Assembly (NCBI GenBank): GCA_021781775.1
Contig: JAJXWE010000001.1
Span: 1-39,012 of the forward strand
DNA: 39,012 nucleotides
From: Pseudomonadota bacterium
GTDB lineage: Bacteria; Pseudomonadota; Gammaproteobacteria; Steroidobacterales; Steroidobacteraceae
Direction of reading: 5' to 3'
Part shown: positions 1 to 39,012 of the stretch, piece by piece
How positions within the stretch are numbered: position 1 is the stretch's first letter
Layout of the letters: every line of letters starts with the position of its first letter
Notes under the pieces: generated by a model
What the model saw: only the letters and a program-made list of their open reading frames with translations
Databases searched by the model: none
What the model was told of the DNA's origin: nothing
Program-made: the position numbers and the translations under genes

Positions 1-9
1 TCCCGCGGC

Positions 10-38
10 TTGACGGGTCCGGTACGGACCGGTCTAAT
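10..38 (+). promoter_or_regulatory. Candidate sigma70 promoter of the tRNA-Phe gene
   Basis: TTGACG (10-15), 17-nt spacer, TCTAAT (33-38), then a GC-rich discriminator ACGCGGCCC, about 18 nt upstream of the mature tRNA 5' end. Read by eye; no score computed. Confidence 0.5.
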
Positions 39-56
39 ACGCGGCCCACCTCCGGC

Positions 57-132
<76 letters not shown>

Positions 133-268
133 TCCCCCTCTTGTCCCCGCTTTGCTGCCCTCCCCTCCACTGCGCTGGAGTTTACGTAAGTAATTGATCT
201 ACAAAGGACAATTGGCGAGATCAGCTCCTAAGTCACTGACGCCAGACGCTTGACAGCACGGCCAAGTT

Positions 269-330
269 GGGGGCAACCTGCGGGGGCAAGTCGACGATTT
301 TGAGGCCCTGGGGGCAACTGCCCGGGGGCA
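269..330 (+). repeat. Four direct copies of GGGGGCA between the tRNA and the integrase (possible arm-type integrase sites)
   Basis: GGGGGCAAC at 269-277, GGGGGCAAG at 282-290, GGGGGCAAC at 310-318, GGGGGCA at 324-330, all on the same strand within 62 nt and 40-100 nt upstream of the integrase start. Confidence 0.4.
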
Positions 331-371
331 GCTGAAAACCGTCTTCCAGGGGTATCGGAGGAGCGGACATC

Positions 372-1667
372 ATGCCAATCACTCACGTCGCCATCGTCAA
401 TGCGAAGCCGCGCGAGAAGCCCTACCGGCTCTTCGACGGCCGCGGGCTCTACCTCGAGGTCTCCCCCTCCGGCGGCCGCTGGTGGCGCTTCAAGTACCGC
501 TTCCAGGGCAAAGAGAAGCGGATGTCGTTGGGGGTCTTCCCCGAGGTGAGCATCAAGGAAGCCCGCGAGACGCTGGATGATGTACGCCGGCAGCTGCGGG
601 CCGGCGTCGATCCGGTCGAGGAGAGCAAGAAAAGGAAGCAGGGTATAGCGGCGAGCGCGCCACCGGCCGGCGATTCATTCGAGGCGGTCGCGCGTGAGTG
701 GTTCGCCAAGCATTCGCCGGCGTGGGCGCCTGGCCATGGGGACAAGATCATCCGGCGCCTCGAACTCAATGTCTTCCCCTGGCTCGGCGCCAAGCCCATT
801 GCCGGCATCAAGCCCCTCGAGCTCCTCGGCGTCATCCAGCGCATTGAGCAGCGCGGCGCCAACGAGACGGCCCATCGCGCCCTTCAGAACTGCGGACGGG
901 TGTTCCGATACGCCGTGGCGACCGGTAGGGCGGAACGCGACATCACGCGCGACCTGATCGGCGCGCTCGCACCCGTGATCGAGCGACATCATGCGAGCAT
1001 CGTCGAACCCCAGGCGGTGGGGGCGTTGCTGCGAGACATCGATGGCTACGCTGGCTCCGTGGTCGTGCGCTGTGCACTACGGGTCGCGCCGCTCGTCTTC
1101 GTCCGGCCCGGTGAGCTCAGGATGGCAGAGTGGTCCGAGTTCAACCTCGATGAGGGGGAGTGGAGGATTCCGGCGGCGCGCATGAAGATGAGAGCGCCGC
1201 ACTTCGTTCCGCTGTCGACTCAGGCGGTGGAGATTCTGCGGGAGCTCCACCCGTTGACCGGCGACGGCCGGTATGTATTCCCGGGTGAGGCGAACCGCAG
1301 TCGGCCCATGAGCAACAACACGGTCAACGCCGCGCTCCGCAGGCTCGGCTACTCAAAGCGCGAGATGACCGGCCACGGCTTCCGGAGCATGGCCTCGACA
1401 CTGCTCAATGAGCAGGGTTGGCACCCGGACGCGATCGAGCGGCAGCTGGCGCACCAGGAGCAGAACGAGATCCGTGCGGCGTACAACTACGCCAAGCACC
1501 TGCCGGAGCGGCGAAAGATGATGCAGGCGTGGGCGGACTATTTGGATCTACTCAAACGCACCGACGTACAAAATCCAAAGAGGACGGTGCCGGACGGTAA
1601 GTCCCAGAACCCGCAGGTTTCCGATCGCCACCAAGGGAGATGTGAGCGAACGGTACGGCTCTCATGA
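372..1667 (+). CDS. Tyrosine site-specific integrase, P4/CP4-57 type (N-terminal DUF4102-like arm-binding domain)
   Basis: 431 aa. The N-terminus KPREKPYRLFDGRGLYLEVSPSGGRWWRFKYRFQGKEKRMSLGVFPEVSIKEARE is the typical P4-integrase arm-binding domain. The C-terminal catalytic region has RPGELRMAEW (Arg), HGFRSMAST (H-x-x-R) and AAYNYA (Tyr). It sits 240 nt downstream of a tRNA gene. Confidence 0.9.
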   Translation: MPITHVAIVNAKPREKPYRLFDGRGLYLEVSPSGGRWWRFKYRFQGKEKRMSLGVFPEVSIKEARETLDDVRRQLRAGVDPVEESKKRKQGIAASAPPAGDSFEAVAREWFAKHSPAWAPGHGDKIIRRLELNVFPWLGAKPIAGIKPLELLGVIQRIEQRGANETAHRALQNCGRVFRYAVATGRAERDITRDLIGALAPVIERHHASIVEPQAVGALLRDIDGYAGSVVVRCALRVAPLVFVRPGELRMAEWSEFNLDEGEWRIPAARMKMRAPHFVPLSTQAVEILRELHPLTGDGRYVFPGEANRSRPMSNNTVNAALRRLGYSKREMTGHGFRSMASTLLNEQGWHPDAIERQLAHQEQNEIRAAYNYAKHLPERRKMMQAWADYLDLLKRTDVQNPKRTVPDGKSQNPQVSDRHQGRCERTVRLS

Positions 1668-1818
1668 AAGATCCCGCAAAGAGCCCAACGTTTTCCGCGA
1701 CGTCCACGCAGTCTCAGGGAAGGGCGCGGTGGGGTCACGATAGAGTCCGAGGAAACTCATCGCTATCGACTGACCCTCGCGCAGCACCGTCGCCGAATAG
1801 TTTGAAACTGAAAGCCGT

Positions 1819-2646
1819 ATGGCCAGTCTGCGCGCGCTGCTGATCGATCTGGACGGGGTGGTTTACGAGGACGATCGCCTGGTGCCCGGTGCGCTTGAGG
1901 CGCTGAGCCGGCTTCGGGAGGAGTCAGTGCCTCATCTGTTCGTTACCAATACGTCCTCGAAGGCGCGAGGGGAATTGGCGACAAAGCTTGCCAATTTTGG
2001 GGTTGCGGCGGACGAGGAGCAGATCATCACGCCTACGGCAGCCGCCGCCGAGTGGATCATTCGCGAAGGCCATGAGCCGGCAGCATTGTTCCTGCAGTCA
2101 TCCGCACGGCGAGACTTCGCTGGCGTGCGCTCGCTGCCGTTTGACGCCGAAGTCGGGGCCGGGAGCGTCGTCATCGGGGATCTCTGTTCGGCCTGGACCT
2201 TCGCCGAACTCAATCGGGCATTCCGTCTGCTGATGGATAATCCCAGGGCACCGCTGGTCGCGCTCGGTCGTACGCGCTACTGGTTGGCCTCCGATGGTCT
2301 TCGTCTCGACGTGGGACCCTTCGTGGCCGCGCTTGAGGAAGCCTCGGGCCGTGCGGCGGTGGTGCTGGGCAAGCCAGCGCCGGAGTTCTTCGGGATCGCT
2401 CTTCAACAGCTTGGCATTTCCGCGGAAGAGGCGGCAATGGTGGGCGATGATATTCATACGGACGTCGGAGCCGCGCTGCGCATCGGCATGAAGGGTGTGC
2501 TGGTGCGTACCGGAAAATTCCGCAATTCCGATCTTGAAACACCGGTCAGCCCAGACGCGGTGTTGAAATCCATCGCGGAGCTGCCTCACTGGTGGCGCAT
2601 GCACAACTCTTATCCGCGTCCTGGCCAAAGGTCAAGGTTCCCGTAG
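1819..2646 (+). CDS. HAD-superfamily subfamily IIA hydrolase/phosphatase (NagD-like)
   Basis: 275 aa. Motif I LIDLDGVVY, FVTNTSS, GKP and the C-terminal MVGDDIHTDV are characteristic of HAD-IIA phosphatases. Confidence 0.8.
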   Translation: MASLRALLIDLDGVVYEDDRLVPGALEALSRLREESVPHLFVTNTSSKARGELATKLANFGVAADEEQIITPTAAAAEWIIREGHEPAALFLQSSARRDFAGVRSLPFDAEVGAGSVVIGDLCSAWTFAELNRAFRLLMDNPRAPLVALGRTRYWLASDGLRLDVGPFVAALEEASGRAAVVLGKPAPEFFGIALQQLGISAEEAAMVGDDIHTDVGAALRIGMKGVLVRTGKFRNSDLETPVSPDAVLKSIAELPHWWRMHNSYPRPGQRSRFP

Positions 2647-2906
2647 AATGACTTCGGACGCTGACCGGACGCGAAGCGCGGCAAGTCCGACGGGAAAGGG
2701 GCGAGCCCGTAAGCGTTCTGCTTCGCAAAGTCCGCTCGGACACGGGCGTGCCGGATTCGTTGAGCTTGACAAGTCGCGAAGCGACCTAGCATTGTCTGTA
2801 GAGGGACTTCGCTGCTGCGTGTCACTGTCACTCCGGGCACAGCTTGCGTCCGATCCCGGGCAAGCGCATGGAGGATTTGATCAGCCCGCCGCACACGGCG
2901 CGATAG

Positions 2907-3929
2907 TCACGCCGAGGCGGGTGGCGGCAGCCGAATCGTCGCCAATGACGCGCACGATGCAAGTCCCTGATACCGTCGGTGAGCTTGCGAGGGTAGCTCA
3001 CCGAAAAGACCCCGGTAATCCCGGGAGAAGTATCCCAAGTGCCAGAAGCCGAAGTGCATGGCCGCATCCGTCACCGAAGGGGCCGCGCGCAGCATGCGGC
3101 GCGCCCCATCGAGGCGTACGGCGCGCAGGAACTCGTGCGGACTCGATCCCAGAGTATTCTCGAAGCAATACTGCAAGGTCCTGCGGCTGACCCCCACCAC
3201 TTTGCAGATCTCGGCGATCGATAACGGCTCGCATGAGCGGGCCTGGACTAGGTCGCGAACCCGCGCCACGATTTGCCAGCGCCGCCGCTCGCGTGCCGCC
3301 GACTCATGATCGAAGCGTGAGTCGAGCAGCAACCGCGCCACATTCGACAGGATACTCTTCCTGAGCGTAGCGCGCAGCGAGGGATCGCTCGCCAATCGCG
3401 CGGATCGGGTCGCCAAGTCCGTAACTGCCACGACGAACTGTCGCATTGCATTACAGCTCGCCTCGCCCACTCCGGCAACGTGCGCCCTTGAAAGCGCCGG
3501 GACGAGCCGGTCCCGATCCTCGCCACCGAGCAGATCCAGAAGCGCATCGCGCGGAACGGCAATACCGCTCATTATCAGTCCTGGTGGCGAACGGAATTCA
3601 AAACCGTCCCGTCCCGAAAACACGAATACTGCTGCTTGGGGCACCCTGGTCCCACAGAACACGGCAGGTGCGGTCATCCTCAGCGGTAGACCCACCGCGA
3701 TTACGTCCTGTCCGAGCATTCCTCCCTGCAGGAGTGATTGGCTGGTGGACTCTATGAACAGACGGATCTCGTCGAGACAGCTCTCCGTCAGTGTGCCGGC
3801 GAACCGACCCGGCGAGAGTTGCAGGTAGCTTTGGTTCCAACCAGTTAGCAGCGCCGCCTGCTCGTCGGCGTCGCTGCTGTTCGCCGTCCGCAGCGTGAAA
3901 TCCCCGGTTAGCTCTTGAGGCTGCGACAT
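2907..3929 (-). CDS. AraC/XylS-family transcriptional regulator
   Basis: 340 aa. The C-terminal double HTH reads SIAEICKVVGVSRRTLQYCFENTLGSSPHEFLRAVRLDGARRML...DAAMHFGFWHLGYFSRDYRGLFGELPS. The N-terminal ligand-binding-type domain is not assignable by eye. Confidence 0.85.
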   Translation of the reverse strand: MSQPQELTGDFTLRTANSSDADEQAALLTGWNQSYLQLSPGRFAGTLTESCLDEIRLFIESTSQSLLQGGMLGQDVIAVGLPLRMTAPAVFCGTRVPQAAVFVFSGRDGFEFRSPPGLIMSGIAVPRDALLDLLGGEDRDRLVPALSRAHVAGVGEASCNAMRQFVVAVTDLATRSARLASDPSLRATLRKSILSNVARLLLDSRFDHESAARERRRWQIVARVRDLVQARSCEPLSIAEICKVVGVSRRTLQYCFENTLGSSPHEFLRAVRLDGARRMLRAAPSVTDAAMHFGFWHLGYFSRDYRGLFGELPSQAHRRYQGLASCASLATIRLPPPASA

Positions 3930-4169
3930 TTGACTGAAAGCCGTTCACGGAATTCCCGTACCCCCGGGGTGTCTAACCGTGCAGCCATCTGTAGTCTGGG
4001 CCATCGGCGGCGTGAGATCAAGAAGCGCCCACCGAGAGACGTTAGCGGACATCGGATATGAATCGACGCGACATTACGCAAATTGGACAAGTAGATCTGG
4101 ATGCTTGCGGTAAGGAAAGCACGTCCTATGATCGCAAAGTCCAGCATAGGCAATGCAGTGGCCCCCGAA

Positions 4170-5516
4170 CTACTCGCAGCGATCCGCAATGGATAGCCTC
4201 CGGTTCTCTGGCCCAGAGGAGGCTCGCGGTTCCACCTGAATGGCTTCAAGACCATGACCGCGGGGACTGGATTCGCGCCGCCAGAGCAGCACCACTGAGA
4301 CGAACGCAACGGAGCTCAATATGCCAAAGTACCACAGCATTGCGTCATAGCCGCTTGGATGTGCAGGTCCAGCATGCGCACGGTCGGCGATCCATCCGGC
4401 GGTGATGTTGCTCAGCGCAAGACACAGGTTGAGCATCATGTCGGTGAAGCCGAAGGCGGTGCCGAGCCGGCGAGGCTCCACCAGCATGGCGGTCGCCGGC
4501 CAGATGATCGCGGGCACGACCGAGAAGCTGATTCCCATGAGCGCCGTCGAGATCCACAGGCTCCAGTGGGTGGTGCCGAGAATCAGGAACACCAGGGGCA
4601 TCAGCAGCGCTCCGATCACCATCATGAGCGAGCGGCGACCGAACCGGTCGGCAAGGTAACCAAACACCGGGGTGGCGAAGATGGCCGCGAAGAACACCCA
4701 GCTGTTGGTGAGCCCGGCCTGCTGCAGCGTTAGGTCCTTTGCATCCTGGAAGTACTCGATCGCAAAGGTGCTGCGGAACGGGAAGAACACCGACGCGAAC
4801 AGTACATTGAGACCCAGGATGTACCAGAAGGACAGATCGAAGCTCAGCAGGTCCGACCAGCGCAGGTACTTGGCGGGCGCCACGGGTGCGAGCCGTCCGG
4901 CCCTTCGCGCGGAACGGTCGACCAGACGGTAGATCTGCGCCGCGACGAAGCTCACCGCGGTCAGCAACGTTGCGAGCCAGAGCGGGGACTGCCAGCCGTG
5001 CAGATAGACAGCATGCGCCCAGTCCGGCGAGGTATCGGCGGCGTAGGAGCCGATCCTGGCACAGCTGAAGAACAGCGCCATGGCCAGCGCCGCCTGCTTC
5101 CCGGAGAACCACTGGGCGACGCCGGCCAGCAAGGCGACGAACAGGGTCTCCTCCGCGATTCCGAATATCATCCGTCCGAGCACCATGACCGCGTAGGGTT
5201 TGCCAACGGCGGTCAGCGCCGCTCCTCCAAGACACAGCGCCGCCGTCCAGGCCGCGACCCGGGCCGGTCCCAGGCGATCGATCAGTATGCCGCCCAGCAG
5301 CACCGTGATGGCATTCGGCAGGCTGAGCATCGCATTGAGAAACCCGATCTGCGCTTGGCTGAAGCCGCGCTCGGTGTGCAGGAGACTCGCGATCGGAGCG
5401 ATGGCATCGAATTCGTAGTAGCAGCCCGCGATCGCCAGGCTGATGAGAGCCAGCACTCCCCAGCGGGAAAGGGGGCGTTCGGCGAACGGATCGGACGTTT
5501 CCGCCGCGGCGCTCAA
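4170..5516 (-). CDS. MFS-family transporter
   Basis: 448 aa and highly hydrophobic, with about 12 predicted TM stretches and an MFS-type loop GGILIDRLGPAR. The ORF begins at a TTG that overlaps the stop of the upstream gene by 4 nt, so the start is uncertain. Confidence 0.75.
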   Translation of the reverse strand: MSAAAETSDPFAERPLSRWGVLALISLAIAGCYYEFDAIAPIASLLHTERGFSQAQIGFLNAMLSLPNAITVLLGGILIDRLGPARVAAWTAALCLGGAALTAVGKPYAVMVLGRMIFGIAEETLFVALLAGVAQWFSGKQAALAMALFFSCARIGSYAADTSPDWAHAVYLHGWQSPLWLATLLTAVSFVAAQIYRLVDRSARRAGRLAPVAPAKYLRWSDLLSFDLSFWYILGLNVLFASVFFPFRSTFAIEYFQDAKDLTLQQAGLTNSWVFFAAIFATPVFGYLADRFGRRSLMMVIGALLMPLVFLILGTTHWSLWISTALMGISFSVVPAIIWPATAMLVEPRRLGTAFGFTDMMLNLCLALSNITAGWIADRAHAGPAHPSGYDAMLWYFGILSSVAFVSVVLLWRRESSPRGHGLEAIQVEPRASSGPENRRLSIADRCE

Positions 5517-6880
5517 CGGATGCGAGCCCCCTGGCGCATCAGTTCCTTCTGCACTTCACCGACGTCGAGTCGATCAAAGGATTGGCCGGAGCGCACCGAG
5601 ATCGCCGCCGCAGCACCCGCGCCCTGGCCGCTCACAGCGCAGCACATCATGTTTCGCACGGCGGCATGCGAGATCCGATCGCCGCCGATCGAACGTCCAG
5701 CCACCAGCAGGTGTCCGACACCCTTCGGCACCAGCGCGCGGTACGGCACGTGGAAGTAGCGCCCCGTGGTCGGCAGGATCAGCACTCCATAGCCGTCGAT
5801 GAACTCCGGGAAAATGCCGATGGCATCGCCGAAGCGGGCCTCTCCACGCACGTCCTCTCCGGTCATGTTGTAGAGCGCATCGATCTTGCGTGTGTCGCGC
5901 ACTCCGAGCGTCATGCCGAAGTTGCGCAGCTTCGCCTGCTCGCAGCCGGGCATGAAGTGCTTGAGCGCCTCGATGGCATGGATCGCCTGGCGCCGCCCTT
6001 CGATCTCGGCGGCCGTGAGATCGTTGGCGTCCGTACCGTCGACGTTCGCCAGATGAATGATGTTCAGATAGGTCAGGTCCCCCTGGTCGGTGACGCTGCC
6101 CCAAGTCCCCGCGAGCGTGCTCAGCTTCGCCGGGATCAGCCCCGCTTCCACGGCGCGCTTGAACGGCTTGCGCAGGAATGGGGAAAACAGCTCGTCTTCC
6201 TTGCCGCTCGTCTCAATGTCCCATTCGCTGTTGCCGGCCCAGTCGCGATAGGTCTGCGGATCGGCCTTGACCTGCTCGAGAAAGCGGACCTTGTTTACAC
6301 CGGCCATGGAGAACATGACCGAGGCGGCCATCATCTGCTCACGCGGGCTTTTGTGCACTGCGGCCCCAGCGCGGGCCGCCACATCCGCATCCCCAGTCGC
6401 ATCGATCACGCGCTTGGCCAGCAACGCTTCGCGCCCGGACTTGCTTTCCGTTATGACGCCGCGGATCAGGCCATCCTCCACGATCGGCGCCACGCAAAGC
6501 CGATGCAGAAACGGCGTGATGCCGGCTTCTTCGATCAGCACGTCCGCGACGTACTTGAACATCTCGGCATCCAGGGCATGACTGTCGGACTGAGGCTCGG
6601 GAGTGGCCGCTCCCATGGCCTTCGCCCGCTGCTCGAGCTCGATGCCGATTCCTTCGCAGTCCACGGTCTGCTGGTGGCGGTACCAGGCGAAGCCTTCTAC
6701 GCCGACCTGGGTGATGTTGCCGCCGAAGCAGCCGTAACGGTCAAGGAGCGCAGTGCGCGCCCCGGCACGGGCGGCGGCCAACGCCGCCGAGAGGCCGCCA
6801 GGGCCGCTGCCGATCACCAGAACCTCTGTCTCGTGAATCACATCGACACTGCGGGCGGGCTCGGGAATTTGCTTAGGCAT
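5513..6880 (-). CDS. FAD-dependent oxidoreductase (FAD_oxidored/PF12831-like), substrate unknown
   Basis: 455 aa. N-terminal dinucleotide fold VLVIGSGPGGLSAALAAARAGARTALLDRYGCFGGN. The overall pattern matches the poorly characterised FAD_oxidored family as I recall it. Confidence 0.7.
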   Translation of the reverse strand: MPKQIPEPARSVDVIHETEVLVIGSGPGGLSAALAAARAGARTALLDRYGCFGGNITQVGVEGFAWYRHQQTVDCEGIGIELEQRAKAMGAATPEPQSDSHALDAEMFKYVADVLIEEAGITPFLHRLCVAPIVEDGLIRGVITESKSGREALLAKRVIDATGDADVAARAGAAVHKSPREQMMAASVMFSMAGVNKVRFLEQVKADPQTYRDWAGNSEWDIETSGKEDELFSPFLRKPFKRAVEAGLIPAKLSTLAGTWGSVTDQGDLTYLNIIHLANVDGTDANDLTAAEIEGRRQAIHAIEALKHFMPGCEQAKLRNFGMTLGVRDTRKIDALYNMTGEDVRGEARFGDAIGIFPEFIDGYGVLILPTTGRYFHVPYRALVPKGVGHLLVAGRSIGGDRISHAAVRNMMCCAVSGQGAGAAAAISVRSGQSFDRLDVGEVQKELMRQGARIR

Positions 6881-6927
6881 AGGGTGGTAGTGTGGATTAT
6901 CGGTTGATGGATTCGAAGACCGGCGGA

Positions 6928-8541
6928 TCAGGTTGCCGCCTCTTCCGGCAGTGCTTCGTACAGCGGCAACGTTAGGAACTCGGTGAAGTCCGGCTCGAGA
7001 CTCAGACGTTCGAATATGCGCGCCGCTTGCATATAAGTCCCGGTCGGTGCACCTGTGGCCTCAATCACAGACTCGACTCGCCGCAGCTCCTCGGGGACGA
7101 GAGCGCGCACCAGGCTTGCGTCCACCTTGCGGCCGTCGTCGAGCACTCCCTTGGGGCTGTGCACCCACTGCCAGACCTGCGAGCGGGCGATCTCGGCGGT
7201 CGCTGCATCCTCCATGAGATTATGGATCGGCACGCAACCGGTGCCGGCCAGCCAGCTGCCGATGTAATGGATCGTCACGTTGATGTCGTTGCGCAGCCCC
7301 GCCTCGGTGATTGGCCGCTCGGGCCGGAAATCCAGCAGGTCCGCCGTGGCGCACCGCCCTTCGGGCACACGTTCACGCTGGTGCGGGCGCGTGCCGAGCA
7401 CCTTGACGAACTCATCGAGCGCAAGCGGCACCAGGCCCGGATGGGCCACCCAGCTGCCGTCGAATCCGTCGCGCGCGTCGCGCGCCTTGTCGTGGCGTAC
7501 GCCAGCAAGTGCCCGCTCATTGGCGGCCGGATCGTTCTTGATTGGAATGAGCGCGCTCATGCCACCGATCGCGGGCGCCCCGCGGCGGTGGCAGGCCCTG
7601 ACCAGCTCGAGCGCATAGGCGCGCATGAACGGCGCCTCCATCGTCACCTGGCCGCGGTCGGCCAGACAGAAATCCCGCCGCCTGCTGAATTTCTTGATGG
7701 CACTGAAGATATAGTCCCAGCGCCCGGCATTCAGCCCGGCGGAGTGTTCCCGCAGCTCGTAGAGGATTTCGTCCATTTCGAACGCGGCGAGCACCGTCTC
7801 GATCAGCACCGTGGCCTTGATGGTGCCCGAGGGCACCCCAAGTGCGGCTTGCGCGGCGAGGAACACCTCGTTCCACAGGCGCGCTTCCCGATGGTTCTCG
7901 AGCTTCGGCAGGTAGAAATACGGTCCCGCGCCCCGCGCGAGCTGTTCATGTGCGTTGTGAAAGAAGGCGAGCGCGAAGTCGAACAGCGCGGCAGAGACCC
8001 TCTGGCCGTCGATCGTCACGTGGCGCTCGTCCAGATGCCAGCCGCGCGGGCGGATCTGCAGTGTTGCGACTGCCTGATTCAGATGGTAATTCTTCGTGCC
8101 GCTCTCGAAGGTGATCACGCGCCGCACCGCGTCCTTGAGATTGATCTGCCCCTGCACCTGATTGCGCCAGCTCGGCGTGCTGGAGTCCTCGAAGTCGGCC
8201 ATGTACGAATCAGCTCCCGAGTTCAGCGCATTGATCATCATCTTGCGCTCCACGGGACCGGTGATCTCCACGCGCCGCCGCTCGAGCGCCGCCGGCAGCG
8301 GCGCGATGCGCCAGTCGCTTTCGCGGATCGCATGCGCCTCGGGGAGAAAATCCGGCAGCTCGCCGGCATCGATACGCTGCTGGCGACTCACGCGTGCGGC
8401 AAGAAGTTCGCGCCGCCGCGGCTCGAAGCGCCGGTGCAGCTTGGCGAGAAACGCCAACGCTTCGTGACTCAATATCTCATCGAATCGCGGCTCAAGCGGC
8501 CCTTCGATGCGCATACCATCGGGAATTTTTCTATTGGTCAT
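6928..8541 (-). CDS. aceB: Malate synthase A
   Basis: 537 aa, the right length for the A-type enzyme. Conserved blocks seen: EITGPVERKMMINALNSGADSYMADFEDS, LQIRPRGWHL, YFYLPKLENHREARLWNEVF, IKATVLIETVLAAFEMDEILYELREHSAGLNAGRWDYIFS, GGMSA.IPIKNDP. Confidence 0.92.
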   Translation of the reverse strand: MTNRKIPDGMRIEGPLEPRFDEILSHEALAFLAKLHRRFEPRRRELLAARVSRQQRIDAGELPDFLPEAHAIRESDWRIAPLPAALERRRVEITGPVERKMMINALNSGADSYMADFEDSSTPSWRNQVQGQINLKDAVRRVITFESGTKNYHLNQAVATLQIRPRGWHLDERHVTIDGQRVSAALFDFALAFFHNAHEQLARGAGPYFYLPKLENHREARLWNEVFLAAQAALGVPSGTIKATVLIETVLAAFEMDEILYELREHSAGLNAGRWDYIFSAIKKFSRRRDFCLADRGQVTMEAPFMRAYALELVRACHRRGAPAIGGMSALIPIKNDPAANERALAGVRHDKARDARDGFDGSWVAHPGLVPLALDEFVKVLGTRPHQRERVPEGRCATADLLDFRPERPITEAGLRNDINVTIHYIGSWLAGTGCVPIHNLMEDAATAEIARSQVWQWVHSPKGVLDDGRKVDASLVRALVPEELRRVESVIEATGAPTGTYMQAARIFERLSLEPDFTEFLTLPLYEALPEEAAT

Positions 8542-8708
8542 TGAACCTCAATTTTGCCGTGCTCCAATCCGCATGCTGAACGAAATATAAAGCGCGGTCC
8601 CCTTAGGCACGGGAATACGAATGAGAGAGCGTTCCAAGTGGCTCTGGACGCCCGATGCCTCTTTATGAGCTGCCGCGACCAAGGATGGTCCGCTTCGCGA
8701 GTCAGAGG

Positions 8709-8993
8709 CTATCCGATTTTGGCAAGGATCGTCTCTTCCCTTGAAAATCAATCAATTGCGGCCGAAGAATGCCGCACGGAAGCTCCGGAGGAATCATCTC
8801 AGTCACGGATAAAGAAGCGTTAAGCGCACATGCAAAGCAAGGATCATTGAGGACGAAACGTCCCTTCCCCATATTCCTAACGTCTCCACCGCACCGGCCA
8901 GCCAGCCAGTACACGCTGGGCATGGAGTCTCTTGCCCGTGGACGCGGCGGAATTTCATTCCGTGACCCGAGGCGGTTTGCCAAAATCGGATAG
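8709..8993. repeat. Perfect 17-bp inverted repeat pair separated by 251 bp in the aceB/TBDR divergent intergenic region
   Basis: CTATCCGATTTTGGCAA at 8709-8725 and its exact reverse complement TTGCCAAAATCGGATAG at 8977-8993. No flanking target-site duplication was seen. Confidence 0.8.
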
Positions 8994-9242
8994 ACCGCAG
9001 GAGCGGGGCGAACCATGCTGGCGCCCGACGCACCATGCTGAAGCAACAGCTCGCTGCCGGTTTGCATGAAGGGGGCTGTCACGTCGGTATACACCGGCGT
9101 GGGACGAAGAATCGGCCGCCCATGCTCCGGGCGCAAAAATGAGTACGACGTGGAGTCCCTTCCTGTTCACGCAAAACAGCACAGCGGCAGTTCCGGGAGG
9201 GAGACCCAATGTCATCAAACATACATCCGGGGGAGAGTTGTC

Positions 9243-11927
9243 TTGAAACCCAATTACAAACTAACCTGTGCCATTGCCACCGTCCTGGGCACGACCCAAG
9301 TTCACCCCGCATTTGCAGCCAACCAATCCACGCAACCCGCCTCGGGTGGCCTGCAAACAATCGTGGTAACGGCCCAACGTCGCAGCGAGAATGTTCAGGA
9401 CGTGCCGATCACCATTCAGGCAATCTCCGGAACGCAGTTGAATCAGATGCACATCGCAAATCTGGACGAACTGCTGAAGCTGACGCCAAACGTCACCGTG
9501 TCGGAAAACGGACCCGGCCAGGGACAGATCTATATCCGCGGCCTCGCCGCCGACATGGGCGGCGGTCAGTCGAGCGCCACCATCAACCCATTCCCGAATG
9601 TGGCACTGTACCTGGACGACCAGTCGATGCAATTCCCGGGGCGCAACCTGGACGTCTATGCGGTTGACCTCCAGCGCATCGAAGTTCTCGAGGGACCTCA
9701 GGGGACTTTGTTCGGCGGCGGAGCCGAGGCGGGCGCGATCCGCTACATCACCAACAAGCCGGTGCTCGACAGGACCACAGGCAGCGCCGAAATGACCTAC
9801 GGCATTACCACGCACGGTGACCCCAATACCGCCGTCAGCGGCGTGCTGAACCTGCCGCTGTTGCGGGACAGGTTGGCCGCGCGGGTGGTCGTCTACAATG
9901 ACCGGCAGGGCGGCTACATCGACAACGTGCCGAGTACATTTACCCGCAGGGACAACCCCTATGCCGGCATTCCCGTCGAGTGCTCCGGCGGCGCGAGCCC
10001 GGTCGGTGGCAGCTGTCCGAGCGGCACCTCGCCCATTCTGTTTGCGCCGCCGAGCAACCAGAGTGCCAATAACGATGCCATCGCGCGAAACGCCTCGAAT
10101 CCGCTGACTTACACCGGCATGAGGCTCGAGGTGCTCGGCAAGATCAACGACGATTGGAATGTGCTGATCACCCAAAGCCAGCAGACGATGGAGAGCGAGG
10201 GCGACTTCACCCAGTTTCCGTTTGGTGCGGACGGCCAGGCGCTCGGACCCTGGCAGGACACCGTGTTCGTACCAGCCTTCAACAAGGACCGCTTCGAGAA
10301 CACCGCCTGGACGCTGAACGGCAAGATAGGCGCCTTGAGCCTCATTTATACCGGCAGCTACCTCGACCGGCACATCGACAATCAGGACGACTACACGAAT
10401 TACGCACGAAGTGCCGGCGGCTATTACTATCAGTGCACCGGTGTCAGCGGAGGTATGACCGGTCCCGGCAGCGGACCGCCGACCTGCTACTCGCCGGTGA
10501 GCTCGTGGCGCGATCAGGCGCGCAACACACATCTGAGCCAGGAAATGCGGCTCAGCACGCCGGACGACTGGCGTCTGCGGGGCATCGTCGGCGCCTACTA
10601 CGAAGATTTCCGCATCTATGACAACATGAATTACGACTACAAGACCATTCCGTCATGCACGCCGGTCAATCTGAGCACCGCCCTGGCCGGAGGTGCGCCG
10701 TGTGTTGCGAACGTGTCGACGCTGCCGAATACGACGGCCAATTATCCCGGTCCGCGCGGTGATAACACGGCTTTCGGGATGGACACGCAGCGTGGTTACA
10801 AGCAGGTGGCTTTCTTCGGCACCGTGAGTTATGACATCCTGCCGAAGGTGCTGACGGTCAGCGCCGGCACCCGTTTCTACCATTACACCGAGTTCGAGGT
10901 GGGCTCGGAGTACTGGACATCATCCGACTGCGTGAACATCCCCAATGGCCAGTGCGACGTCTCGACATCGGACGGCATCAACATAGATGCCGAAAACCTG
11001 CGCAAGGGATATCACGGGTTCCGGAGCAGCGCCAATATTGCCTGGCACGTCGATCCCCACCTGATGGTGTATTACACGTTTTCGCAGGGTTTTCGGCCGG
11101 GCGGCTTCAATCGCGGCTCGGGGAATGTGGCCAAGAATGCGAACGGCGTCTATCAGTTCGCCAAGCCGGTCAACTATTCGCCTGATACCCTGATCAACAA
11201 CGAGCTCGGTTGGAAGGGCGTGTTCCTGAATCATCGGTTGTTGTTTAACGGTTCCATATACCACATGATCTGGAACAACGTGCAGATGATCTTCTTTGAT
11301 CCGACGGCCCTCGGCAACACGGCGTTTGCCACCAATGGCCCGGATTACACCATCAATGGGGGGGAGCTGCAGCTCGAAGCGAGGCTTGCAAGAGGCCTGA
11401 CTGTCGCGGGAGCGGGAACGTACAATGATGCCAAGCAGGCCAACTCGCCGTGTCTCATCGCGAACAACCCGGCGCTGCCGAACGTCGGGCAGTGCATCAC
11501 GGAAGTGAAAGGCCAGCCCTTCAGCAATCCCTTCGGCGGCCTCGACAGCACGCCGGCCTTCTCGCCCAAGGTCCAGTTCAACCTGCGCGCCCGCTATGAC
11601 TGGACAGTCGGAGATTACGACGCGTATGTCATGGTGGGGGGCAACTACGTGGGCGGGCAGTGGAGCGAGCCTTCCACATACCCGGGAGCCACGGACCCCA
11701 GGTGCAACCCGATCCCGACCGGGACACGGTGTCGGTACTACCAGCCGTCCTACCACACGTTCTTCGCCGGGATCGGGGTGTCCAAAGGCAACTGGCACGT
11801 GGATCTCAACGGTACGAATCTCAACAATTCGGATGCCAGCGTGTTCACCAGCACGGCGCAGTTCATCAAGACGGAGGTGCCGCTGCGGCCGCGAGTGGTC
11901 AGCGTGACCGTCGGCTACAATTTCTGA
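9243..11927 (+). CDS. TonB-dependent outer-membrane receptor
   Basis: The track ORF starts at 9066, but I place the start at TTG 9243, preceded by the SD-like GGGGGAGAG (9229-9237). This gives a signal peptide (M)KPNYKLTCAIATVLGTTQVHPAFA. The plug motif IVVTAQRRSENVQDVPITIQAISG follows, and the C-terminus ends ...VTVGYNF with the terminal aromatic residue typical of beta-barrels. Confidence 0.88.
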   Translation: MKPNYKLTCAIATVLGTTQVHPAFAANQSTQPASGGLQTIVVTAQRRSENVQDVPITIQAISGTQLNQMHIANLDELLKLTPNVTVSENGPGQGQIYIRGLAADMGGGQSSATINPFPNVALYLDDQSMQFPGRNLDVYAVDLQRIEVLEGPQGTLFGGGAEAGAIRYITNKPVLDRTTGSAEMTYGITTHGDPNTAVSGVLNLPLLRDRLAARVVVYNDRQGGYIDNVPSTFTRRDNPYAGIPVECSGGASPVGGSCPSGTSPILFAPPSNQSANNDAIARNASNPLTYTGMRLEVLGKINDDWNVLITQSQQTMESEGDFTQFPFGADGQALGPWQDTVFVPAFNKDRFENTAWTLNGKIGALSLIYTGSYLDRHIDNQDDYTNYARSAGGYYYQCTGVSGGMTGPGSGPPTCYSPVSSWRDQARNTHLSQEMRLSTPDDWRLRGIVGAYYEDFRIYDNMNYDYKTIPSCTPVNLSTALAGGAPCVANVSTLPNTTANYPGPRGDNTAFGMDTQRGYKQVAFFGTVSYDILPKVLTVSAGTRFYHYTEFEVGSEYWTSSDCVNIPNGQCDVSTSDGINIDAENLRKGYHGFRSSANIAWHVDPHLMVYYTFSQGFRPGGFNRGSGNVAKNANGVYQFAKPVNYSPDTLINNELGWKGVFLNHRLLFNGSIYHMIWNNVQMIFFDPTALGNTAFATNGPDYTINGGELQLEARLARGLTVAGAGTYNDAKQANSPCLIANNPALPNVGQCITEVKGQPFSNPFGGLDSTPAFSPKVQFNLRARYDWTVGDYDAYVMVGGNYVGGQWSEPSTYPGATDPRCNPIPTGTRCRYYQPSYHTFFAGIGVSKGNWHVDLNGTNLNNSDASVFTSTAQFIKTEVPLRPRVVSVTVGYNF

Positions 11928-12041
11928 CCGGGCGCGGTTGGGAGAAGCTGGTGGGCAGAGGTGCGTGAGCCGGGGCCAGAGCGGCCGGGATAAAATGCCG
12001 GGCGGGCGAAGAGGCCCGCCGACTCGCCACATTGAGGTCTC

Positions 12042-14069
12042 GTGAACAGTATCGTGTCGCAACCCTTGTCTTCCGTCGAGGCGGAAGTCGGCCGGATTCG
12101 CGAGCTGCTCAATCAGCGGCAGCTGGAACCGGCACTCGCGGCCACCAAGGCTCTTGCCGCGCAGGTGCCCGAGAATCGGGACGTGCTTTACCTGCTTGCC
12201 CTGGCGCAGCGTCACCTGCAGCGGATCGAGGACGCGCTGGACACTCTTGAGCGGCTGGAGCGTCTGCACCCGCGGTTCAGCCGCATTTACCAGGAACGGG
12301 GCCATTGCTTCGTAGCGCAGCGTGATGCGTCAAGGGCCATCGACGCCTTTCTGCGGGCCGTCAACATCAACCCGGCGCTGCCCGCCAGCTGGAGCATGCT
12401 GGAGGGCCTGTATCGCATGACGGGTCAGGAGGACAACGCCCGCATGGCGGCCGGGCACGTCGAGACGCTGAAGGGTCTGCCGCCGGAGGTAGTCCGAGCG
12501 ACCTCGCTATTCTCCGACGGCGAACTGGCGGCGGCCGAGCAGATCACTCGTGCCTACCTGCTCGCGCACGGGGATCATATAGAGGCGATGCGGTTGCTTG
12601 CGCGGATCGGGATGGCAAGGGACGTGCTCGATGATGCCGAGATCCTTCTCGAGGCGGTGCTCGAGCGGGCGCCGGATTACCGGGCGGCTCGTCTTGACTA
12701 CGCACGGGTGCTGGTGGAGCGGCACAAGTATCCACGCGCCTGCGAGCAGCTCGAGCGGCTGCTCGAACTCGATCCTCCCAACAGGGAGTACCGGGTGTTG
12801 TACGCGACCGCCCGCGTTGGCCTCGGCCAGCACGAGCAGGCAATCAGCCTATACCGAGCGCTGCTCGCTGAGACGCCGGACTCGCCCGAGCTGCATCTGT
12901 CCGTGGCGCACGCGCTGAAGACGCTCGGACGCACGCCTGAGGCCATAGAGAGTTACCGCGCAGCGGCGCGCGCCCGGCCCAGCTACGGCGACGCCTATTG
13001 GAGCCTTGCCAATCTCAAGACCTACCGCTTCACGGACGAGGAGATCTCCTGCATGCGCGCCGAGGAGGCCTCTTCCGCCAGCTCGAACATCGACCGCTGC
13101 CACCTGTGCTTTGCTCTCGGCAAGGCGCTCGAGGATCGCGGCGAGTACGCCGAGTCCTTCGAATTCTATGCGCGCGGCAACGCGCTGAAACGCGCCGAGA
13201 GCCGCTACCGCGCCGAGATCATCGAGAACAACACCCGGCTGCAGATCGAGGTCTGTACGTCGGAGTTCTTCGCCGCGCGCGCGGGCAGCGGCGCGGCGAG
13301 CGAGGAGCCGATCTTCATCGTCGGACTGCCCCGCTCCGGCTCGACGCTCCTCGAGCAGATCCTGGCGTCGCATCCCCAGGTCGATGGCACTCAGGAGCTC
13401 GCCGAGGTGCCGCGTATCGTGCAGGATCTGCAGGGCCGCGATCCGGATCTAGACAACCCGCGTTATCCGGGCGGGCTGCGCGAGCTCGGGAACGAGCAGC
13501 TGCGGCGTCTCGGCGAGCGGTACCTTGCGGAGACGCGCGTCTACCGCGGCGACAGGCTGCGCTTCATGGACAAGATGCCGAACAATTTCCGGCATATCGG
13601 CCTGATCCACCTGATGCTGCCCAACGCGCGCATCATTGACGTGCGGCGGGAGCCCATGGCCTGCTGCTTCGGCAATCTCAAGCAGCTCTTCGCTTCGGGG
13701 CAGGAGTTCACCTACAGCATCGAGGACATCGCGCGTTACTACCGCACCTACCTCGATCTGATGGACCACTGGGACCGGGTGCTGCCCGGCAGGGTCCTGC
13801 GCGTGCATCACGAGGACGTGGTCGCGGATCTCGAAGTCAACGTCAGGCGGATCCTTGAGTTCTGCGGCCTACCGTTCGATCCGGCCTGCGTCGAGTTCCA
13901 CAAGACCGAGCGCAGCGTTCGCACCGCGAGCTCCGAGCAGGTCCGCCGGCCGATCTACCGCGAGGGGCTCGAGCAGTGGAAGCGATACGAGCCCTGGCTC
14001 GCGCCGCTGCGCGAGGCGCTCGGGGACGCGCTCTGGCGTTATCGCCCGGCGGGACCCACGGCGCAGTGA
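12042..14069 (+). CDS. TPR-repeat protein fused to a PAPS-dependent sulfotransferase domain
   Basis: 675 aa with a GTG start after GAGG. The N-terminal ~400 aa are TPR-like repeats. The C-terminal part has the 5'-PSB loop IFIVGLPRSGSTLLEQIL and a typical sulfotransferase body (...MPNNF.HIGLIHLMLPNARIIDVRREPMACCF...). This fusion is commonly encoded next to TonB-dependent receptors. Confidence 0.8.
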   Translation: MNSIVSQPLSSVEAEVGRIRELLNQRQLEPALAATKALAAQVPENRDVLYLLALAQRHLQRIEDALDTLERLERLHPRFSRIYQERGHCFVAQRDASRAIDAFLRAVNINPALPASWSMLEGLYRMTGQEDNARMAAGHVETLKGLPPEVVRATSLFSDGELAAAEQITRAYLLAHGDHIEAMRLLARIGMARDVLDDAEILLEAVLERAPDYRAARLDYARVLVERHKYPRACEQLERLLELDPPNREYRVLYATARVGLGQHEQAISLYRALLAETPDSPELHLSVAHALKTLGRTPEAIESYRAAARARPSYGDAYWSLANLKTYRFTDEEISCMRAEEASSASSNIDRCHLCFALGKALEDRGEYAESFEFYARGNALKRAESRYRAEIIENNTRLQIEVCTSEFFAARAGSGAASEEPIFIVGLPRSGSTLLEQILASHPQVDGTQELAEVPRIVQDLQGRDPDLDNPRYPGGLRELGNEQLRRLGERYLAETRVYRGDRLRFMDKMPNNFRHIGLIHLMLPNARIIDVRREPMACCFGNLKQLFASGQEFTYSIEDIARYYRTYLDLMDHWDRVLPGRVLRVHHEDVVADLEVNVRRILEFCGLPFDPACVEFHKTERSVRTASSEQVRRPIYREGLEQWKRYEPWLAPLREALGDALWRYRPAGPTAQ

Positions 14070-14070
14070 C

Positions 14071-15633
14071 ATGACGGCATCAGATCCTTCTCCATCCGGT
14101 GCTTCTCCCGCCGGCCCGCTCGAGGCGCGCTTCGACCTGCTGGTCGTGGGCGGCGGGATCAACGGCGCCGGGATCGCGCGCGATGCGGCCGGCAGGGGAC
14201 TGCGGGTGTGCCTTGTCGAGCAATCGGACCTGTCTTCGTTCACTTCCTCGGCGAGCACCAAGCTCATCCACGGCGGACTGCGCTATCTCGAATACGGCGA
14301 GTTCCGCCTGGTGCGCGAAGCGCTGGCCGAGCGGGAGCGTTTGCTCGCCATCGCCCCTCATCTCGTGCATCCGCTGCGCTTCGTGCTGCCGCACGCGCCC
14401 ACTCTGCGGCCGCGCTGGCAGATGCGCGCCGGCCTGTTTCTCTACGACCACCTGGGCGGCCACCGCCGGCTGCCGGGGTCGCGCTCGGTGGACCTGCGGC
14501 GCGCGCTCGCGGGCCGGGCGCTCAAGGCGGACTTTCGGCGCGGCTTCGCCTATTCCGACTGCCGCGTCGATGACAGTCGCCTCGTCGTCGCCAATGCGCG
14601 CGACGCGGCCGACCGCGGCGCGGTGATCCTCCCGCGTACCCGCCTGGTGACGGCGCGCGCCGCACACGACGGCTGGCGCGTGGAGTGCCGGAACCTCACG
14701 AGCGGCGAGAGCGTCCCACTGCGGGCCACGGCGGTGGTCAATGCCGCGGGCCCGTGGGTCAACGAGGTTCGGGAGGCATTCGGCCTGCAGGCCGCCGAGC
14801 CGATCCGGCTGGTGCGGGGTAGCCACCTCGTCCTACCGCGGCTGTTCGAGGGCGACCATGCGTACATCCTGCAGAATCCGGACCATCGCATCGTGTTCGC
14901 CATCCCATTCCAGGACGACTTCACCCTGGTCGGCACCACCGACGTGCCGCACACCGGCTCGCTCGAGAGCGTGGCCATCACGGCCGAGGAAATCGCCTAC
15001 CTCTGCGAGAGTATCAACCGCTACTTCAAACAGCCGATCCGTCCGCACAATGTGCTGTGGAGCTACTCGGGCGTGCGCGCGCTGCGCGACGACGGCGCGG
15101 CGGACGCCTCCGCCGTGACTCGGGACTACGAGCTGCTGCTGGAGCGGGCCGCTCAGGGCGCACCCCTGCTGTCCGTGCTCGGCGGCAAGATCACCACCTA
15201 CCGCAGGCTGGCGGAGGCGGCGCTCGCACTGCTGCAGCCGGTGATCGGCGGTGCGGCAACGCCCTGGACCGCCTCCGCCGCGCTGCCCGGCGGAGACATG
15301 CCGGGCGCCAACTTCGCGGAGTTCGCCGAGGAGGCGACCCGGCGCTGGCCATTCCTCGAACCACGACACCTGCGCAGGCTGGTGTGCGCGTACGGCACGC
15401 GCGTGGAGCGAGTGCTGCACGGGGCGCGCACGGCTGCGGACCTCGGCGAGCCTCTGGGCGCGGATCTCACCGCGGCAGAAGTCGACCACCTGCGGCGCGA
15501 GGAATGGGTCGTCACCTCGCAGGACATCCTGTGGCGCCGCAGCAAGCTCGGACTGCGCTTGACGGCGGACGAGCTGGAACGGCTCGATCGGTACCTGCAG
15601 GCCGAATCCCCACTGCGGAGAGCATACTCATGA
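14071..15633 (+). CDS. glpD: Aerobic glycerol-3-phosphate dehydrogenase (FAD)
   Basis: Start chosen at ATG 14071 (MTASDPS...), 1 nt after the upstream stop; the track ORF extension from 13855 lies inside the previous gene. The FAD fold is [53 protein letters not shown]. Confidence 0.9.
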
Positions 15634-17144
15634 CTCCCGTGACCCATGGCAAGTACGTCGGCGCGATCGATCAAGGCACCACCAGCACGCGCTTCATGGT
15701 GTTTGGACACCAGGGAGAGGTGCTTGCGAGCGCCCAGCTCGAGCATCGCCAGATCTACCCGCAGCCTGGCTGGGTAGAGCACGATCCGTTCGAGATCTGG
15801 ACCAACACGCGGCAGGTCATCGAGACGGCGCTCGACCAGGCCGGCCTGGGCGCCCGGAACCTCGTGGCGGTGGGCATCACCAACCAGCGCGAGACCACGC
15901 TGCTCTGGGACCGGCGCAGCGGCAAGCCGCTGCACAACGCTCTCGTCTGGCAGGACACCCGGGTCGCCGGCGAGGTCGCCGCCCTGGCGAGCGCGAGCGG
16001 CCTGGACCGGTTCCGCGGCAAGACCGGGCTGCCGCTCGCAACCTACTTCAGCGCACTGAAGCTCAAGCGACTGCTCGATGACGTCCCGCATGGGCGCGAA
16101 CTCGCCGAAGCGGGCGATGCCCTGTTCGGCACCATCGATTCGTGGCTGCTGTGGAACCTCACCGGTGGAACGCAGGGCGGCGTGCACGTCACGGACGTGA
16201 CCAACGCCAGCCGCACCCAGCTCATGAATCTCGCGACGCTGGCGTGGGACGACGAGCTGCTCTCGGCGTTCGGGGTGCCGCGCACCTGCCTGCCCCGCAT
16301 CGCTTCCTCGAGCGAAGTCTACGGGGAGTGTCGGCTGCCGGCGCTCTCCGGCGTGCCGATCGCCGGGGATCTCGGCGATCAGCAGGCCGCCCTCGTCGGC
16401 CAGACGTGCCTGCGGCGCGGCGATGCCAAGAACACCTACGGCACCGGCTGTTTCCTGTTGATGAACACTGGCGAACAGCCGGTGGCTTCGCGGTCGGGCC
16501 TGATTACGACGGTGGCCTACCAGTTCGGACGGGAGCGTCCCTGCTATGCGCTCGAGGGCTCGGTGGCGGTGGCTGGCGCCCTGGTGCAATGGCTGCGGGA
16601 CCGCCTGGGCATCATCAAGAGCAGCGCGGACATCGAGTCGCTCGCCCAGGAGGTCGAGGACAATGGCGATGTTTATTTCGTACCCTCCTTCTCCGGGTTG
16701 TTCGCGCCGCATTGGCGCTCCGACGCCCGCGGCGTCATCGCGGGACTCACCGGTTACGCGAGCCGCGCGCACCTGGCGCGCGCCGCGCTCGAGGCCACCG
16801 CCTATCAGACGCGCGACGTGCTCGAGGCGATGGAGAAGGACTCGGGCACTGCGCTCACCGAGCTGCGCGTCGATGGAGGCATGGTGGTGAACGAGCTGCT
16901 GATGCAGTTCCAGGCCGACCTTCTCGATGTCGGCGTGGTGCGTCCCCAGGTTACCGAGACCACGGCGCTCGGCGCCGCGTACGCGGCAGGCCTCGCCACG
17001 GGCTACTGGAAGAGTCGCGATGACCTGATCGCGAACTGGCAAGTCGATCGGCGCTGGCGCCCAGCCATGGGCGCCGAGCAGCGCGCACACCTGTATCACT
17101 CCTGGCAGAAGGCGCTCGAGCGCTCGCTGGGTTGGATTGACTGA
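15630..17144 (+). CDS. glpK: Glycerol kinase
   Basis: The start ATG 15630 overlaps the glpD stop (ATGA). The sequence [25 protein letters not shown]...[13 protein letters not shown]...WQDTR is canonical FGGY/GlpK. 504 aa. Confidence 0.93.
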
Positions 17145-17162
17145 CACGACGAGGGGATCGAG

Positions 17163-17888
17163 ATGGGAAGCGGGTTCTGGGGCGAGTTTGTCGGCACGGC
17201 GGTGCTCATCCTGCTGGGTAACGGCGTGGTCGCCTGCGTGGCGCTCGACAAGTCATTCGGCCACGGTGGCGGGTGGATCGTCATCACGGCAGGCTGGTGT
17301 TTCGCGGTCATGGCCGGGGTCCTCACGGCCCTCGCCCTGGGCGCGCCGGCCTACCTCAATCCCGCGGTCGCCATCGGGATCGCCGTGGCCACGGGCAAGT
17401 GGAGCGGCATACCGGGATATGTCCTTGCGGAGCTGCTTGGTGCGATGGCGGGCGCCACGCTCGTGTGGCTGCATTACCTGCATCACTGGGGGGTGACCCC
17501 CGATGCGGCCGCCAAGCGTGCCTGCTTCTGCACCGCGCCGGCCATCTCGCATCTCCCGGCGAACCTGCTCAGCGAAATCATCGGCACTTTCGTGCTGGTG
17601 CTGGTGGCCGCGGCGATCGGCTCCGCGCGGCTGGCCCCGCACGGCCTGCCGGCGGGCCTGGGCCCGGTCGTAGTGGCGTTCCTGGTGTGGGCCATCGGCC
17701 TGTCCCTCGGCGGCCCTACGGGGTACGCCATCAACCCCGCGCGGGACCTGGGGCCGCGCATCATGCACGCCGTGCTTCCCGTCGCGGGCAAGGGCAGCTC
17801 CGAGTGGGGCTACGCGCCGGTACCGGTGATCGGCCCGGTCGTTGGTGCCACGCTCGCGGGTTTGTGCGTACACCTATTGTCGATATGA
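17163..17888 (+). CDS. glpF: Aquaglyceroporin / glycerol uptake facilitator (MIP family)
   Basis: 241 aa, six hydrophobic segments and both NPA boxes (NPAVAIG and NPARDLGPR). Confidence 0.88.
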   Translation: MGSGFWGEFVGTAVLILLGNGVVACVALDKSFGHGGGWIVITAGWCFAVMAGVLTALALGAPAYLNPAVAIGIAVATGKWSGIPGYVLAELLGAMAGATLVWLHYLHHWGVTPDAAAKRACFCTAPAISHLPANLLSEIIGTFVLVLVAAAIGSARLAPHGLPAGLGPVVVAFLVWAIGLSLGGPTGYAINPARDLGPRIMHAVLPVAGKGSSEWGYAPVPVIGPVVGATLAGLCVHLLSI

Positions 17889-17906
17889 CAGCCCTGGAGA
17901 CCTCGC

Positions 17907-19277
17907 ATGCAGCAAGAATCACTCCAACTTGATGCCGCCGCGGTCCGCGGGATGTTCGACGAACGGCACATCGAGCGCGCGAAAGTCGGTGTGTTCGATA
18001 TCGACGGGATCCTGCGCGGCAAGTACATGGGGCGCGAGAAGTTCCTGTCCGCGCTCGAGAAGGGATTCGGGTTCTGCGACGTGGTGCTGGGGTGGGACTC
18101 CAACGACCAGCTCTGCGACAACGTGCGCTTCACCGGCTGGCACACGGCGTTCCCCGATGCCACCGCGCGCATCTTGCCGGCGACATGCCGCAACATTCCC
18201 TTCGAGCCGGACACCCCGCTTTTCCTCGCGGAGTTCTCCGGTGCCGCCGAGGCGATTTGCCCGCGCGGCACCCTGCGGCGGGTGCTAGACCGGGCCGCGC
18301 GCCTTGGCTACAGCACGCACGCCGCGGTCGAGTACGAGTTCTTCCTTTTTAAGGAAACGCCCGAGTCAGTGCGCAACAAAGGCTACCGCGATCTGCAGAC
18401 ACTCACGCCGGGCAACTTCGGGTACTCGGTGCTACGCAACTCGGTGCACGCGGAGTTCTACCAGGCGCTGCTCGATCTCGCCTCCGCCATGCGTATGCCT
18501 ATCGAGAGTCTGCACACCGAGACCGGTCCCGGGGTGCTCGAAGCCGCCCTCGCATACTGTGGGGCGCTCGAGGCGGCGGACCGCGCGGCGTTGTTCAAGA
18601 CCTTCGCGAAAGTGCTGGCGCAACGCCACGGCCTGATGGCGACCTTCATGGCCAAGTGGTCGAACCGTTATCCCGGCCAGAGCGGACACCTGCACCTGTC
18701 GCTGCAGCGCGCCGACGGTGCGCCGGTCTTTCACGATCCGGCCCGGCCGCACGAGATATCAGACGAGATGCGCTGGTTCATCGGCGGACAGCAGGCGCTC
18801 ATGCCGGAGTGCCTGGCGATGGTCGCCTGCACCGTCAACAGCTACTCGCGCCTCGTCCCCGGTTACTGGGCGCCGACCTCGGCGACCTGGGGCGTGGAGA
18901 ATCGCACCACGGCGCTGCGCGTCATCCGCGGGGGTGCCTCCAGCCAGCGCGTGGAGTATCGCATTGCGGCCGCCGACATCAATCCCTACCTGGCGCTCGC
19001 CGCGGCCATCGGCACCGGTCTGTGGGGCATCGAGCACCGCATCGAGCCCGATGCGCCGATGGTGGGCAATGCCTATGACCGTGAGCATCCGCCGCACCGC
19101 CGGCTGCCGGCGACGCTGGAGGAGGCGGCCGAGCGGCTGCTCTCATCCGAGGCAGCGCGCGAGCTGTTCGGGAACGCCTTCGTCGAGCACTTCGCCGCCA
19201 CCCGGCAATGGGAGGAGCGGGAATTTCGCAAGGCGATCACGGATTGGGAGTTGTCCCGTTACTTCGAGATCATTTGA
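17907..19277 (+). CDS. Glutamine-synthetase-family ATP-dependent ligase (gamma-glutamyl-amine synthetase type, PuuA/IpuC-like)
   Basis: 456 aa. GS catalytic-domain blocks: AVEYEFFLF, HTETGPGVLE, ATFMAKW...PGQSGHLHLSL, NSYSRLVPGYWAP, WGVENRTTALRV, VEYRIAAADINPYLALAA. It is encoded next to an ALDH and a GATase-type hydrolase, as in gamma-glutamylation pathways. Confidence 0.8.
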   Translation: MQQESLQLDAAAVRGMFDERHIERAKVGVFDIDGILRGKYMGREKFLSALEKGFGFCDVVLGWDSNDQLCDNVRFTGWHTAFPDATARILPATCRNIPFEPDTPLFLAEFSGAAEAICPRGTLRRVLDRAARLGYSTHAAVEYEFFLFKETPESVRNKGYRDLQTLTPGNFGYSVLRNSVHAEFYQALLDLASAMRMPIESLHTETGPGVLEAALAYCGALEAADRAALFKTFAKVLAQRHGLMATFMAKWSNRYPGQSGHLHLSLQRADGAPVFHDPARPHEISDEMRWFIGGQQALMPECLAMVACTVNSYSRLVPGYWAPTSATWGVENRTTALRVIRGGASSQRVEYRIAAADINPYLALAAAIGTGLWGIEHRIEPDAPMVGNAYDREHPPHRRLPATLEEAAERLLSSEAARELFGNAFVEHFAATRQWEEREFRKAITDWELSRYFEII

Positions 19278-19286
19278 GAGTCCCTC

Positions 19287-20678
19287 ATGAGCACCCTGTT
19301 ACAGACCATCAGTCCCGTCGATGGCCGCGTATATGTCGAGCGGCCGTTGGCCGACACGAAGGCCATTGACGCGGCGCTCGAGGCGGCGCGGCGCGCTCAG
19401 GTTACCTGGGCCGCCACGCCGGTCGCGACCCGAGTGGCGCTGCTTGGCCGCGCGGTCGATGTGTTCATCGCCAAGACCTCCGTCATCGCTGAAGAGATCG
19501 CCTGGCAGATGGGCCGGCCCGTAGCGCACGCCCCCGGCGAGGTTCGCGGCTTCGAGGAACGCGCCCGCTACATGCTGGGCATCGCCGAGCGCGCGCTTGA
19601 GCCCATCGATCCCGGACCGAAGCCGGGCTTCGTGCGGCGGATCAAGCGCGCGCCGCTCGGCGTCGTGGCGGTGGTCGCGCCCTGGAATTATCCCTACCTG
19701 ACGGCGGTGAACGCGGTGATTCCGGCCCTCGCCGCCGGCAACGCCGTCGTCCTCAAACATTCGCATCAGACGCCGCTGTGCGCGGAGCGCTTCGCCGAGG
19801 CATTCGCCGCCGCCAGCCTGCCGGTCGGCGTGTTCCAGTTCCTGCATCTGTCCCACGAGGACACCTCGCGCCTGATGGGCGACCCGCGACTCGGCAGCGT
19901 GTGTTTCACCGGTTCGGTCGCGGGCGGCAAGGCGGTAGTCGCGGCCACTGCGGCGGGCTTCGCGACCTCGGGCCTGGAGCTCGGCGGCAAAGATCCCGCG
20001 TATGTGCGCGCCGACGCCAACCTGGAGCACGCCATCGAATCGCTGACCGATGGCGCGTTCTTCAACGCCGGCCAGTCCTGTTGCGGTATCAAGCGTATCT
20101 ACGTGGCTGCGCCGCTCTACGAGCGCTTCGTGGAAGGGGTGGTCGGATTGGCGAGCCGCTACCGCCTCGGCTCGCCGCTCGACCCCCAGACGACCCTTGG
20201 GCCTGTGGTGCGAGCCGCAGCCGCGGATCATGTCCGCTCGCAGGTCGACGCGGCGGTGGCCGCGGGCGCCCGACAGCTCGTCGAGGGCCGCCACTTCCCT
20301 CGGGACGAGCGCGGCACGCCCTACCTCGCGCCACAGGTGCTCGTCGACGTCGATCACTCGCACACGATCATGTGTGAAGAAACCTTCGGTCCGGCGGTCG
20401 GCATCATGAAGGTCTCATCCGACGAGGAAGCCATCCGGCTGATGAACGACAGCGCCTTCGGGCTGACGGCGGCAGTCTATTCCGCAGACCCAGAGCGGGC
20501 CGAGCAGATCGGTGATCGCCTCGAGACCGGTACGGTGTTTCTGAATCGCTGCGACTATCTCGATCCGGCGCTCGCCTGGACCGGAGTGAAGCATTCGGGC
20601 CGCGGCTGCACGCTCTCCCGCGTCGGCTACGAGTACCTGACACGTCCCAAGTCCTACCATCTCCGGGTGCAACTATGA
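19287..20678 (+). CDS. NAD(P)-dependent aldehyde dehydrogenase
   Basis: 463 aa. Seen: VAPWNYP, the catalytic Glu block LELGGKDP and the catalytic Cys block FFNAGQSCCGIKRIYV. Confidence 0.9.
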   Translation: MSTLLQTISPVDGRVYVERPLADTKAIDAALEAARRAQVTWAATPVATRVALLGRAVDVFIAKTSVIAEEIAWQMGRPVAHAPGEVRGFEERARYMLGIAERALEPIDPGPKPGFVRRIKRAPLGVVAVVAPWNYPYLTAVNAVIPALAAGNAVVLKHSHQTPLCAERFAEAFAAASLPVGVFQFLHLSHEDTSRLMGDPRLGSVCFTGSVAGGKAVVAATAAGFATSGLELGGKDPAYVRADANLEHAIESLTDGAFFNAGQSCCGIKRIYVAAPLYERFVEGVVGLASRYRLGSPLDPQTTLGPVVRAAAADHVRSQVDAAVAAGARQLVEGRHFPRDERGTPYLAPQVLVDVDHSHTIMCEETFGPAVGIMKVSSDEEAIRLMNDSAFGLTAAVYSADPERAEQIGDRLETGTVFLNRCDYLDPALAWTGVKHSGRGCTLSRVGYEYLTRPKSYHLRVQL

Positions 20679-21841
20679 TGACTTCCTGGCACGCCAACTG
20701 GAACTACCCGACCCGGATCTGGGCCGGACCGGGCCGCATCGCCGAGCTCCCCAAGGCCTGCACCGAGCTCGGCATCCGCCGGCCGCTGCTCGTCACGGAC
20801 ATCGGCCTGCTGCGCCATCCCATGATCAGCGCCGCGCTCAAAACGCTGCCCGGCGCTGCGCTGTTCGGCGAAGTCAAAGGCAACCCCACAGGAGCCAATG
20901 TGGAAGCGGGCCTCGCCGCCTATCGTTCTGCGGGGCATGACGGCGTGGTGGCCTTCGGCGGCGGCTCGGCGCTCGATGCAGGCAAGGTCATCGCCTTCAT
21001 GAGCGGCCAGCGCCGGCCGATGTGGGACTTCGAGGACATCGGCGACTGGTGGACGCGCGCCGATCCGGCCGGGATCGCCCCGGTGGTCGCGGTGCCCACG
21101 ACGGCGGGCACGGGCTCCGAGGTCGGCCGCGCCAGCGTCATCCTCAACGAGGCGACCCACCAGAAGAAGATCATCTTTCATCCGCGGATGATGCCGGGCA
21201 TCGTGATCAGCGATCCCGGCCTCACCACCGGCCTACCCGCGCACGTTACCGCGGCCACGGGCTTGGATGCCTTCGTGCATTGCTTCGAAGCGTACTGCGC
21301 GCCGGGGTTCCACCCCCTCGCCGACGGCCTCGCCCTCGAGGGCATGCGCCTGATCGCCCGGTACCTGCTCCTGGCCTATGCGCGGGGTGACGACCTGGAG
21401 GCGCGCGCCAACATGCTGGCGGCGGCATCCATGGGTGCCGCCGCCTTCCAGAAGGGCCTGGGCGCCGTGCACGCCATCGCCCATCCGGTCGGCTCGTGGT
21501 TCGACACCCATCATGGCCTGACCAACGCCGTGATCCTGCCGTACGTCATGCGCCACAACCGCGCCGCCATCGCGGACAAGACTGTGATTATCGCCCGTCA
21601 GCTTGGCCTCGCCGCGCCCGGGTTCGACAGCCTGTTCGACTGGGTGCTCGAGTTCCGCCGCGCTCTGGGCATTCCGCACACGTTGGCGCAAATCGGCGTC
21701 TCCCTCGACAACGCCGCGGTCATCGGCGCGGAGGCGGCCGCCGACCCCTCGGCCGGCGGCAACCCGATTCCCGTGGAGGCGGTCGCGCTCGAGCGGATCT
21801 TTCGCGCGGCGGTCACCGGGGACCTCGACGCGGCAGCCTGA
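20675..21841 (+). CDS. Iron-containing (group III) alcohol dehydrogenase
   Basis: 388 aa. Seen: the GGGSALDAGK motif, VAVPTTAGTGSE, and metal-binding His residues in LDAFVHCFEAY and HAIAHPVG. Overlaps the ALDH stop by 4 nt. Confidence 0.88.
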   Translation: MMTSWHANWNYPTRIWAGPGRIAELPKACTELGIRRPLLVTDIGLLRHPMISAALKTLPGAALFGEVKGNPTGANVEAGLAAYRSAGHDGVVAFGGGSALDAGKVIAFMSGQRRPMWDFEDIGDWWTRADPAGIAPVVAVPTTAGTGSEVGRASVILNEATHQKKIIFHPRMMPGIVISDPGLTTGLPAHVTAATGLDAFVHCFEAYCAPGFHPLADGLALEGMRLIARYLLLAYARGDDLEARANMLAAASMGAAAFQKGLGAVHAIAHPVGSWFDTHHGLTNAVILPYVMRHNRAAIADKTVIIARQLGLAAPGFDSLFDWVLEFRRALGIPHTLAQIGVSLDNAAVIGAEAAADPSAGGNPIPVEAVALERIFRAAVTGDLDAAA

Positions 21842-21845
21842 TGTC

Positions 21846-22700
21846 ATGAGCGCGCCTCGCGTCCTGGTGGTCGATGGCAACGTGGCGGACATCCGTCGCA
21901 GGCAGATCGAGGCGGTCGGCTACGACACTGCGACCAGCTATGCCCGCGTCCTGCGGCGTTTGCGCCCGGACCTCGAGTGCGACATCGCGTACCCGGCGGA
22001 CGTGCACCCCGTGGCGGAGCTTGCGGGCGCACTCGATCGCTACGACGGCGTGGCGATCACCGGCTCGGCGCTGTGCATCGCCGACGGCGGCCCCGCCGTC
22101 GAGCGGCAGATCGATCTGGCGCGCAGCGTGTTCGATCGCGGGGTGCCGTTGTTTGGTAGCTGCTGGGGACTGCAGGTGGCAGTTGCGGCCGCGGGCGGGG
22201 TCGTCGAGCGCAATCCCCGTGGCCGGGAATTCGGCTTCGCGCGACGGATCCTGCTGACCGAGGCGGGCCGCGCACACCCGCTGTTCTCGGACAAGCCGGC
22301 AGTGTTCGAGGCCCCGACCGTGCACCGCGATCACGTCGCGAGACTGCCCGAGGGTGCGCAGGTGCTGGCCGTCAACGAGATGGGAGTGCAGGCGGCGACG
22401 TTCAGTCACCGCCGGGGAACGTGCTGGGGCGTGCAATACCACCCGGAATACGACTACGGAGACATCCGCGCCGTCGCGCAACGCTACGGGACGGCGCTGG
22501 TCGATGCCGGCCTGTTCGCTGGCCCAGAGGATCTCGATGATTTCGCGGCCGACATGGCGGCGCTGCAGGCCGATCCGGCGTGCGAGGCGCTGCTGTGGAA
22601 ACACGGCCTGGGACCCGCCATGCGCGCCGAGCCGCTGCGCCTGCGGGAACTCGCCAACTGGCTGACCCTGCAGGTCGAGCCGCGCGCCTGCTCCCGCTGA
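21846..22700 (+). CDS. Class I glutamine amidotransferase-like protein (candidate gamma-glutamyl-amide hydrolase, PuuD/IpuF-like)
   Basis: Start chosen at ATG 21846 (MSAPRVLVVDGN...), 4 nt after the ADH stop. Nucleophile elbow GSCWGLQV and GVQYHPEY (His) of the GATase1 triad are present. 284 aa. The track ORF extension from 21603 lies inside the ADH gene. Confidence 0.75.
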   Translation: MSAPRVLVVDGNVADIRRRQIEAVGYDTATSYARVLRRLRPDLECDIAYPADVHPVAELAGALDRYDGVAITGSALCIADGGPAVERQIDLARSVFDRGVPLFGSCWGLQVAVAAAGGVVERNPRGREFGFARRILLTEAGRAHPLFSDKPAVFEAPTVHRDHVARLPEGAQVLAVNEMGVQAATFSHRRGTCWGVQYHPEYDYGDIRAVAQRYGTALVDAGLFAGPEDLDDFAADMAALQADPACEALLWKHGLGPAMRAEPLRLRELANWLTLQVEPRACSR

Positions 22701-22748
22701 GAGGATCGGCGCCGGCAACCGGAGCAGATTGACAATGGGGGGCTTCCC

Positions 22749-24161
22749 ATGGTGCAAGCAGAGCCGCAGCTGTCCCGCTCCCTGAGCGGCCTCCACTTGT
22801 GGGGCATCGCCGTGGGACTGGTCATCTCCGGAGAGTACTTCGGTTGGAGTTACGGCTGGGCGCAGGCCGGGACGCTCGGCTTCCTTGTGACCACGGCGCT
22901 GATCGCCGTGATGTATACCACGTTCATCTTCAGCTACACCGAGCTCACCACCGCCATCCCGCACGCCGGCGGCCCGTTCGCGTACAGCTACCGTGCCTTC
23001 GGCCCCGTCGGCGGATACCTGGCGGGATTCGCGACGCTGGTGGAATTCGTGTTCGCGCCGCCAGCGATCGCGCTCGCCATCGGAGCCTACCTGCACGTGC
23101 AGTTCCACACTCTGGACGCGCGTATGGCCGCGGTGGGCGCCTACGCGGTGTTCATGACGCTCAACATCGTCGGGGTGATGATCGCCGCGACCTTCGAGCT
23201 GGTCATCACGCTCCTCGCCATCGCCGAGCTCGTCGTTTTCATGGCGGTGGTCGCTGGCGGCTTCAGCTGGGCGCATTACGTTCATCTCGGCTGGGCGGGA
23301 CATGCGCACCCGTCCGCGGCCATGTTTGGGGGGATCTTCGCCGCGATCCCGTTCGCGATCTGGTTCTTCCTCGCCATCGAGGGGGCGGCCATGGCGGCCG
23401 AGGAGGTCAAGAACCCCTCGCGCACCATTCCTCCGGCTTACATCGGCGGCATCATCACCCTGTTGGCACTCGCCTTCGGCACCATGATATTCGCCGGCGG
23501 GGCGGGCGACTGGCGCCGGCTCGCCAACATCAACGACCCCCTGCCGCGGGCGATGATGATCGTCGTGGGGGAGAACAGCGGCTGGATGCACCTGCTGGTG
23601 TGGATCGGACTCCTCGGGCTCATCGCCTCGTTCCACGGCATCATCATGGGCTACTCGCGGCAGATCTTCGCGCTCGCCCGCGCGGGCTTCCTGCCGGGGT
23701 TCCTCGGGCGTGTACACAAGCGGTGGCGGACACCTTACGTCGCGGTGCTCGCGGGCGGCGCCGTGGGCATCGCGGCCATCTACTCCGACAAGGTGATCAC
23801 CATCGCGGGGCAGTCGCTCACGGCGAGCATCGTGACGCTGTCGGCGCTGGGGGCCATCGTCATGTACATCGTAAGCCTCGCGAGCCTGCTGCGCCTGAGG
23901 CGGTGCGCGCCGGACTTGCCGCGGCCCTTCCGCACACCGCTGTTCCCGGTCTTTCCGCTGATGGCGCTGGTGCTGGCGGTCATCTCGCTCATTTCGATCG
24001 TCTATTACAATCCGCAGCTCGCGGTCATATTCGTCGTGCTCAGCACGCTCGGCGGAGCGGCCACCCGGTATCGCCTGCGGCGCCGGGGTCTGAACGGGGA
24101 CGATGCGCTGCTGCGGACGGGGGACTCACGGCAGATGGCGCCCGAAGCCGATTCCGAATAG
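22749..24161 (+). CDS. APC-superfamily amino-acid/ethanolamine permease (Eat/EutP type)
   Basis: 470 aa, about 12 TM. The N-terminal LSRSLSGLHLWGIAVGLVISGEYFGWSYGWAQAGTLGFL... strongly resembles the ethanolamine permease subfamily as I recall it. Confidence 0.75.
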   Translation: MVQAEPQLSRSLSGLHLWGIAVGLVISGEYFGWSYGWAQAGTLGFLVTTALIAVMYTTFIFSYTELTTAIPHAGGPFAYSYRAFGPVGGYLAGFATLVEFVFAPPAIALAIGAYLHVQFHTLDARMAAVGAYAVFMTLNIVGVMIAATFELVITLLAIAELVVFMAVVAGGFSWAHYVHLGWAGHAHPSAAMFGGIFAAIPFAIWFFLAIEGAAMAAEEVKNPSRTIPPAYIGGIITLLALAFGTMIFAGGAGDWRRLANINDPLPRAMMIVVGENSGWMHLLVWIGLLGLIASFHGIIMGYSRQIFALARAGFLPGFLGRVHKRWRTPYVAVLAGGAVGIAAIYSDKVITIAGQSLTASIVTLSALGAIVMYIVSLASLLRLRRCAPDLPRPFRTPLFPVFPLMALVLAVISLISIVYYNPQLAVIFVVLSTLGGAATRYRLRRRGLNGDDALLRTGDSRQMAPEADSE

Positions 24162-24241
24162 ACGCGCCCCGGCCGGCGCACATGCGGCATGCAGCGGCGC
24201 AATACGGCTGTCACGAAACTCATAGCGTAAAGGCGGATTCA

Positions 24242-26179
24242 ATGAACCGATCACCTCGAAGAAGCCCGGCCACATCCATCCGGATTTCCAAGGCGGCAGT
24301 CCTGCTCGCGAGCCTCGCGTTCGCCCTGCCCGCGCCAAGCCTTGCGGCCGCCCGTGGCGGCAAGGCCGCTACGGAGCATACCCTGACCCCGATCAAACAC
24401 GTCATCCTGATCATCGGGGAGAACCATACCTTCGACAACCTGTTCGCGACCTACGTGCCCCCCAACGGCCAGACGGTGTGGAATCTGCTGTCCATGGGAA
24501 TCGTGACAGCGAACGGCACGCCCGGCCCCAACGCCGCGCTCGCCCGCCAGTGGCAGGCCACCGACACGACGGTCTATTCGTCCGATCCGACCCACACACA
24601 GCCGCTCGCCGCGCTGCCGGCCCTGAACACGGCCGATGCGGTGGCAAAGCCGCGTTTCGCCACGGTCGAGCAGGCCGCGCTTCGCGAGCCCGGCCTGTCG
24701 CCCGGCGATGAACGGCTGCTGCTGACGGGCACCACGGGCCAGCCCGCGGACGTGATCGACAAGCGCTTCCCGAGCCAATTCCCGAACGCGCCCATCGACG
24801 TCACCCGTTACATCCCCTATGACTCGTACTGGGTCAGTCCGGTGCATCGCCTGTTCCAGATGCGCCAGGAACTCGATTGCTCGCCCGCGGCCATGACTGC
24901 GGTCAATCCGAGTGGCTGCCGCGCGGACCTGTTCCCCTGGGTGGAGCTTACCGTGGGCGCAGGCTCGAGCGGCGCCCCGCGGCCCGAGAACTACAATGAG
25001 CAGACGACGCAAGAAGGCCCCGCGGCCATGGCGTTCTACAACATGGCGCGCGGCGACGTCCCCTATCTCGCCAAGCTGGCGCGTGAGTACGCCCTGGCGG
25101 ACAACTATCACCAGGCGGCGCTCGGTGGTACCGGCGCCAATCACGTCATGCTCGGCTACGGCACGCTTATCTACTACGCGGACCACCGGGGCCAGCCGGC
25201 CCGGCCGCCCTTCAACCAGATCGAGAACCCGAACCCCGCGCCGGGTACCAACAATTGGTATGTCCAGGACGGCTACAAGGGCGGTTCCTACACCGAGTGC
25301 GCCGACCCCGCCCAACCCGGCGTGGCGGCGGTGGACAAATACCTCGCGGCCTTGCCCTACGCGGCGTTCAACCACGGCGACTGCCGGCCAGGGGCGTATT
25401 ACCTGGTCAACAACTATGAGCCCGGCTACCACGGCAACGGCACGCCAGCGCTGCTCGGTGCGGATCATTTCACCGTCCCGCCCACCCGGCAGGGCAACAT
25501 CGCGCTGCTCATGAGCCGCTACCACGTCAGCTGGAAGTACTACGGTGAAGGCTGGCAGGGCGGCCGATTGCGCCCGCACCTCGGGCGCTTCTGCCGCATC
25601 TGCGACCCGTTCCTCTATTCGACGCAGATCATGACCAACCCCGCGCTGCGCGCGGACAACGCCGGCATCCACGCCCTGTATGCCGATATCCGCAGCGACA
25701 CTCTGCCCGACGTCTCCTTCGTCAAACCGGATGAGCTGCTCGACGGACACCCGGCCTCCTCCAAGGTGGATCTGCTGGAGGGATTCATCCGCAAGATCAT
25801 CGACATGGTTCGCTCGCGGCCGGCTCTCTGGAAAGATACCGCAATCATGATCACCATGGACGAAGGCGGCGGGTTTTGGGACGAGGGGTACGTGCAGCCG
25901 ATCGACTTCTTCGGCGATGGCACCCGGGTGCCACTCATCGTGGTGTCGCGCTACTCACGCGGAGGACGGGTGGTCCACACTTATTACGATCACGTCTCGT
26001 TCGACAAGTTCGTGGAGGCCAACTGGGAGATCGGTCAGCGCATCTCCCGCTACAGCCGCGACAACCTGCCGGACCCCATCGCCTCGCCCGCCAGTCCTTA
26101 CGTGCCGCTCAACGCGCCAGCGATCGGCGACCTGATGGGCATGTTTCAGTTCAAGGTCCATGGGCCGCACGGCGGTTGA
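24242..26179 (+). CDS. Secreted phosphoesterase-family protein (phospholipase C / AcpA acid phosphatase family, PF04185-like)
   Basis: Start chosen at ATG 24242 (MNRSPRRSPATSIRISKAAVLLASLAFALPAPSLAAA, a signal peptide). The family signature IKHVILIIGENHTFDNLF and a later ITMDEGGGFWD block are present. 645 aa. The track ORF extension from 22799 lies inside the permease gene in another frame. Confidence 0.8.
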   Translation: MNRSPRRSPATSIRISKAAVLLASLAFALPAPSLAAARGGKAATEHTLTPIKHVILIIGENHTFDNLFATYVPPNGQTVWNLLSMGIVTANGTPGPNAALARQWQATDTTVYSSDPTHTQPLAALPALNTADAVAKPRFATVEQAALREPGLSPGDERLLLTGTTGQPADVIDKRFPSQFPNAPIDVTRYIPYDSYWVSPVHRLFQMRQELDCSPAAMTAVNPSGCRADLFPWVELTVGAGSSGAPRPENYNEQTTQEGPAAMAFYNMARGDVPYLAKLAREYALADNYHQAALGGTGANHVMLGYGTLIYYADHRGQPARPPFNQIENPNPAPGTNNWYVQDGYKGGSYTECADPAQPGVAAVDKYLAALPYAAFNHGDCRPGAYYLVNNYEPGYHGNGTPALLGADHFTVPPTRQGNIALLMSRYHVSWKYYGEGWQGGRLRPHLGRFCRICDPFLYSTQIMTNPALRADNAGIHALYADIRSDTLPDVSFVKPDELLDGHPASSKVDLLEGFIRKIIDMVRSRPALWKDTAIMITMDEGGGFWDEGYVQPIDFFGDGTRVPLIVVSRYSRGGRVVHTYYDHVSFDKFVEANWEIGQRISRYSRDNLPDPIASPASPYVPLNAPAIGDLMGMFQFKVHGPHGG

Positions 26180-26232
26180 TCGGCGATCCAGCGAGGCCCC
26201 GTACACATCGGCTGTAGTCCGCAAAATTCCAT

Positions 26233-26958
26233 TTAAGCGGCGACAAGACTGTACTCGTGGTGGAGTCCGCCGAGAATGGGGTTGGCGCGGACGGAATAGG
26301 TTTCACCACGGCGATGACGTGAGACGGACTTCGGGAGGGCGATGGTCGGAGGATCCGGAATCCCCGGTCCCAAAGACATATGCGGTCGGCCGCGGTTGTA
26401 GTGCTGAATCCATGTTTTCAGCAACGTACGCAAATGCGATTCGGAGAGCGGAATCACCCAGTCCAGGCACTCCCTGCGTAATGTGCCGATGACCTGCTCG
26501 CAGAGGGCATTCATCTTCGGACAGTGAGGGGCGGAGCGCAGTACACGGAGTCCCAGAGCCTGGACCGATTCATCGAGCCCGGGGGAGAAGATACTGTCCC
26601 GGTCGTGGAGCAGGAATCGATATCGGTGATCGAGGGTGGCAACTTCGCGCAGTTGCTCCAGCGTCCAGGCCGCGGTAGGGTGAACCGTGACGTTGCCGTG
26701 GACCAAGCGACGGGGCCCGCGCTCGATCACGACGAAGACGTAGAGCATGCGAAAGTTCGCTGTGATGGCGAGACAAAAGTCGCAGGCTAAGATTCCTTGG
26801 GCGTGCAGGCGCAGGAAGGTCGACCAGCGCAGATCCCCTCGTGGCCTGCCCGGCGGGCGCGGGGGCATGTACTTGCGCACGGTGCCAGGAGAGATCCGGA
26901 TGCCGAGCTTCAACAGCAACCAGTGAGCGATTGAGCAATGCGCCCCGATGGCGAGCAT
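26233..26958 (-). mobile_element. 5'-truncated rve (integrase-core, DDE) transposase gene, an IS remnant
   Basis: 241 aa. The DDE core appears intact (ACDF..., HDRDSIF..., NALCEQ, spacing about 60 and 35 aa), followed by LLKTWIQHYNRGRPHMSLG. The N-terminal HTH part found in full-length relatives is absent: a stop sits directly upstream of the ORF, and the homology ends at the AT-rich tract near 26978. Confidence 0.75.
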
Positions 26959-26977
26959 TCAGCACGACGCGCTTGCC

Positions 26978-27008
26978 TATCGTTTATTTATTCCATATTA
27001 TAGAAGTT
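26978..27008. other. AT-rich tract (25 of 31 nt A/T) in a G+C-rich context
   Basis: TATCGTTTATTTATTCCATATTATAGAAGTT, directly between the truncated transposase and the PadR start codon. It may hold the PadR promoter and/or be the AT-rich distal end of the GInt-like element. Confidence 0.6.
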
Positions 27009-27347
27009 ATGGGCAAGCGCGAATATCTCGGGCAGCTTGAGTTGATGGTATTGCTAGCGGTCGTCAGGCCATCTTCCCAAAAGGCCTATGGCGTATCGAT
27101 TGCACGTGACATCACCCGAATCAGCCGGCGGCAAGTGGCGCTGGCGAGCGTTTATGCGGCTTTGGAGCGGCTGGAGAAGAAGGGCTTCGTGGTTTCGAGC
27201 CTCGGGGAACCGCTGGTTGAGCGAGGCGGCAAGGCACGCACTTACTTTCGACCGACTTCGGCAGGGATCCAGGAAGCGCGCCAGACTCAAGCGACGCTCA
27301 TGCGGCTCAGCGGGGATCTATCCACCCTCAAAGGACAGCCCGCGTGA
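27009..27347 (+). CDS. PadR-family transcriptional regulator
   Basis: 112 aa from ATG 27009. The winged-helix pattern LGQLELMVLLAVVR..QKAYGVSIARDI...SRRQVALASVYAALERLEKKGFVSS is typical of PadR. Sampled 60-nt lines here are about 50% G+C. Confidence 0.85.
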   Translation: MGKREYLGQLELMVLLAVVRPSSQKAYGVSIARDITRISRRQVALASVYAALERLEKKGFVVSSLGEPLVERGGKARTYFRPTSAGIQEARQTQATLMRLSGDLSTLKGQPA

Positions 27348-27967
27348 CGATGCGAGAGGAGCCGACCTTCGCCGTCTGGCTCTTGAAGCATTTCGTCGCA
27401 AAAGAACGAAGGGAGTCACTGTTGGGTGATCTGTTTGAAGAATTCCAGGCGGGTCGAACATACTGTTGGTATTGGCGAGAAACGCTTGCGGCCCTCTTTA
27501 TATCCATGCGTCGCGGTGCGCGCGGGGTTTTTTCTTGGTGCGGCGCTCAAGTCGTTCTGGGGCTTGTCGCGCAATCTCTTGTTGTCTGGGCCGTCCTGCT
27601 TTCGGAGCAGTATCGAGAGCATTGCCCTAATTTGCCCGCCTATTCGCGCGACTCGACCGCTCTAATGCTATGGGCGGGGATGCTCCAGATCGCGATTGCT
27701 CTCGTGGTCTGGCTCAATCCACTGGACCGTGCTGCCCGTTCACACCGACGGCCCAGACTCTTCCGACTGTCAGTTGCAGCCTTCGCCGCTGTCGGGCTCA
27801 GCAGCGGCGCGTTCACTTGGGCAAGTACGGCTTCTTGCTCAATCGGCCCCTTTGCTTGTCAGTCCCCGACCATGCATTCATGCGCATCCCGCGTTGGTGC
27901 GGCTCCCGAGACACGACAGTCTGTGGGGCGTCCGAGTCGGCTCGCCCTGCGGGCCAGCTTGCACTGA
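27344..27967 (+). CDS. PadR-associated membrane protein (unknown function)
   Basis: 207 aa, GTGA overlap with the PadR stop (alternative ATG at 27350). The N-terminus AVWLLKHFVAKERRESLLGDLFEEFQAGR..CWYWRETL matches the conserved leader of proteins encoded after PadR genes, notably in Acidobacteria-type genomes as I recall. About 4 hydrophobic segments follow. Confidence 0.6.
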   Translation: MTMREEPTFAVWLLKHFVAKERRESLLGDLFEEFQAGRTYCWYWRETLAALFISMRRGARGVFSWCGAQVVLGLVAQSLVVWAVLLSEQYREHCPNLPAYSRDSTALMLWAGMLQIAIALVVWLNPLDRAARSHRRPRLFRLSVAAFAAVGLSSGAFTWASTASCSIGPFACQSPTMHSCASRVGAAPETRQSVGRPSRLALRASLH

Positions 27968-28074
27968 ATGCCCGGGCTTCACTGCTGCAGGCTTCGAGCG
28001 GCCGGATCTGAAATCTCATAGAGAACACCACGCTAGATTCGCAAGCCTTGCTCGCGCCAACCAGAAGTATCGAA

Positions 28075-29175
28075 ATGTCCCTCATTCTTTCCAAAATCAT
28101 TGAGGTGCTGTCCTGGCTCGCGGTGCCGGTCGGACTCGTCTGCTTGGTTGATGACTGGCTGCTCAGGCCGGCGCGCCGGGCGCGGGCCGGGGGTGTGCCG
28201 CCCGCCAAGCCTGCGGTGATCACCTTCTGCTATCGCGCGCTGCCCATCCTTCTGGTGGCGGTGGTGCTATGGATATTGGCCACTCAGAGGGTCAACTTCA
28301 GCCTGGTGCTGGTCATCATCACGGCCGTGAGCGGGCTGATCTGGCTGGTGGATGCGCTGCTGCTCGCGCCGCGCCGCAGGCGCGCCGCCGAGGCGCCGGG
28401 GGCCGATGGCAGCGCCCGGATCGAACCCACCACGGTCGATTACGCACGCAGCTTCTTTCCGGTGGCGCTCGCGGTGCTGCTGCTGCGTGCCTTCGTGATC
28501 GAGCCCTTCCGTATCCCCTCCGATTCCATGATGCCCACGCTCCTCGACGGGGACTTCATCGTGGTGGACAAGTTCGCCTACGGCCTGCGGCTGCCGGTCA
28601 TTCACACCAAGATCCTCGACACGGGCGAGCCGCATCGCGGTGATGTGATGGTGTTCCGCCCGCCTTTGCACCCTTCGCAGGACTGGATCAAGCGCGTGGT
28701 GGGCCTGCCTGGGGATCATGTCGTGGTGCGCGACGATCGCATCACGATCAACGGACAGGCGGTGCCGTTCAAGGTGACGGGCACCTACGACGACGGGTGC
28801 TACCAGAACATGGAGATCGCCACTGAGCATCTCGGCATGCACATTCACCATGCACTGCTGTGTCCCGTGCCGCTCGAGGAAACTTCCGACCCGCTGCCGA
28901 CCTGCGCGCGCGCCGATACGCACGGCTATATCTGCGGCGGCACGCCGCCACCGGATGCTCTGCCGCTGCTCGAACAAAAGGTGGTCGATATGACCGTGCC
29001 CCCGGGCGAGTACATGGTGATGGGCGACAATCGCGACAACAGCGACGACAGCCGCGTCTGGGGCTTCGTGCCCGAGAAAGATCTGGTCGGCAAAGCCGAG
29101 TTCATCTGGTTCAACTGGGACATCGCGCGCAAGGGCGGGCCGATCTGGGGCCGAATTGGCAAGGAAATTCATTAG
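28075..29175 (+). CDS. lepB: Signal peptidase I (S26 family), E. coli LepB-like architecture
   Basis: ATG 28075 is preferred over TTG 28048. Two N-terminal TM segments are present, plus the catalytic Ser box RIPSDSMMPTLLDGDFIVVDKFAYG, the GDVMVFRPP block, the Lys box IKRVVGLPGD and the box E motif MGDNRDNSDDSRVWGFVP. Confidence 0.9.
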   Translation: MSLILSKIIEVLSWLAVPVGLVCLVDDWLLRPARRARAGGVPPAKPAVITFCYRALPILLVAVVLWILATQRVNFSLVLVIITAVSGLIWLVDALLLAPRRRRAAEAPGADGSARIEPTTVDYARSFFPVALAVLLLRAFVIEPFRIPSDSMMPTLLDGDFIVVDKFAYGLRLPVIHTKILDTGEPHRGDVMVFRPPLHPSQDWIKRVVGLPGDHVVVRDDRITINGQAVPFKVTGTYDDGCYQNMEIATEHLGMHIHHALLCPVPLEETSDPLPTCARADTHGYICGGTPPPDALPLLEQKVVDMTVPPGEYMVMGDNRDNSDDSRVWGFVPEKDLVGKAEFIWFNWDIARKGGPIWGRIGKEIH

Positions 29176-29458
29176 GCGCTGTCCATTGCCCGCGCCCGGC
29201 GCGTCCCATTTAAGCAGCAATCCAGGGTCAGAATAATTTGCGCGAAAGGCGGTCGCTGGAATGTCTGCAGCTTCGCCCCCGGAACGGCAGCTTCTGGGCC
29301 GCGCCAATGGCTTTCCCGGGTTGAGCGGGCATTTGCGTAGAGCCGGGGCCAGGAACGGCGCCGCTTTGCACGCGCGCTCCCTGCATGCGTGGAATTGAGA
29401 CCCCGGAGAGGGAGCTGAAAAGGGCAGGCTTGCCTGTGTTGTGCCAGTTTACCACGCC

Positions 29459-29959
29459 TTATGTTGGGTTTAGCGTCTCGGCTGAGGGCAAAAGCCACTT
29501 CTCCATGCGATAGTTCGTCATGGACACGCCGCGCACTATGACCGTCTGCAGGCCGATAACGCGGAATCCAATTTCCTCAAATACGGGGCACGCTGTAATG
29601 CTCGCCTCCGTGTAGAGGCGATCCAGGCCTCGAGTCCGAGCCAGTCACTCGATATGCGTGAGCAGCGCGCGAGCGACGCCACGGCGCTGAAAGTCGGGAT
29701 GGACATAGAGCATGTCAATGTGGCCGTCTGGCTCAATGTCCGAGAAACCAGCGATGCGATGTTCGCACTCAGCGATCCAGGTCGGCTTGGCTGCGCATCG
29801 TCGTGCGAATGCATCATGATCGATCAGATCCGGCGCCCAAGCCTGCACTTGCGAGTCGGTATAGTCACGCCGCCCGATGTTCCGCACAGAAGTGCGGAAG
29901 AGAGCGACCAGACCCGCAACGTCGTCGGTTTGATAAGGCCGGATCGTGATTGCAGGCAT
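29459..29959 (-). pseudogene. GNAT-family N-acetyltransferase interrupted by an in-frame TGA
   Basis: The track ORF 29645-29959 ends ...FQRRGVARALLTHIE at TGA (29645-29647). The same frame continues LARTRGLDRLYTEASITACPVFEEIGFRVIGLQTVIVRGVSMTNYRMEK... to TAA at 29459-29461. That stretch is the expected C-terminal half of a GNAT fold, translated by hand from the reverse complement. Confidence 0.8.
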
Positions 29960-29965
29960 GTCGTC

Positions 29966-30220
29966 TCAGCTGCTCGGGCGTGAGCGGCTCAGTGCGATAG
30001 GCGCTGTCTCGAGACGACGCCGGAGGTCCGCCAACTCTCGGTCGCGACGCCCAAGCAAGCTCTGTAGGTCCCGGTAGGCTGCATAATAGTGGTCGACCAG
30101 CGCAGCAAGTTTACCGAGTTGTTCGCGGAGCTGCGCGGCTTCGCGCCGTAGCCGTAGAGTCGGCGCATCCGCGCGCGCTCTGCGCGCTGACTGGGGAGCT
30201 GAATCAGACGTTGTGCTCAT
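29966..30220 (-). CDS. ginD: Small helical/coiled-coil protein, fourth gene of the recombinase operon (GinD-like)
   Basis: 84 aa, Arg/Leu/Ala/Glu-rich with heptad-like stretches (LRREAAQLREQLGKLAALVDHYYAAYRDLQSLLGRRDRELADLRRRLE). Its ATG overlaps the stop of the upstream recombinase (ATGA at 30217-30220). The assignment rests on position and size only. Confidence 0.55.
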   Translation of the reverse strand: MSTTSDSAPQSARRARADAPTLRLRREAAQLREQLGKLAALVDHYYAAYRDLQSLLGRRDRELADLRRRLETAPIALSRSRPSS

Positions 30221-32094
30221 GGGGGTGCATCGGCGTCTATTGAACGAACCATGGAAAGTGCTTCGGTGAGGCGTTCACGGGCAATCTTGAGAGTCTGGGT
30301 CGGGAGCGATGGGTCGCGAAGCAGCGCCTCATGGCGCTTCGCCTGATCCAGCCAGTAGGAGCGATGCTCGCTTGAGATGACAAAATTCTTGCAGCGCGCG
30401 CAGGTCGAGGGTTCGCGCCACTCTGGGTTGGGCCCGAATGCGTCGCCCCGGCAGGCGCTGTACTCCTCGCGGTAGACACAGAAACCCCAGTCACAGACGC
30501 CGAGGGTGAGGCCCGCTTCGACGAGCAGCCGAGCGTAGCTCTTCACATCCTGCTTGATCGAGCGGCCCCGAAACTGCGGTCGCTTTGCCACGAGTTCCGC
30601 GCCTGCACGTCCGCCGAGCTGTGGAACGCTCAGCATGTGCTCCCAGGCCGCGACGGACTGCTGGAGGACCTCGGCTTCGATTTCCTGCTGCAAGGAGTAA
30701 TCGGTGCCGACATATCCGGTGTCCGTAATGGCGCGATCTCGGTGTCCCAGATGTTGGGCGAGAGCGAATAGCGATGTTCGGTCCCTCAGCGCAACGAAGC
30801 GAGCAAAAGTCTTGCGGCCCTGATGCGTCGAGAGCCGCCAGCGTTGTCCCCTGTGCAGCGGCAAGGAGAGTCGGGCTGCAAAACGTCCCAACCATTGGTT
30901 GATCCGAGTTGTGCTGGGAATCCAAAGCGGTTCGACGCTATTTGACTCCCACTCTGTTACACCACGAAATCCAGCTCGGGCTCGCTGCCAAAGCTCGGGG
31001 CGGCTGGTGCGAAGCCGATGGGGCGCGGAAAGCGCCTCAAGAACCGCGATAGCATGCACAGCAGGCTCGGGAGCCACCCACTGGTGTGATCGTCCATGAT
31101 AACCAGGTTCGAGCTTGAAAATGGTTCCGGTCAGGACGGCAACGGTACTAGCGGTTTCGTCGTCAAGCGGCCGGATGCAGCCGCTCTGAAGGTGCAGAAT
31201 CTCGCTCACCCGCGCACCGACGAGGTACGCGATCACGATGAAACAGGCGGCGTAGAGCATGTCGACGAGCTCGTAGAACTCCGAGAGCGTTCGAAATGTG
31301 TACACGCCGAGAGGAGTACAAATCGGCTGGGCGCGCAGCCGCCTGGCAGCCTCACGATAACGCGCTTTGTCGCCCGGGGCCCGGCGTTGAACCTGAGTCA
31401 TCAAAGCGGCGTAGATCTCGCGTGCGCGCAGGACATCAACCGCACAGGCGGTCAGAAACTCGATGGCCCCGTGCACCAGAGGCACGACGATGGCATCCGG
31501 CGTGTAAGCGCGAGAGACGCGCTGACAGCGGTATACGCCCGCCGCGGCGTGCGTGCCACGACCGGGCCAAGGATCGAATGTCAGTCCATCGCCGATGAGC
31601 GATTGGTAGCGGCGCAAGTAGCCGAACACTCTCAGGTGCATTGCAAGAGTTGTGGGCGTGATGGGCTTGCCATCGTGCCGTGTCCGCGCAGCGATCTGCT
31701 GCTTGAAGTCCGCTATCGCCGTCGCGTCGAGCTCGTCGAATCGCGTGAAGCCCTCGCACTCCATCCAACGGACCAGCGTGCGCAAATGGTTGAAATAGAC
31801 CAGTACTGTAACTGCGCGTTGGGCGACCCCGGTGCCCAGAGATCGTGTGCGAACGAGGGCGATGAGCCGACGGGCGCTCTCCAAGAGCGCCGCACAGGCT
31901 GGGTCGGTGAAGCGCCGTCCGCTCGGGAGCGCAAAAGCCCAGGAGAAGCGGACCGGACGCTCTTCCTCGAGTACAGAAGTCGGGGCGAAGATCCAGGTCG
32001 CATCGCTCCAGAGCGAATCACGCAGGAACCAATCGCGTCGACTCGCCTCGCTGGCAGACGCGTGGGATATCCGAGCTGTGGTTGCAGCGCTCAT
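30217..32094 (-). CDS. ginC: Tyrosine recombinase, third of trio (GinC-like)
   Basis: Start placed at ATG 32094, which overlaps the upstream stop (ATGA). The longer ORF from 32331 would overlap the previous gene by 240 nt. 625 aa. Catalytic signature: VGARVSEIL (Arg), HQGRKTFA (H-x-x-R), LGHRDRAITDTGYVG (His, Tyr). Confidence 0.8.
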   Translation of the reverse strand: MSAATTARISHASASEASRRDWFLRDSLWSDATWIFAPTSVLEEERPVRFSWAFALPSGRRFTDPACAALLESARRLIALVRTRSLGTGVAQRAVTVLVYFNHLRTLVRWMECEGFTRFDELDATAIADFKQQIAARTRHDGKPITPTTLAMHLRVFGYLRRYQSLIGDGLTFDPWPGRGTHAAAGVYRCQRVSRAYTPDAIVVPLVHGAIEFLTACAVDVLRAREIYAALMTQVQRRAPGDKARYREAARRLRAQPICTPLGVYTFRTLSEFYELVDMLYAACFIVIAYLVGARVSEILHLQSGCIRPLDDETASTVAVLTGTIFKLEPGYHGRSHQWVAPEPAVHAIAVLEALSAPHRLRTSRPELWQRARAGFRGVTEWESNSVEPLWIPSTTRINQWLGRFAARLSLPLHRGQRWRLSTHQGRKTFARFVALRDRTSLFALAQHLGHRDRAITDTGYVGTDYSLQQEIEAEVLQQSVAAWEHMLSVPQLGGRAGAELVAKRPQFRGRSIKQDVKSYARLLVEAGLTLGVCDWGFCVYREEYSACRGDAFGPNPEWREPSTCARCKNFVISSEHRSYWLDQAKRHEALLRDPSLPTQTLKIARERLTEALSMVRSIDADAPP

Positions 32095-33860
32095 CGCAGT
32101 GGAGGGAGCGAGGGCAGCTCGGGAAGCAGCCGCTGCGCCTGCGCGATCTCGGCAGTTGCAAAGCGAGTCAGAATGTCCTCCTCGAGAATCCTGAGCGGCG
32201 GCGCATAGATCGATTCCCAGCGCACCGGATGTACGTGCGCCGCGGCGGACGCCAGGTGATCCCGCGCTTGAAGAAGCCGCGCGAGCGTGCGCGTATCGTG
32301 CGGGATCACGGCGTTGGGGCAGGTGAAGCAACCCAAGAAGTTGCCGCAGAGCTCCCCGGCTCGAGTACCAGGGGCGACTCCGGCCAGTGGGTCAAGGCAG
32401 TCGAATCCGAACATGGAAACGGCCGTTGCAGGCGGGACGACCATCTGACCGCCGGGTGCCGTGGCGGTGGTTGCTGGAGTGACGCCGCCATGATCGAGCC
32501 CTCGTGTGGTTCCTTCGAGATGCCCTACAAACACGCGTTGCAGGGCTGCGATCCGCGTCCGATTTTGCGCCTCGACCTCCGGAGACTCCACATATCCGAT
32601 GGTCGTGGAGAGCTGCGCGTGGTTCGCCACCCCCTTCACCGTCATGAGATCGCCTGTGGCCCAGTAGATGCTCGTCAACATGCTTGGCCGGATCGACGCC
32701 GGCGCGACGTGCTTGAGCCCATGCCGTACCTCGAAGTCCCGAATCGGCTGCACCAGCACGTAGTTTGTCAGCACGTGGACGCCCGACGAGCTCTTAAGGA
32801 GAAATAGGCGCTCGCGCTCAGTAATCGTCGAGTGCGGGCGCAAACGGCGCGTCCACTCGATGAGCTCACGCACGAGCATCGGTGGCTCGATGGGTGTGGA
32901 GCTACGGAAAGAGCGGCGCTGAAGCGCGGCCGCTCGAGGCTTGGCCCATACGAGAAACTCTCGATCCTCGAGCAGCGGAACCGGCTGAAGGCACTGGCAC
33001 TCGAGCTCGGCGATGGCCCACGCGTTGCCAGCGGTGTGAATCAGGATGGCGAGGTAATACGGCAGAATGGTGTCGAGGCCCGGATACAGACATGATTCGA
33101 CGTGCTTCCGGCCCCCGACCTTCGAGACCGCCAAGTAACAGCGGTAATTGCCTCGAGAAACGAGTACCTTGTCTCGAGGTACGACGCCACCGAAACGCTG
33201 ATCGATGTACGCCAGGAGCGCGCCACGAGACGCGAGCGGGTCAGCGCAGTCTTGCCGAGCGGACTCCCGTTCTTCGTCGGCGCGCCGGCGTTCGGTGCGT
33301 AGCTGCAGGATATCGCGCTCGCACGCTCGAAGCAGTGCGCGGATCTCCTGCGCGCCCGCCTTTACGCGCCTCAGCGTGTCGCGCCGTCGCCACGGAAACG
33401 GATTGAAGGGATACTCGATACGGGCGAGCAGTCCCGGACGGCAGCGTTCAAGCCACTGCAAGAGCTTGGTCACCGCTCCGTAAACCGCGCTGCGCGTCGG
33501 CTTGCTCCAAGGCCGGCCGTTCGCGGCCCGTTGGTTATTGAGCCACTCGACGTACCGCGCAAGAACGTCGCCGCCGAGGTCGTTGAGGCTGCGCACCGCG
33601 TCCGTCTCCGCGACAAAGCGCGCGAAGACCTTCAGCCGGCGCCACGAATCCTGGGCAGAATGTGGTGGTCGAGCCCCGTAATGATTACGGAAGGCATCGG
33701 CCAATGCTCGCCGCACGTCCTTTGGCAGCGTCAGCGTACCGAAATCGACCACCACGCCGCCCAACCGCAGCGGAGCACCGAGCGACCCTGCGGTCCCGAG
33801 ACCCGCAGGGTCTCCGCTTTGCGGCAATACTCTCCGGATGCGTTCTCGCCCCCGTGCCAT
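32091..33860 (-). CDS. ginB: Tyrosine-recombinase-family protein, second of trio (GinB-like), with a non-canonical active site by eye
   Basis: 589 aa, starting 3 nt after the upstream stop. The C-terminal box ANHAQLSTTIGYV (His...Tyr) and SIRPSMLTS (Arg) are recognisable. However, the box I Arg position reads TAGNAWAIAEL, and the His of H-x-x-R appears to be replaced (PASIRPS). Confidence 0.75.
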   Translation of the reverse strand: MARGRERIRRVLPQSGDPAGLGTAGSLGAPLRLGGVVVDFGTLTLPKDVRRALADAFRNHYGARPPHSAQDSWRRLKVFARFVAETDAVRSLNDLGGDVLARYVEWLNNQRAANGRPWSKPTRSAVYGAVTKLLQWLERCRPGLLARIEYPFNPFPWRRRDTLRRVKAGAQEIRALLRACERDILQLRTERRRADEERESARQDCADPLASRGALLAYIDQRFGGVVPRDKVLVSRGNYRCYLAVSKVGGRKHVESCLYPGLDTILPYYLAILIHTAGNAWAIAELECQCLQPVPLLEDREFLVWAKPRAAALQRRSFRSSTPIEPPMLVRELIEWTRRLRPHSTITERERLFLLKSSSGVHVLTNYVLVQPIRDFEVRHGLKHVAPASIRPSMLTSIYWATGDLMTVKGVANHAQLSTTIGYVESPEVEAQNRTRIAALQRVFVGHLEGTTRGLDHGGVTPATTATAPGGQMVVPPATAVSMFGFDCLDPLAGVAPGTRAGELCGNFLGCFTCPNAVIPHDTRTLARLLQARDHLASAAAHVHPVRWESIYAPPLRILEEDILTRFATAEIAQAQRLLPELPSLPPLR

Positions 33861-33863
33861 GTT

Positions 33864-35096
33864 CTAAGCCTGATCGAGCAGGGAGTCCAGAACGTCCGTC
33901 AAAACTACCCTATCGACGGCGATCGCGCGCAGGTATCGATCTGTTGTCGCGATGTGCTCGTGCCCCATTAGGACCTTCACGATCAGCAGCGGGTTGATCG
34001 CCGCGCCCTGGCTGGCAAGTCGCTCCAGTCTCGCCAACAGCATGCACGCAAAGGTCGAACGCAGCAGATGCGTGGTTGCGCGAAATCCGCAAACCTCGCC
34101 GGTATCGGCGGTCACTTGCTGGTAGCTGTTCTTCTTGACCGGGCGGCCCCAGCTGTTGATGAACAGCTCTCCGCGATCCACTGCTCCCCGCTTCCGTACG
34201 GCGCGCTTGATCCAGGCACGACGGTGCTCGGCCAAATAGCCGGTGGTCTCCTGCAAGAGCGAGTCCGCGGCGATCACGTACCCGCTCTTGCGTCCTTTGC
34301 GTAGCACTTCAATCACGTGATGCGGCGGCGCGCCAGAGGATCGGCGGGCGACCCCGTGCTTCAGGACATCGTTTACTGTGAGCCTGAGCAACTCGCTCAC
34401 TCGAAGACCGGTATACAGCTGCCAGCGCGCCATCAGGTCGTACGGGGGCGGCAGCCGCGCCAGCAGCTCACGCAGCTGCGCGCTCGTCAAGGGGCGAGGT
34501 AGAGTCTCGAACTGGCGCAACACGAACAGACTGTGGTCAGCACCGGTGTCGTTCCTTCGCGCCCGTGAGCGGCTTCGGCGGGAGATCGTGAAATCGGTCC
34601 CACGTCCTGCCAGGTCAGAACTGCTCAGCCAACCGTTGCGGAGCATCCACTCATAGAATCGCAATACACCGCGCACCCGGTGGTTGATGGTCCGCACGCC
34701 ATATGGGCGCCCCGTGTGAGCGCTAGGCTCGCGCAACATGCGGTTGCGGTAGGCAACGAGATCGGCCGCATCGGCCGAGCTCCATGGGATGCCGCTCTGT
34801 TCGAGAGCGTCGAACCAGTCGTACAGAACCTCCATGTAGGTGTTTAACGTGTCGGAGGTATGCGCCCGCCGGATCGCGTGCTCGTGCAAATATGCGAGTG
34901 CCGGCTCAATGAGCTCGAAGTGGGCGCTGAAAAGAAGGGGGAATCCTGCCGGCCTCGGCTCCCGCAACTTGATCGACTGCGCGGCGGCCGCCGCCTCTCG
35001 TAGCTGCGGGATGACCTCTGACGGCGATGGCAGGATGCCCTTGCGAACGATCTCAACCACGAGCGCGTATACGCTCTTGTAGGCACTTGACGGCAT
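33864..35096 (-). CDS. ginA: Tyrosine recombinase, first of trio (GinA-like)
   Basis: 410 aa. There is an N-terminal SAM-like core-binding domain (...LVAYRNRMLRE...TINHRVRGVLRFYEWM). Catalytic residues: YTGLRVSELLRL (Arg), HLLRSTFA (H-x-x-R), LMGHEHIATTDRYL (His, Tyr). An alternative GTG start at 35060 is possible. Confidence 0.85.
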   Translation of the reverse strand: MPSSAYKSVYALVVEIVRKGILPSPSEVIPQLREAAAAAQSIKLREPRPAGFPLLFSAHFELIEPALAYLHEHAIRRAHTSDTLNTYMEVLYDWFDALEQSGIPWSSADAADLVAYRNRMLREPSAHTGRPYGVRTINHRVRGVLRFYEWMLRNGWLSSSDLAGRGTDFTISRRSRSRARRNDTGADHSLFVLRQFETLPRPLTSAQLRELLARLPPPYDLMARWQLYTGLRVSELLRLTVNDVLKHGVARRSSGAPPHHVIEVLRKGRKSGYVIAADSLLQETTGYLAEHRRAWIKRAVRKRGAVDRGELFINSWGRPVKKNSYQQVTADTGEVCGFRATTHLLRSTFACMLLARLERLASQGAAINPLLIVKVLMGHEHIATTDRYLRAIAVDRVVLTDVLDSLLDQA

Positions 35097-35364
35097 CCAC
35101 GAACGAGAGTTTCTCCACGTGCATCGTCAAGTCGATCGCGCCTCCGCCGCCCTTCTTCGCACGGGTGTCGTACCACTTGGCCCCAGACGTCAGGATCTCA
35201 AACTCACCGCACGCGGTACGCAGGTGCCAGCGACGGCTCGTCATGTCCTTTATGGGCCTGTAGGTCGGATCTGCCTTGAGATAGATCGCCAGTAACGCCA
35301 GGGCGTCCTCGCCGTGCATGGCGCGAAGGCGCGCGACTGTTGCCAGATTAAATCTTCGACCCAC
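35053..35364 (-). CDS. Small protein resembling a primase-type CHC2 zinc-finger domain that has lost its Cys/His ligands (function unknown)
   Basis: The pattern LATVARLRAMHGEDALALLAIYLKADP.YRPIK....RWHLRTACGEFEILTSGAKWYDTRAKKGGGGAIDLTMHVEKLSFVDAVKCL parallels the DnaG/TraC N-terminal finger (...CPFH...F.CFGCG.GGD.I.F.M......F.EAV..L) without the metal ligands. The start is uncertain: GTG 35364 is chosen, and the ORF is open up to 35505. The 3' end overlaps the ginA-like start by 44 nt. Confidence 0.45.
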   Translation of the reverse strand: MGRRFNLATVARLRAMHGEDALALLAIYLKADPTYRPIKDMTSRRWHLRTACGEFEILTSGAKWYDTRAKKGGGGAIDLTMHVEKLSFVDAVKCLQERIRARG

Positions 35365-35647
35365 AGCTCGGCTCTCGAAGTCGCACAGACCCTCCCCGGA
35401 CCCCTCCCGGCTACTCGCCTCTTGCAGAGCGCCTTGGGAAAGGAAGGGGGAGTCTAGAAGAGATCGGAAAGAGATGGAGGGCGGGCTTGCTGGAGTTCCC
35501 AACATATCACGCCGGACTTGCCGTCAAGATCTGCGCGCGACCATTCTGGCCGTGCTCGCGAGCGCCTCCGGCGATCCTGACGGCTTCGCTGCGGCGTGGG
35601 GCTTCGTCCTCGGGCAATCCCGCCCGAGATCAAGACGGAGCTCGCTC

Positions 35648-36142
35648 ATGAGCACGCTCAATTCGCTTCTCATTCGCGATCAACAGCTCGGCGTCGTGCG
35701 CAACGCGACGGCCGACGAAATCATCGAGGCCGCCCGCTCATGCGTGGCGCACAAGGTGCGCCGTGGCGCGTCTCTCGCGTCACCGATTGCCGCCCGGGAC
35801 TATCTGGTCCTGCGCTTCGCAGAGCTGCAGCACGAAGTCTTCTGCGTGATCTACCTGGACAGCCGGCACCGCGTGATCGAGTGCCAGGATCTCTTCCGCG
35901 GCACGATTGATGGAGCGAGCGTCCATCCGCGGGAGGTCGTGAAGGAGGCTCTGCGACGGAACGCCGCCGCGTGCGTGCTGGTGCACAATCACCCGAGCGG
36001 CGTCGCGGAACCGAGCCCGGCAGACGAGCTGATCACCCGGAGACTTCAGGACGCGCTGCAGCTCGTCGATATCCGCGTGCTCGATCACCTTATCGTGGCG
36101 GCTGGCGGCATCACCAGCTTTGCGGAGCGCGGTCTTCTGTGA
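35648..36142 (+). CDS. radC: RadC-like JAB/MPN-domain protein (DUF2466)
   Basis: 164 aa from ATG 35648. Seen: EVFCVIYLDSRHRVIECQDLFRGTIDGASVHPREVVKEALRRNAAACVLVHNHPSGVAEPSPADELITRRLQDAL.LVDIRVLDHLIV, including the HNHPSG JAMM-like motif. This short form is typical of mobile elements. Confidence 0.9.
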   Translation: MSTLNSLLIRDQQLGVVRNATADEIIEAARSCVAHKVRRGASLASPIAARDYLVLRFAELQHEVFCVIYLDSRHRVIECQDLFRGTIDGASVHPREVVKEALRRNAAACVLVHNHPSGVAEPSPADELITRRLQDALQLVDIRVLDHLIVAAGGITSFAERGLL

Positions 36143-36154
36143 CGGAAAGCGTCG

Positions 36155-36181
36155 CCCGGCTCCGGTTCATCCGGAGTCGGG
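36155..36181 (+). terminator. Candidate intrinsic terminator after radC
   Basis: CCCGGCTCCGG (36155-36165), loop TTCAT, CCGGAGTCGGG (36171-36181). This is an 11-bp stem with one G-U pair, followed by the moderately U-rich UGGUGCUAUUGCGGUUUC. It lies 13 nt after the radC stop. Confidence 0.45.
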
Positions 36182-36293
36182 TGGTGCTATTGCGGTTTCA
36201 AATGGTCGCTGTGCCGTCTGATTTGCAGGCGAGGGGGAATTCCCTTCCGTGCCCCGCGGAACCCGATGAGGCCGTATCGGGATCTGGTGCCGA

Positions 36294-37125
36294 TCAGGTG
36301 GTCGGCGGAATCGTCGGGTCATTGCCCCAACCGGCGCCTTCCGTCGCCGCGAGAGGATTGCCGTTCTCCCACCGATTGGCGGTGACCCGGCAGCCGGAGA
36401 TCGCATCCGCTGTGCTCGAGACCAGCCAGAGCAGCGGCGGCACCATGATCGCTGTCCAGCAGCCTGCCTCGGGCGCTTTCCGGAAACGCATCGGGAATCA
36501 TGCCCGTCAGGGTGGCGCCGCCCGGCAGCAGGGCGTTGACCGTTATCCTGGTGCCGTACAGATCGTGCGCCCAGATTAGGGTCTCGGACGCCAAGGCCGC
36601 CTTGGAAGGTCCGTAGGGCGAGAAGCCCGCCCGCCGCATGGTGGAATGGCTTATCGAGACATTGACGATACGACCCCAGCCCGCTTGCAGCATGTGGGGT
36701 ACGGCGGCGCGGGCCAAGAGGAAGGGACCGTTGACGTTGGTGTCGATCACCATCCGCCAAGTATCGGGATCGACCTCCCAGAACCGGGTCGGATGGGTCA
36801 TGAAGGAGTCGCCGACGTACTTCATGCCCCGGCCGGCGTTGTTGACCAGGATATCCAGGCGGCCAAACCGCTCAAGGGTGGCCGCGACGACGCGCCGTGC
36901 GTCCGCTTCTCGAGTGACATCGGCGAGAAGTGGGAGGACGAGATCCTTGCCGGCCTCGGCCGCCACCGAGTCGATCTCGGCGCGCTCGCGGGCTGCGGTC
37001 GCCACCACCTGGATGCCGGCGCGCACCAAGCCCAGCGCCATCGCCCGTCCGATTCCGCGTCCCGCGTCGGTGACGATCGCCACCCGTCCGTTCAGGGCAT
37101 TTGAACCCTCGTGCTCTCGAGCCAT
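36294..37125 (-). pseudogene. Short-chain dehydrogenase/reductase (SDR) with a frameshift near 36453
   Basis: The main frame (36319-37125) has GRVAIVTDAGRGIGRAMA, NNAG and the S...YGPSK catalytic motif, then turns into Arg/Gly-rich nonsense after ...RGRLLD. The plausible C-terminus AIMVPPLLWLVSSTADAISGCRVTANRWENG continues in the frame of track ORF 36294-36491. The total span is 832 nt (3n+1). Confidence 0.7.
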
Positions 37126-37168
37126 TTCAGGTTCTCCTGAGTCCGATGAATTGCACTCGCCCTCCCTC

Positions 37169-37593
37169 CTATTTCCCCTCCCGCATCCAAGGGGTGAACG
37201 TCACGGCAACCAGCAGTCCTTCCGGGGATAGGAAGCGACTGACCGTTTGACCCCACGGCTCCTGCCGATTCCGGATGAGCATCCGGTAGCCCCGACGTTC
37301 GAGTACCGCGGTGGCGTCCTTGAGGTTGTCCACTTCGAACTCGAACCACGCGGGTCGGGAATGTCGGCGGGCCAGACCTCCGTACCGAAGCAGGACTGGG
37401 CGGCCTGTGGGAGAGGCCACAGGGCAAAGCTTCTGGCGCCCTGAAGGGCCTCGGTATGCCGATAGCCGCCGGACTCTTCCTTGAAGGCGATTCCGAGGTC
37501 GTCGGCGTAGAGCTTGCGGCTGGGGTCGGGGTCGCGAACGATCGGGCCGACTCCGGCGATGAACAGCACCTTCACGGCATTCGGGTCTTGCAT
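37169..37593 (-). pseudogene. Glyoxalase/bleomycin-resistance/dioxygenase (VOC) family protein with a 1-nt frameshift near 37351-37353
   Basis: The N-terminal part MQDPNAVKVLFIAGVGPIV...CFGTEVWPADIPDP is in the frame of ORF 37201-37593, with a good SD (GGGAGGTG) upstream. The C-terminal part AWFEFEVDNLKDATAVLERRGYRMLIRNRQEPWGQTVSRFLSPEGLLVAVTF is in the frame of ORF 37169-37420. The span is 425 nt (3n+2), consistent with loss of one base in the run GACCC/GCG. Confidence 0.7.
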
Positions 37594-37640
37594 GCGCTCA
37601 CCTCCCGGAGGGTGGAGAACGGAAAATGCCGTCGCGAAGT

Positions 37641-38291
37641 TTACGCGACGGCCTTGGCTCGCGTCGCAATCCAGTCGCGCACGGCGAAGAGGAAGTCACT
37701 GTGCGGGAGGTCATCGAGAGGATCAAGACGACGGACGGAGAGGAGTGCGCCCACCTCCGTCTGAAACAGGCGATAGTCGCCAATCATGGCGACCGAGCCG
37801 GGAAGGGGAGGCTCGGTCGGCCTGCGATGTTCCGATAGCCAATTGCGCACGCGGCGGATCGCTTCGTTCGGGTCGTTGCCATGGACCTCGATGTCCTGGC
37901 CGCTGATGTCCGACAGCGCCGCATCGTAGCGATGCGATTTCGCTTCCAGGATCAGAGCGCGCTTGCGCTTGTGACGGCCGCTGCCGAACAGTCGAGCTCC
38001 GAGGTGAAGTCCCAGCTCCATCGGCATGTTGAATCGCGGTACTCCCGCCGGGCCGACCTCGACCCGCGACAGATCGTGGATCCCCCAGTCGCATTCACCG
38101 ATCATCCGGGCGATCTTGCTGACCCGGATCTCGGCGCCGTCGGTCTCATCGAGTGCGCACCGGGGATGATAGCCCGATGAGAGGGTCGCGAAGACCATCG
38201 CGCGGAAAATGGGCTTGAACCCGTCGTCGAACGGGCAGTTGATGAAGACGGCCTTGGAGGCTGGCGGCTTAGCCGCGCGCTGGCTCGCCAC
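37641..38291 (-). CDS. Hypothetical protein with an N-terminal TIR-like / nucleoside 2-deoxyribosyltransferase-like (flavodoxin-fold) domain
   Basis: 216 aa, GTG start. The pattern VFINCPFDD...(about 45 aa)...WGIHDLSRVE....PRFNMPMELGLHLGA...KRALILEA matches the F.x.PF ... (D)LS ... N(V/M)xxELG signature of that fold class as I recall it. The C-terminal ~90 aa could not be assigned. Confidence 0.45.
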   Translation of the reverse strand: MASQRAAKPPASKAVFINCPFDDGFKPIFRAMVFATLSSGYHPRCALDETDGAEIRVSKIARMIGECDWGIHDLSRVEVGPAGVPRFNMPMELGLHLGARLFGSGRHKRKRALILEAKSHRYDAALSDISGQDIEVHGNDPNEAIRRVRNWLSEHRRPTEPPLPGSVAMIGDYRLFQTEVGALLSVRRLDPLDDLPHSDFLFAVRDWIATRAKAVA

Positions 38292-38451
38292 GCAAATGCT
38301 CGGACTTCGTCCGCAGCGCGTCGCGAATGGCGCGAGCAGTGGCGGACCGCCGTCCGCTGATCGGGGGAATCTTGATGCCCCGATAGACGACCGTGCGCTC
38401 GAACTTCATCGCGAAGCGCTTCGGTGCTGCCTTTTTCGCTACTCTCGCCAT
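38269..38451 (-). CDS. Small basic protein (60 aa), possible DNA-binding partner or antitoxin-like; coding status uncertain
   Basis: MARVAKKAAPKRFAMKFERTVVYRGIKIPPISGRRSATARAIRDALRTKSEHLRGEPARG. ATG at 38451; the track ORF extends to 38487. It overlaps the downstream gene start by 23 nt, and an operator-like repeat overlaps its start codon. Confidence 0.4.
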   Translation of the reverse strand: MARVAKKAAPKRFAMKFERTVVYRGIKIPPISGRRSATARAIRDALRTKSEHLRGEPARG

Positions 38452-38619
38452 AGGGCGCAATATGAGACTTCGGGATCGTCGGCGCAAGTCCCACTTTCCG
38501 CGCCAAGTCGCAGAATTGGCGCGGAAGGGGATTTCAGCAAGCCCTTATTTTATCAGAGAAAATCTGTGACTACCGGTCTCCTGGGGACGGCCCACTGCCT
38601 GTCTCGCCAAAGGGCGCAA
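38443..38619. repeat. Direct repeat of an 18-mer (17/18 identical) bracketing the promoter region of the small-protein gene
   Basis: TCTCGCCATAGGGCGCAA at 38443-38460, which contains the complement of the small-ORF ATG, and TCTCGCCAAAGGGCGCAA at 38602-38619. Confidence 0.7.
38496..38526. promoter_or_regulatory. Perfect 11-bp inverted repeat (operator-like) upstream of the small-protein/TIR-like gene pair
   Basis: TTCCGCGCCAA (38496-38506), 9-nt spacer, TTGGCGCGGAA (38516-38526). On the minus strand, an extended -10-like TGATAAAAT (complement of 38547-38555) lies just upstream of it. Confidence 0.5.
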
Positions 38620-38696
38620 CGTATGCCGCCCTCGTAGCACGGACGTCGCGCTTCCCCACGCCCCCTGCGGTGGGAGGTCGGCTGGCGCACTGCAGT

Positions 38697-38987
38697 TCAT
38701 TCGGGCGCCGGGAATCCTCCTCGCGTGGTGCGCTCGCCTTCGGTGATCAAGCCCATTCGCTGTAACCGTGCTTCGACCGCCCGCAACGTACGTCGGTGCT
38801 TCCTCGCGAGTTCATGGGGAGACTGCCCGCCCTTGAATGATTCGGCCAGCCTAGTGTCTTCATCCCCGGTCCAGGCCTTCCCGACGTTGTCGGGCAGCAG
38901 GGCACGCCGTTGGGCGCGAGCCTCCGCCCGATCCAGCGCAGTCACGGCGGTGAGCAGCGCGCGCATGACGTCCGCACGGTGAATCAC
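38697..38987 (-). CDS. Myb/SANT-like helix-turn-helix protein (possibly 5'-incomplete at the window edge)
   Basis: The pattern KAWTGDEDTRLAESFKGGQSPHELARKHRRTLRAVEARLQRMGLI fits a W-x2-E-D...S..ELA....RT..A...RL..LGL Myb-like repeat. The listed start is a GTG, and the frame stays open upstream to base 39012, so the true start may lie outside the window. Confidence 0.5.
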   Translation of the reverse strand: MIHRADVMRALLTAVTALDRAEARAQRRALLPDNVGKAWTGDEDTRLAESFKGGQSPHELARKHRRTLRAVEARLQRMGLITEGERTTRGGFPAPE

Positions 38988-39012
38988 GGATTCCGACGGG
39001 AGTGGGACCTCC

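Follow-up and report, generated by a model that had tools for sequence, protein, structure and literature searches.

Glycerol catabolism genes, a predicted ethanolamine gamma-glutamylation module and a putative exported phosphoesterase gene in one tight string of a Steroidobacteraceae genome

Introduction

A gamma-glutamylation route for ethanolamine is known in Chromohalobacter salexigens and A. tumefaciens (Vetting et al. 2015, as cited in PMC10132767), and pathways of this type are also represented by the GlnA4 cluster of S. coelicolor (PMC6529630) and the eto operon of Phaeobacter MED193 (PMC10132767). The last enzyme of the published pathway is of the formylglutamate-amidohydrolase type, PF05013 (PMC9397018). 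In Phaeobacter, extracellular PhoX frees ethanolamine from phosphoethanolamine, inducing the gamma-glutamyl operon (PMC10132767); both the amine pathway and the idea of its feeding by extracellular phosphoester hydrolysis are already published (PMC10132767, PMC6529630, PMC9397018). P. aeruginosa uses phosphatidylcholine through PlcH and lipases together with the glp, bet and fad pathways (PMC4113454).

Here we describe a string in which glycerol catabolism, the known ethanolamine pathway and a predicted exported phosphoesterase are tightly joined. Its modules are known and its arrangement is new; the arrangement probably serves the use of phospholipid head-group breakdown products.

Results

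The window, the whole stretch of DNA that was analysed, comprises 39,012 nt of Steroidobacteraceae sequence (GCA_021781775.1, contig JAJXWE010000001.1, positions 1-39,012, forward strand). Its source is an uncultured soil gammaproteobacterium. Nine genes, from glpD to a phosphoesterase gene, occupy 14071-26179, all on the + strand. Their set, order and eight junction distances (-4, 18, 18, 9, -4, 4, 48 and 80 nt) were reproduced exactly as given in a first-pass annotation, and its assignment of glycerol, amine, permease and phosphoesterase modules was correct. The string is, however, longer than the nine genes named there. In the junction sequence, 1 nt separates the end of a TPR-sulfotransferase gene from the glpD ATG, and a TonB-dependent receptor gene lies 114 nt upstream of the sulfotransferase gene, so that the co-directional run, counted as before, has 11 genes. 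The features are as follows.

2907..3929, - strand: AraC-family regulator gene, best match EutR (NF007522, 150 bits, cutoff 319)
9066..11927, + strand: TonB-dependent receptor gene, heading the co-directional run (Pfam Plug and TonB_dep_Rec_b-barrel)
12042..14069, + strand: TPR and sulfotransferase gene (Pfam Sulfotransfer_3 and TPR)
14071..15633, + strand: glpD, aerobic glycerol-3-phosphate dehydrogenase (NF008899, 727 bits, cutoff 360)
15630..17144, + strand: glpK, glycerol kinase (TIGR01311, 721 bits, cutoff 590)
17163..17888, + strand: MIP-family channel, putative glycerol facilitator, glpF (Pfam MIP, 90 bits)
17907..19277, + strand: glutamine-synthetase (GS)-like gamma-glutamyl-amine ligase, putative ethanolamine gamma-glutamylase (PF00120 only)
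19287..20678, + strand: aldehyde dehydrogenase (ALDH), putative gamma-glutamyl-aminoacetaldehyde dehydrogenase (PF00171, 407 bits)
20675..21841, + strand: iron-type alcohol dehydrogenase (Fe-ADH), putative gamma-glutamylethanolamide dehydrogenase (PF00465 and PF25137)
21846..22700, + strand: class-I glutamine amidotransferase (GATase)-fold/peptidase C26 protein, putative PuuD-like gamma-glutamylglycine hydrolase (PF00117, 67 bits; PF07722, 40 bits)
22749..24161, + strand: ethanolamine permease, Eat (TIGR00908 equivalog, 579 bits, cutoff 382)
24242..26179, + strand: PF04185 phosphoesterase, putative exported, AcpA/PLC superfamily, uncharacterised subfamily (161 bits)
26233..26958, - strand: IS integrase-core fragment, the right boundary (Pfam rve_3)

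Terminator-like sites were found in none of the eight junctions, in line with the earlier statement that convincing terminators are lacking. Across the region there was no excess of such sites (7 found, 7.3 expected from shuffles), and neither the spacers of 48 and 80 nt nor the sequence 3' of the phosphoesterase gene folded better than shuffled sequence. From spacing, we infer that the string is co-transcribed; read-through may also enter it from the upstream receptor and sulfotransferase genes. The TonB-dependent receptor gene may or may not belong to the functional unit; it is paired with the TPR-sulfotransferase gene also in loci L031 and L084-L086. GC3 is even along the stretch that starts with the sulfotransferase gene and ends with the phosphoesterase gene (0.83-0.90), and falls to 0.61-0.74 to the right of the latter. 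The same string is present in three further assemblies of the organism, and other assemblies of that organism break at the IS fragment. The window also has a tRNA-Phe gene accompanied by an integrase gene, and another gene for a recombinase.

The glycerol genes resemble the glpFK/glpD regulon in that GlpK and GlpD score above their equivalog cutoffs and a MIP channel gene adjoins them. They differ in gene order, in the divergent channel, which falls below the TIGR00861 cutoff (127 against 171), and in the absence of glpR from the window. The order had been described as unlike the classical glpFK/glpD arrangement. That holds for glpD-glpK-glpF as a whole, which was seen once more in 37 contigs (L097), but not for its glpK-glpF part, which is the norm: glpK precedes the channel gene in 40 of 49 metagenome contigs with homologues of the window's MIP protein.

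The five genes that follow, four enzymes and a permease, form a module that is conserved in many Proteobacteria, and are predicted from sequence to be the known gamma-glutamylation route for ethanolamine. The GS-ALDH-FeADH-GATase order, with the GS-like gene first, is kept in most of 80 loci; both the placement of the ALDH gene after the GS-like gene and the position of the Fe-ADH gene are conserved, and an Eat permease gene also follows the module in L009, L010 and L013. As in the published clusters, a PF00120 ligase, a PF00465 Fe-ADH and a PF00171 ALDH are grouped with an ethanolamine transporter, with glycine and glutamate as predicted end products; the Fe-ADH shares its Pfam family with that of the C. 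salexigens pathway (PMC9397018, Table 2). Three of the four published Pfam families are thus present in conserved order. The fourth enzyme differs, being of the gamma-glutamyl-hydrolase type: a PuuD-like class-I GATase/peptidase C26 protein, whose translation shows the motifs GSCWG and HPE, replaces PF05013. Unlike the Phaeobacter operon with its TRAP transporter EtoVWX, the window encodes an Eat APC permease, as do many Streptomyces clusters. The GS-like protein falls below every GS and PuuA equivalog cutoff and has only about 40% identity with the C. salexigens structure (PDB 5dm3) and with IpuC; the assignment to ethanolamine rests on the adjacent Eat permease, because identity to structure-solved or function-annotated proteins is no higher. 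IpuC is annotated as a gamma-glutamylisopropylamide synthetase.

The phosphoesterase was compared with the AcpA phosphatases of Francisella and Burkholderia and with PC-PLCs (structures PDB 2d1g and 9gye). It shares their fold family, a predicted signal peptide, the N-terminal IKHV..GEN motif, Thr at the nucleophile position, the GH motif and the DE(G)GG metal-ligand motif; E60, N61, T297, H503, D540 and E541 align with AcpA/PLC catalytic positions, and a signal-peptide-like N terminus is found in all 26 aligned homologues. It also differs from them. A stretch of about 190 residues that separates the N-terminal motif from the Pfam core is without a match, Glu or Ser stands in its subfamily in place of the His of the conserved "DH" behind the metal motif, and no Pfam match reaches the C-terminal part of the protein, which in PC-PLCs holds additional domains. 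The protein scores far below both curated cutoffs (TIGR03397, 136 against 363 bits; TIGR03396, 110 against 580 bits), and its best curated match, itself below cutoff, is to the acid phosphatase subfamily of Burkholderia.

Orthologues of the phosphoesterase (60-71% identity) recur beside glycerol and head-group genes. In L174 and L180 an orthologue lies directly 3' of glpK-MIP (glpK orthologues, 68%), in L178 it is divergent from a glpD orthologue (66%), and in L181 it adjoins a GDPD gene. This linkage of glp and phosphoesterase genes occurs in two clades about 70% apart. In L087, L174, L178 and L179 the orthologues are enclosed by betaine/dimethylglycine-type catabolic clusters, which parallels the ethanolamine module of the window. 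A TPR-sulfotransferase gene lies near orthologues in L084, L087, L177 and L178. Two closer orthologues (81-83%) have neither glp nor amine genes nearby. The recurrence near glp, GDPD and betaine-type genes speaks for a functional connection with glycerol and head-group metabolism, and gives independent comparative support to the tie proposed in the first-pass annotation.

Conservation does not extend to the composition as a whole. In 80 loci with the GS-like module, the module is never joined to glpDKF and the phosphoesterase gene is never present, which makes the nine-gene composition lineage-specific; glpD-glpK lies near the module in 1 of the 80, not contiguous with it. The amine module is likewise absent from all 55 glpF-family contigs with downstream sequence, and the composition was found only in assemblies of the source organism. 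A literature search found no published description of it, matching the earlier impression that no such operon had been described.

Discussion

We consider it an even chance that the string joins three modules in a fusion specific to this lineage and serves the use of the water-soluble parts of glycerophospholipids. The phosphoesterase would be exported and hydrolyse phosphoester head-group compounds outside the cytoplasm; export beyond the periplasm is conceivable. Its most likely substrates would be glycerophosphoethanolamine and/or the monoesters phosphoethanolamine and glycerol phosphate, with glycerol, ethanolamine and phosphate as products. The MIP channel would admit glycerol, which GlpK would phosphorylate and GlpD then oxidise to DHAP. 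Eat would import ethanolamine for gamma-glutamylation by the GS-like ligase; Fe-ADH and then ALDH would oxidise the product to gamma-glutamylglycine, and the PuuD-like hydrolase would cleave this to glycine and glutamate. The uptake genes are those of glycerol and ethanolamine rather than of G3P or phospho-bases, which fits extracellular dephosphorylation. The string may have arisen from a glp-phosphoesterase unit of the kind that relatives still have; the ethanolamine module now separates its two parts.

The earlier proposal named phosphatidylethanolamine (PE) or glycerophosphoethanolamine as the compound dismantled; for PE itself this was overstated. PLC acting on PE gives diacylglycerol, not glycerol, and the string encodes neither an acyl-ester hydrolase (lipase or acylhydrolase) nor a GDPD.

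The logic of using up every part of a glycerophospholipid is shared with P. aeruginosa, as are a PF04185-superfamily phosphoesterase outside the cell, GlpF/K/D and catabolism of an amino-alcohol head group. There, however, the genes are scattered over separate regulons and serve choline, whereas here they stand in one string with ethanolamine as the predicted head group, the phosphoesterase is without the PC-PLC equivalog signature, and neither fatty-acid nor lipase genes are linked. The gamma-glutamylation clusters differ in that their module is not embedded among glpDKF and a phosphoesterase gene.

It is rather unlikely, though the strongest of the alternatives, that rearrangements in a variable, IS-bearing region placed glpDKF, the ethanolamine module with Eat and the phosphoesterase gene side by side, each under its own regulation and with no common substrate. 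The arrangement is missing from the 80 GS-module loci and from 80 glpF loci, and in L031 the GS-like module comes straight after the sulfotransferase gene, with glpDKF missing between them. The two widest gaps are the last two junctions, and because the IS fragment abuts the phosphoesterase gene, the position of this gene could stem from rearrangement; the integrase and recombinase genes point the same way. Against this, the 18 nt between glpF and the GS-like gene leave little room for a separate promoter, GC3 is uniform along the string, no terminator-like site separates the modules, and the glp-phosphoesterase linkage recurs in both clades.

We regard as improbable that the phosphoesterase is a broad-spectrum exported phosphatase freeing phosphate under P limitation, with the glp genes linked to it only because they dispose of the glycerol that glycerol phosphate yields, and with an ethanolamine module that is an unrelated nitrogen-source pathway. 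Its closest curated subfamily and its AcpA-type catalytic residues are consistent with such a role, as are orthologues beside inositol monophosphatase and phn C-P lyase genes (L084), a Y_phosphatase3 gene (L175) and TonB-dependent receptor genes. However, a search with the E. coli consensus gave no Pho-box-like sequence upstream of either the phosphoesterase gene or the string, the gene closes a carbon/nitrogen catabolic string away from pst or pho genes, and its orthologues lie repeatedly within betaine-type clusters.

That the module degrades another small amino alcohol (e.g., aminopropanol or alaninol), in which case the phospholipid reading would fail for that half of the string, is very doubtful: the GS-like protein meets no equivalog model and is about as close to IpuC as to 5dm3, and module variants carry other transporters (Pot-like ABC or APC permeases of about 33% identity) and extra enzymes, but the adjacent permease is far above the ethanolamine permease cutoff, each step of the published ethanolamine route has its counterpart in the enzyme set (PMC9397018, PMC6529630), and an EutR-like regulator gene is nearby. 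The EutR match covers the full length of this AraC-family protein, yet lies below cutoff; the protein is a candidate regulator.

A glycerol-amine gene string ending in a phosphoesterase gene

The open reading frame listing and profile searches bore out the nine co-directional genes that the first-pass annotation had placed at 14071-26179. These genes and their neighbors are arranged as follows.

Genes of the string and its flanks
9066-11927, co-directional with the string, TonB-dependent receptor gene, upstream of the sulfotransferase gene
12042-14069, co-directional with the string, TPR-sulfotransferase gene; stop 1 nt before the glpD start codon
14071-15633, +, glpD (NCBIfam equivalog passed)
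15630-17144, +, glpK (NCBIfam equivalog passed)
17163-17888, +, MIP channel (profile search)
17907-19277, +, glutamine-synthetase-like (GS-like) protein (profile search)
19287-20678, +, aldehyde dehydrogenase, ALDH (profile search)
20675-21841, +, iron-type alcohol dehydrogenase, Fe-ADH (profile search)
21846-22700, +, class-I amidotransferase/peptidase C26 protein (profile search)
22749-24161, +, ethanolamine permease, Eat (TIGR00908 equivalog passed)
24242-26179, +, PF04185 phosphoesterase (Pfam)
26233-26958, -, truncated IS integrase-core fragment, right edge of the string

The junctions of -4, 18, 18, 9, -4, 4, 48, and 80 nt were all as first given, and in line with the earlier remark that convincing terminators are lacking, terminator-like sites were absent from all eight. 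Across the region, scans gave promoter- and terminator-like matches no more often than chance, and the 48-nt and 80-nt spacers and the stretch past the phosphoesterase gene folded no better than shuffled sequence. The spacing and the lack of terminator-like sites suggest one transcript over all junctions. The nine genes thus stand as proposed; their left end does not, since the sulfotransferase gene abuts glpD. By spacing alone, the co-directional run comprises eleven genes, with the receptor gene separated from the sulfotransferase gene by a 114-nt spacer. On the right, the IS fragment begins 53 nt after the phosphoesterase stop codon.

An identical string is present in three further assemblies of the same organism, including GCA_021783685.1. 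The closest relatives of the GS-like protein (~80%) and the phosphoesterase (81-83%) are found in Steroidobacteraceae and unclassified gammaproteobacterial metagenome-assembled genomes. The genes from sulfotransferase to phosphoesterase have a GC3 of 0.83-0.90, against 0.61-0.74 for those further right. Horizontal transfer of the string was considered and found unsupported, as its GC3 is uniform and similar to that of the native-looking upstream genes, and the upstream flank (MFS transporter, FAD oxidoreductase, TonB receptor, and sulfotransferase) is syntenic with L031, one of the related loci compared. A search of a plasmid collection returned single-gene similarities and no close DNA match.

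The glycerol genes are unusual in their fusion to an amine module

GlpK and GlpD pass their NCBIfam equivalog cutoffs; the MIP channel gene, which adjoins the kinase gene, encodes a protein that falls under the TIGR00861 cutoff. The order of these genes had been read as a departure from the classical arrangement. Among 80 metagenome contigs with homologues of the window MIP, glpK lay immediately 5' of the MIP gene in 40 of the 49 with enough upstream sequence, so the glpK-glpF order is normal for this MIP family. The three-gene order glpD-glpK-MIP was found once (L097), and the amine module in none of the 55 contigs with downstream sequence. The unusual feature of the window glycerol genes is their fusion to the amine module.

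The amine module resembles a gamma-glutamyl ethanolamine pathway

The GS-like protein matches PF00120 at 327 bits and scores 214 against a cutoff of 429 for GlnA (TIGR00653) and 188 against 650 for the PuuA model. It is therefore assigned putatively, from sequence, as a ligase of the gamma-glutamyl-amine type rather than a true glutamine synthetase. In the window its gene is clustered with those of an Fe-ADH (PF00465) and an ALDH (PF00171), as identified by Pfam. The fourth enzyme, PuuD-like and assigned by Pfam to PF00117/PF07722, carries the Cys motif GSCWG and the His-Glu motif HPE. No protein of the formylglutamate amidohydrolase family (PF05013) is encoded in the string; a PF05013-type neighbor is present in a Rhodobacteraceae variant of the module. 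The order GS-like, ALDH, Fe-ADH, amidotransferase-fold is kept in most of 80 genome loci retrieved with the GS-like query, which come from Gamma- and Alphaproteobacteria, with a Legionella lytica plasmid among them.

The permease scores 579 bits against a cutoff of 382 for the ethanolamine permease equivalog TIGR00908, and a close Eat homologue trails the amine module in L009, L010, and L013. The GS-like ligase is ~40% identical to PDB 5dm3, which we take to be the ethanolamine ligase of C. salexigens, and 40% to IpuC. Because these identities are only ~40%, the ethanolamine assignment rests mainly on the adjoining permease and the enzyme set. A rival explanation is that the module serves another amino alcohol. 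The EutB and EutC families of ethanolamine ammonia-lyase had no match among the 35 window proteins scanned with Pfam.

L009 and L013 are the closest relatives with the GS-ALDH-FeADH-GATase-Eat module. In L009 (16210-21342) the module is followed by an ABC transporter (binding protein, ATPase, and two permeases by scan), and a class-III aminotransferase gene comes next where the window has the phosphoesterase gene. The open reading frames that follow the module in L013 (16232-19282) correspond to the L009 transporter genes by size alone. In L022, L025, L028, L038, and L056 (at ~15.3-17.0 kb in each locus), most of which are alphaproteobacterial, variant GS-ALDH...FeADH modules carry between ALDH and Fe-ADH an FGGY-family kinase gene, whose product is 38-44% identical to the window GlpK, and ~2.5 kb of extra genes. 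Their gene content suggests a related pathway for another, perhaps polyol-bearing, amine.

The phosphoesterase belongs to a subfamily outside the curated models

The phosphoesterase matches PF04185 at 161 bits (gathering score, 23). It does not pass the phosphatidylcholine-specific phospholipase C (PC-PLC) model TIGR03396 (110 bits versus a cutoff of 580, with a fragmentary match) or the Burkholderia acid phosphatase model TIGR03397 (136 versus 363). As to the C-terminal extension typical of PC-PLCs, Pfam finds PF04185 only, ending at residue 597 of 645. In an alignment with the AcpA structure 2d1g and the PLC structure 9gye, E60, N61, T297, H503, D540, and E541 match AcpA E43, N44, H350, D386, and D387 and the PLC "GPT" motif. 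Residues at the catalytic positions (metal ligands, nucleophile, and His) are kept in 22-26 of 26 homologues. In AcpA and PLC structures, a "D-H" pair comes after the DE(G)GG metal-ligand motif; residue 548, at the position of this His, is Glu in 7 and Ser in 18 of the 26, and loss of the His is a possible active-site difference of the subfamily. By eye, the N termini of all 26 homologues combine positive charge, a hydrophobic core, and an A-x-A-like site before TPIKHV, with no clear twin-arginine motif; export of the phosphoesterase is predicted from this signal-peptide-like N terminus. An AlphaFold model from the 26-sequence alignment, whose homologues were too alike (at least 59% identical), reached a mean pLDDT of only 43 and was too poor for use. 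The phosphoesterase sequence does not point to a particular substrate.

The subfamily is spread over Steroidobacteraceae, Dyella, Rhodanobacter, and many soil metagenome contigs. Twelve distinct neighborhoods were read, with identities to the window phosphoesterase determined by tblastn.

Neighborhoods of phosphoesterase orthologues in loci of relatives
L174, 70%: glpK (68% to window GlpK), MIP, phosphoesterase, esterase; spacing -4, 6, and 54 nt
L180, 71%: glpK, MIP, phosphoesterase
L178, 70%: glpD orthologue (66%) divergent from the phosphoesterase gene
L181, 60%: glycerophosphodiester phosphodiesterase (GDPD) gene adjacent, convergent
L087 and L179, 70-71%: dimethylglycine-dehydrogenase-like genes and LysR regulator; in L087, plus an OpuAC-type ABC transporter and MttB-family methyltransferase
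L084, 81%: inositol monophosphatase, TonB-dependent receptor, TPR-sulfotransferase, phn genes
L177, 83%: TPR-sulfotransferase and HD-domain gene
L090, L175, and L182, 61-64%: multicopper oxidase

Glycerol- or glycerophosphodiester-related neighbors occur in 5 of the 12 contexts, and these contexts fall in two phosphoesterase clades ~70% apart. The betaine-type catabolic genes of L087 and L179 are also present in L174 and L178, and several relatives have a module for amino-alcohol or betaine catabolism next to the phosphoesterase gene. In L031, a window-type flank (MFS, FAD oxidoreductase, TonB receptor, and sulfotransferase) leads directly into a GS-like module without glpDKF. The simplest reading is that a glp-phosphoesterase unit and an ethanolamine module were brought together in a variable region; in the window, the latter sits between glpF and the phosphoesterase gene. 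A rival explanation is that the modules came to lie side by side by accident in this IS-bearing region.

The TPR-sulfotransferase protein (675 aa) recurs beside a TonB-dependent receptor and, in several Steroidobacteraceae contigs, near phosphoesterase orthologues (L084, L177, L087, and L178; L031).

A proposed route for head-group esters

The string had been interpreted as a unit that dismantles phosphatidylethanolamine (PE) or glycerophosphoethanolamine (GPE) and consumes the glycerol and ethanolamine. We retain the glycerol and ethanolamine part as a proposal. Head-group esters would be cleaved by the exported phosphoesterase to yield glycerol, ethanolamine, and phosphate; GlpF, GlpK, and GlpD would use up the glycerol, and Eat and the gamma-glutamyl pathway the ethanolamine. 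Cleavage of GPE on the glycerol side followed by dephosphorylation would give the right products, as would the monoesters phosphoethanolamine and glycerol phosphate. The transporters fit this scheme, because those encoded serve glycerol and ethanolamine, not glycerol 3-phosphate (G3P) or phospho-bases. PE itself is less likely to be the substrate, since a PLC-type cut would release diacylglycerol and no acyl hydrolase gene is in the string; in L174, unlike the window, an esterase gene follows that of the phosphoesterase.

Alternatively, the phosphoesterase could be a general phosphate-scavenging phosphatase. Against this, a search with the E. coli Pho box consensus, which may not be the motif of this lineage, found none near the string at up to 3 mismatches, and matches were at chance level. 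In the 80-nt spacer ahead of the phosphoesterase gene, a stretch with CTGTCAC was rejected as a Pho box, as it was missed at 3 mismatches and lies too near the start codon for a -35 substitute.

A wider reading is offered tentatively, as one we consider rather doubtful: that this PF04185 subfamily cleaves glycerophosphodiesters or head-group esters to free glycerol and not G3P, as an alternative to GlpQ/Ugp, and that lineages swap head-group modules around it, betaine/choline-type in some and ethanolamine here. On that reading, the window would rank as the most complete "phospholipid head-group catabolon" yet seen in a single string.

Relation to known systems

In the published route, ethanolamine is converted by a GS-like ligase to gamma-glutamylethanolamide, then by Fe-ADH and ALDH to gamma-glutamylglycine, which yields glycine and glutamate; it has been put forward for Chromohalobacter salexigens and Agrobacterium, with the first step demonstrated in Streptomyces coelicolor (GlnA4), and the corresponding proteins are induced in Phaeobacter MED193 during growth on phosphoethanolamine (PMC6529630, PMC9397018, PMC10132767). 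The published families are PF00120, PF00465, PF00171, and PF05013 (PMC9397018, Table 2); the window shares the first three and has the PuuD-like PF00117/PF07722 protein in place of PF05013. It differs from the canonical eut system in lacking EutBC among the proteins scanned, with only an EutR-like AraC regulator that scores under its cutoff.

The concept of extracellular phosphoester hydrolysis feeding such pathways is not new: in Phaeobacter, extracellular phosphoethanolamine hydrolysis supplies the gamma-glutamyl ethanolamine operon (PMC10132767), and P. aeruginosa grows on phosphatidylcholine by means of a PF04185 PLC and the catabolism of glycerol and choline (PMC4113454). What is new is the presence of all parts in one string, the uncharacterized phosphoesterase subfamily, the PuuD-like hydrolase, and the comparative link of the subfamily to glp genes. 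A literature search for an operon of such composition gave nothing, in agreement with the first-pass annotation. Every part is of a known kind, only one uncultured lineage has the arrangement, and the biochemical roles are predicted. If the proposal is true, recovery of P, N, and C from phospholipid head groups, documented so far only as separate regulons (Phaeobacter and P. aeruginosa), would be coupled within a single gene string, which would provide a testable functional hypothesis for a large unstudied AcpA/PLC branch in soil Gammaproteobacteria. The string also documents a proteobacterial gamma-glutamyl ethanolamine pathway, as predicted, with a PuuD-like hydrolase and Eat permease.

Other features of the window

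Recombination-related genes at the left end of the window
57-132, tRNA-Phe gene
372-1667, tyrosine integrase gene (Arm-DNA-binding, Phage_int_M, and Phage_integrase domains)

A tRNA gene followed by an integrase gene is the usual signature of a genomic-island insertion site. The tRNA was the sole match in an Rfam scan of the window. A genomic-island boundary was considered and set aside, since the window contains neither a second copy of the tRNA 3' end nor long repeats flanking the string.

For the AraC-family regulator at 2907-3929 (-), EutR is the best NCBIfam match (full length, 150 bits versus a cutoff of 319), and the choline regulator GbdR is a weaker one. These matches make it a candidate regulator of the ethanolamine genes ~10 kb away. 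A minus-strand string at 4170-8541, which runs divergently from the TonB receptor gene, encodes malate synthase A, an FAD oxidoreductase (PF12831), and an MFS transporter. The last two also occur as a pair, at 75-85% identity, near phosphoesterase orthologues in betaine-type clusters (L087 and L174) and, in L031, upstream of the GS-like module. As ethanolamine and betaine catabolism both end in glycine, a glycine-glyoxylate-malate route is conceivable.

Other assemblies of the organism end at the truncated IS integrase-core gene after the phosphoesterase gene. Past this fragment, at 27009-27967 (+), lie a small gene, PadR-like by eye, and a membrane-protein gene; the low GC3 of both (0.61-0.66) makes the DNA past the phosphoesterase gene look like a foreign insert. 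Further right, 30217-36142 is probably another mobile element, in which two large overlapping open reading frames (704 and 589 aa, with no Pfam match) precede a second tyrosine recombinase gene (33864-35096, -) and a RadC-like JAB-domain gene follows it.

Follow-up and report, generated by a model that had tools for sequence, protein, structure and literature searches.

A putative B12-independent operon for ethanolamine catabolism via gamma-glutamylation, adjoining glycerol genes in an uncultured gammaproteobacterium

Gene content and layout of the locus

The window, a stretch of DNA of 39,012 nucleotides, contains a run of co-oriented genes that includes a glutamine synthetase (GS)-like ligase, an aldehyde dehydrogenase (ALDH), an alcohol dehydrogenase of the Fe-ADH type, and a hydrolase with the class-I amidotransferase (GATase) fold. 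These four genes, at 17907–22700, were named in the original prediction together with an ethanolamine-type permease next door; the plus-strand arrangement and the domain scores bear out both statements. The run exceeds the originally reported span in both directions, with glpD–glpK–glpF upstream and a phosphoesterase downstream:

12042–14069, + strand: TPR-repeat and sulfotransferase-domain protein (Pfam Sulfotransfer_3, 178 bits, plus TPR families)
14071–15633, + strand: glpD, aerobic glycerol-3-phosphate dehydrogenase (NCBIfam NF008899, 727 bits, cutoff 360)
15630–17144, + strand: glpK, glycerol kinase (NCBIfam TIGR01311, 719 bits, cutoff 590)
17163–17888, + strand: MIP-family channel, glpF-like glycerol facilitator (Pfam MIP, 90 bits)
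17907–19277, + strand: GS-like ligase, 456 aa (Gln-synt_C, 327 bits)
19287–20678, + strand: ALDH, 463 aa (Aldedh, 407 bits)
20675–21841, + strand: Fe-ADH, 388 aa (Fe-ADH and ADH_Fe_C domains)
21846–22700, + strand: class-I GATase-fold hydrolase, 284 aa (PF00117, 66.5 bits; Peptidase_C26, 38.9 bits)
22749–24161, + strand: Eat-type APC permease, 470 aa (NCBIfam TIGR00908, 578.6 bits, cutoff 381.75)
24242–26179, + strand: secreted phosphoesterase of the PLC/AcpA superfamily (PF04185, 161 bits)

The five genes from the ligase to the permease, hereafter the operon, are spaced by 9, −4, 4, and 48 bp, the Fe-ADH start overlapping the ALDH stop in an ATGA motif. The GATase start was placed at ATG 21846, 4 bp past the ADH stop; the upstream start of the longest ORF, TTG 21603, was rejected. 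The third-codon-position G+C content of 0.83–0.89 indicates that the operon frames are coding, and independent gene calls on public contigs carrying the same genes gave matching lengths (456, 463, 388, 284, and 470 aa). The operon contains no regulator gene, and promoter and terminator signals did not exceed chance. The five genes are presumably co-transcribed. Upstream, glpD begins at ATG 14071 (520 aa on public contigs), glpK begins at ATG 15630 with a 4-bp overlap with the glpD stop, and 18 bp separate the end of glpF from the ligase start; the MIP channel falls under the cutoffs of the NCBIfam MIP and aquaglyceroporin models. The carrier is an uncultured Steroidobacteraceae-like gammaproteobacterium from mine-drainage metagenomes, and the sequence is present in DNA metagenome runs only.

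Protein families of the operon

The ligase scores under all NCBIfam cutoffs, including those for GlnA (214 against 429 bits) and for PuuA-type enzymes (188 against 650 bits). In an alignment with E. coli GlnA, residues E129, E131, E212, E220, H269, E357, G265, R321, R359, H271, and R344 are all kept, and the flap residue and two further positions are substituted (E327W, N264P, and Y179F), a pattern conserved across the clade. The protein is thus a GS-fold ligase in which the residues binding metal, glutamate, and ATP persist and the E327 flap and ammonium-site residues are missing, and it is not a true GS; the same substitutions and the shortfall on TIGR00653 led to the rejection of a type I GlnA assignment. 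IpuC, PuuA, and the known ethanolamine ligases also have an aromatic residue (W, F, or Y) in place of E327, and in them N264 and Y179 are replaced as well, by residues other than those of the window's ligase. The same residue argument has been made for GlnA4 and PauA7 (PMC6529630).

Phylogenetic comparison with PuuA, IpuC, and GlnA4, as suggested in the original prediction, placed the ligase in a clade apart from the known ethanolamine ligases, with identities of 28.6%, 40%, and 34%, respectively. The IpuC-annotated sequence is the closest annotated ligase, and the joint grouping has a bootstrap value of 31.5%. Identity to the ligases of characterized pathways is 29.7–34.2% (Csal_0679, Phaeobacter type, Brucella-type PDB entry 11zs, and Streptomyces GlnA4 type). 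The ligase clade and the clade of known ethanolamine ligases received 97.5% and 99.5% bootstrap support, respectively, and were exclusive sisters in 0 of 200 replicates; the low identities and separate clades rule out orthology with Csal_0679, MED193_10046, or GlnA4. No characterized enzyme was found within the ligase's own clade. Gene context, rather than homology, points to a putative glutamate–ethanolamine ligase.

The two dehydrogenases are orthologous to the enzymes of the published ethanolamine pathway. The ALDH is 50–57% identical to the ALDHs of Csal_0679/Phaeobacter-type and Brucella-type clusters and shares their position between ligase and ADH, and the Fe-ADH is 52–58% identical to the collinear ADHs of the same clusters. 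Neighbor-joining trees intermingle the operon's enzymes with those of the known clusters: the ALDHs form one family, which a long stem separates from PuuC and which also excludes the actinobacterial ALDHs, and the Fe-ADH lies in one clade with the Csal-, Phaeobacter-, and Brucella-type enzymes, on a long stem from EutG and FucO (32% and 31% identity). The operon thus combines with its ligase an Fe-ADH of the gamma-glutamylethanolamide dehydrogenase family and an ALDH of the gamma-glutamyl-aminoaldehyde dehydrogenase family. The Fe-ADH is accordingly a predicted gamma-glutamylethanolamide dehydrogenase, and the ALDH a predicted NAD(P)-dependent gamma-glutamyl-aminoacetaldehyde dehydrogenase.

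The hydrolase is a stand-alone GuaA-like class-I GATase of neither the FGase nor the PuuD type. The triad Cys106, His199, and Glu201 is conserved in all 41 aligned sequences, including PuuD, to which the hydrolase is 20% identical. It is non-homologous to the FGase of the known proteobacterial clusters, and a comparison with the PuuD-like Peptidase_C26 of the Streptomyces clusters gave no detectable match. From its position in the operon, the protein is a candidate gamma-glutamylglycine hydrolase. The permease clears the curated TIGR00908 "ethanolamine permease" cutoff (578.6 against 381.75 bits), so the cluster includes a dedicated ethanolamine transporter, as defined by this model, and not one of the TRAP EtoX type.

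Related loci and known pathways

Of 64 related loci in other genomes of Gamma- and Alphaproteobacteria, approximately 52 show a collinear GS–ALDH–Fe-ADH order; the arrangement is thus no chance juxtaposition, and the genes are functionally linked. The complete GS–ALDH–ADH–GATase–Eat unit occurs in four further lineages (L009, L010, L013, and L253), with ligases 75–90% identical to the window's and permease orthologues (71–87%) at the same position. About nine related loci lacking the GATase have instead a protein of ~275 aa that has no NCBIfam hit and appears by eye to resemble FGase, the kind of hydrolase found in the known clusters. Where the ligases are 55–57% identical to the window's, an aminotransferase replaces the ADH and a PotD-type ABC transporter lies alongside, so the ADH distinguishes the amino-alcohol version in this clade. 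In other loci of the clade, the neighboring permeases are APC proteins of different types, akin to the ACT or GABA-permease models.

Vetting et al. 2015 (as cited in PMC10132767) reported ethanolamine gamma-glutamylation in Chromohalobacter salexigens and Agrobacterium, and an operon was described in Phaeobacter sp. MED193 (PMC10132767). Its layout comprises rpiR, gamma-Glu-Gly amidohydrolase, TRAP EtoVWX, ethanolamine gamma-glutamylase, gamma-Glu-acetaldehydeamide DH, and gamma-Glu-ethanolamide DH (PMC10132767), the gamma-glutamylase being Csal_0679, PDB 5dm3 (PMC10132767; Vetting et al. 2015 as cited there). The Csal_0679/Phaeobacter-type and Brucella-type clusters examined here show this published architecture of rpiR, FGase–TRAP–GS–ALDH–FeADH. 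The window's operon shares with it the four-step logic and the ligase–ALDH–FeADH order, whereas the Chromohalobacter, Agrobacterium, and Phaeobacter ligases belong to another clade (~30–34% identity), their hydrolase is an FGase (PF05013) instead of a class-I GATase, their uptake relies on a TRAP system instead of an APC Eat permease, and they include an RpiR regulator that the window's operon lacks. The fusion to glpDKF and a secreted phosphoesterase also sets the window's operon apart from them.

The original prediction also mentioned a gamma-glutamylethanolamide synthetase from Streptomyces. Such an enzyme is indeed on record, as GlnA4 (SCO1613) produces gamma-glutamylethanolamide in vitro (Krysenko et al. 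2019, PMC6529630), but the window's ligase is not its orthologue. The GlnA4 cluster is ordered SDR – ALDH – glnA4 – EpuRI regulator – permease – amidotransferase (PMC6529630). Both systems have a GS-like ligase without E327 and the ammonium-site residues, a GATase-fold hydrolase, and a permease of the APC type, and identical downstream steps are predicted for the two. However, the GlnA4-type ligase (34% identity) groups with those of the Csal and Brucella types, the alcohol dehydrogenase is an SDR instead of an Fe-ADH, the ALDH belongs to a different branch, the hydrolase is a PuuD-like Peptidase_C26, unlike the window's GATase, and the permease is 33–35% identical. According to the accounts of the Chromohalobacter salexigens, Agrobacterium, Phaeobacter, and Streptomyces systems given in PMC10132767 and PMC6529630, the novelty originally claimed for a complete operon with a transporter was overstated. 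The pathway is already known, complete operons with their own transporter included, and what differs here is the composition, i.e., another ligase lineage, a GATase hydrolase, an APC permease, and glycerol-gene neighbors.

Other amine pathways share parts of this logic. In the E. coli Puu system (PuuP, PuuA, PuuB, PuuC, and PuuD), a GS-like ligase masks the amine by gamma-glutamylation, oxidation of the far end gives an aldehyde and then an acid, and a Cys-His-Glu hydrolase frees glutamate; however, the aldehyde arises there from an FAD oxidase acting on the second amine and not from an ADH acting on an alcohol, PuuC lies outside the window's ALDH clade, and PuuA and PuuD show only the distant identities given above. 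Membership in the Puu pathway was rejected on the NF045547 score (188 against 650 bits), the GATase identity to PuuD, and the lack of a PuuB-like oxidase in the operon. The Ipu pathway, known here from the IpuC-annotated ligase of Paenarthrobacter aurescens pTC1, likewise oxidizes an amino alcohol, in its gamma-glutamyl form, to the corresponding amino acid before hydrolysis, but it requires a P450, a ferredoxin, and a reductase to hydroxylate gamma-glutamyl-isopropylamide, and its ADH is an SDR instead of an Fe-ADH. Domain searches of the window returned neither P450 nor ferredoxin genes, which, with the 40% identity and 31.5% grouping with IpuC, led us to reject this assignment as well. The B12-dependent eut system shares the presumed substrate and, in many short eut operons, an Eat permease; its products are acetaldehyde and ammonia, formed with cobalamin, whereas those proposed here are glycine and regenerated glutamate, formed without it. 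The window lacks EutB, EutC, and the shell proteins. The original prediction had noted the absence of eutBC there; E. coli EutB and EutC used as tblastn queries gave no match in the window better than E = 0.02, which excludes a canonical eut operon there, and neither protein was found in 80 related loci; the search covered the window and these loci, and eutBC may occur elsewhere in the host genome.

Proposed route, alternative substrates, and the glycerol neighborhood

We consider it likely that the operon mediates B12-independent ethanolamine catabolism via gamma-glutamylation. The conversion of ethanolamine to glycine by this route, as originally proposed, is at the level of sequence the best-supported reading of the ligase residues, the ADH and ALDH families and their order, the permease, and the absence of eutBC. 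Ethanolamine would enter via the Eat permease, and the GS-like ligase would couple it, with ATP, to the gamma-carboxyl of glutamate to give gamma-glutamylethanolamide. The Fe-ADH would oxidize the free alcohol to gamma-glutamyl-aminoacetaldehyde, which the ALDH would convert to gamma-glutamylglycine. The GATase-fold enzyme, with its Cys-His-Glu triad, would then hydrolyze the gamma-amide to release glutamate and glycine.

The same chemistry could act on another small primary amino alcohol, such as 3-aminopropanol (yielding beta-alanine), alaninol (yielding alanine), serinol, or 4-aminobutanol (yielding GABA), with the permease serving as a broader amino-alcohol carrier. We regard this as rather unlikely, even though the ligase clade is uncharacterized and closest to the IpuC-annotated enzyme of a pathway that runs via alaninol, the ALDH family also occurs in aminotransferase-type (diamine) clusters and so does not indicate chain length, and other loci of the clade have adjacent permeases of other APC types. 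The permease nevertheless clears the curated ethanolamine-permease cutoff, the Fe-ADH is intermingled with ethanolamine-cluster ADHs and forms no subfamily of its own, the link to glycerol and glycerol-3-phosphate genes fits a phospholipid headgroup, and no enzyme, P450 or otherwise, is present to generate an unusual amino alcohol.

Puu-like gamma-glutamylation of putrescine, cadaverine, or diaminopropane is very improbable: the 188 bits on the gamma-glutamylputrescine synthetase model and the PotD-type transporters and aminotransferases accompanying the nearest ligases outside the clade (55–57%) speak for it, but the ligase is far from both PuuA and the model cutoff, the transporter is Eat instead of PuuP or PotFGHI, and the window offers an ADH but neither an amine oxidase (PuuB) nor an aminotransferase, one of which would be needed to turn the second amine into an aldehyde. 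Hardly credible is a true glutamine synthetase or biosynthetic amide synthetase beside functionally unrelated dehydrogenases. Although type I GlnA gives the top NCBIfam score, that score is half of the cutoff, the flap residue E327 is Trp, N264 and Y179 are replaced, and the collinearity of ligase, ALDH, and Fe-ADH extends across both proteobacterial classes.

With glpD–glpK–glpF and a secreted phosphoesterase joined to the operon, phosphatidylethanolamine or glycerophosphoethanolamine is the probable physiological source, by way of its glycerol and ethanolamine headgroup. Glycerol genes recur in related loci: glpD adjoins the unit in L253, glpD–glpK lies ~3.5 kb upstream in L009, and a glycerol-3-phosphate oxidase-like gene and an FGGY kinase lie between ALDH and ADH in L022, L025, L028, L038, and L056. 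Overall, the oxidase-like gene was found in seven loci, the GlpK-related FGGY kinase forms a seven-locus cluster that includes L009's own glpK, and a GlpT/PgtP-like transporter occurs in about six related loci.

The phosphoesterase neighbor was seen only in the window's own lineage. Its N-terminus is signal-peptide-like, it scores under the NCBIfam cutoffs for AcpA-type enzymes (136 against 363 bits) and PC-PLC (110 against 580 bits), and, among PDB entries, a phospholipase C and an acid phosphatase match it best (64 bits). Speculatively, it may free the headgroup from a phospholipid or phosphoethanolamine. At the other end of the run, the stop of the TPR/sulfotransferase gene lies 1 bp ahead of the glpD start, a junction that recurs in L253, the 90% relative, and this gene may be co-transcribed with glpD.

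Gene content and genomic setting

The ligase-dehydrogenase cluster is part of a co-oriented, high-GC3 run of genes on the forward strand, flanked by mobile-element genes. The features are as follows.

Genes of the cluster and features of its surroundings
57-132, tRNA-Phe
372-1667, P4-type tyrosine integrase (Arm-DNA-bind_3, Phage_int_M and Phage_integrase domains)
12042-14069 (+), TPR and sulfotransferase-domain gene (domain matches)
14071-15633 (+), glpD
15630-17144 (+), glpK
17163-17888 (+), MIP/glpF-like channel
17907-19277 (+), GS-like ligase, 456 aa, full glutamine-synthetase catalytic domain (327 bits)
19287-20678 (+), aldehyde dehydrogenase, ALDH (407 bits)
20675-21841 (+), iron-containing alcohol dehydrogenase, Fe-ADH (domain match)
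21846-22700 (+), class-I GATase, start ATG 21846, 284 aa (domain match)
22749-24161 (+), APC permease, NCBIfam TIGR00908 'ethanolamine permease' (578.6 bits; curated cutoff 381.75)
24242-26179 (+), secreted PF04185 phosphoesterase of the PLC/AcpA superfamily, 645 aa, signal-peptide-like N-terminus
26233-26958 (-), IS3/IS481-like transposase fragment, bounding the block downstream
30217-32331 (-), ORF of 704 aa, no Pfam or PADLOC match
32091-33860 (-), ORF of 589 aa, no Pfam or PADLOC match
33864-35096 (-), second tyrosine recombinase
35318-36142 (+), RadC-like JAB-domain gene

The original prediction of a four-enzyme set at 17907-22700 is borne out by domain scores, gene calls and spacing. The ethanolamine-type permease that it placed next door scores above the curated cutoff of its family model, and a search of the window confirmed that eutBC, the genes for B12-dependent ethanolamine ammonia-lyase, are absent from it. 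One gene start required correction, and so did the extent of the run: the true GATase start lies 4 bp past the ADH stop and is not the upstream TTG of the longest ORF, and the co-oriented run is longer than had been noted. Gaps between ligase, ALDH, Fe-ADH, GATase and permease are 9, -4, 4 and 48 bp, those between the TPR gene, glpD, glpK, channel and ligase are 1, -4, 18 and 18 bp, and 80 bp separate the permease from the phosphoesterase; these genes are presumably co-transcribed. Independent gene calls on public contigs carrying identical genes gave the same gene lengths. A promoter and terminator scan of 11.8-26.8 kb yielded counts not above those of shuffled sequence, and an Rfam scan returned a tRNA as its sole match, with no riboswitch or leader.

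The phosphoesterase passes neither of the two specific NCBIfam model cutoffs, its best PDB matches reach 64 bits, and among the loci examined it is restricted to the window organism's own lineage. The TPR/sulfotransferase protein is not an obvious companion of glycerol and ethanolamine genes; its 1-bp junction with glpD is also kept in a 90%-identical relative (L253), and a TonB-dependent receptor (9066-11927, same strand) lies 114 bp upstream of its gene. Further upstream on the minus strand, an AraC-family regulator (2907-3929) is 30% identical to E. coli EutR over 306 aa, scoring 150 bits against the NCBIfam EutR model (cutoff 319), and adjoins an MFS transporter (4170-5516), a PF12831 FAD-dependent oxidoreductase (5513-6880) and malate synthase A (6928-8541). 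A link from glycine or glycolaldehyde through glyoxylate to malate, tied to the ethanolamine operon, is conceivable; none of these four genes was seen near the cluster in related loci.

Genomic islands classically insert at a tRNA gene and leave an integrase beside it, and here the tRNA-Phe gene is directly followed by the integrase. A second copy of the tRNA-Phe 3' end, which would mark the far attachment site, was not found within the window. The cluster sits in mobile-element-rich DNA. The TPR-glp-ethanolamine block (13000-25000) has 66-71% G+C against 60-65% in its flanks and ends downstream at the transposase fragment, which suggests that it was acquired as one unit. PADLOC gave no match to any unannotated ORF between 27 and 38 kb; the 704-aa and 589-aa ORFs are probably cargo of another mobile element.

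Comparison with known ethanolamine clusters

In Phaeobacter sp. MED193, an operon induced on phosphatidylethanolamine codes for an RpiR regulator and for a TRAP transporter, the binding protein of which has a Kd of about 8 uM for ethanolamine; its enzymes are an ethanolamine gamma-glutamylase, dehydrogenases for gamma-glutamylethanolamide and gamma-glutamylacetaldehydeamide, and a gamma-glutamylglycine amidohydrolase (PMC10132767; Vetting et al. 2015, as cited there, is an earlier source on the pathway). The Streptomyces gamma-glutamylethanolamide synthetase that the original prediction mentioned is on record as GlnA4 of S. coelicolor, active in vitro, with the same later steps predicted for an SDR, an ALDH and an amidotransferase (PMC6529630). 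Given these reports, a complete operon with its transporter, which the original prediction had called worth characterising, is not new. The pathway and its logic are already known, and the window locus is a compositional variant: its ligase is of a non-orthologous lineage, its hydrolase a GuaA-like GATase and its transporter an APC permease, and it is fused to glycerol catabolism. No description of this variant was found in the searchable literature, and it would not surprise a specialist.

Three comparison sets of 80 loci each were collected: around Csal_0679-type ligases (PDB 5dm3), Halomonas and Phaeobacter included; around PDB 11zs-type ligases, 11zs being about 92% identical to Brucella/Ochrobactrum proteins; and from Actinobacteria. 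Both proteobacterial sets show the published architecture of rpiR(-) followed by FGase, DctQ, DctM, DctP, GS, ALDH and Fe-ADH. The window ALDH and Fe-ADH, which follow the ligase in the same order, are 50-57% and 52-58% identical, respectively, to their counterparts in these clusters. Neighbour-joining gathers the ALDHs in a single family, which a long stem separates from PuuC and from the ALDHs of Actinobacteria, and the Fe-ADHs in another, apart from FucO (31% identity) and EutG (32%); in either tree, window relatives and known-cluster enzymes are intermingled and not reciprocally monophyletic. Identity, gene order and this intermingling place both dehydrogenases, as orthologues by sequence, in the enzyme families of the known pathway.

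The ligase comes from another lineage. It is 40.0% identical to an IpuC-annotated ligase, 33.9% to the Brucella type (11zs), 30.2% to the Phaeobacter type, 29.7% to Csal_0679, 28.6% to PuuA, 24.8% to GlnA and 34.2% to the Streptomyces GlnA4 type, for which the comparators were other Streptomyces matched by the SDR-ALDH-ligase-regulator-permease-amidotransferase architecture (PMC6529630), not SCO1613 itself. Known ethanolamine ligases, proteobacterial and actinobacterial, form one clade (99.5% bootstrap); the phylogeny against PuuA, IpuC and GlnA4 that had been called for puts the window ligase outside it, in another clade (97.5%), and the two clades were exclusive sisters in 0 of 200 bootstrap replicates. 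Orthology of the ligase to GlnA4 or Csal_0679 is ruled out by identity and trees. The metal, glutamate and ATP ligands are all kept while, in E. coli GlnA numbering, E327 (the flap residue of true GS) is replaced by Trp, N264 by Pro and Y179 by Phe, a pattern that identifies the protein as a predicted gamma-glutamyl-amine ligase and not a glutamine synthetase; GlnA4 and PauA7 were argued to be non-GS enzymes by the same kind of active-site pattern (PMC6529630).

The 284-aa GATase carries a Cys106-His199-Glu201 triad, kept in 41 of 41 aligned sequences including PuuD. In the PDB it best matches GMP synthase subunit A, at about 54 bits, and a plant gamma-glutamyl peptidase, at 37 bits; against the PuuD-like hydrolase of Streptomyces clusters it is barely detectable. 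It classifies as a stand-alone GuaA-like class-I GATase; a PuuD homologue was considered and dropped (20% identity, 33 bits; GuaA-like branch).

Gene neighbourhoods of the ligase clade

Ligases nearest to that of the window, at 78-90%, are found in metagenomes and in MAGs of Steroidobacteraceae and other Gammaproteobacteria; an actinobacterial origin, initially considered for the high G+C, was dropped on this ground. We examined 80 loci with ligases at least 66% identical to that of the window, mostly from Steroidobacteraceae and diverse Alphaproteobacteria, with Thalassospira, Dongia, Roseiarcus, Nitrobacter and Steroidobacter as cultured carriers. About 52 of the 64 scorable loci keep the GS-ALDH-FeADH order. 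A class-I GATase is present in 24 loci; in about 9 others it is replaced by a ~275-aa protein, FGase-like by eye and without an NCBIfam match. The full five-gene unit with an Eat (ethanolamine permease) orthologue (71-87%) recurs in four loci (L009, L010, L013, L253), and the gene directly upstream codes for an Eat-like permease in 10 loci (353 bits, slightly short of the cutoff) and for an APC permease of the ACT family in 16. All that is left of the GATase in a Steroidobacteraceae relative of 87% identity (L250, 13933-14417) is two pieces covering residues 1-46 and 196-281, without the catalytic Cys region and with no Eat gene after them; this cluster appears to be decaying.

Glycerol and organophosphate genes recur: L253 has glpD next to the cluster, and L009 has glpD-glpK about 3.5 kb upstream of it. 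A G3P-oxidase-like FAD enzyme (7 loci) and an FGGY kinase are found between ALDH and ADH in L022, L025, L028, L038 and L056, from Dongiaceae and Rhodospirillales relatives; the inserted kinase is 38-44% identical to the window GlpK, and the FGGY kinase cluster comprises 7 loci, L009's own glpK included. By gene content, these insertions represent an independent fusion of glycerol and ethanolamine catabolism. A GlpT/PgtP-like MFS transporter occurs in about 6 loci and a HisN/IMPase-like phosphatase after ADH in 7. About 10 loci from Steroidobacteraceae with ligases of this clade encode PhnW, 2-aminoethylphosphonate--pyruvate transaminase (573 bits, cutoff 296), just ahead of the ligase; in L016, L030, L033, L041, L047 and L049 the PhnW region lies about 2-5 kb upstream. 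The GlpT/PgtP-like transporter recurs in this region, and six PhnW loci also have there a second ALDH, which shares 33-35% identity with that of the window. It appears that phosphonate catabolism and ethanolamine headgroup catabolism are clustered together.

More distant ligases (55-57% identical; Pseudorhizobium, Rhodobacteraceae M382) have a class-III aminotransferase and an ALDH as neighbours, along with a PotD-type ABC transporter, but no ADH, and look like a diamine counterpart of the same scheme. Judged from these relatives, the ADH marks the amino-alcohol version within the ligase clade. Two such loci, with ligases of 56-57%, are on plasmids of Pseudorhizobium flavum (L086) and Rhodobacteraceae bacterium M382 (L088) and adjoin an N,N-dimethylformamidase gene, that of M382 also having an FGase and an ALDH; they look like a candidate diamine gamma-glutamylation cluster.

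Proposed route and alternatives

Ethanolamine gamma-glutamylation is, with good probability, the best explanation of the cluster. Eat would import ethanolamine, the ligase would convert it with ATP to gamma-glutamylethanolamide, Fe-ADH would oxidize this to the aldehyde and ALDH the aldehyde to gamma-glutamylglycine, and the GATase-fold hydrolase would release glutamate and glycine. The route of the original prediction is supported through the ADH and ALDH families; for the ligase and the hydrolase we infer the substrates, the GATase presumably acting on gamma-Glu-Gly, to judge by where it lies and by the FGase-like protein that apparently can stand in for it in sister loci. Another small amino alcohol is an unlikely substrate but keeps some weight, since no characterised enzyme was found in the ligase clade and diamine clusters use the same ALDH family. 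A Puu-like polyamine route would require an oxidase or aminotransferase that the cluster lacks, and is very improbable. The possibility raised at the outset against the idea, a true glutamine synthetase, is contradicted by model scores, active-site residues and conserved synteny, and we regard it as extremely unlikely.

Fusion with glpDKF suggests that the operon handles glycerol together with ethanolamine, from phosphatidylethanolamine (PE) or glycerophosphoethanolamine; that the secreted phosphoesterase would supply both is the most speculative step. We tentatively combine these elements in a reading whose chance of holding as a whole falls slightly short of even. A second, independently recruited GS-like ligase lineage would act on a conserved ALDH-FeADH pair, here welded to glpDKF and a secreted PLC/AcpA-type phosphoesterase in a single operon salvaging both PE headgroup halves, glycerol and ethanolamine, in mobile-element-rich DNA beside tRNA-Phe and an integrase. 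The lineage would be common among Gamma- and Alphaproteobacteria of soil and freshwater, where its present annotation goes no further than 'glutamine synthetase family protein', with sister groups in diamine pathways.

No new kind of pathway is revealed, and the value lies in annotation and pathway modularity. Confirmation could give a functional annotation to hundreds of proteobacterial genes that now carry the labels 'glutamine synthetase (family protein)', 'GMP synthase' or 'glutamine amidotransferase', and the B12-independent ethanolamine route would prove modular, combining a conserved ADH-ALDH pair with interchangeable ligases, interchangeable hydrolases (FGase, PuuD-like or GuaA-like GATase) and TRAP or APC transporters. 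The connection of phospholipid turnover with ethanolamine catabolism, published for marine settings, would then extend to soil, peat and mine-drainage bacteria. Among sequencing runs, the window sequence was found only in DNA metagenome runs, and mine-drainage metagenomes contain the stretch at 100% of sampled words.

Follow-up and report, generated by a model that had tools for sequence, protein, structure and literature searches.

A probable SE-type transposon with a fifth conserved gene beside a hairpin leader upstream of radC in a Steroidobacteraceae island

SEs (strand-biased circularizing integrative elements) were described as restricted to some Gammaproteobacteria, and how they relate to GInts and Tn554 has been called vague. 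According to PMC10214605, there are no homologues of their Tfp or Srap proteins outside Gammaproteobacteria. In SEs, the product of the second gene (Tfp) is without catalytic residues while IntA and IntB are catalytic, and the fourth protein carries a TetR-like HTH and a coiled coil. Their attL x attR recombination leaves no empty site and yields a strand-biased circle. GInts (PMC5385486) also have three recombinase-fold genes and a small coiled-coil gene at one end, and a cargo that starts from the stop codon of the fourth gene; they are site-specific and flanked by short imperfect repeats. GinA and GinB are catalytic, and the third gene product, GinC, is the one without the first arginine. 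The Tn554 family (PMC3788773) combines a small and a large tyrosine recombinase with a small third protein and a 6-bp junction sequence.

The locus described here shares features with all three systems. It lies in a window of 39,012 nucleotides, the whole stretch of DNA that was analysed. The original prediction of four translationally coupled minus-strand genes for proteins of 410, 589, 625 and 84 aa was borne out, with a gap of 3 nt between A and B and ATGA overlaps between B and C and between C and D. Together with a gene upstream of A and an acetyltransferase pseudogene, they very probably form an SE-type transposon at 29459-35507 with the core operon X-IntA(A)-Tfp(B)-IntB(C)-Srap(D) followed by GNAT. 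The features are:

29459-35507, minus strand: whole mobile element, probably of SE type (6,049 bp; copies with 94-95% identity lose their match to the window there)
35648-36142, plus strand: radC, intact flanking ICE gene (NCBIfam RadC at 3e-49)
35508-35640, minus strand: conserved hairpin leader on the host side, between the element and radC, with the insertion at the 3' base of the stem, directly after ...CGGCGTG
35508-35513, no strand: 6-bp core of the intA-proximal junction, GGCGTG
35498-35507, minus strand: 5' terminal inverted repeat (ATATGTTGGG...), 188 nt before X
35053-35319, minus strand: X, fifth conserved core gene, 88 aa, upstream of A and overlapping its start by 44 nt
33864-35096, minus strand: A, IntA-like ordinary tyrosine recombinase, 410 aa (R232, H343, R346, H379, Y388)
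32091-33860, minus strand: B, Tfp-like recombinase-fold protein, 589 aa (conservation in 57 sequences)
30217-32094, minus strand: C, IntB-like large tyrosine recombinase with a Cys-rich C-terminus, 625 aa from the ATG (36 homologues)
29966-30220, minus strand: D, Srap-like accessory protein, 84 aa, coiled-coil half only (family alignment)
29459-29959, minus strand: cargo, GNAT acetyltransferase pseudogene (Pfam Acetyltransf_10 at 7.8e-14)
29459-29468, minus strand: 3' terminal inverted repeat (...CCCAACATAA), conserved in the related loci L015 and L224-L226
29453-29458, no strand: 6-bp core of the intA-distal junction, CACGCC on the plus strand and GGCGTG in element orientation, identical to 35508-35513
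29400-29452, minus strand: displaced right half of the leader (GTAAACT...GGCAAGCCTGCCC) at the far junction, which fits the generic pattern after GGCGTG in unoccupied leaders

When compared with the SE modules gene by gene in the order intA-tfp-intB-srap, all four proteins matched in HHalign with 96-100%. A reached 99.5% against SE IntA. B matched the Tfp of Vibrio with 99.0% and the second gene of the Pseudomonas module with 99.7%, and C matched the third gene of the Pseudomonas SE with 100% (1.7e-38) and Vibrio IntB with 98%. The full-length D family gave 96.3% (E=1.9e-9) against the Pseudomonas Srap. The Pseudomonas reference module is of a type listed among the tfp-srap orthologues in Additional file 3 of PMC10214605. 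Low identity is nevertheless the rule towards characterised SE proteins, with only ~24% between IntB and C.

Three tyrosine recombinases had been predicted from the sequence. For A this is directly confirmed by Pfam Phage_integrase (3.9e-13). For B and C, searches of Pfam, NCBIfam and PDB sequences gave nothing useful, with no Pfam match for either, and their recombinase nature is visible only with profiles and motifs. A and C have full R-H-R-Y sets; in C, the residues R295, K327, H424, R427, H451 and Y461 are invariant or nearly so among the 36 homologues. B is without Arg-I, which is replaced by N279, and S389 takes the place of His-I. Because R391, H414 and Y423 are kept, the catalytic loss in B is only partial; apart from this, the distribution of catalytic residues is SE-like.

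The frame of 84 aa is the real fourth gene, for which some gene callers choose a 59-aa ORF in another frame. It is kept in L015 including the ATGA overlap. The wider D family has an N-terminal TetR-like HTH and a coiled coil like the fourth protein of SEs, but D of the window is without the HTH. As this half is found in most relatives, the lineage of the window could be impaired. X is 60-75% identical across the family, and 231 stand-alone homologues were found. Its model (34 homologues, pLDDT 65) had no significant fold match in the PDB; a Pfam hit at E=0.023 weakly hints at a CHC2 zinc ribbon. GNAT is the sole cargo. It starts 7 nt past the stop codon of D, and its own stop codon forms the last 3 nt of the element. 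In the alignment, it is inactivated by one in-frame nonsense change (CGA to TGA at 29645-29647), and it is intact with 166-170 aa in L224-L229. With dN/dS values of 0.11-0.21 for X, A, B, C and D (0.21 each for X and D), all five intact genes are under purifying selection.

The ends at 29459 and 35507 were set by copies with ~95% identity in at least four other contexts. These are flanked by Antirestrict or RadC on one side and by ParB_N, HTH_17 or HTH_31 on the other, and divergence begins exactly at the cores. The termini are homologous to those of L015 and L039, and a more distant relative is a sharply bounded unit of 5,924 bp that is 100% identical in unrelated flanks. GGCGTG is present at both ends of the window copy, L224, L226, L227 and L039. 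The core covaries among relatives, with GGTGTG at both ends in L015, and the two cores of L229 differ (GGCGCG versus GGTGCG). The flanking direct repeat of the element is GGCGTGrTA (8/9). The terminal inverted repeats are imperfect, ATATGTTGGG versus TTATGTTGGG with 9/10, and beyond 10 bp there is no clear match. The 3' terminus CTAAACCCAACATAA has 67% A+T. A TCTAGA motif near the 5' end is not family-wide. Since a consensus sigma-70 scan of the element found no promoter, it is speculative that the 5' junction forms a hybrid -35/-10 with a 15-nt spacer.

Two other delimitations were considered and rejected. A 5' border ~65 nt further in had been suggested by the similarity of unoccupied leaders to the initial 30-60 nt of the element. 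This was discarded because the far flank has the other leader half after an identical core, because the distance from the 5' end to X (188 nt) fits that of the sharply bounded L005 element (191 nt) and because the 95%-identical copies diverge at the core. radC was excluded from the element since the flanking gene varies among copies (RadC, Antirestrict, DUF932).

All copies lie directly 3' of the conserved hairpin leader that precedes radC or anti-restriction genes. At least five insertions are independent, each after ...CGG(C/T)G(T/C)G of the leader. RNAalifold of 24 unoccupied leaders returned a stem with compensatory changes, DNA folding returned the same hairpin, and 40 such leader sites were found in metagenomes. 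radC neighbours the element in L226-L228 as well; the window copy is located ~140 bp upstream of it and outside the gene. Sister elements insert in radC at the HNH|PSG codons, a site region also used by Tn554. Exact-protein look-ups of RadC and LepB returned only occupied sites from one study, and an empty site from exactly this population was not among them. At three metagenome sites (L120, L168 and L212), the operon is missing although a stretch like the first 40-60 nt of the element is present, which counts against the SE reading.

Around the element there is an island at tRNA-Phe, which encodes a P4-type integrase of its own as well as ICE-type replication and partition functions, so that the element can travel by hitch-hiking. 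The entire window is inside an island; RPA, DUF2958 and HTH_17 genes lie beyond it.

The original prediction had named the operon ginABCD and placed it in a GInt of ~8.5 kb with ~3 kb of cargo (GNAT, lepB and a PadR pair) and an AT-rich far end at ~26961-27010. The four-gene coupled operon at one end, the start of the cargo only 7 nt past the fourth gene and the relatively AT-rich 3' terminus are in line with a GInt. In kind, the proposal of a site-specific mobile element is supported, and so is its movement module, a coupled operon of three recombinase folds and a small coiled-coil protein. The family assignment, however, was not supported by the comparison with Gin proteins: B, C and D showed no similarity to two curated GInts, neither singly nor as profiles (BLASTP, HHalign), with HHalign probabilities of at most 3% versus the 96-100% for SE modules. 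The references were the GInts of E. coli IAI1 and O55:H7, which PMC10214605 includes in its ginC-ginD list, and A reached 45-61% against them, which is generic recombinase similarity only. Arg-I is missing in the second gene here and not in the third, which has a full set. B has 589 aa in contrast to ~435 aa in GinB, and the flanking repeats are 6-9 nt instead of imperfect direct repeats of 10-17 nt. Near-identical copies stop at 29459 with different DNA beyond, and the element is thus shortened to 6,049 bp; a far border at 26961 was wrong. The 13/17 repeat proposed for the borders exists as described, but as a border it is at chance level (two such pairs in the search space). Its proximal member at 35506-35522 was a good guess and overlaps the true core at 35508-35513. 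The 81% A+T tract (26978-27009) is present too, but instead of a far end it is the stretch immediately upstream of the PadR start codon (27009). From the supposed cargo, the GNAT pseudogene after the fourth gene remains, while lepB, the PadR pair and the AT-rich tract are all outside the element. Overall, a GInt is highly improbable.

Instead of an independent transposon, the operon could also be a dead remnant or serve the surrounding conjugative island as its integration module. It sits among the ICE-type genes radC, RPA, DUF2958 and HTH_17, and all nine contigs with the exact B protein share one context. The island, however, owns the P4-type integrase next to tRNA-Phe, the unit of 6 kb is found between different genes and has sharp ends flanked by repeats, and its five genes are intact and under purifying selection, which makes this explanation highly improbable. 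It is similarly improbable that the element belongs to the Tn554 family proper (TnpA/TnpB/TnpC) as a proteobacterial member. The 6-bp core, the pair of an ordinary and a large recombinase and the small helical protein would agree with it, as would the sister insertions in radC, which are near the conserved site of Tn554, Tn558, Tn559, Tn5406 and Tn6188. But Tn554 has neither a Tfp counterpart nor gene X (PMC10214605), five conserved genes are found here versus three, and the window copy lies upstream of an intact radC and not inside it.

For an SE-type transposon, the formation of a circle, its strand bias, the part that each protein plays and activity at the present day are presumed rather than observed. 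IntA and IntB with their complete catalytic sets would exchange strands across the 6-bp spacer beside both ends and give a circular copy with the expected junction ...CTAAACCCAACATAA-N6-ATATGTTGGGAACTCC..., and the site after repair would read ...GGCAAGTCCGGCGTGGTAAACTGGCAC.... A search for circular junctions over all fetched loci found none. Tfp, without Arg-I, and the coiled-coil protein Srap would act as non-catalytic partners. The circle would then integrate site-specifically. In this lineage the target is the 3' base of the conserved hairpin leader, which in conjugative islands precedes radC, anti-restriction and DUF932 genes, and the displaced leader half is imitated by the element's own 5' end.

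It is conceivable, albeit rather unlikely, that what the element recognises in the leading region of conjugative islands are single-strand promoters folded into hairpins (Frpo-like leaders), and that it inserts at the stem base and replaces the displaced -10/outer-arm segment with its look-alike 5' end. If so, the neighbouring early gene would stay expressed, and the recombinase operon might be switched on as the island enters a new cell single-stranded. The strand bias of SEs would then be tied to a structured single-stranded target, comparable to integron attC, and together with the radC-inserting sisters that carry a spare radC, this would provide an evolutionary link between SEs and Tn554.

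Relatives of the family occur in Burkholderiales, Steroidobacteraceae and a Vicinamibacterales MAG. The four-protein machinery of SEs would thereby now be found in Burkholderiales, environmental Gammaproteobacteria and an acidobacterial MAG, and the family of the window adds X as a fifth conserved core gene. Its targets are conserved features of other mobile elements, namely, the hairpin leader, the radC JAMM motif and recombinase Box II codons. Given the fact that the radC site is common to sister elements and Tn554, it offers a concrete handle on a shared transposon origin. Gene count alone is a poor ground for calling such operons GInts.

Compared with known systems, the element shares three adjacent recombinase genes with RIT elements. 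Those, however, have recombinases of 315-410 aa, all with the catalytic tyrosine, and inverted repeats of 34 bp, in contrast to 410, 589 and 625 aa and 10 bp here; RIT trios are targets in relatives and not kin. The target resembles Frpo single-strand promoters (PMC11541004) and integron attC in being a hairpin that is conserved, covaries and carries a TTGAC box in its stem. Copies of the leader recur ahead of radC, anti-restriction and DUF932 genes, in the vicinity of ssb and parB-like genes. It has no sequence similarity to known Frpo, and the resemblance is one of the target and not of the element. The Tn554 family (PMC3788773) has two genes fewer, the Tfp-like B and X being extra here; its hosts are Firmicutes, whereas those of the present family are proteobacterial or from soil. 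Differences to SEs are found as well. The SE loci of Vibrio and Pseudomonas do not contain gene X, the inverted repeats with ~10 bp are shorter than the 13-19 bp of SEs (motifs C and C'), and the targets differ, being the hairpin leader, radC or recombinase genes here. The two 6-bp spacers of SEs may differ (fingerprint and footprint), as they do in L229, while those of the window are identical. Like SEs, the element is compact and nested in conjugative elements, and it has imperfect, if shorter, terminal inverted repeats, a 6-bp spacer and target specificity.

The recombinase operon of the window is carried by an SE-type transposon of 6,049 bp on the minus strand. The four coupled genes A–D were found as originally predicted (ORFs of 410, 589, 625 and 84 aa, separated by one 3-nt gap and two ATGA overlaps), and a fifth gene, X, precedes them:

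35053–35319, minus strand: X, 88-aa ORF overlapping the start of A
33864–35096, minus strand: A (IntA-like), 410 aa, Pfam Phage_integrase
32091–33860, minus strand: B (Tfp-like), 589 aa, marginal Xer-type NCBIfam matches only
30217–32094, minus strand: C (IntB-like), 625 aa
29966–30220, minus strand: D (Srap-like), 84 aa

Pfam, NCBIfam and PDB sequence searches gave no match for C. X was 60–75% identical across every relative examined, and none of its 231 homologues standing alone had a Pfam domain. Against L015, a copy 78% identical to the window in DNA, dN/dS was 0.21 for both X and D, 0.11 for A, 0.17 for B and 0.15 for C, which marks each of the five frames as a real gene, the 84-aa one of D included, though some gene callers put a 59-aa ORF there instead. 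In most relatives D consists of a TetR-like HTH and then a coiled coil, matching the description of Srap. In the window and L015 only the coiled coil is present, and the N-terminal HTH seen in the D genes of the relatives L039 and L027 is missing. This HTH-less D is still under purifying selection.

The operon had been taken for ginABCD. In GInts, ginA and ginB have the RHRHY set, ginC is without the first arginine and ginD is small (PMC5385486); SEs consist of intA, tfp without the catalytic set, a large catalytic intB, and srap (PMC10214605). A has R232, H343, R346, H379 and Y388, and B has N279 at the Arg-I and S389 at the His-I position. In C, R295, K327, H424, R427, H451 and Y461 are invariant or nearly so among 36 homologues. 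It is the second gene and not the third that is without Arg-I, C has the full set, and the predicted catalytic layout is that of SEs.

Family alignments built from 35–64 loci were compared by HHalign with both groups. The SE references were plasmid-borne modules reached through C, one from Vibrio parahaemolyticus and one from Pseudomonas aeruginosa; entries in the tfp-srap list of PMC10214605 give the Srap accession of the latter as their similarity reference. The GInt references were two loci, E. coli IAI1 and O55:H7 CB9615, from the curated ginC-ginD list of the same paper. HHalign probabilities were 99.5% for A with IntA, 99.0% (Vibrio) and 99.7% (Pseudomonas) for B with Tfp, 98% (Vibrio) and 100% (Pseudomonas) for C with IntB, and 96.3% for the full-length D family with Srap. 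For B, C and D the probability was 3% or less against the GInt proteins of the two E. coli loci, whether these were taken one by one or as two-sequence profiles, which does not support the ginABCD identity. A scored 45–61% here, which was read as generic recombinase similarity.

The end architecture of the family was fixed by a relative whose C is 56% identical, a 5,924-bp unit without cargo that is 100% identical in unrelated flanks. Copies of the window's own lineage, reached via members of clusters at ≥90% identity, are 94–95% identical to it in DNA and lie in other contexts:

L224: 5' neighbour Antirestrict, 3' neighbour ParB_N
L226: 5' neighbour RadC, 3' neighbour HTH_17
L227 and L228: 5' neighbour RadC, extra 1.25 kb of cargo on the 3' side
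L229: 5' neighbour Antirestrict, extra cargo on the 3' side

These copies lose similarity to the window at two 6-bp GGCGTG cores (29453–29458 and 35508–35513), and the element extends from 29459 to 35507, with terminal repeats ATATGTTGGG and TTATGTTGGG. The cores co-vary, with GGTGTG at both ends in L015 and GGCGTG at both ends in L039; those of L229 differ (GGCGCG vs GGTGCG).

GNAT is the sole cargo gene, and the element ends with the three bases of its stop codon. In the window one CGA->TGA change breaks the gene, which is intact in the other copies. From the larger cargo originally predicted, the GNAT pseudogene remains inside and lepB and the PadR pair fall outside, as does the transposase fragment. 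The proposed 13/17 flanking repeat exists as described, but the search space holds two such pairs, which puts it at chance level. The 81% A+T tract is likewise present; it borders the PadR start codon (27009) on the upstream side and is no element end. The PadR gene (26978–27347 when counted together with this tract) matched an acidobacterial-type paralogue model and its partner at 27350–27967 is a membrane protein with 'permease prefix domain 2'; they are an ordinary regulator–membrane protein pair, not an island end.

The start of the window holds two further features:

57–132: tRNA-Phe
372–1667: P4-type integrase (Arm-DNA-bind_3, Phage_int_M, Phage_integrase)

The entire window therefore appears to belong to one large island, whose metabolic cargo comprises malate synthase, a TonB receptor, and a cluster of glutamine synthetase, aldehyde dehydrogenase and GATase genes. 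RPA, DUF2958 and HTH_17 genes follow on the source contig beyond the window, and a larger ICE-like island thus surrounds the element. No circular form was seen among the fetched loci, and look-ups by exact RadC and LepB proteins returned no empty site for the window's population.

Every copy of the window's lineage is preceded by ...TTGACnGCrAGnnCGGyGTG. This motif occurred at 120 sites in a metagenome scan, and at 40 of these the upstream motif CACGCCGCAGCG or GGCGGGATTGCC was present too. X, A or B followed the leader at none of these 40, which are therefore unoccupied host sites, many of them with a leftward radC gene whose start codon is ~130–200 nt away. For 24 unoccupied leaders RNAalifold predicted a long hairpin pairing CACGCCG with CGGCGTG and GCCGTCAA with TTGACGGC, with compensatory changes at several stem positions; DNA folding of the window site gave the same stem. 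The stem is followed directly on its 3' side by the element, at whose far junction the leader's right half lies displaced; the first ~30 nt of the element resemble that half. The ~115-nt covarying hairpin, with the TTGAC box in its stem, is present in the window (35508–35640, with the displaced half at 29400–29452) and at L104–L223. Leaders are followed by radC, anti-restriction, DUF932 and HTH genes, with ssb and parB-like genes nearby. Frpo single-strand promoters are known from leading regions (PMC11541004), of which this gene set is typical; we infer that the hairpin targeted by the element may be an Frpo-like single-strand promoter from the leading region of ICEs. At L120, L168 and L212 the leader is followed by 40–60 nt like the family's 5' end, without X, A or B, and at L168 (site at 913–932) an intact GNAT comes directly after this stretch. 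Such sites could represent solo ends, miniature derivatives or ancestral cassettes.

Hosts of the family identified by a genome scan were Piscinibacter (including P. sakaiensis 201-F6), Variovorax, Hydrogenophaga, Paraburkholderia, Roseateles, Ideonella, Steroidobacteraceae, Lysobacterales and a Vicinamibacterales MAG, and plasmid matches reach Agrobacterium, Mesorhizobium and Sphingobium at 35–37% identity. The SE paper reported that Tfp and Srap have no homologues beyond the Gammaproteobacteria (PMC10214605).

Some copies interrupt Box II codons of tyrosine recombinases, including RIT trios. The cargo-less 5,924-bp copy (L005 6576–12499; also L006, L013 and L014) lies within the Box II 'LGH' codons of other tyrosine recombinase genes, among them RIT trios and a sibling element's A gene, and the family seems to prey upon other mobile elements. 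Further copies interrupt a serine recombinase, a ParB-like gene and an SMC-like ATPase gene. Twelve Burkholderiales copies (L061, L082 and 10 others) share one site, H|PYL(T/V)MPSR, in a large, coiled-coil, SMC-like ATPase gene. Most of the relatives have the 5' end TTAGGTTGCATTC; those split radC at the HNH|PSG codons (L023 6408–14244; also L029, L032, L035–L038, L073 and L100), and a second, complete radC lies as a spare just within their 3' end. Truncated radC N-termini occur in arrays at these loci, which suggests repeated insertion into the spare copy. The conserved radC region is also the site of the Tn554 family in Firmicutes (PMC3788773), as it is for these radC-inserting relatives.
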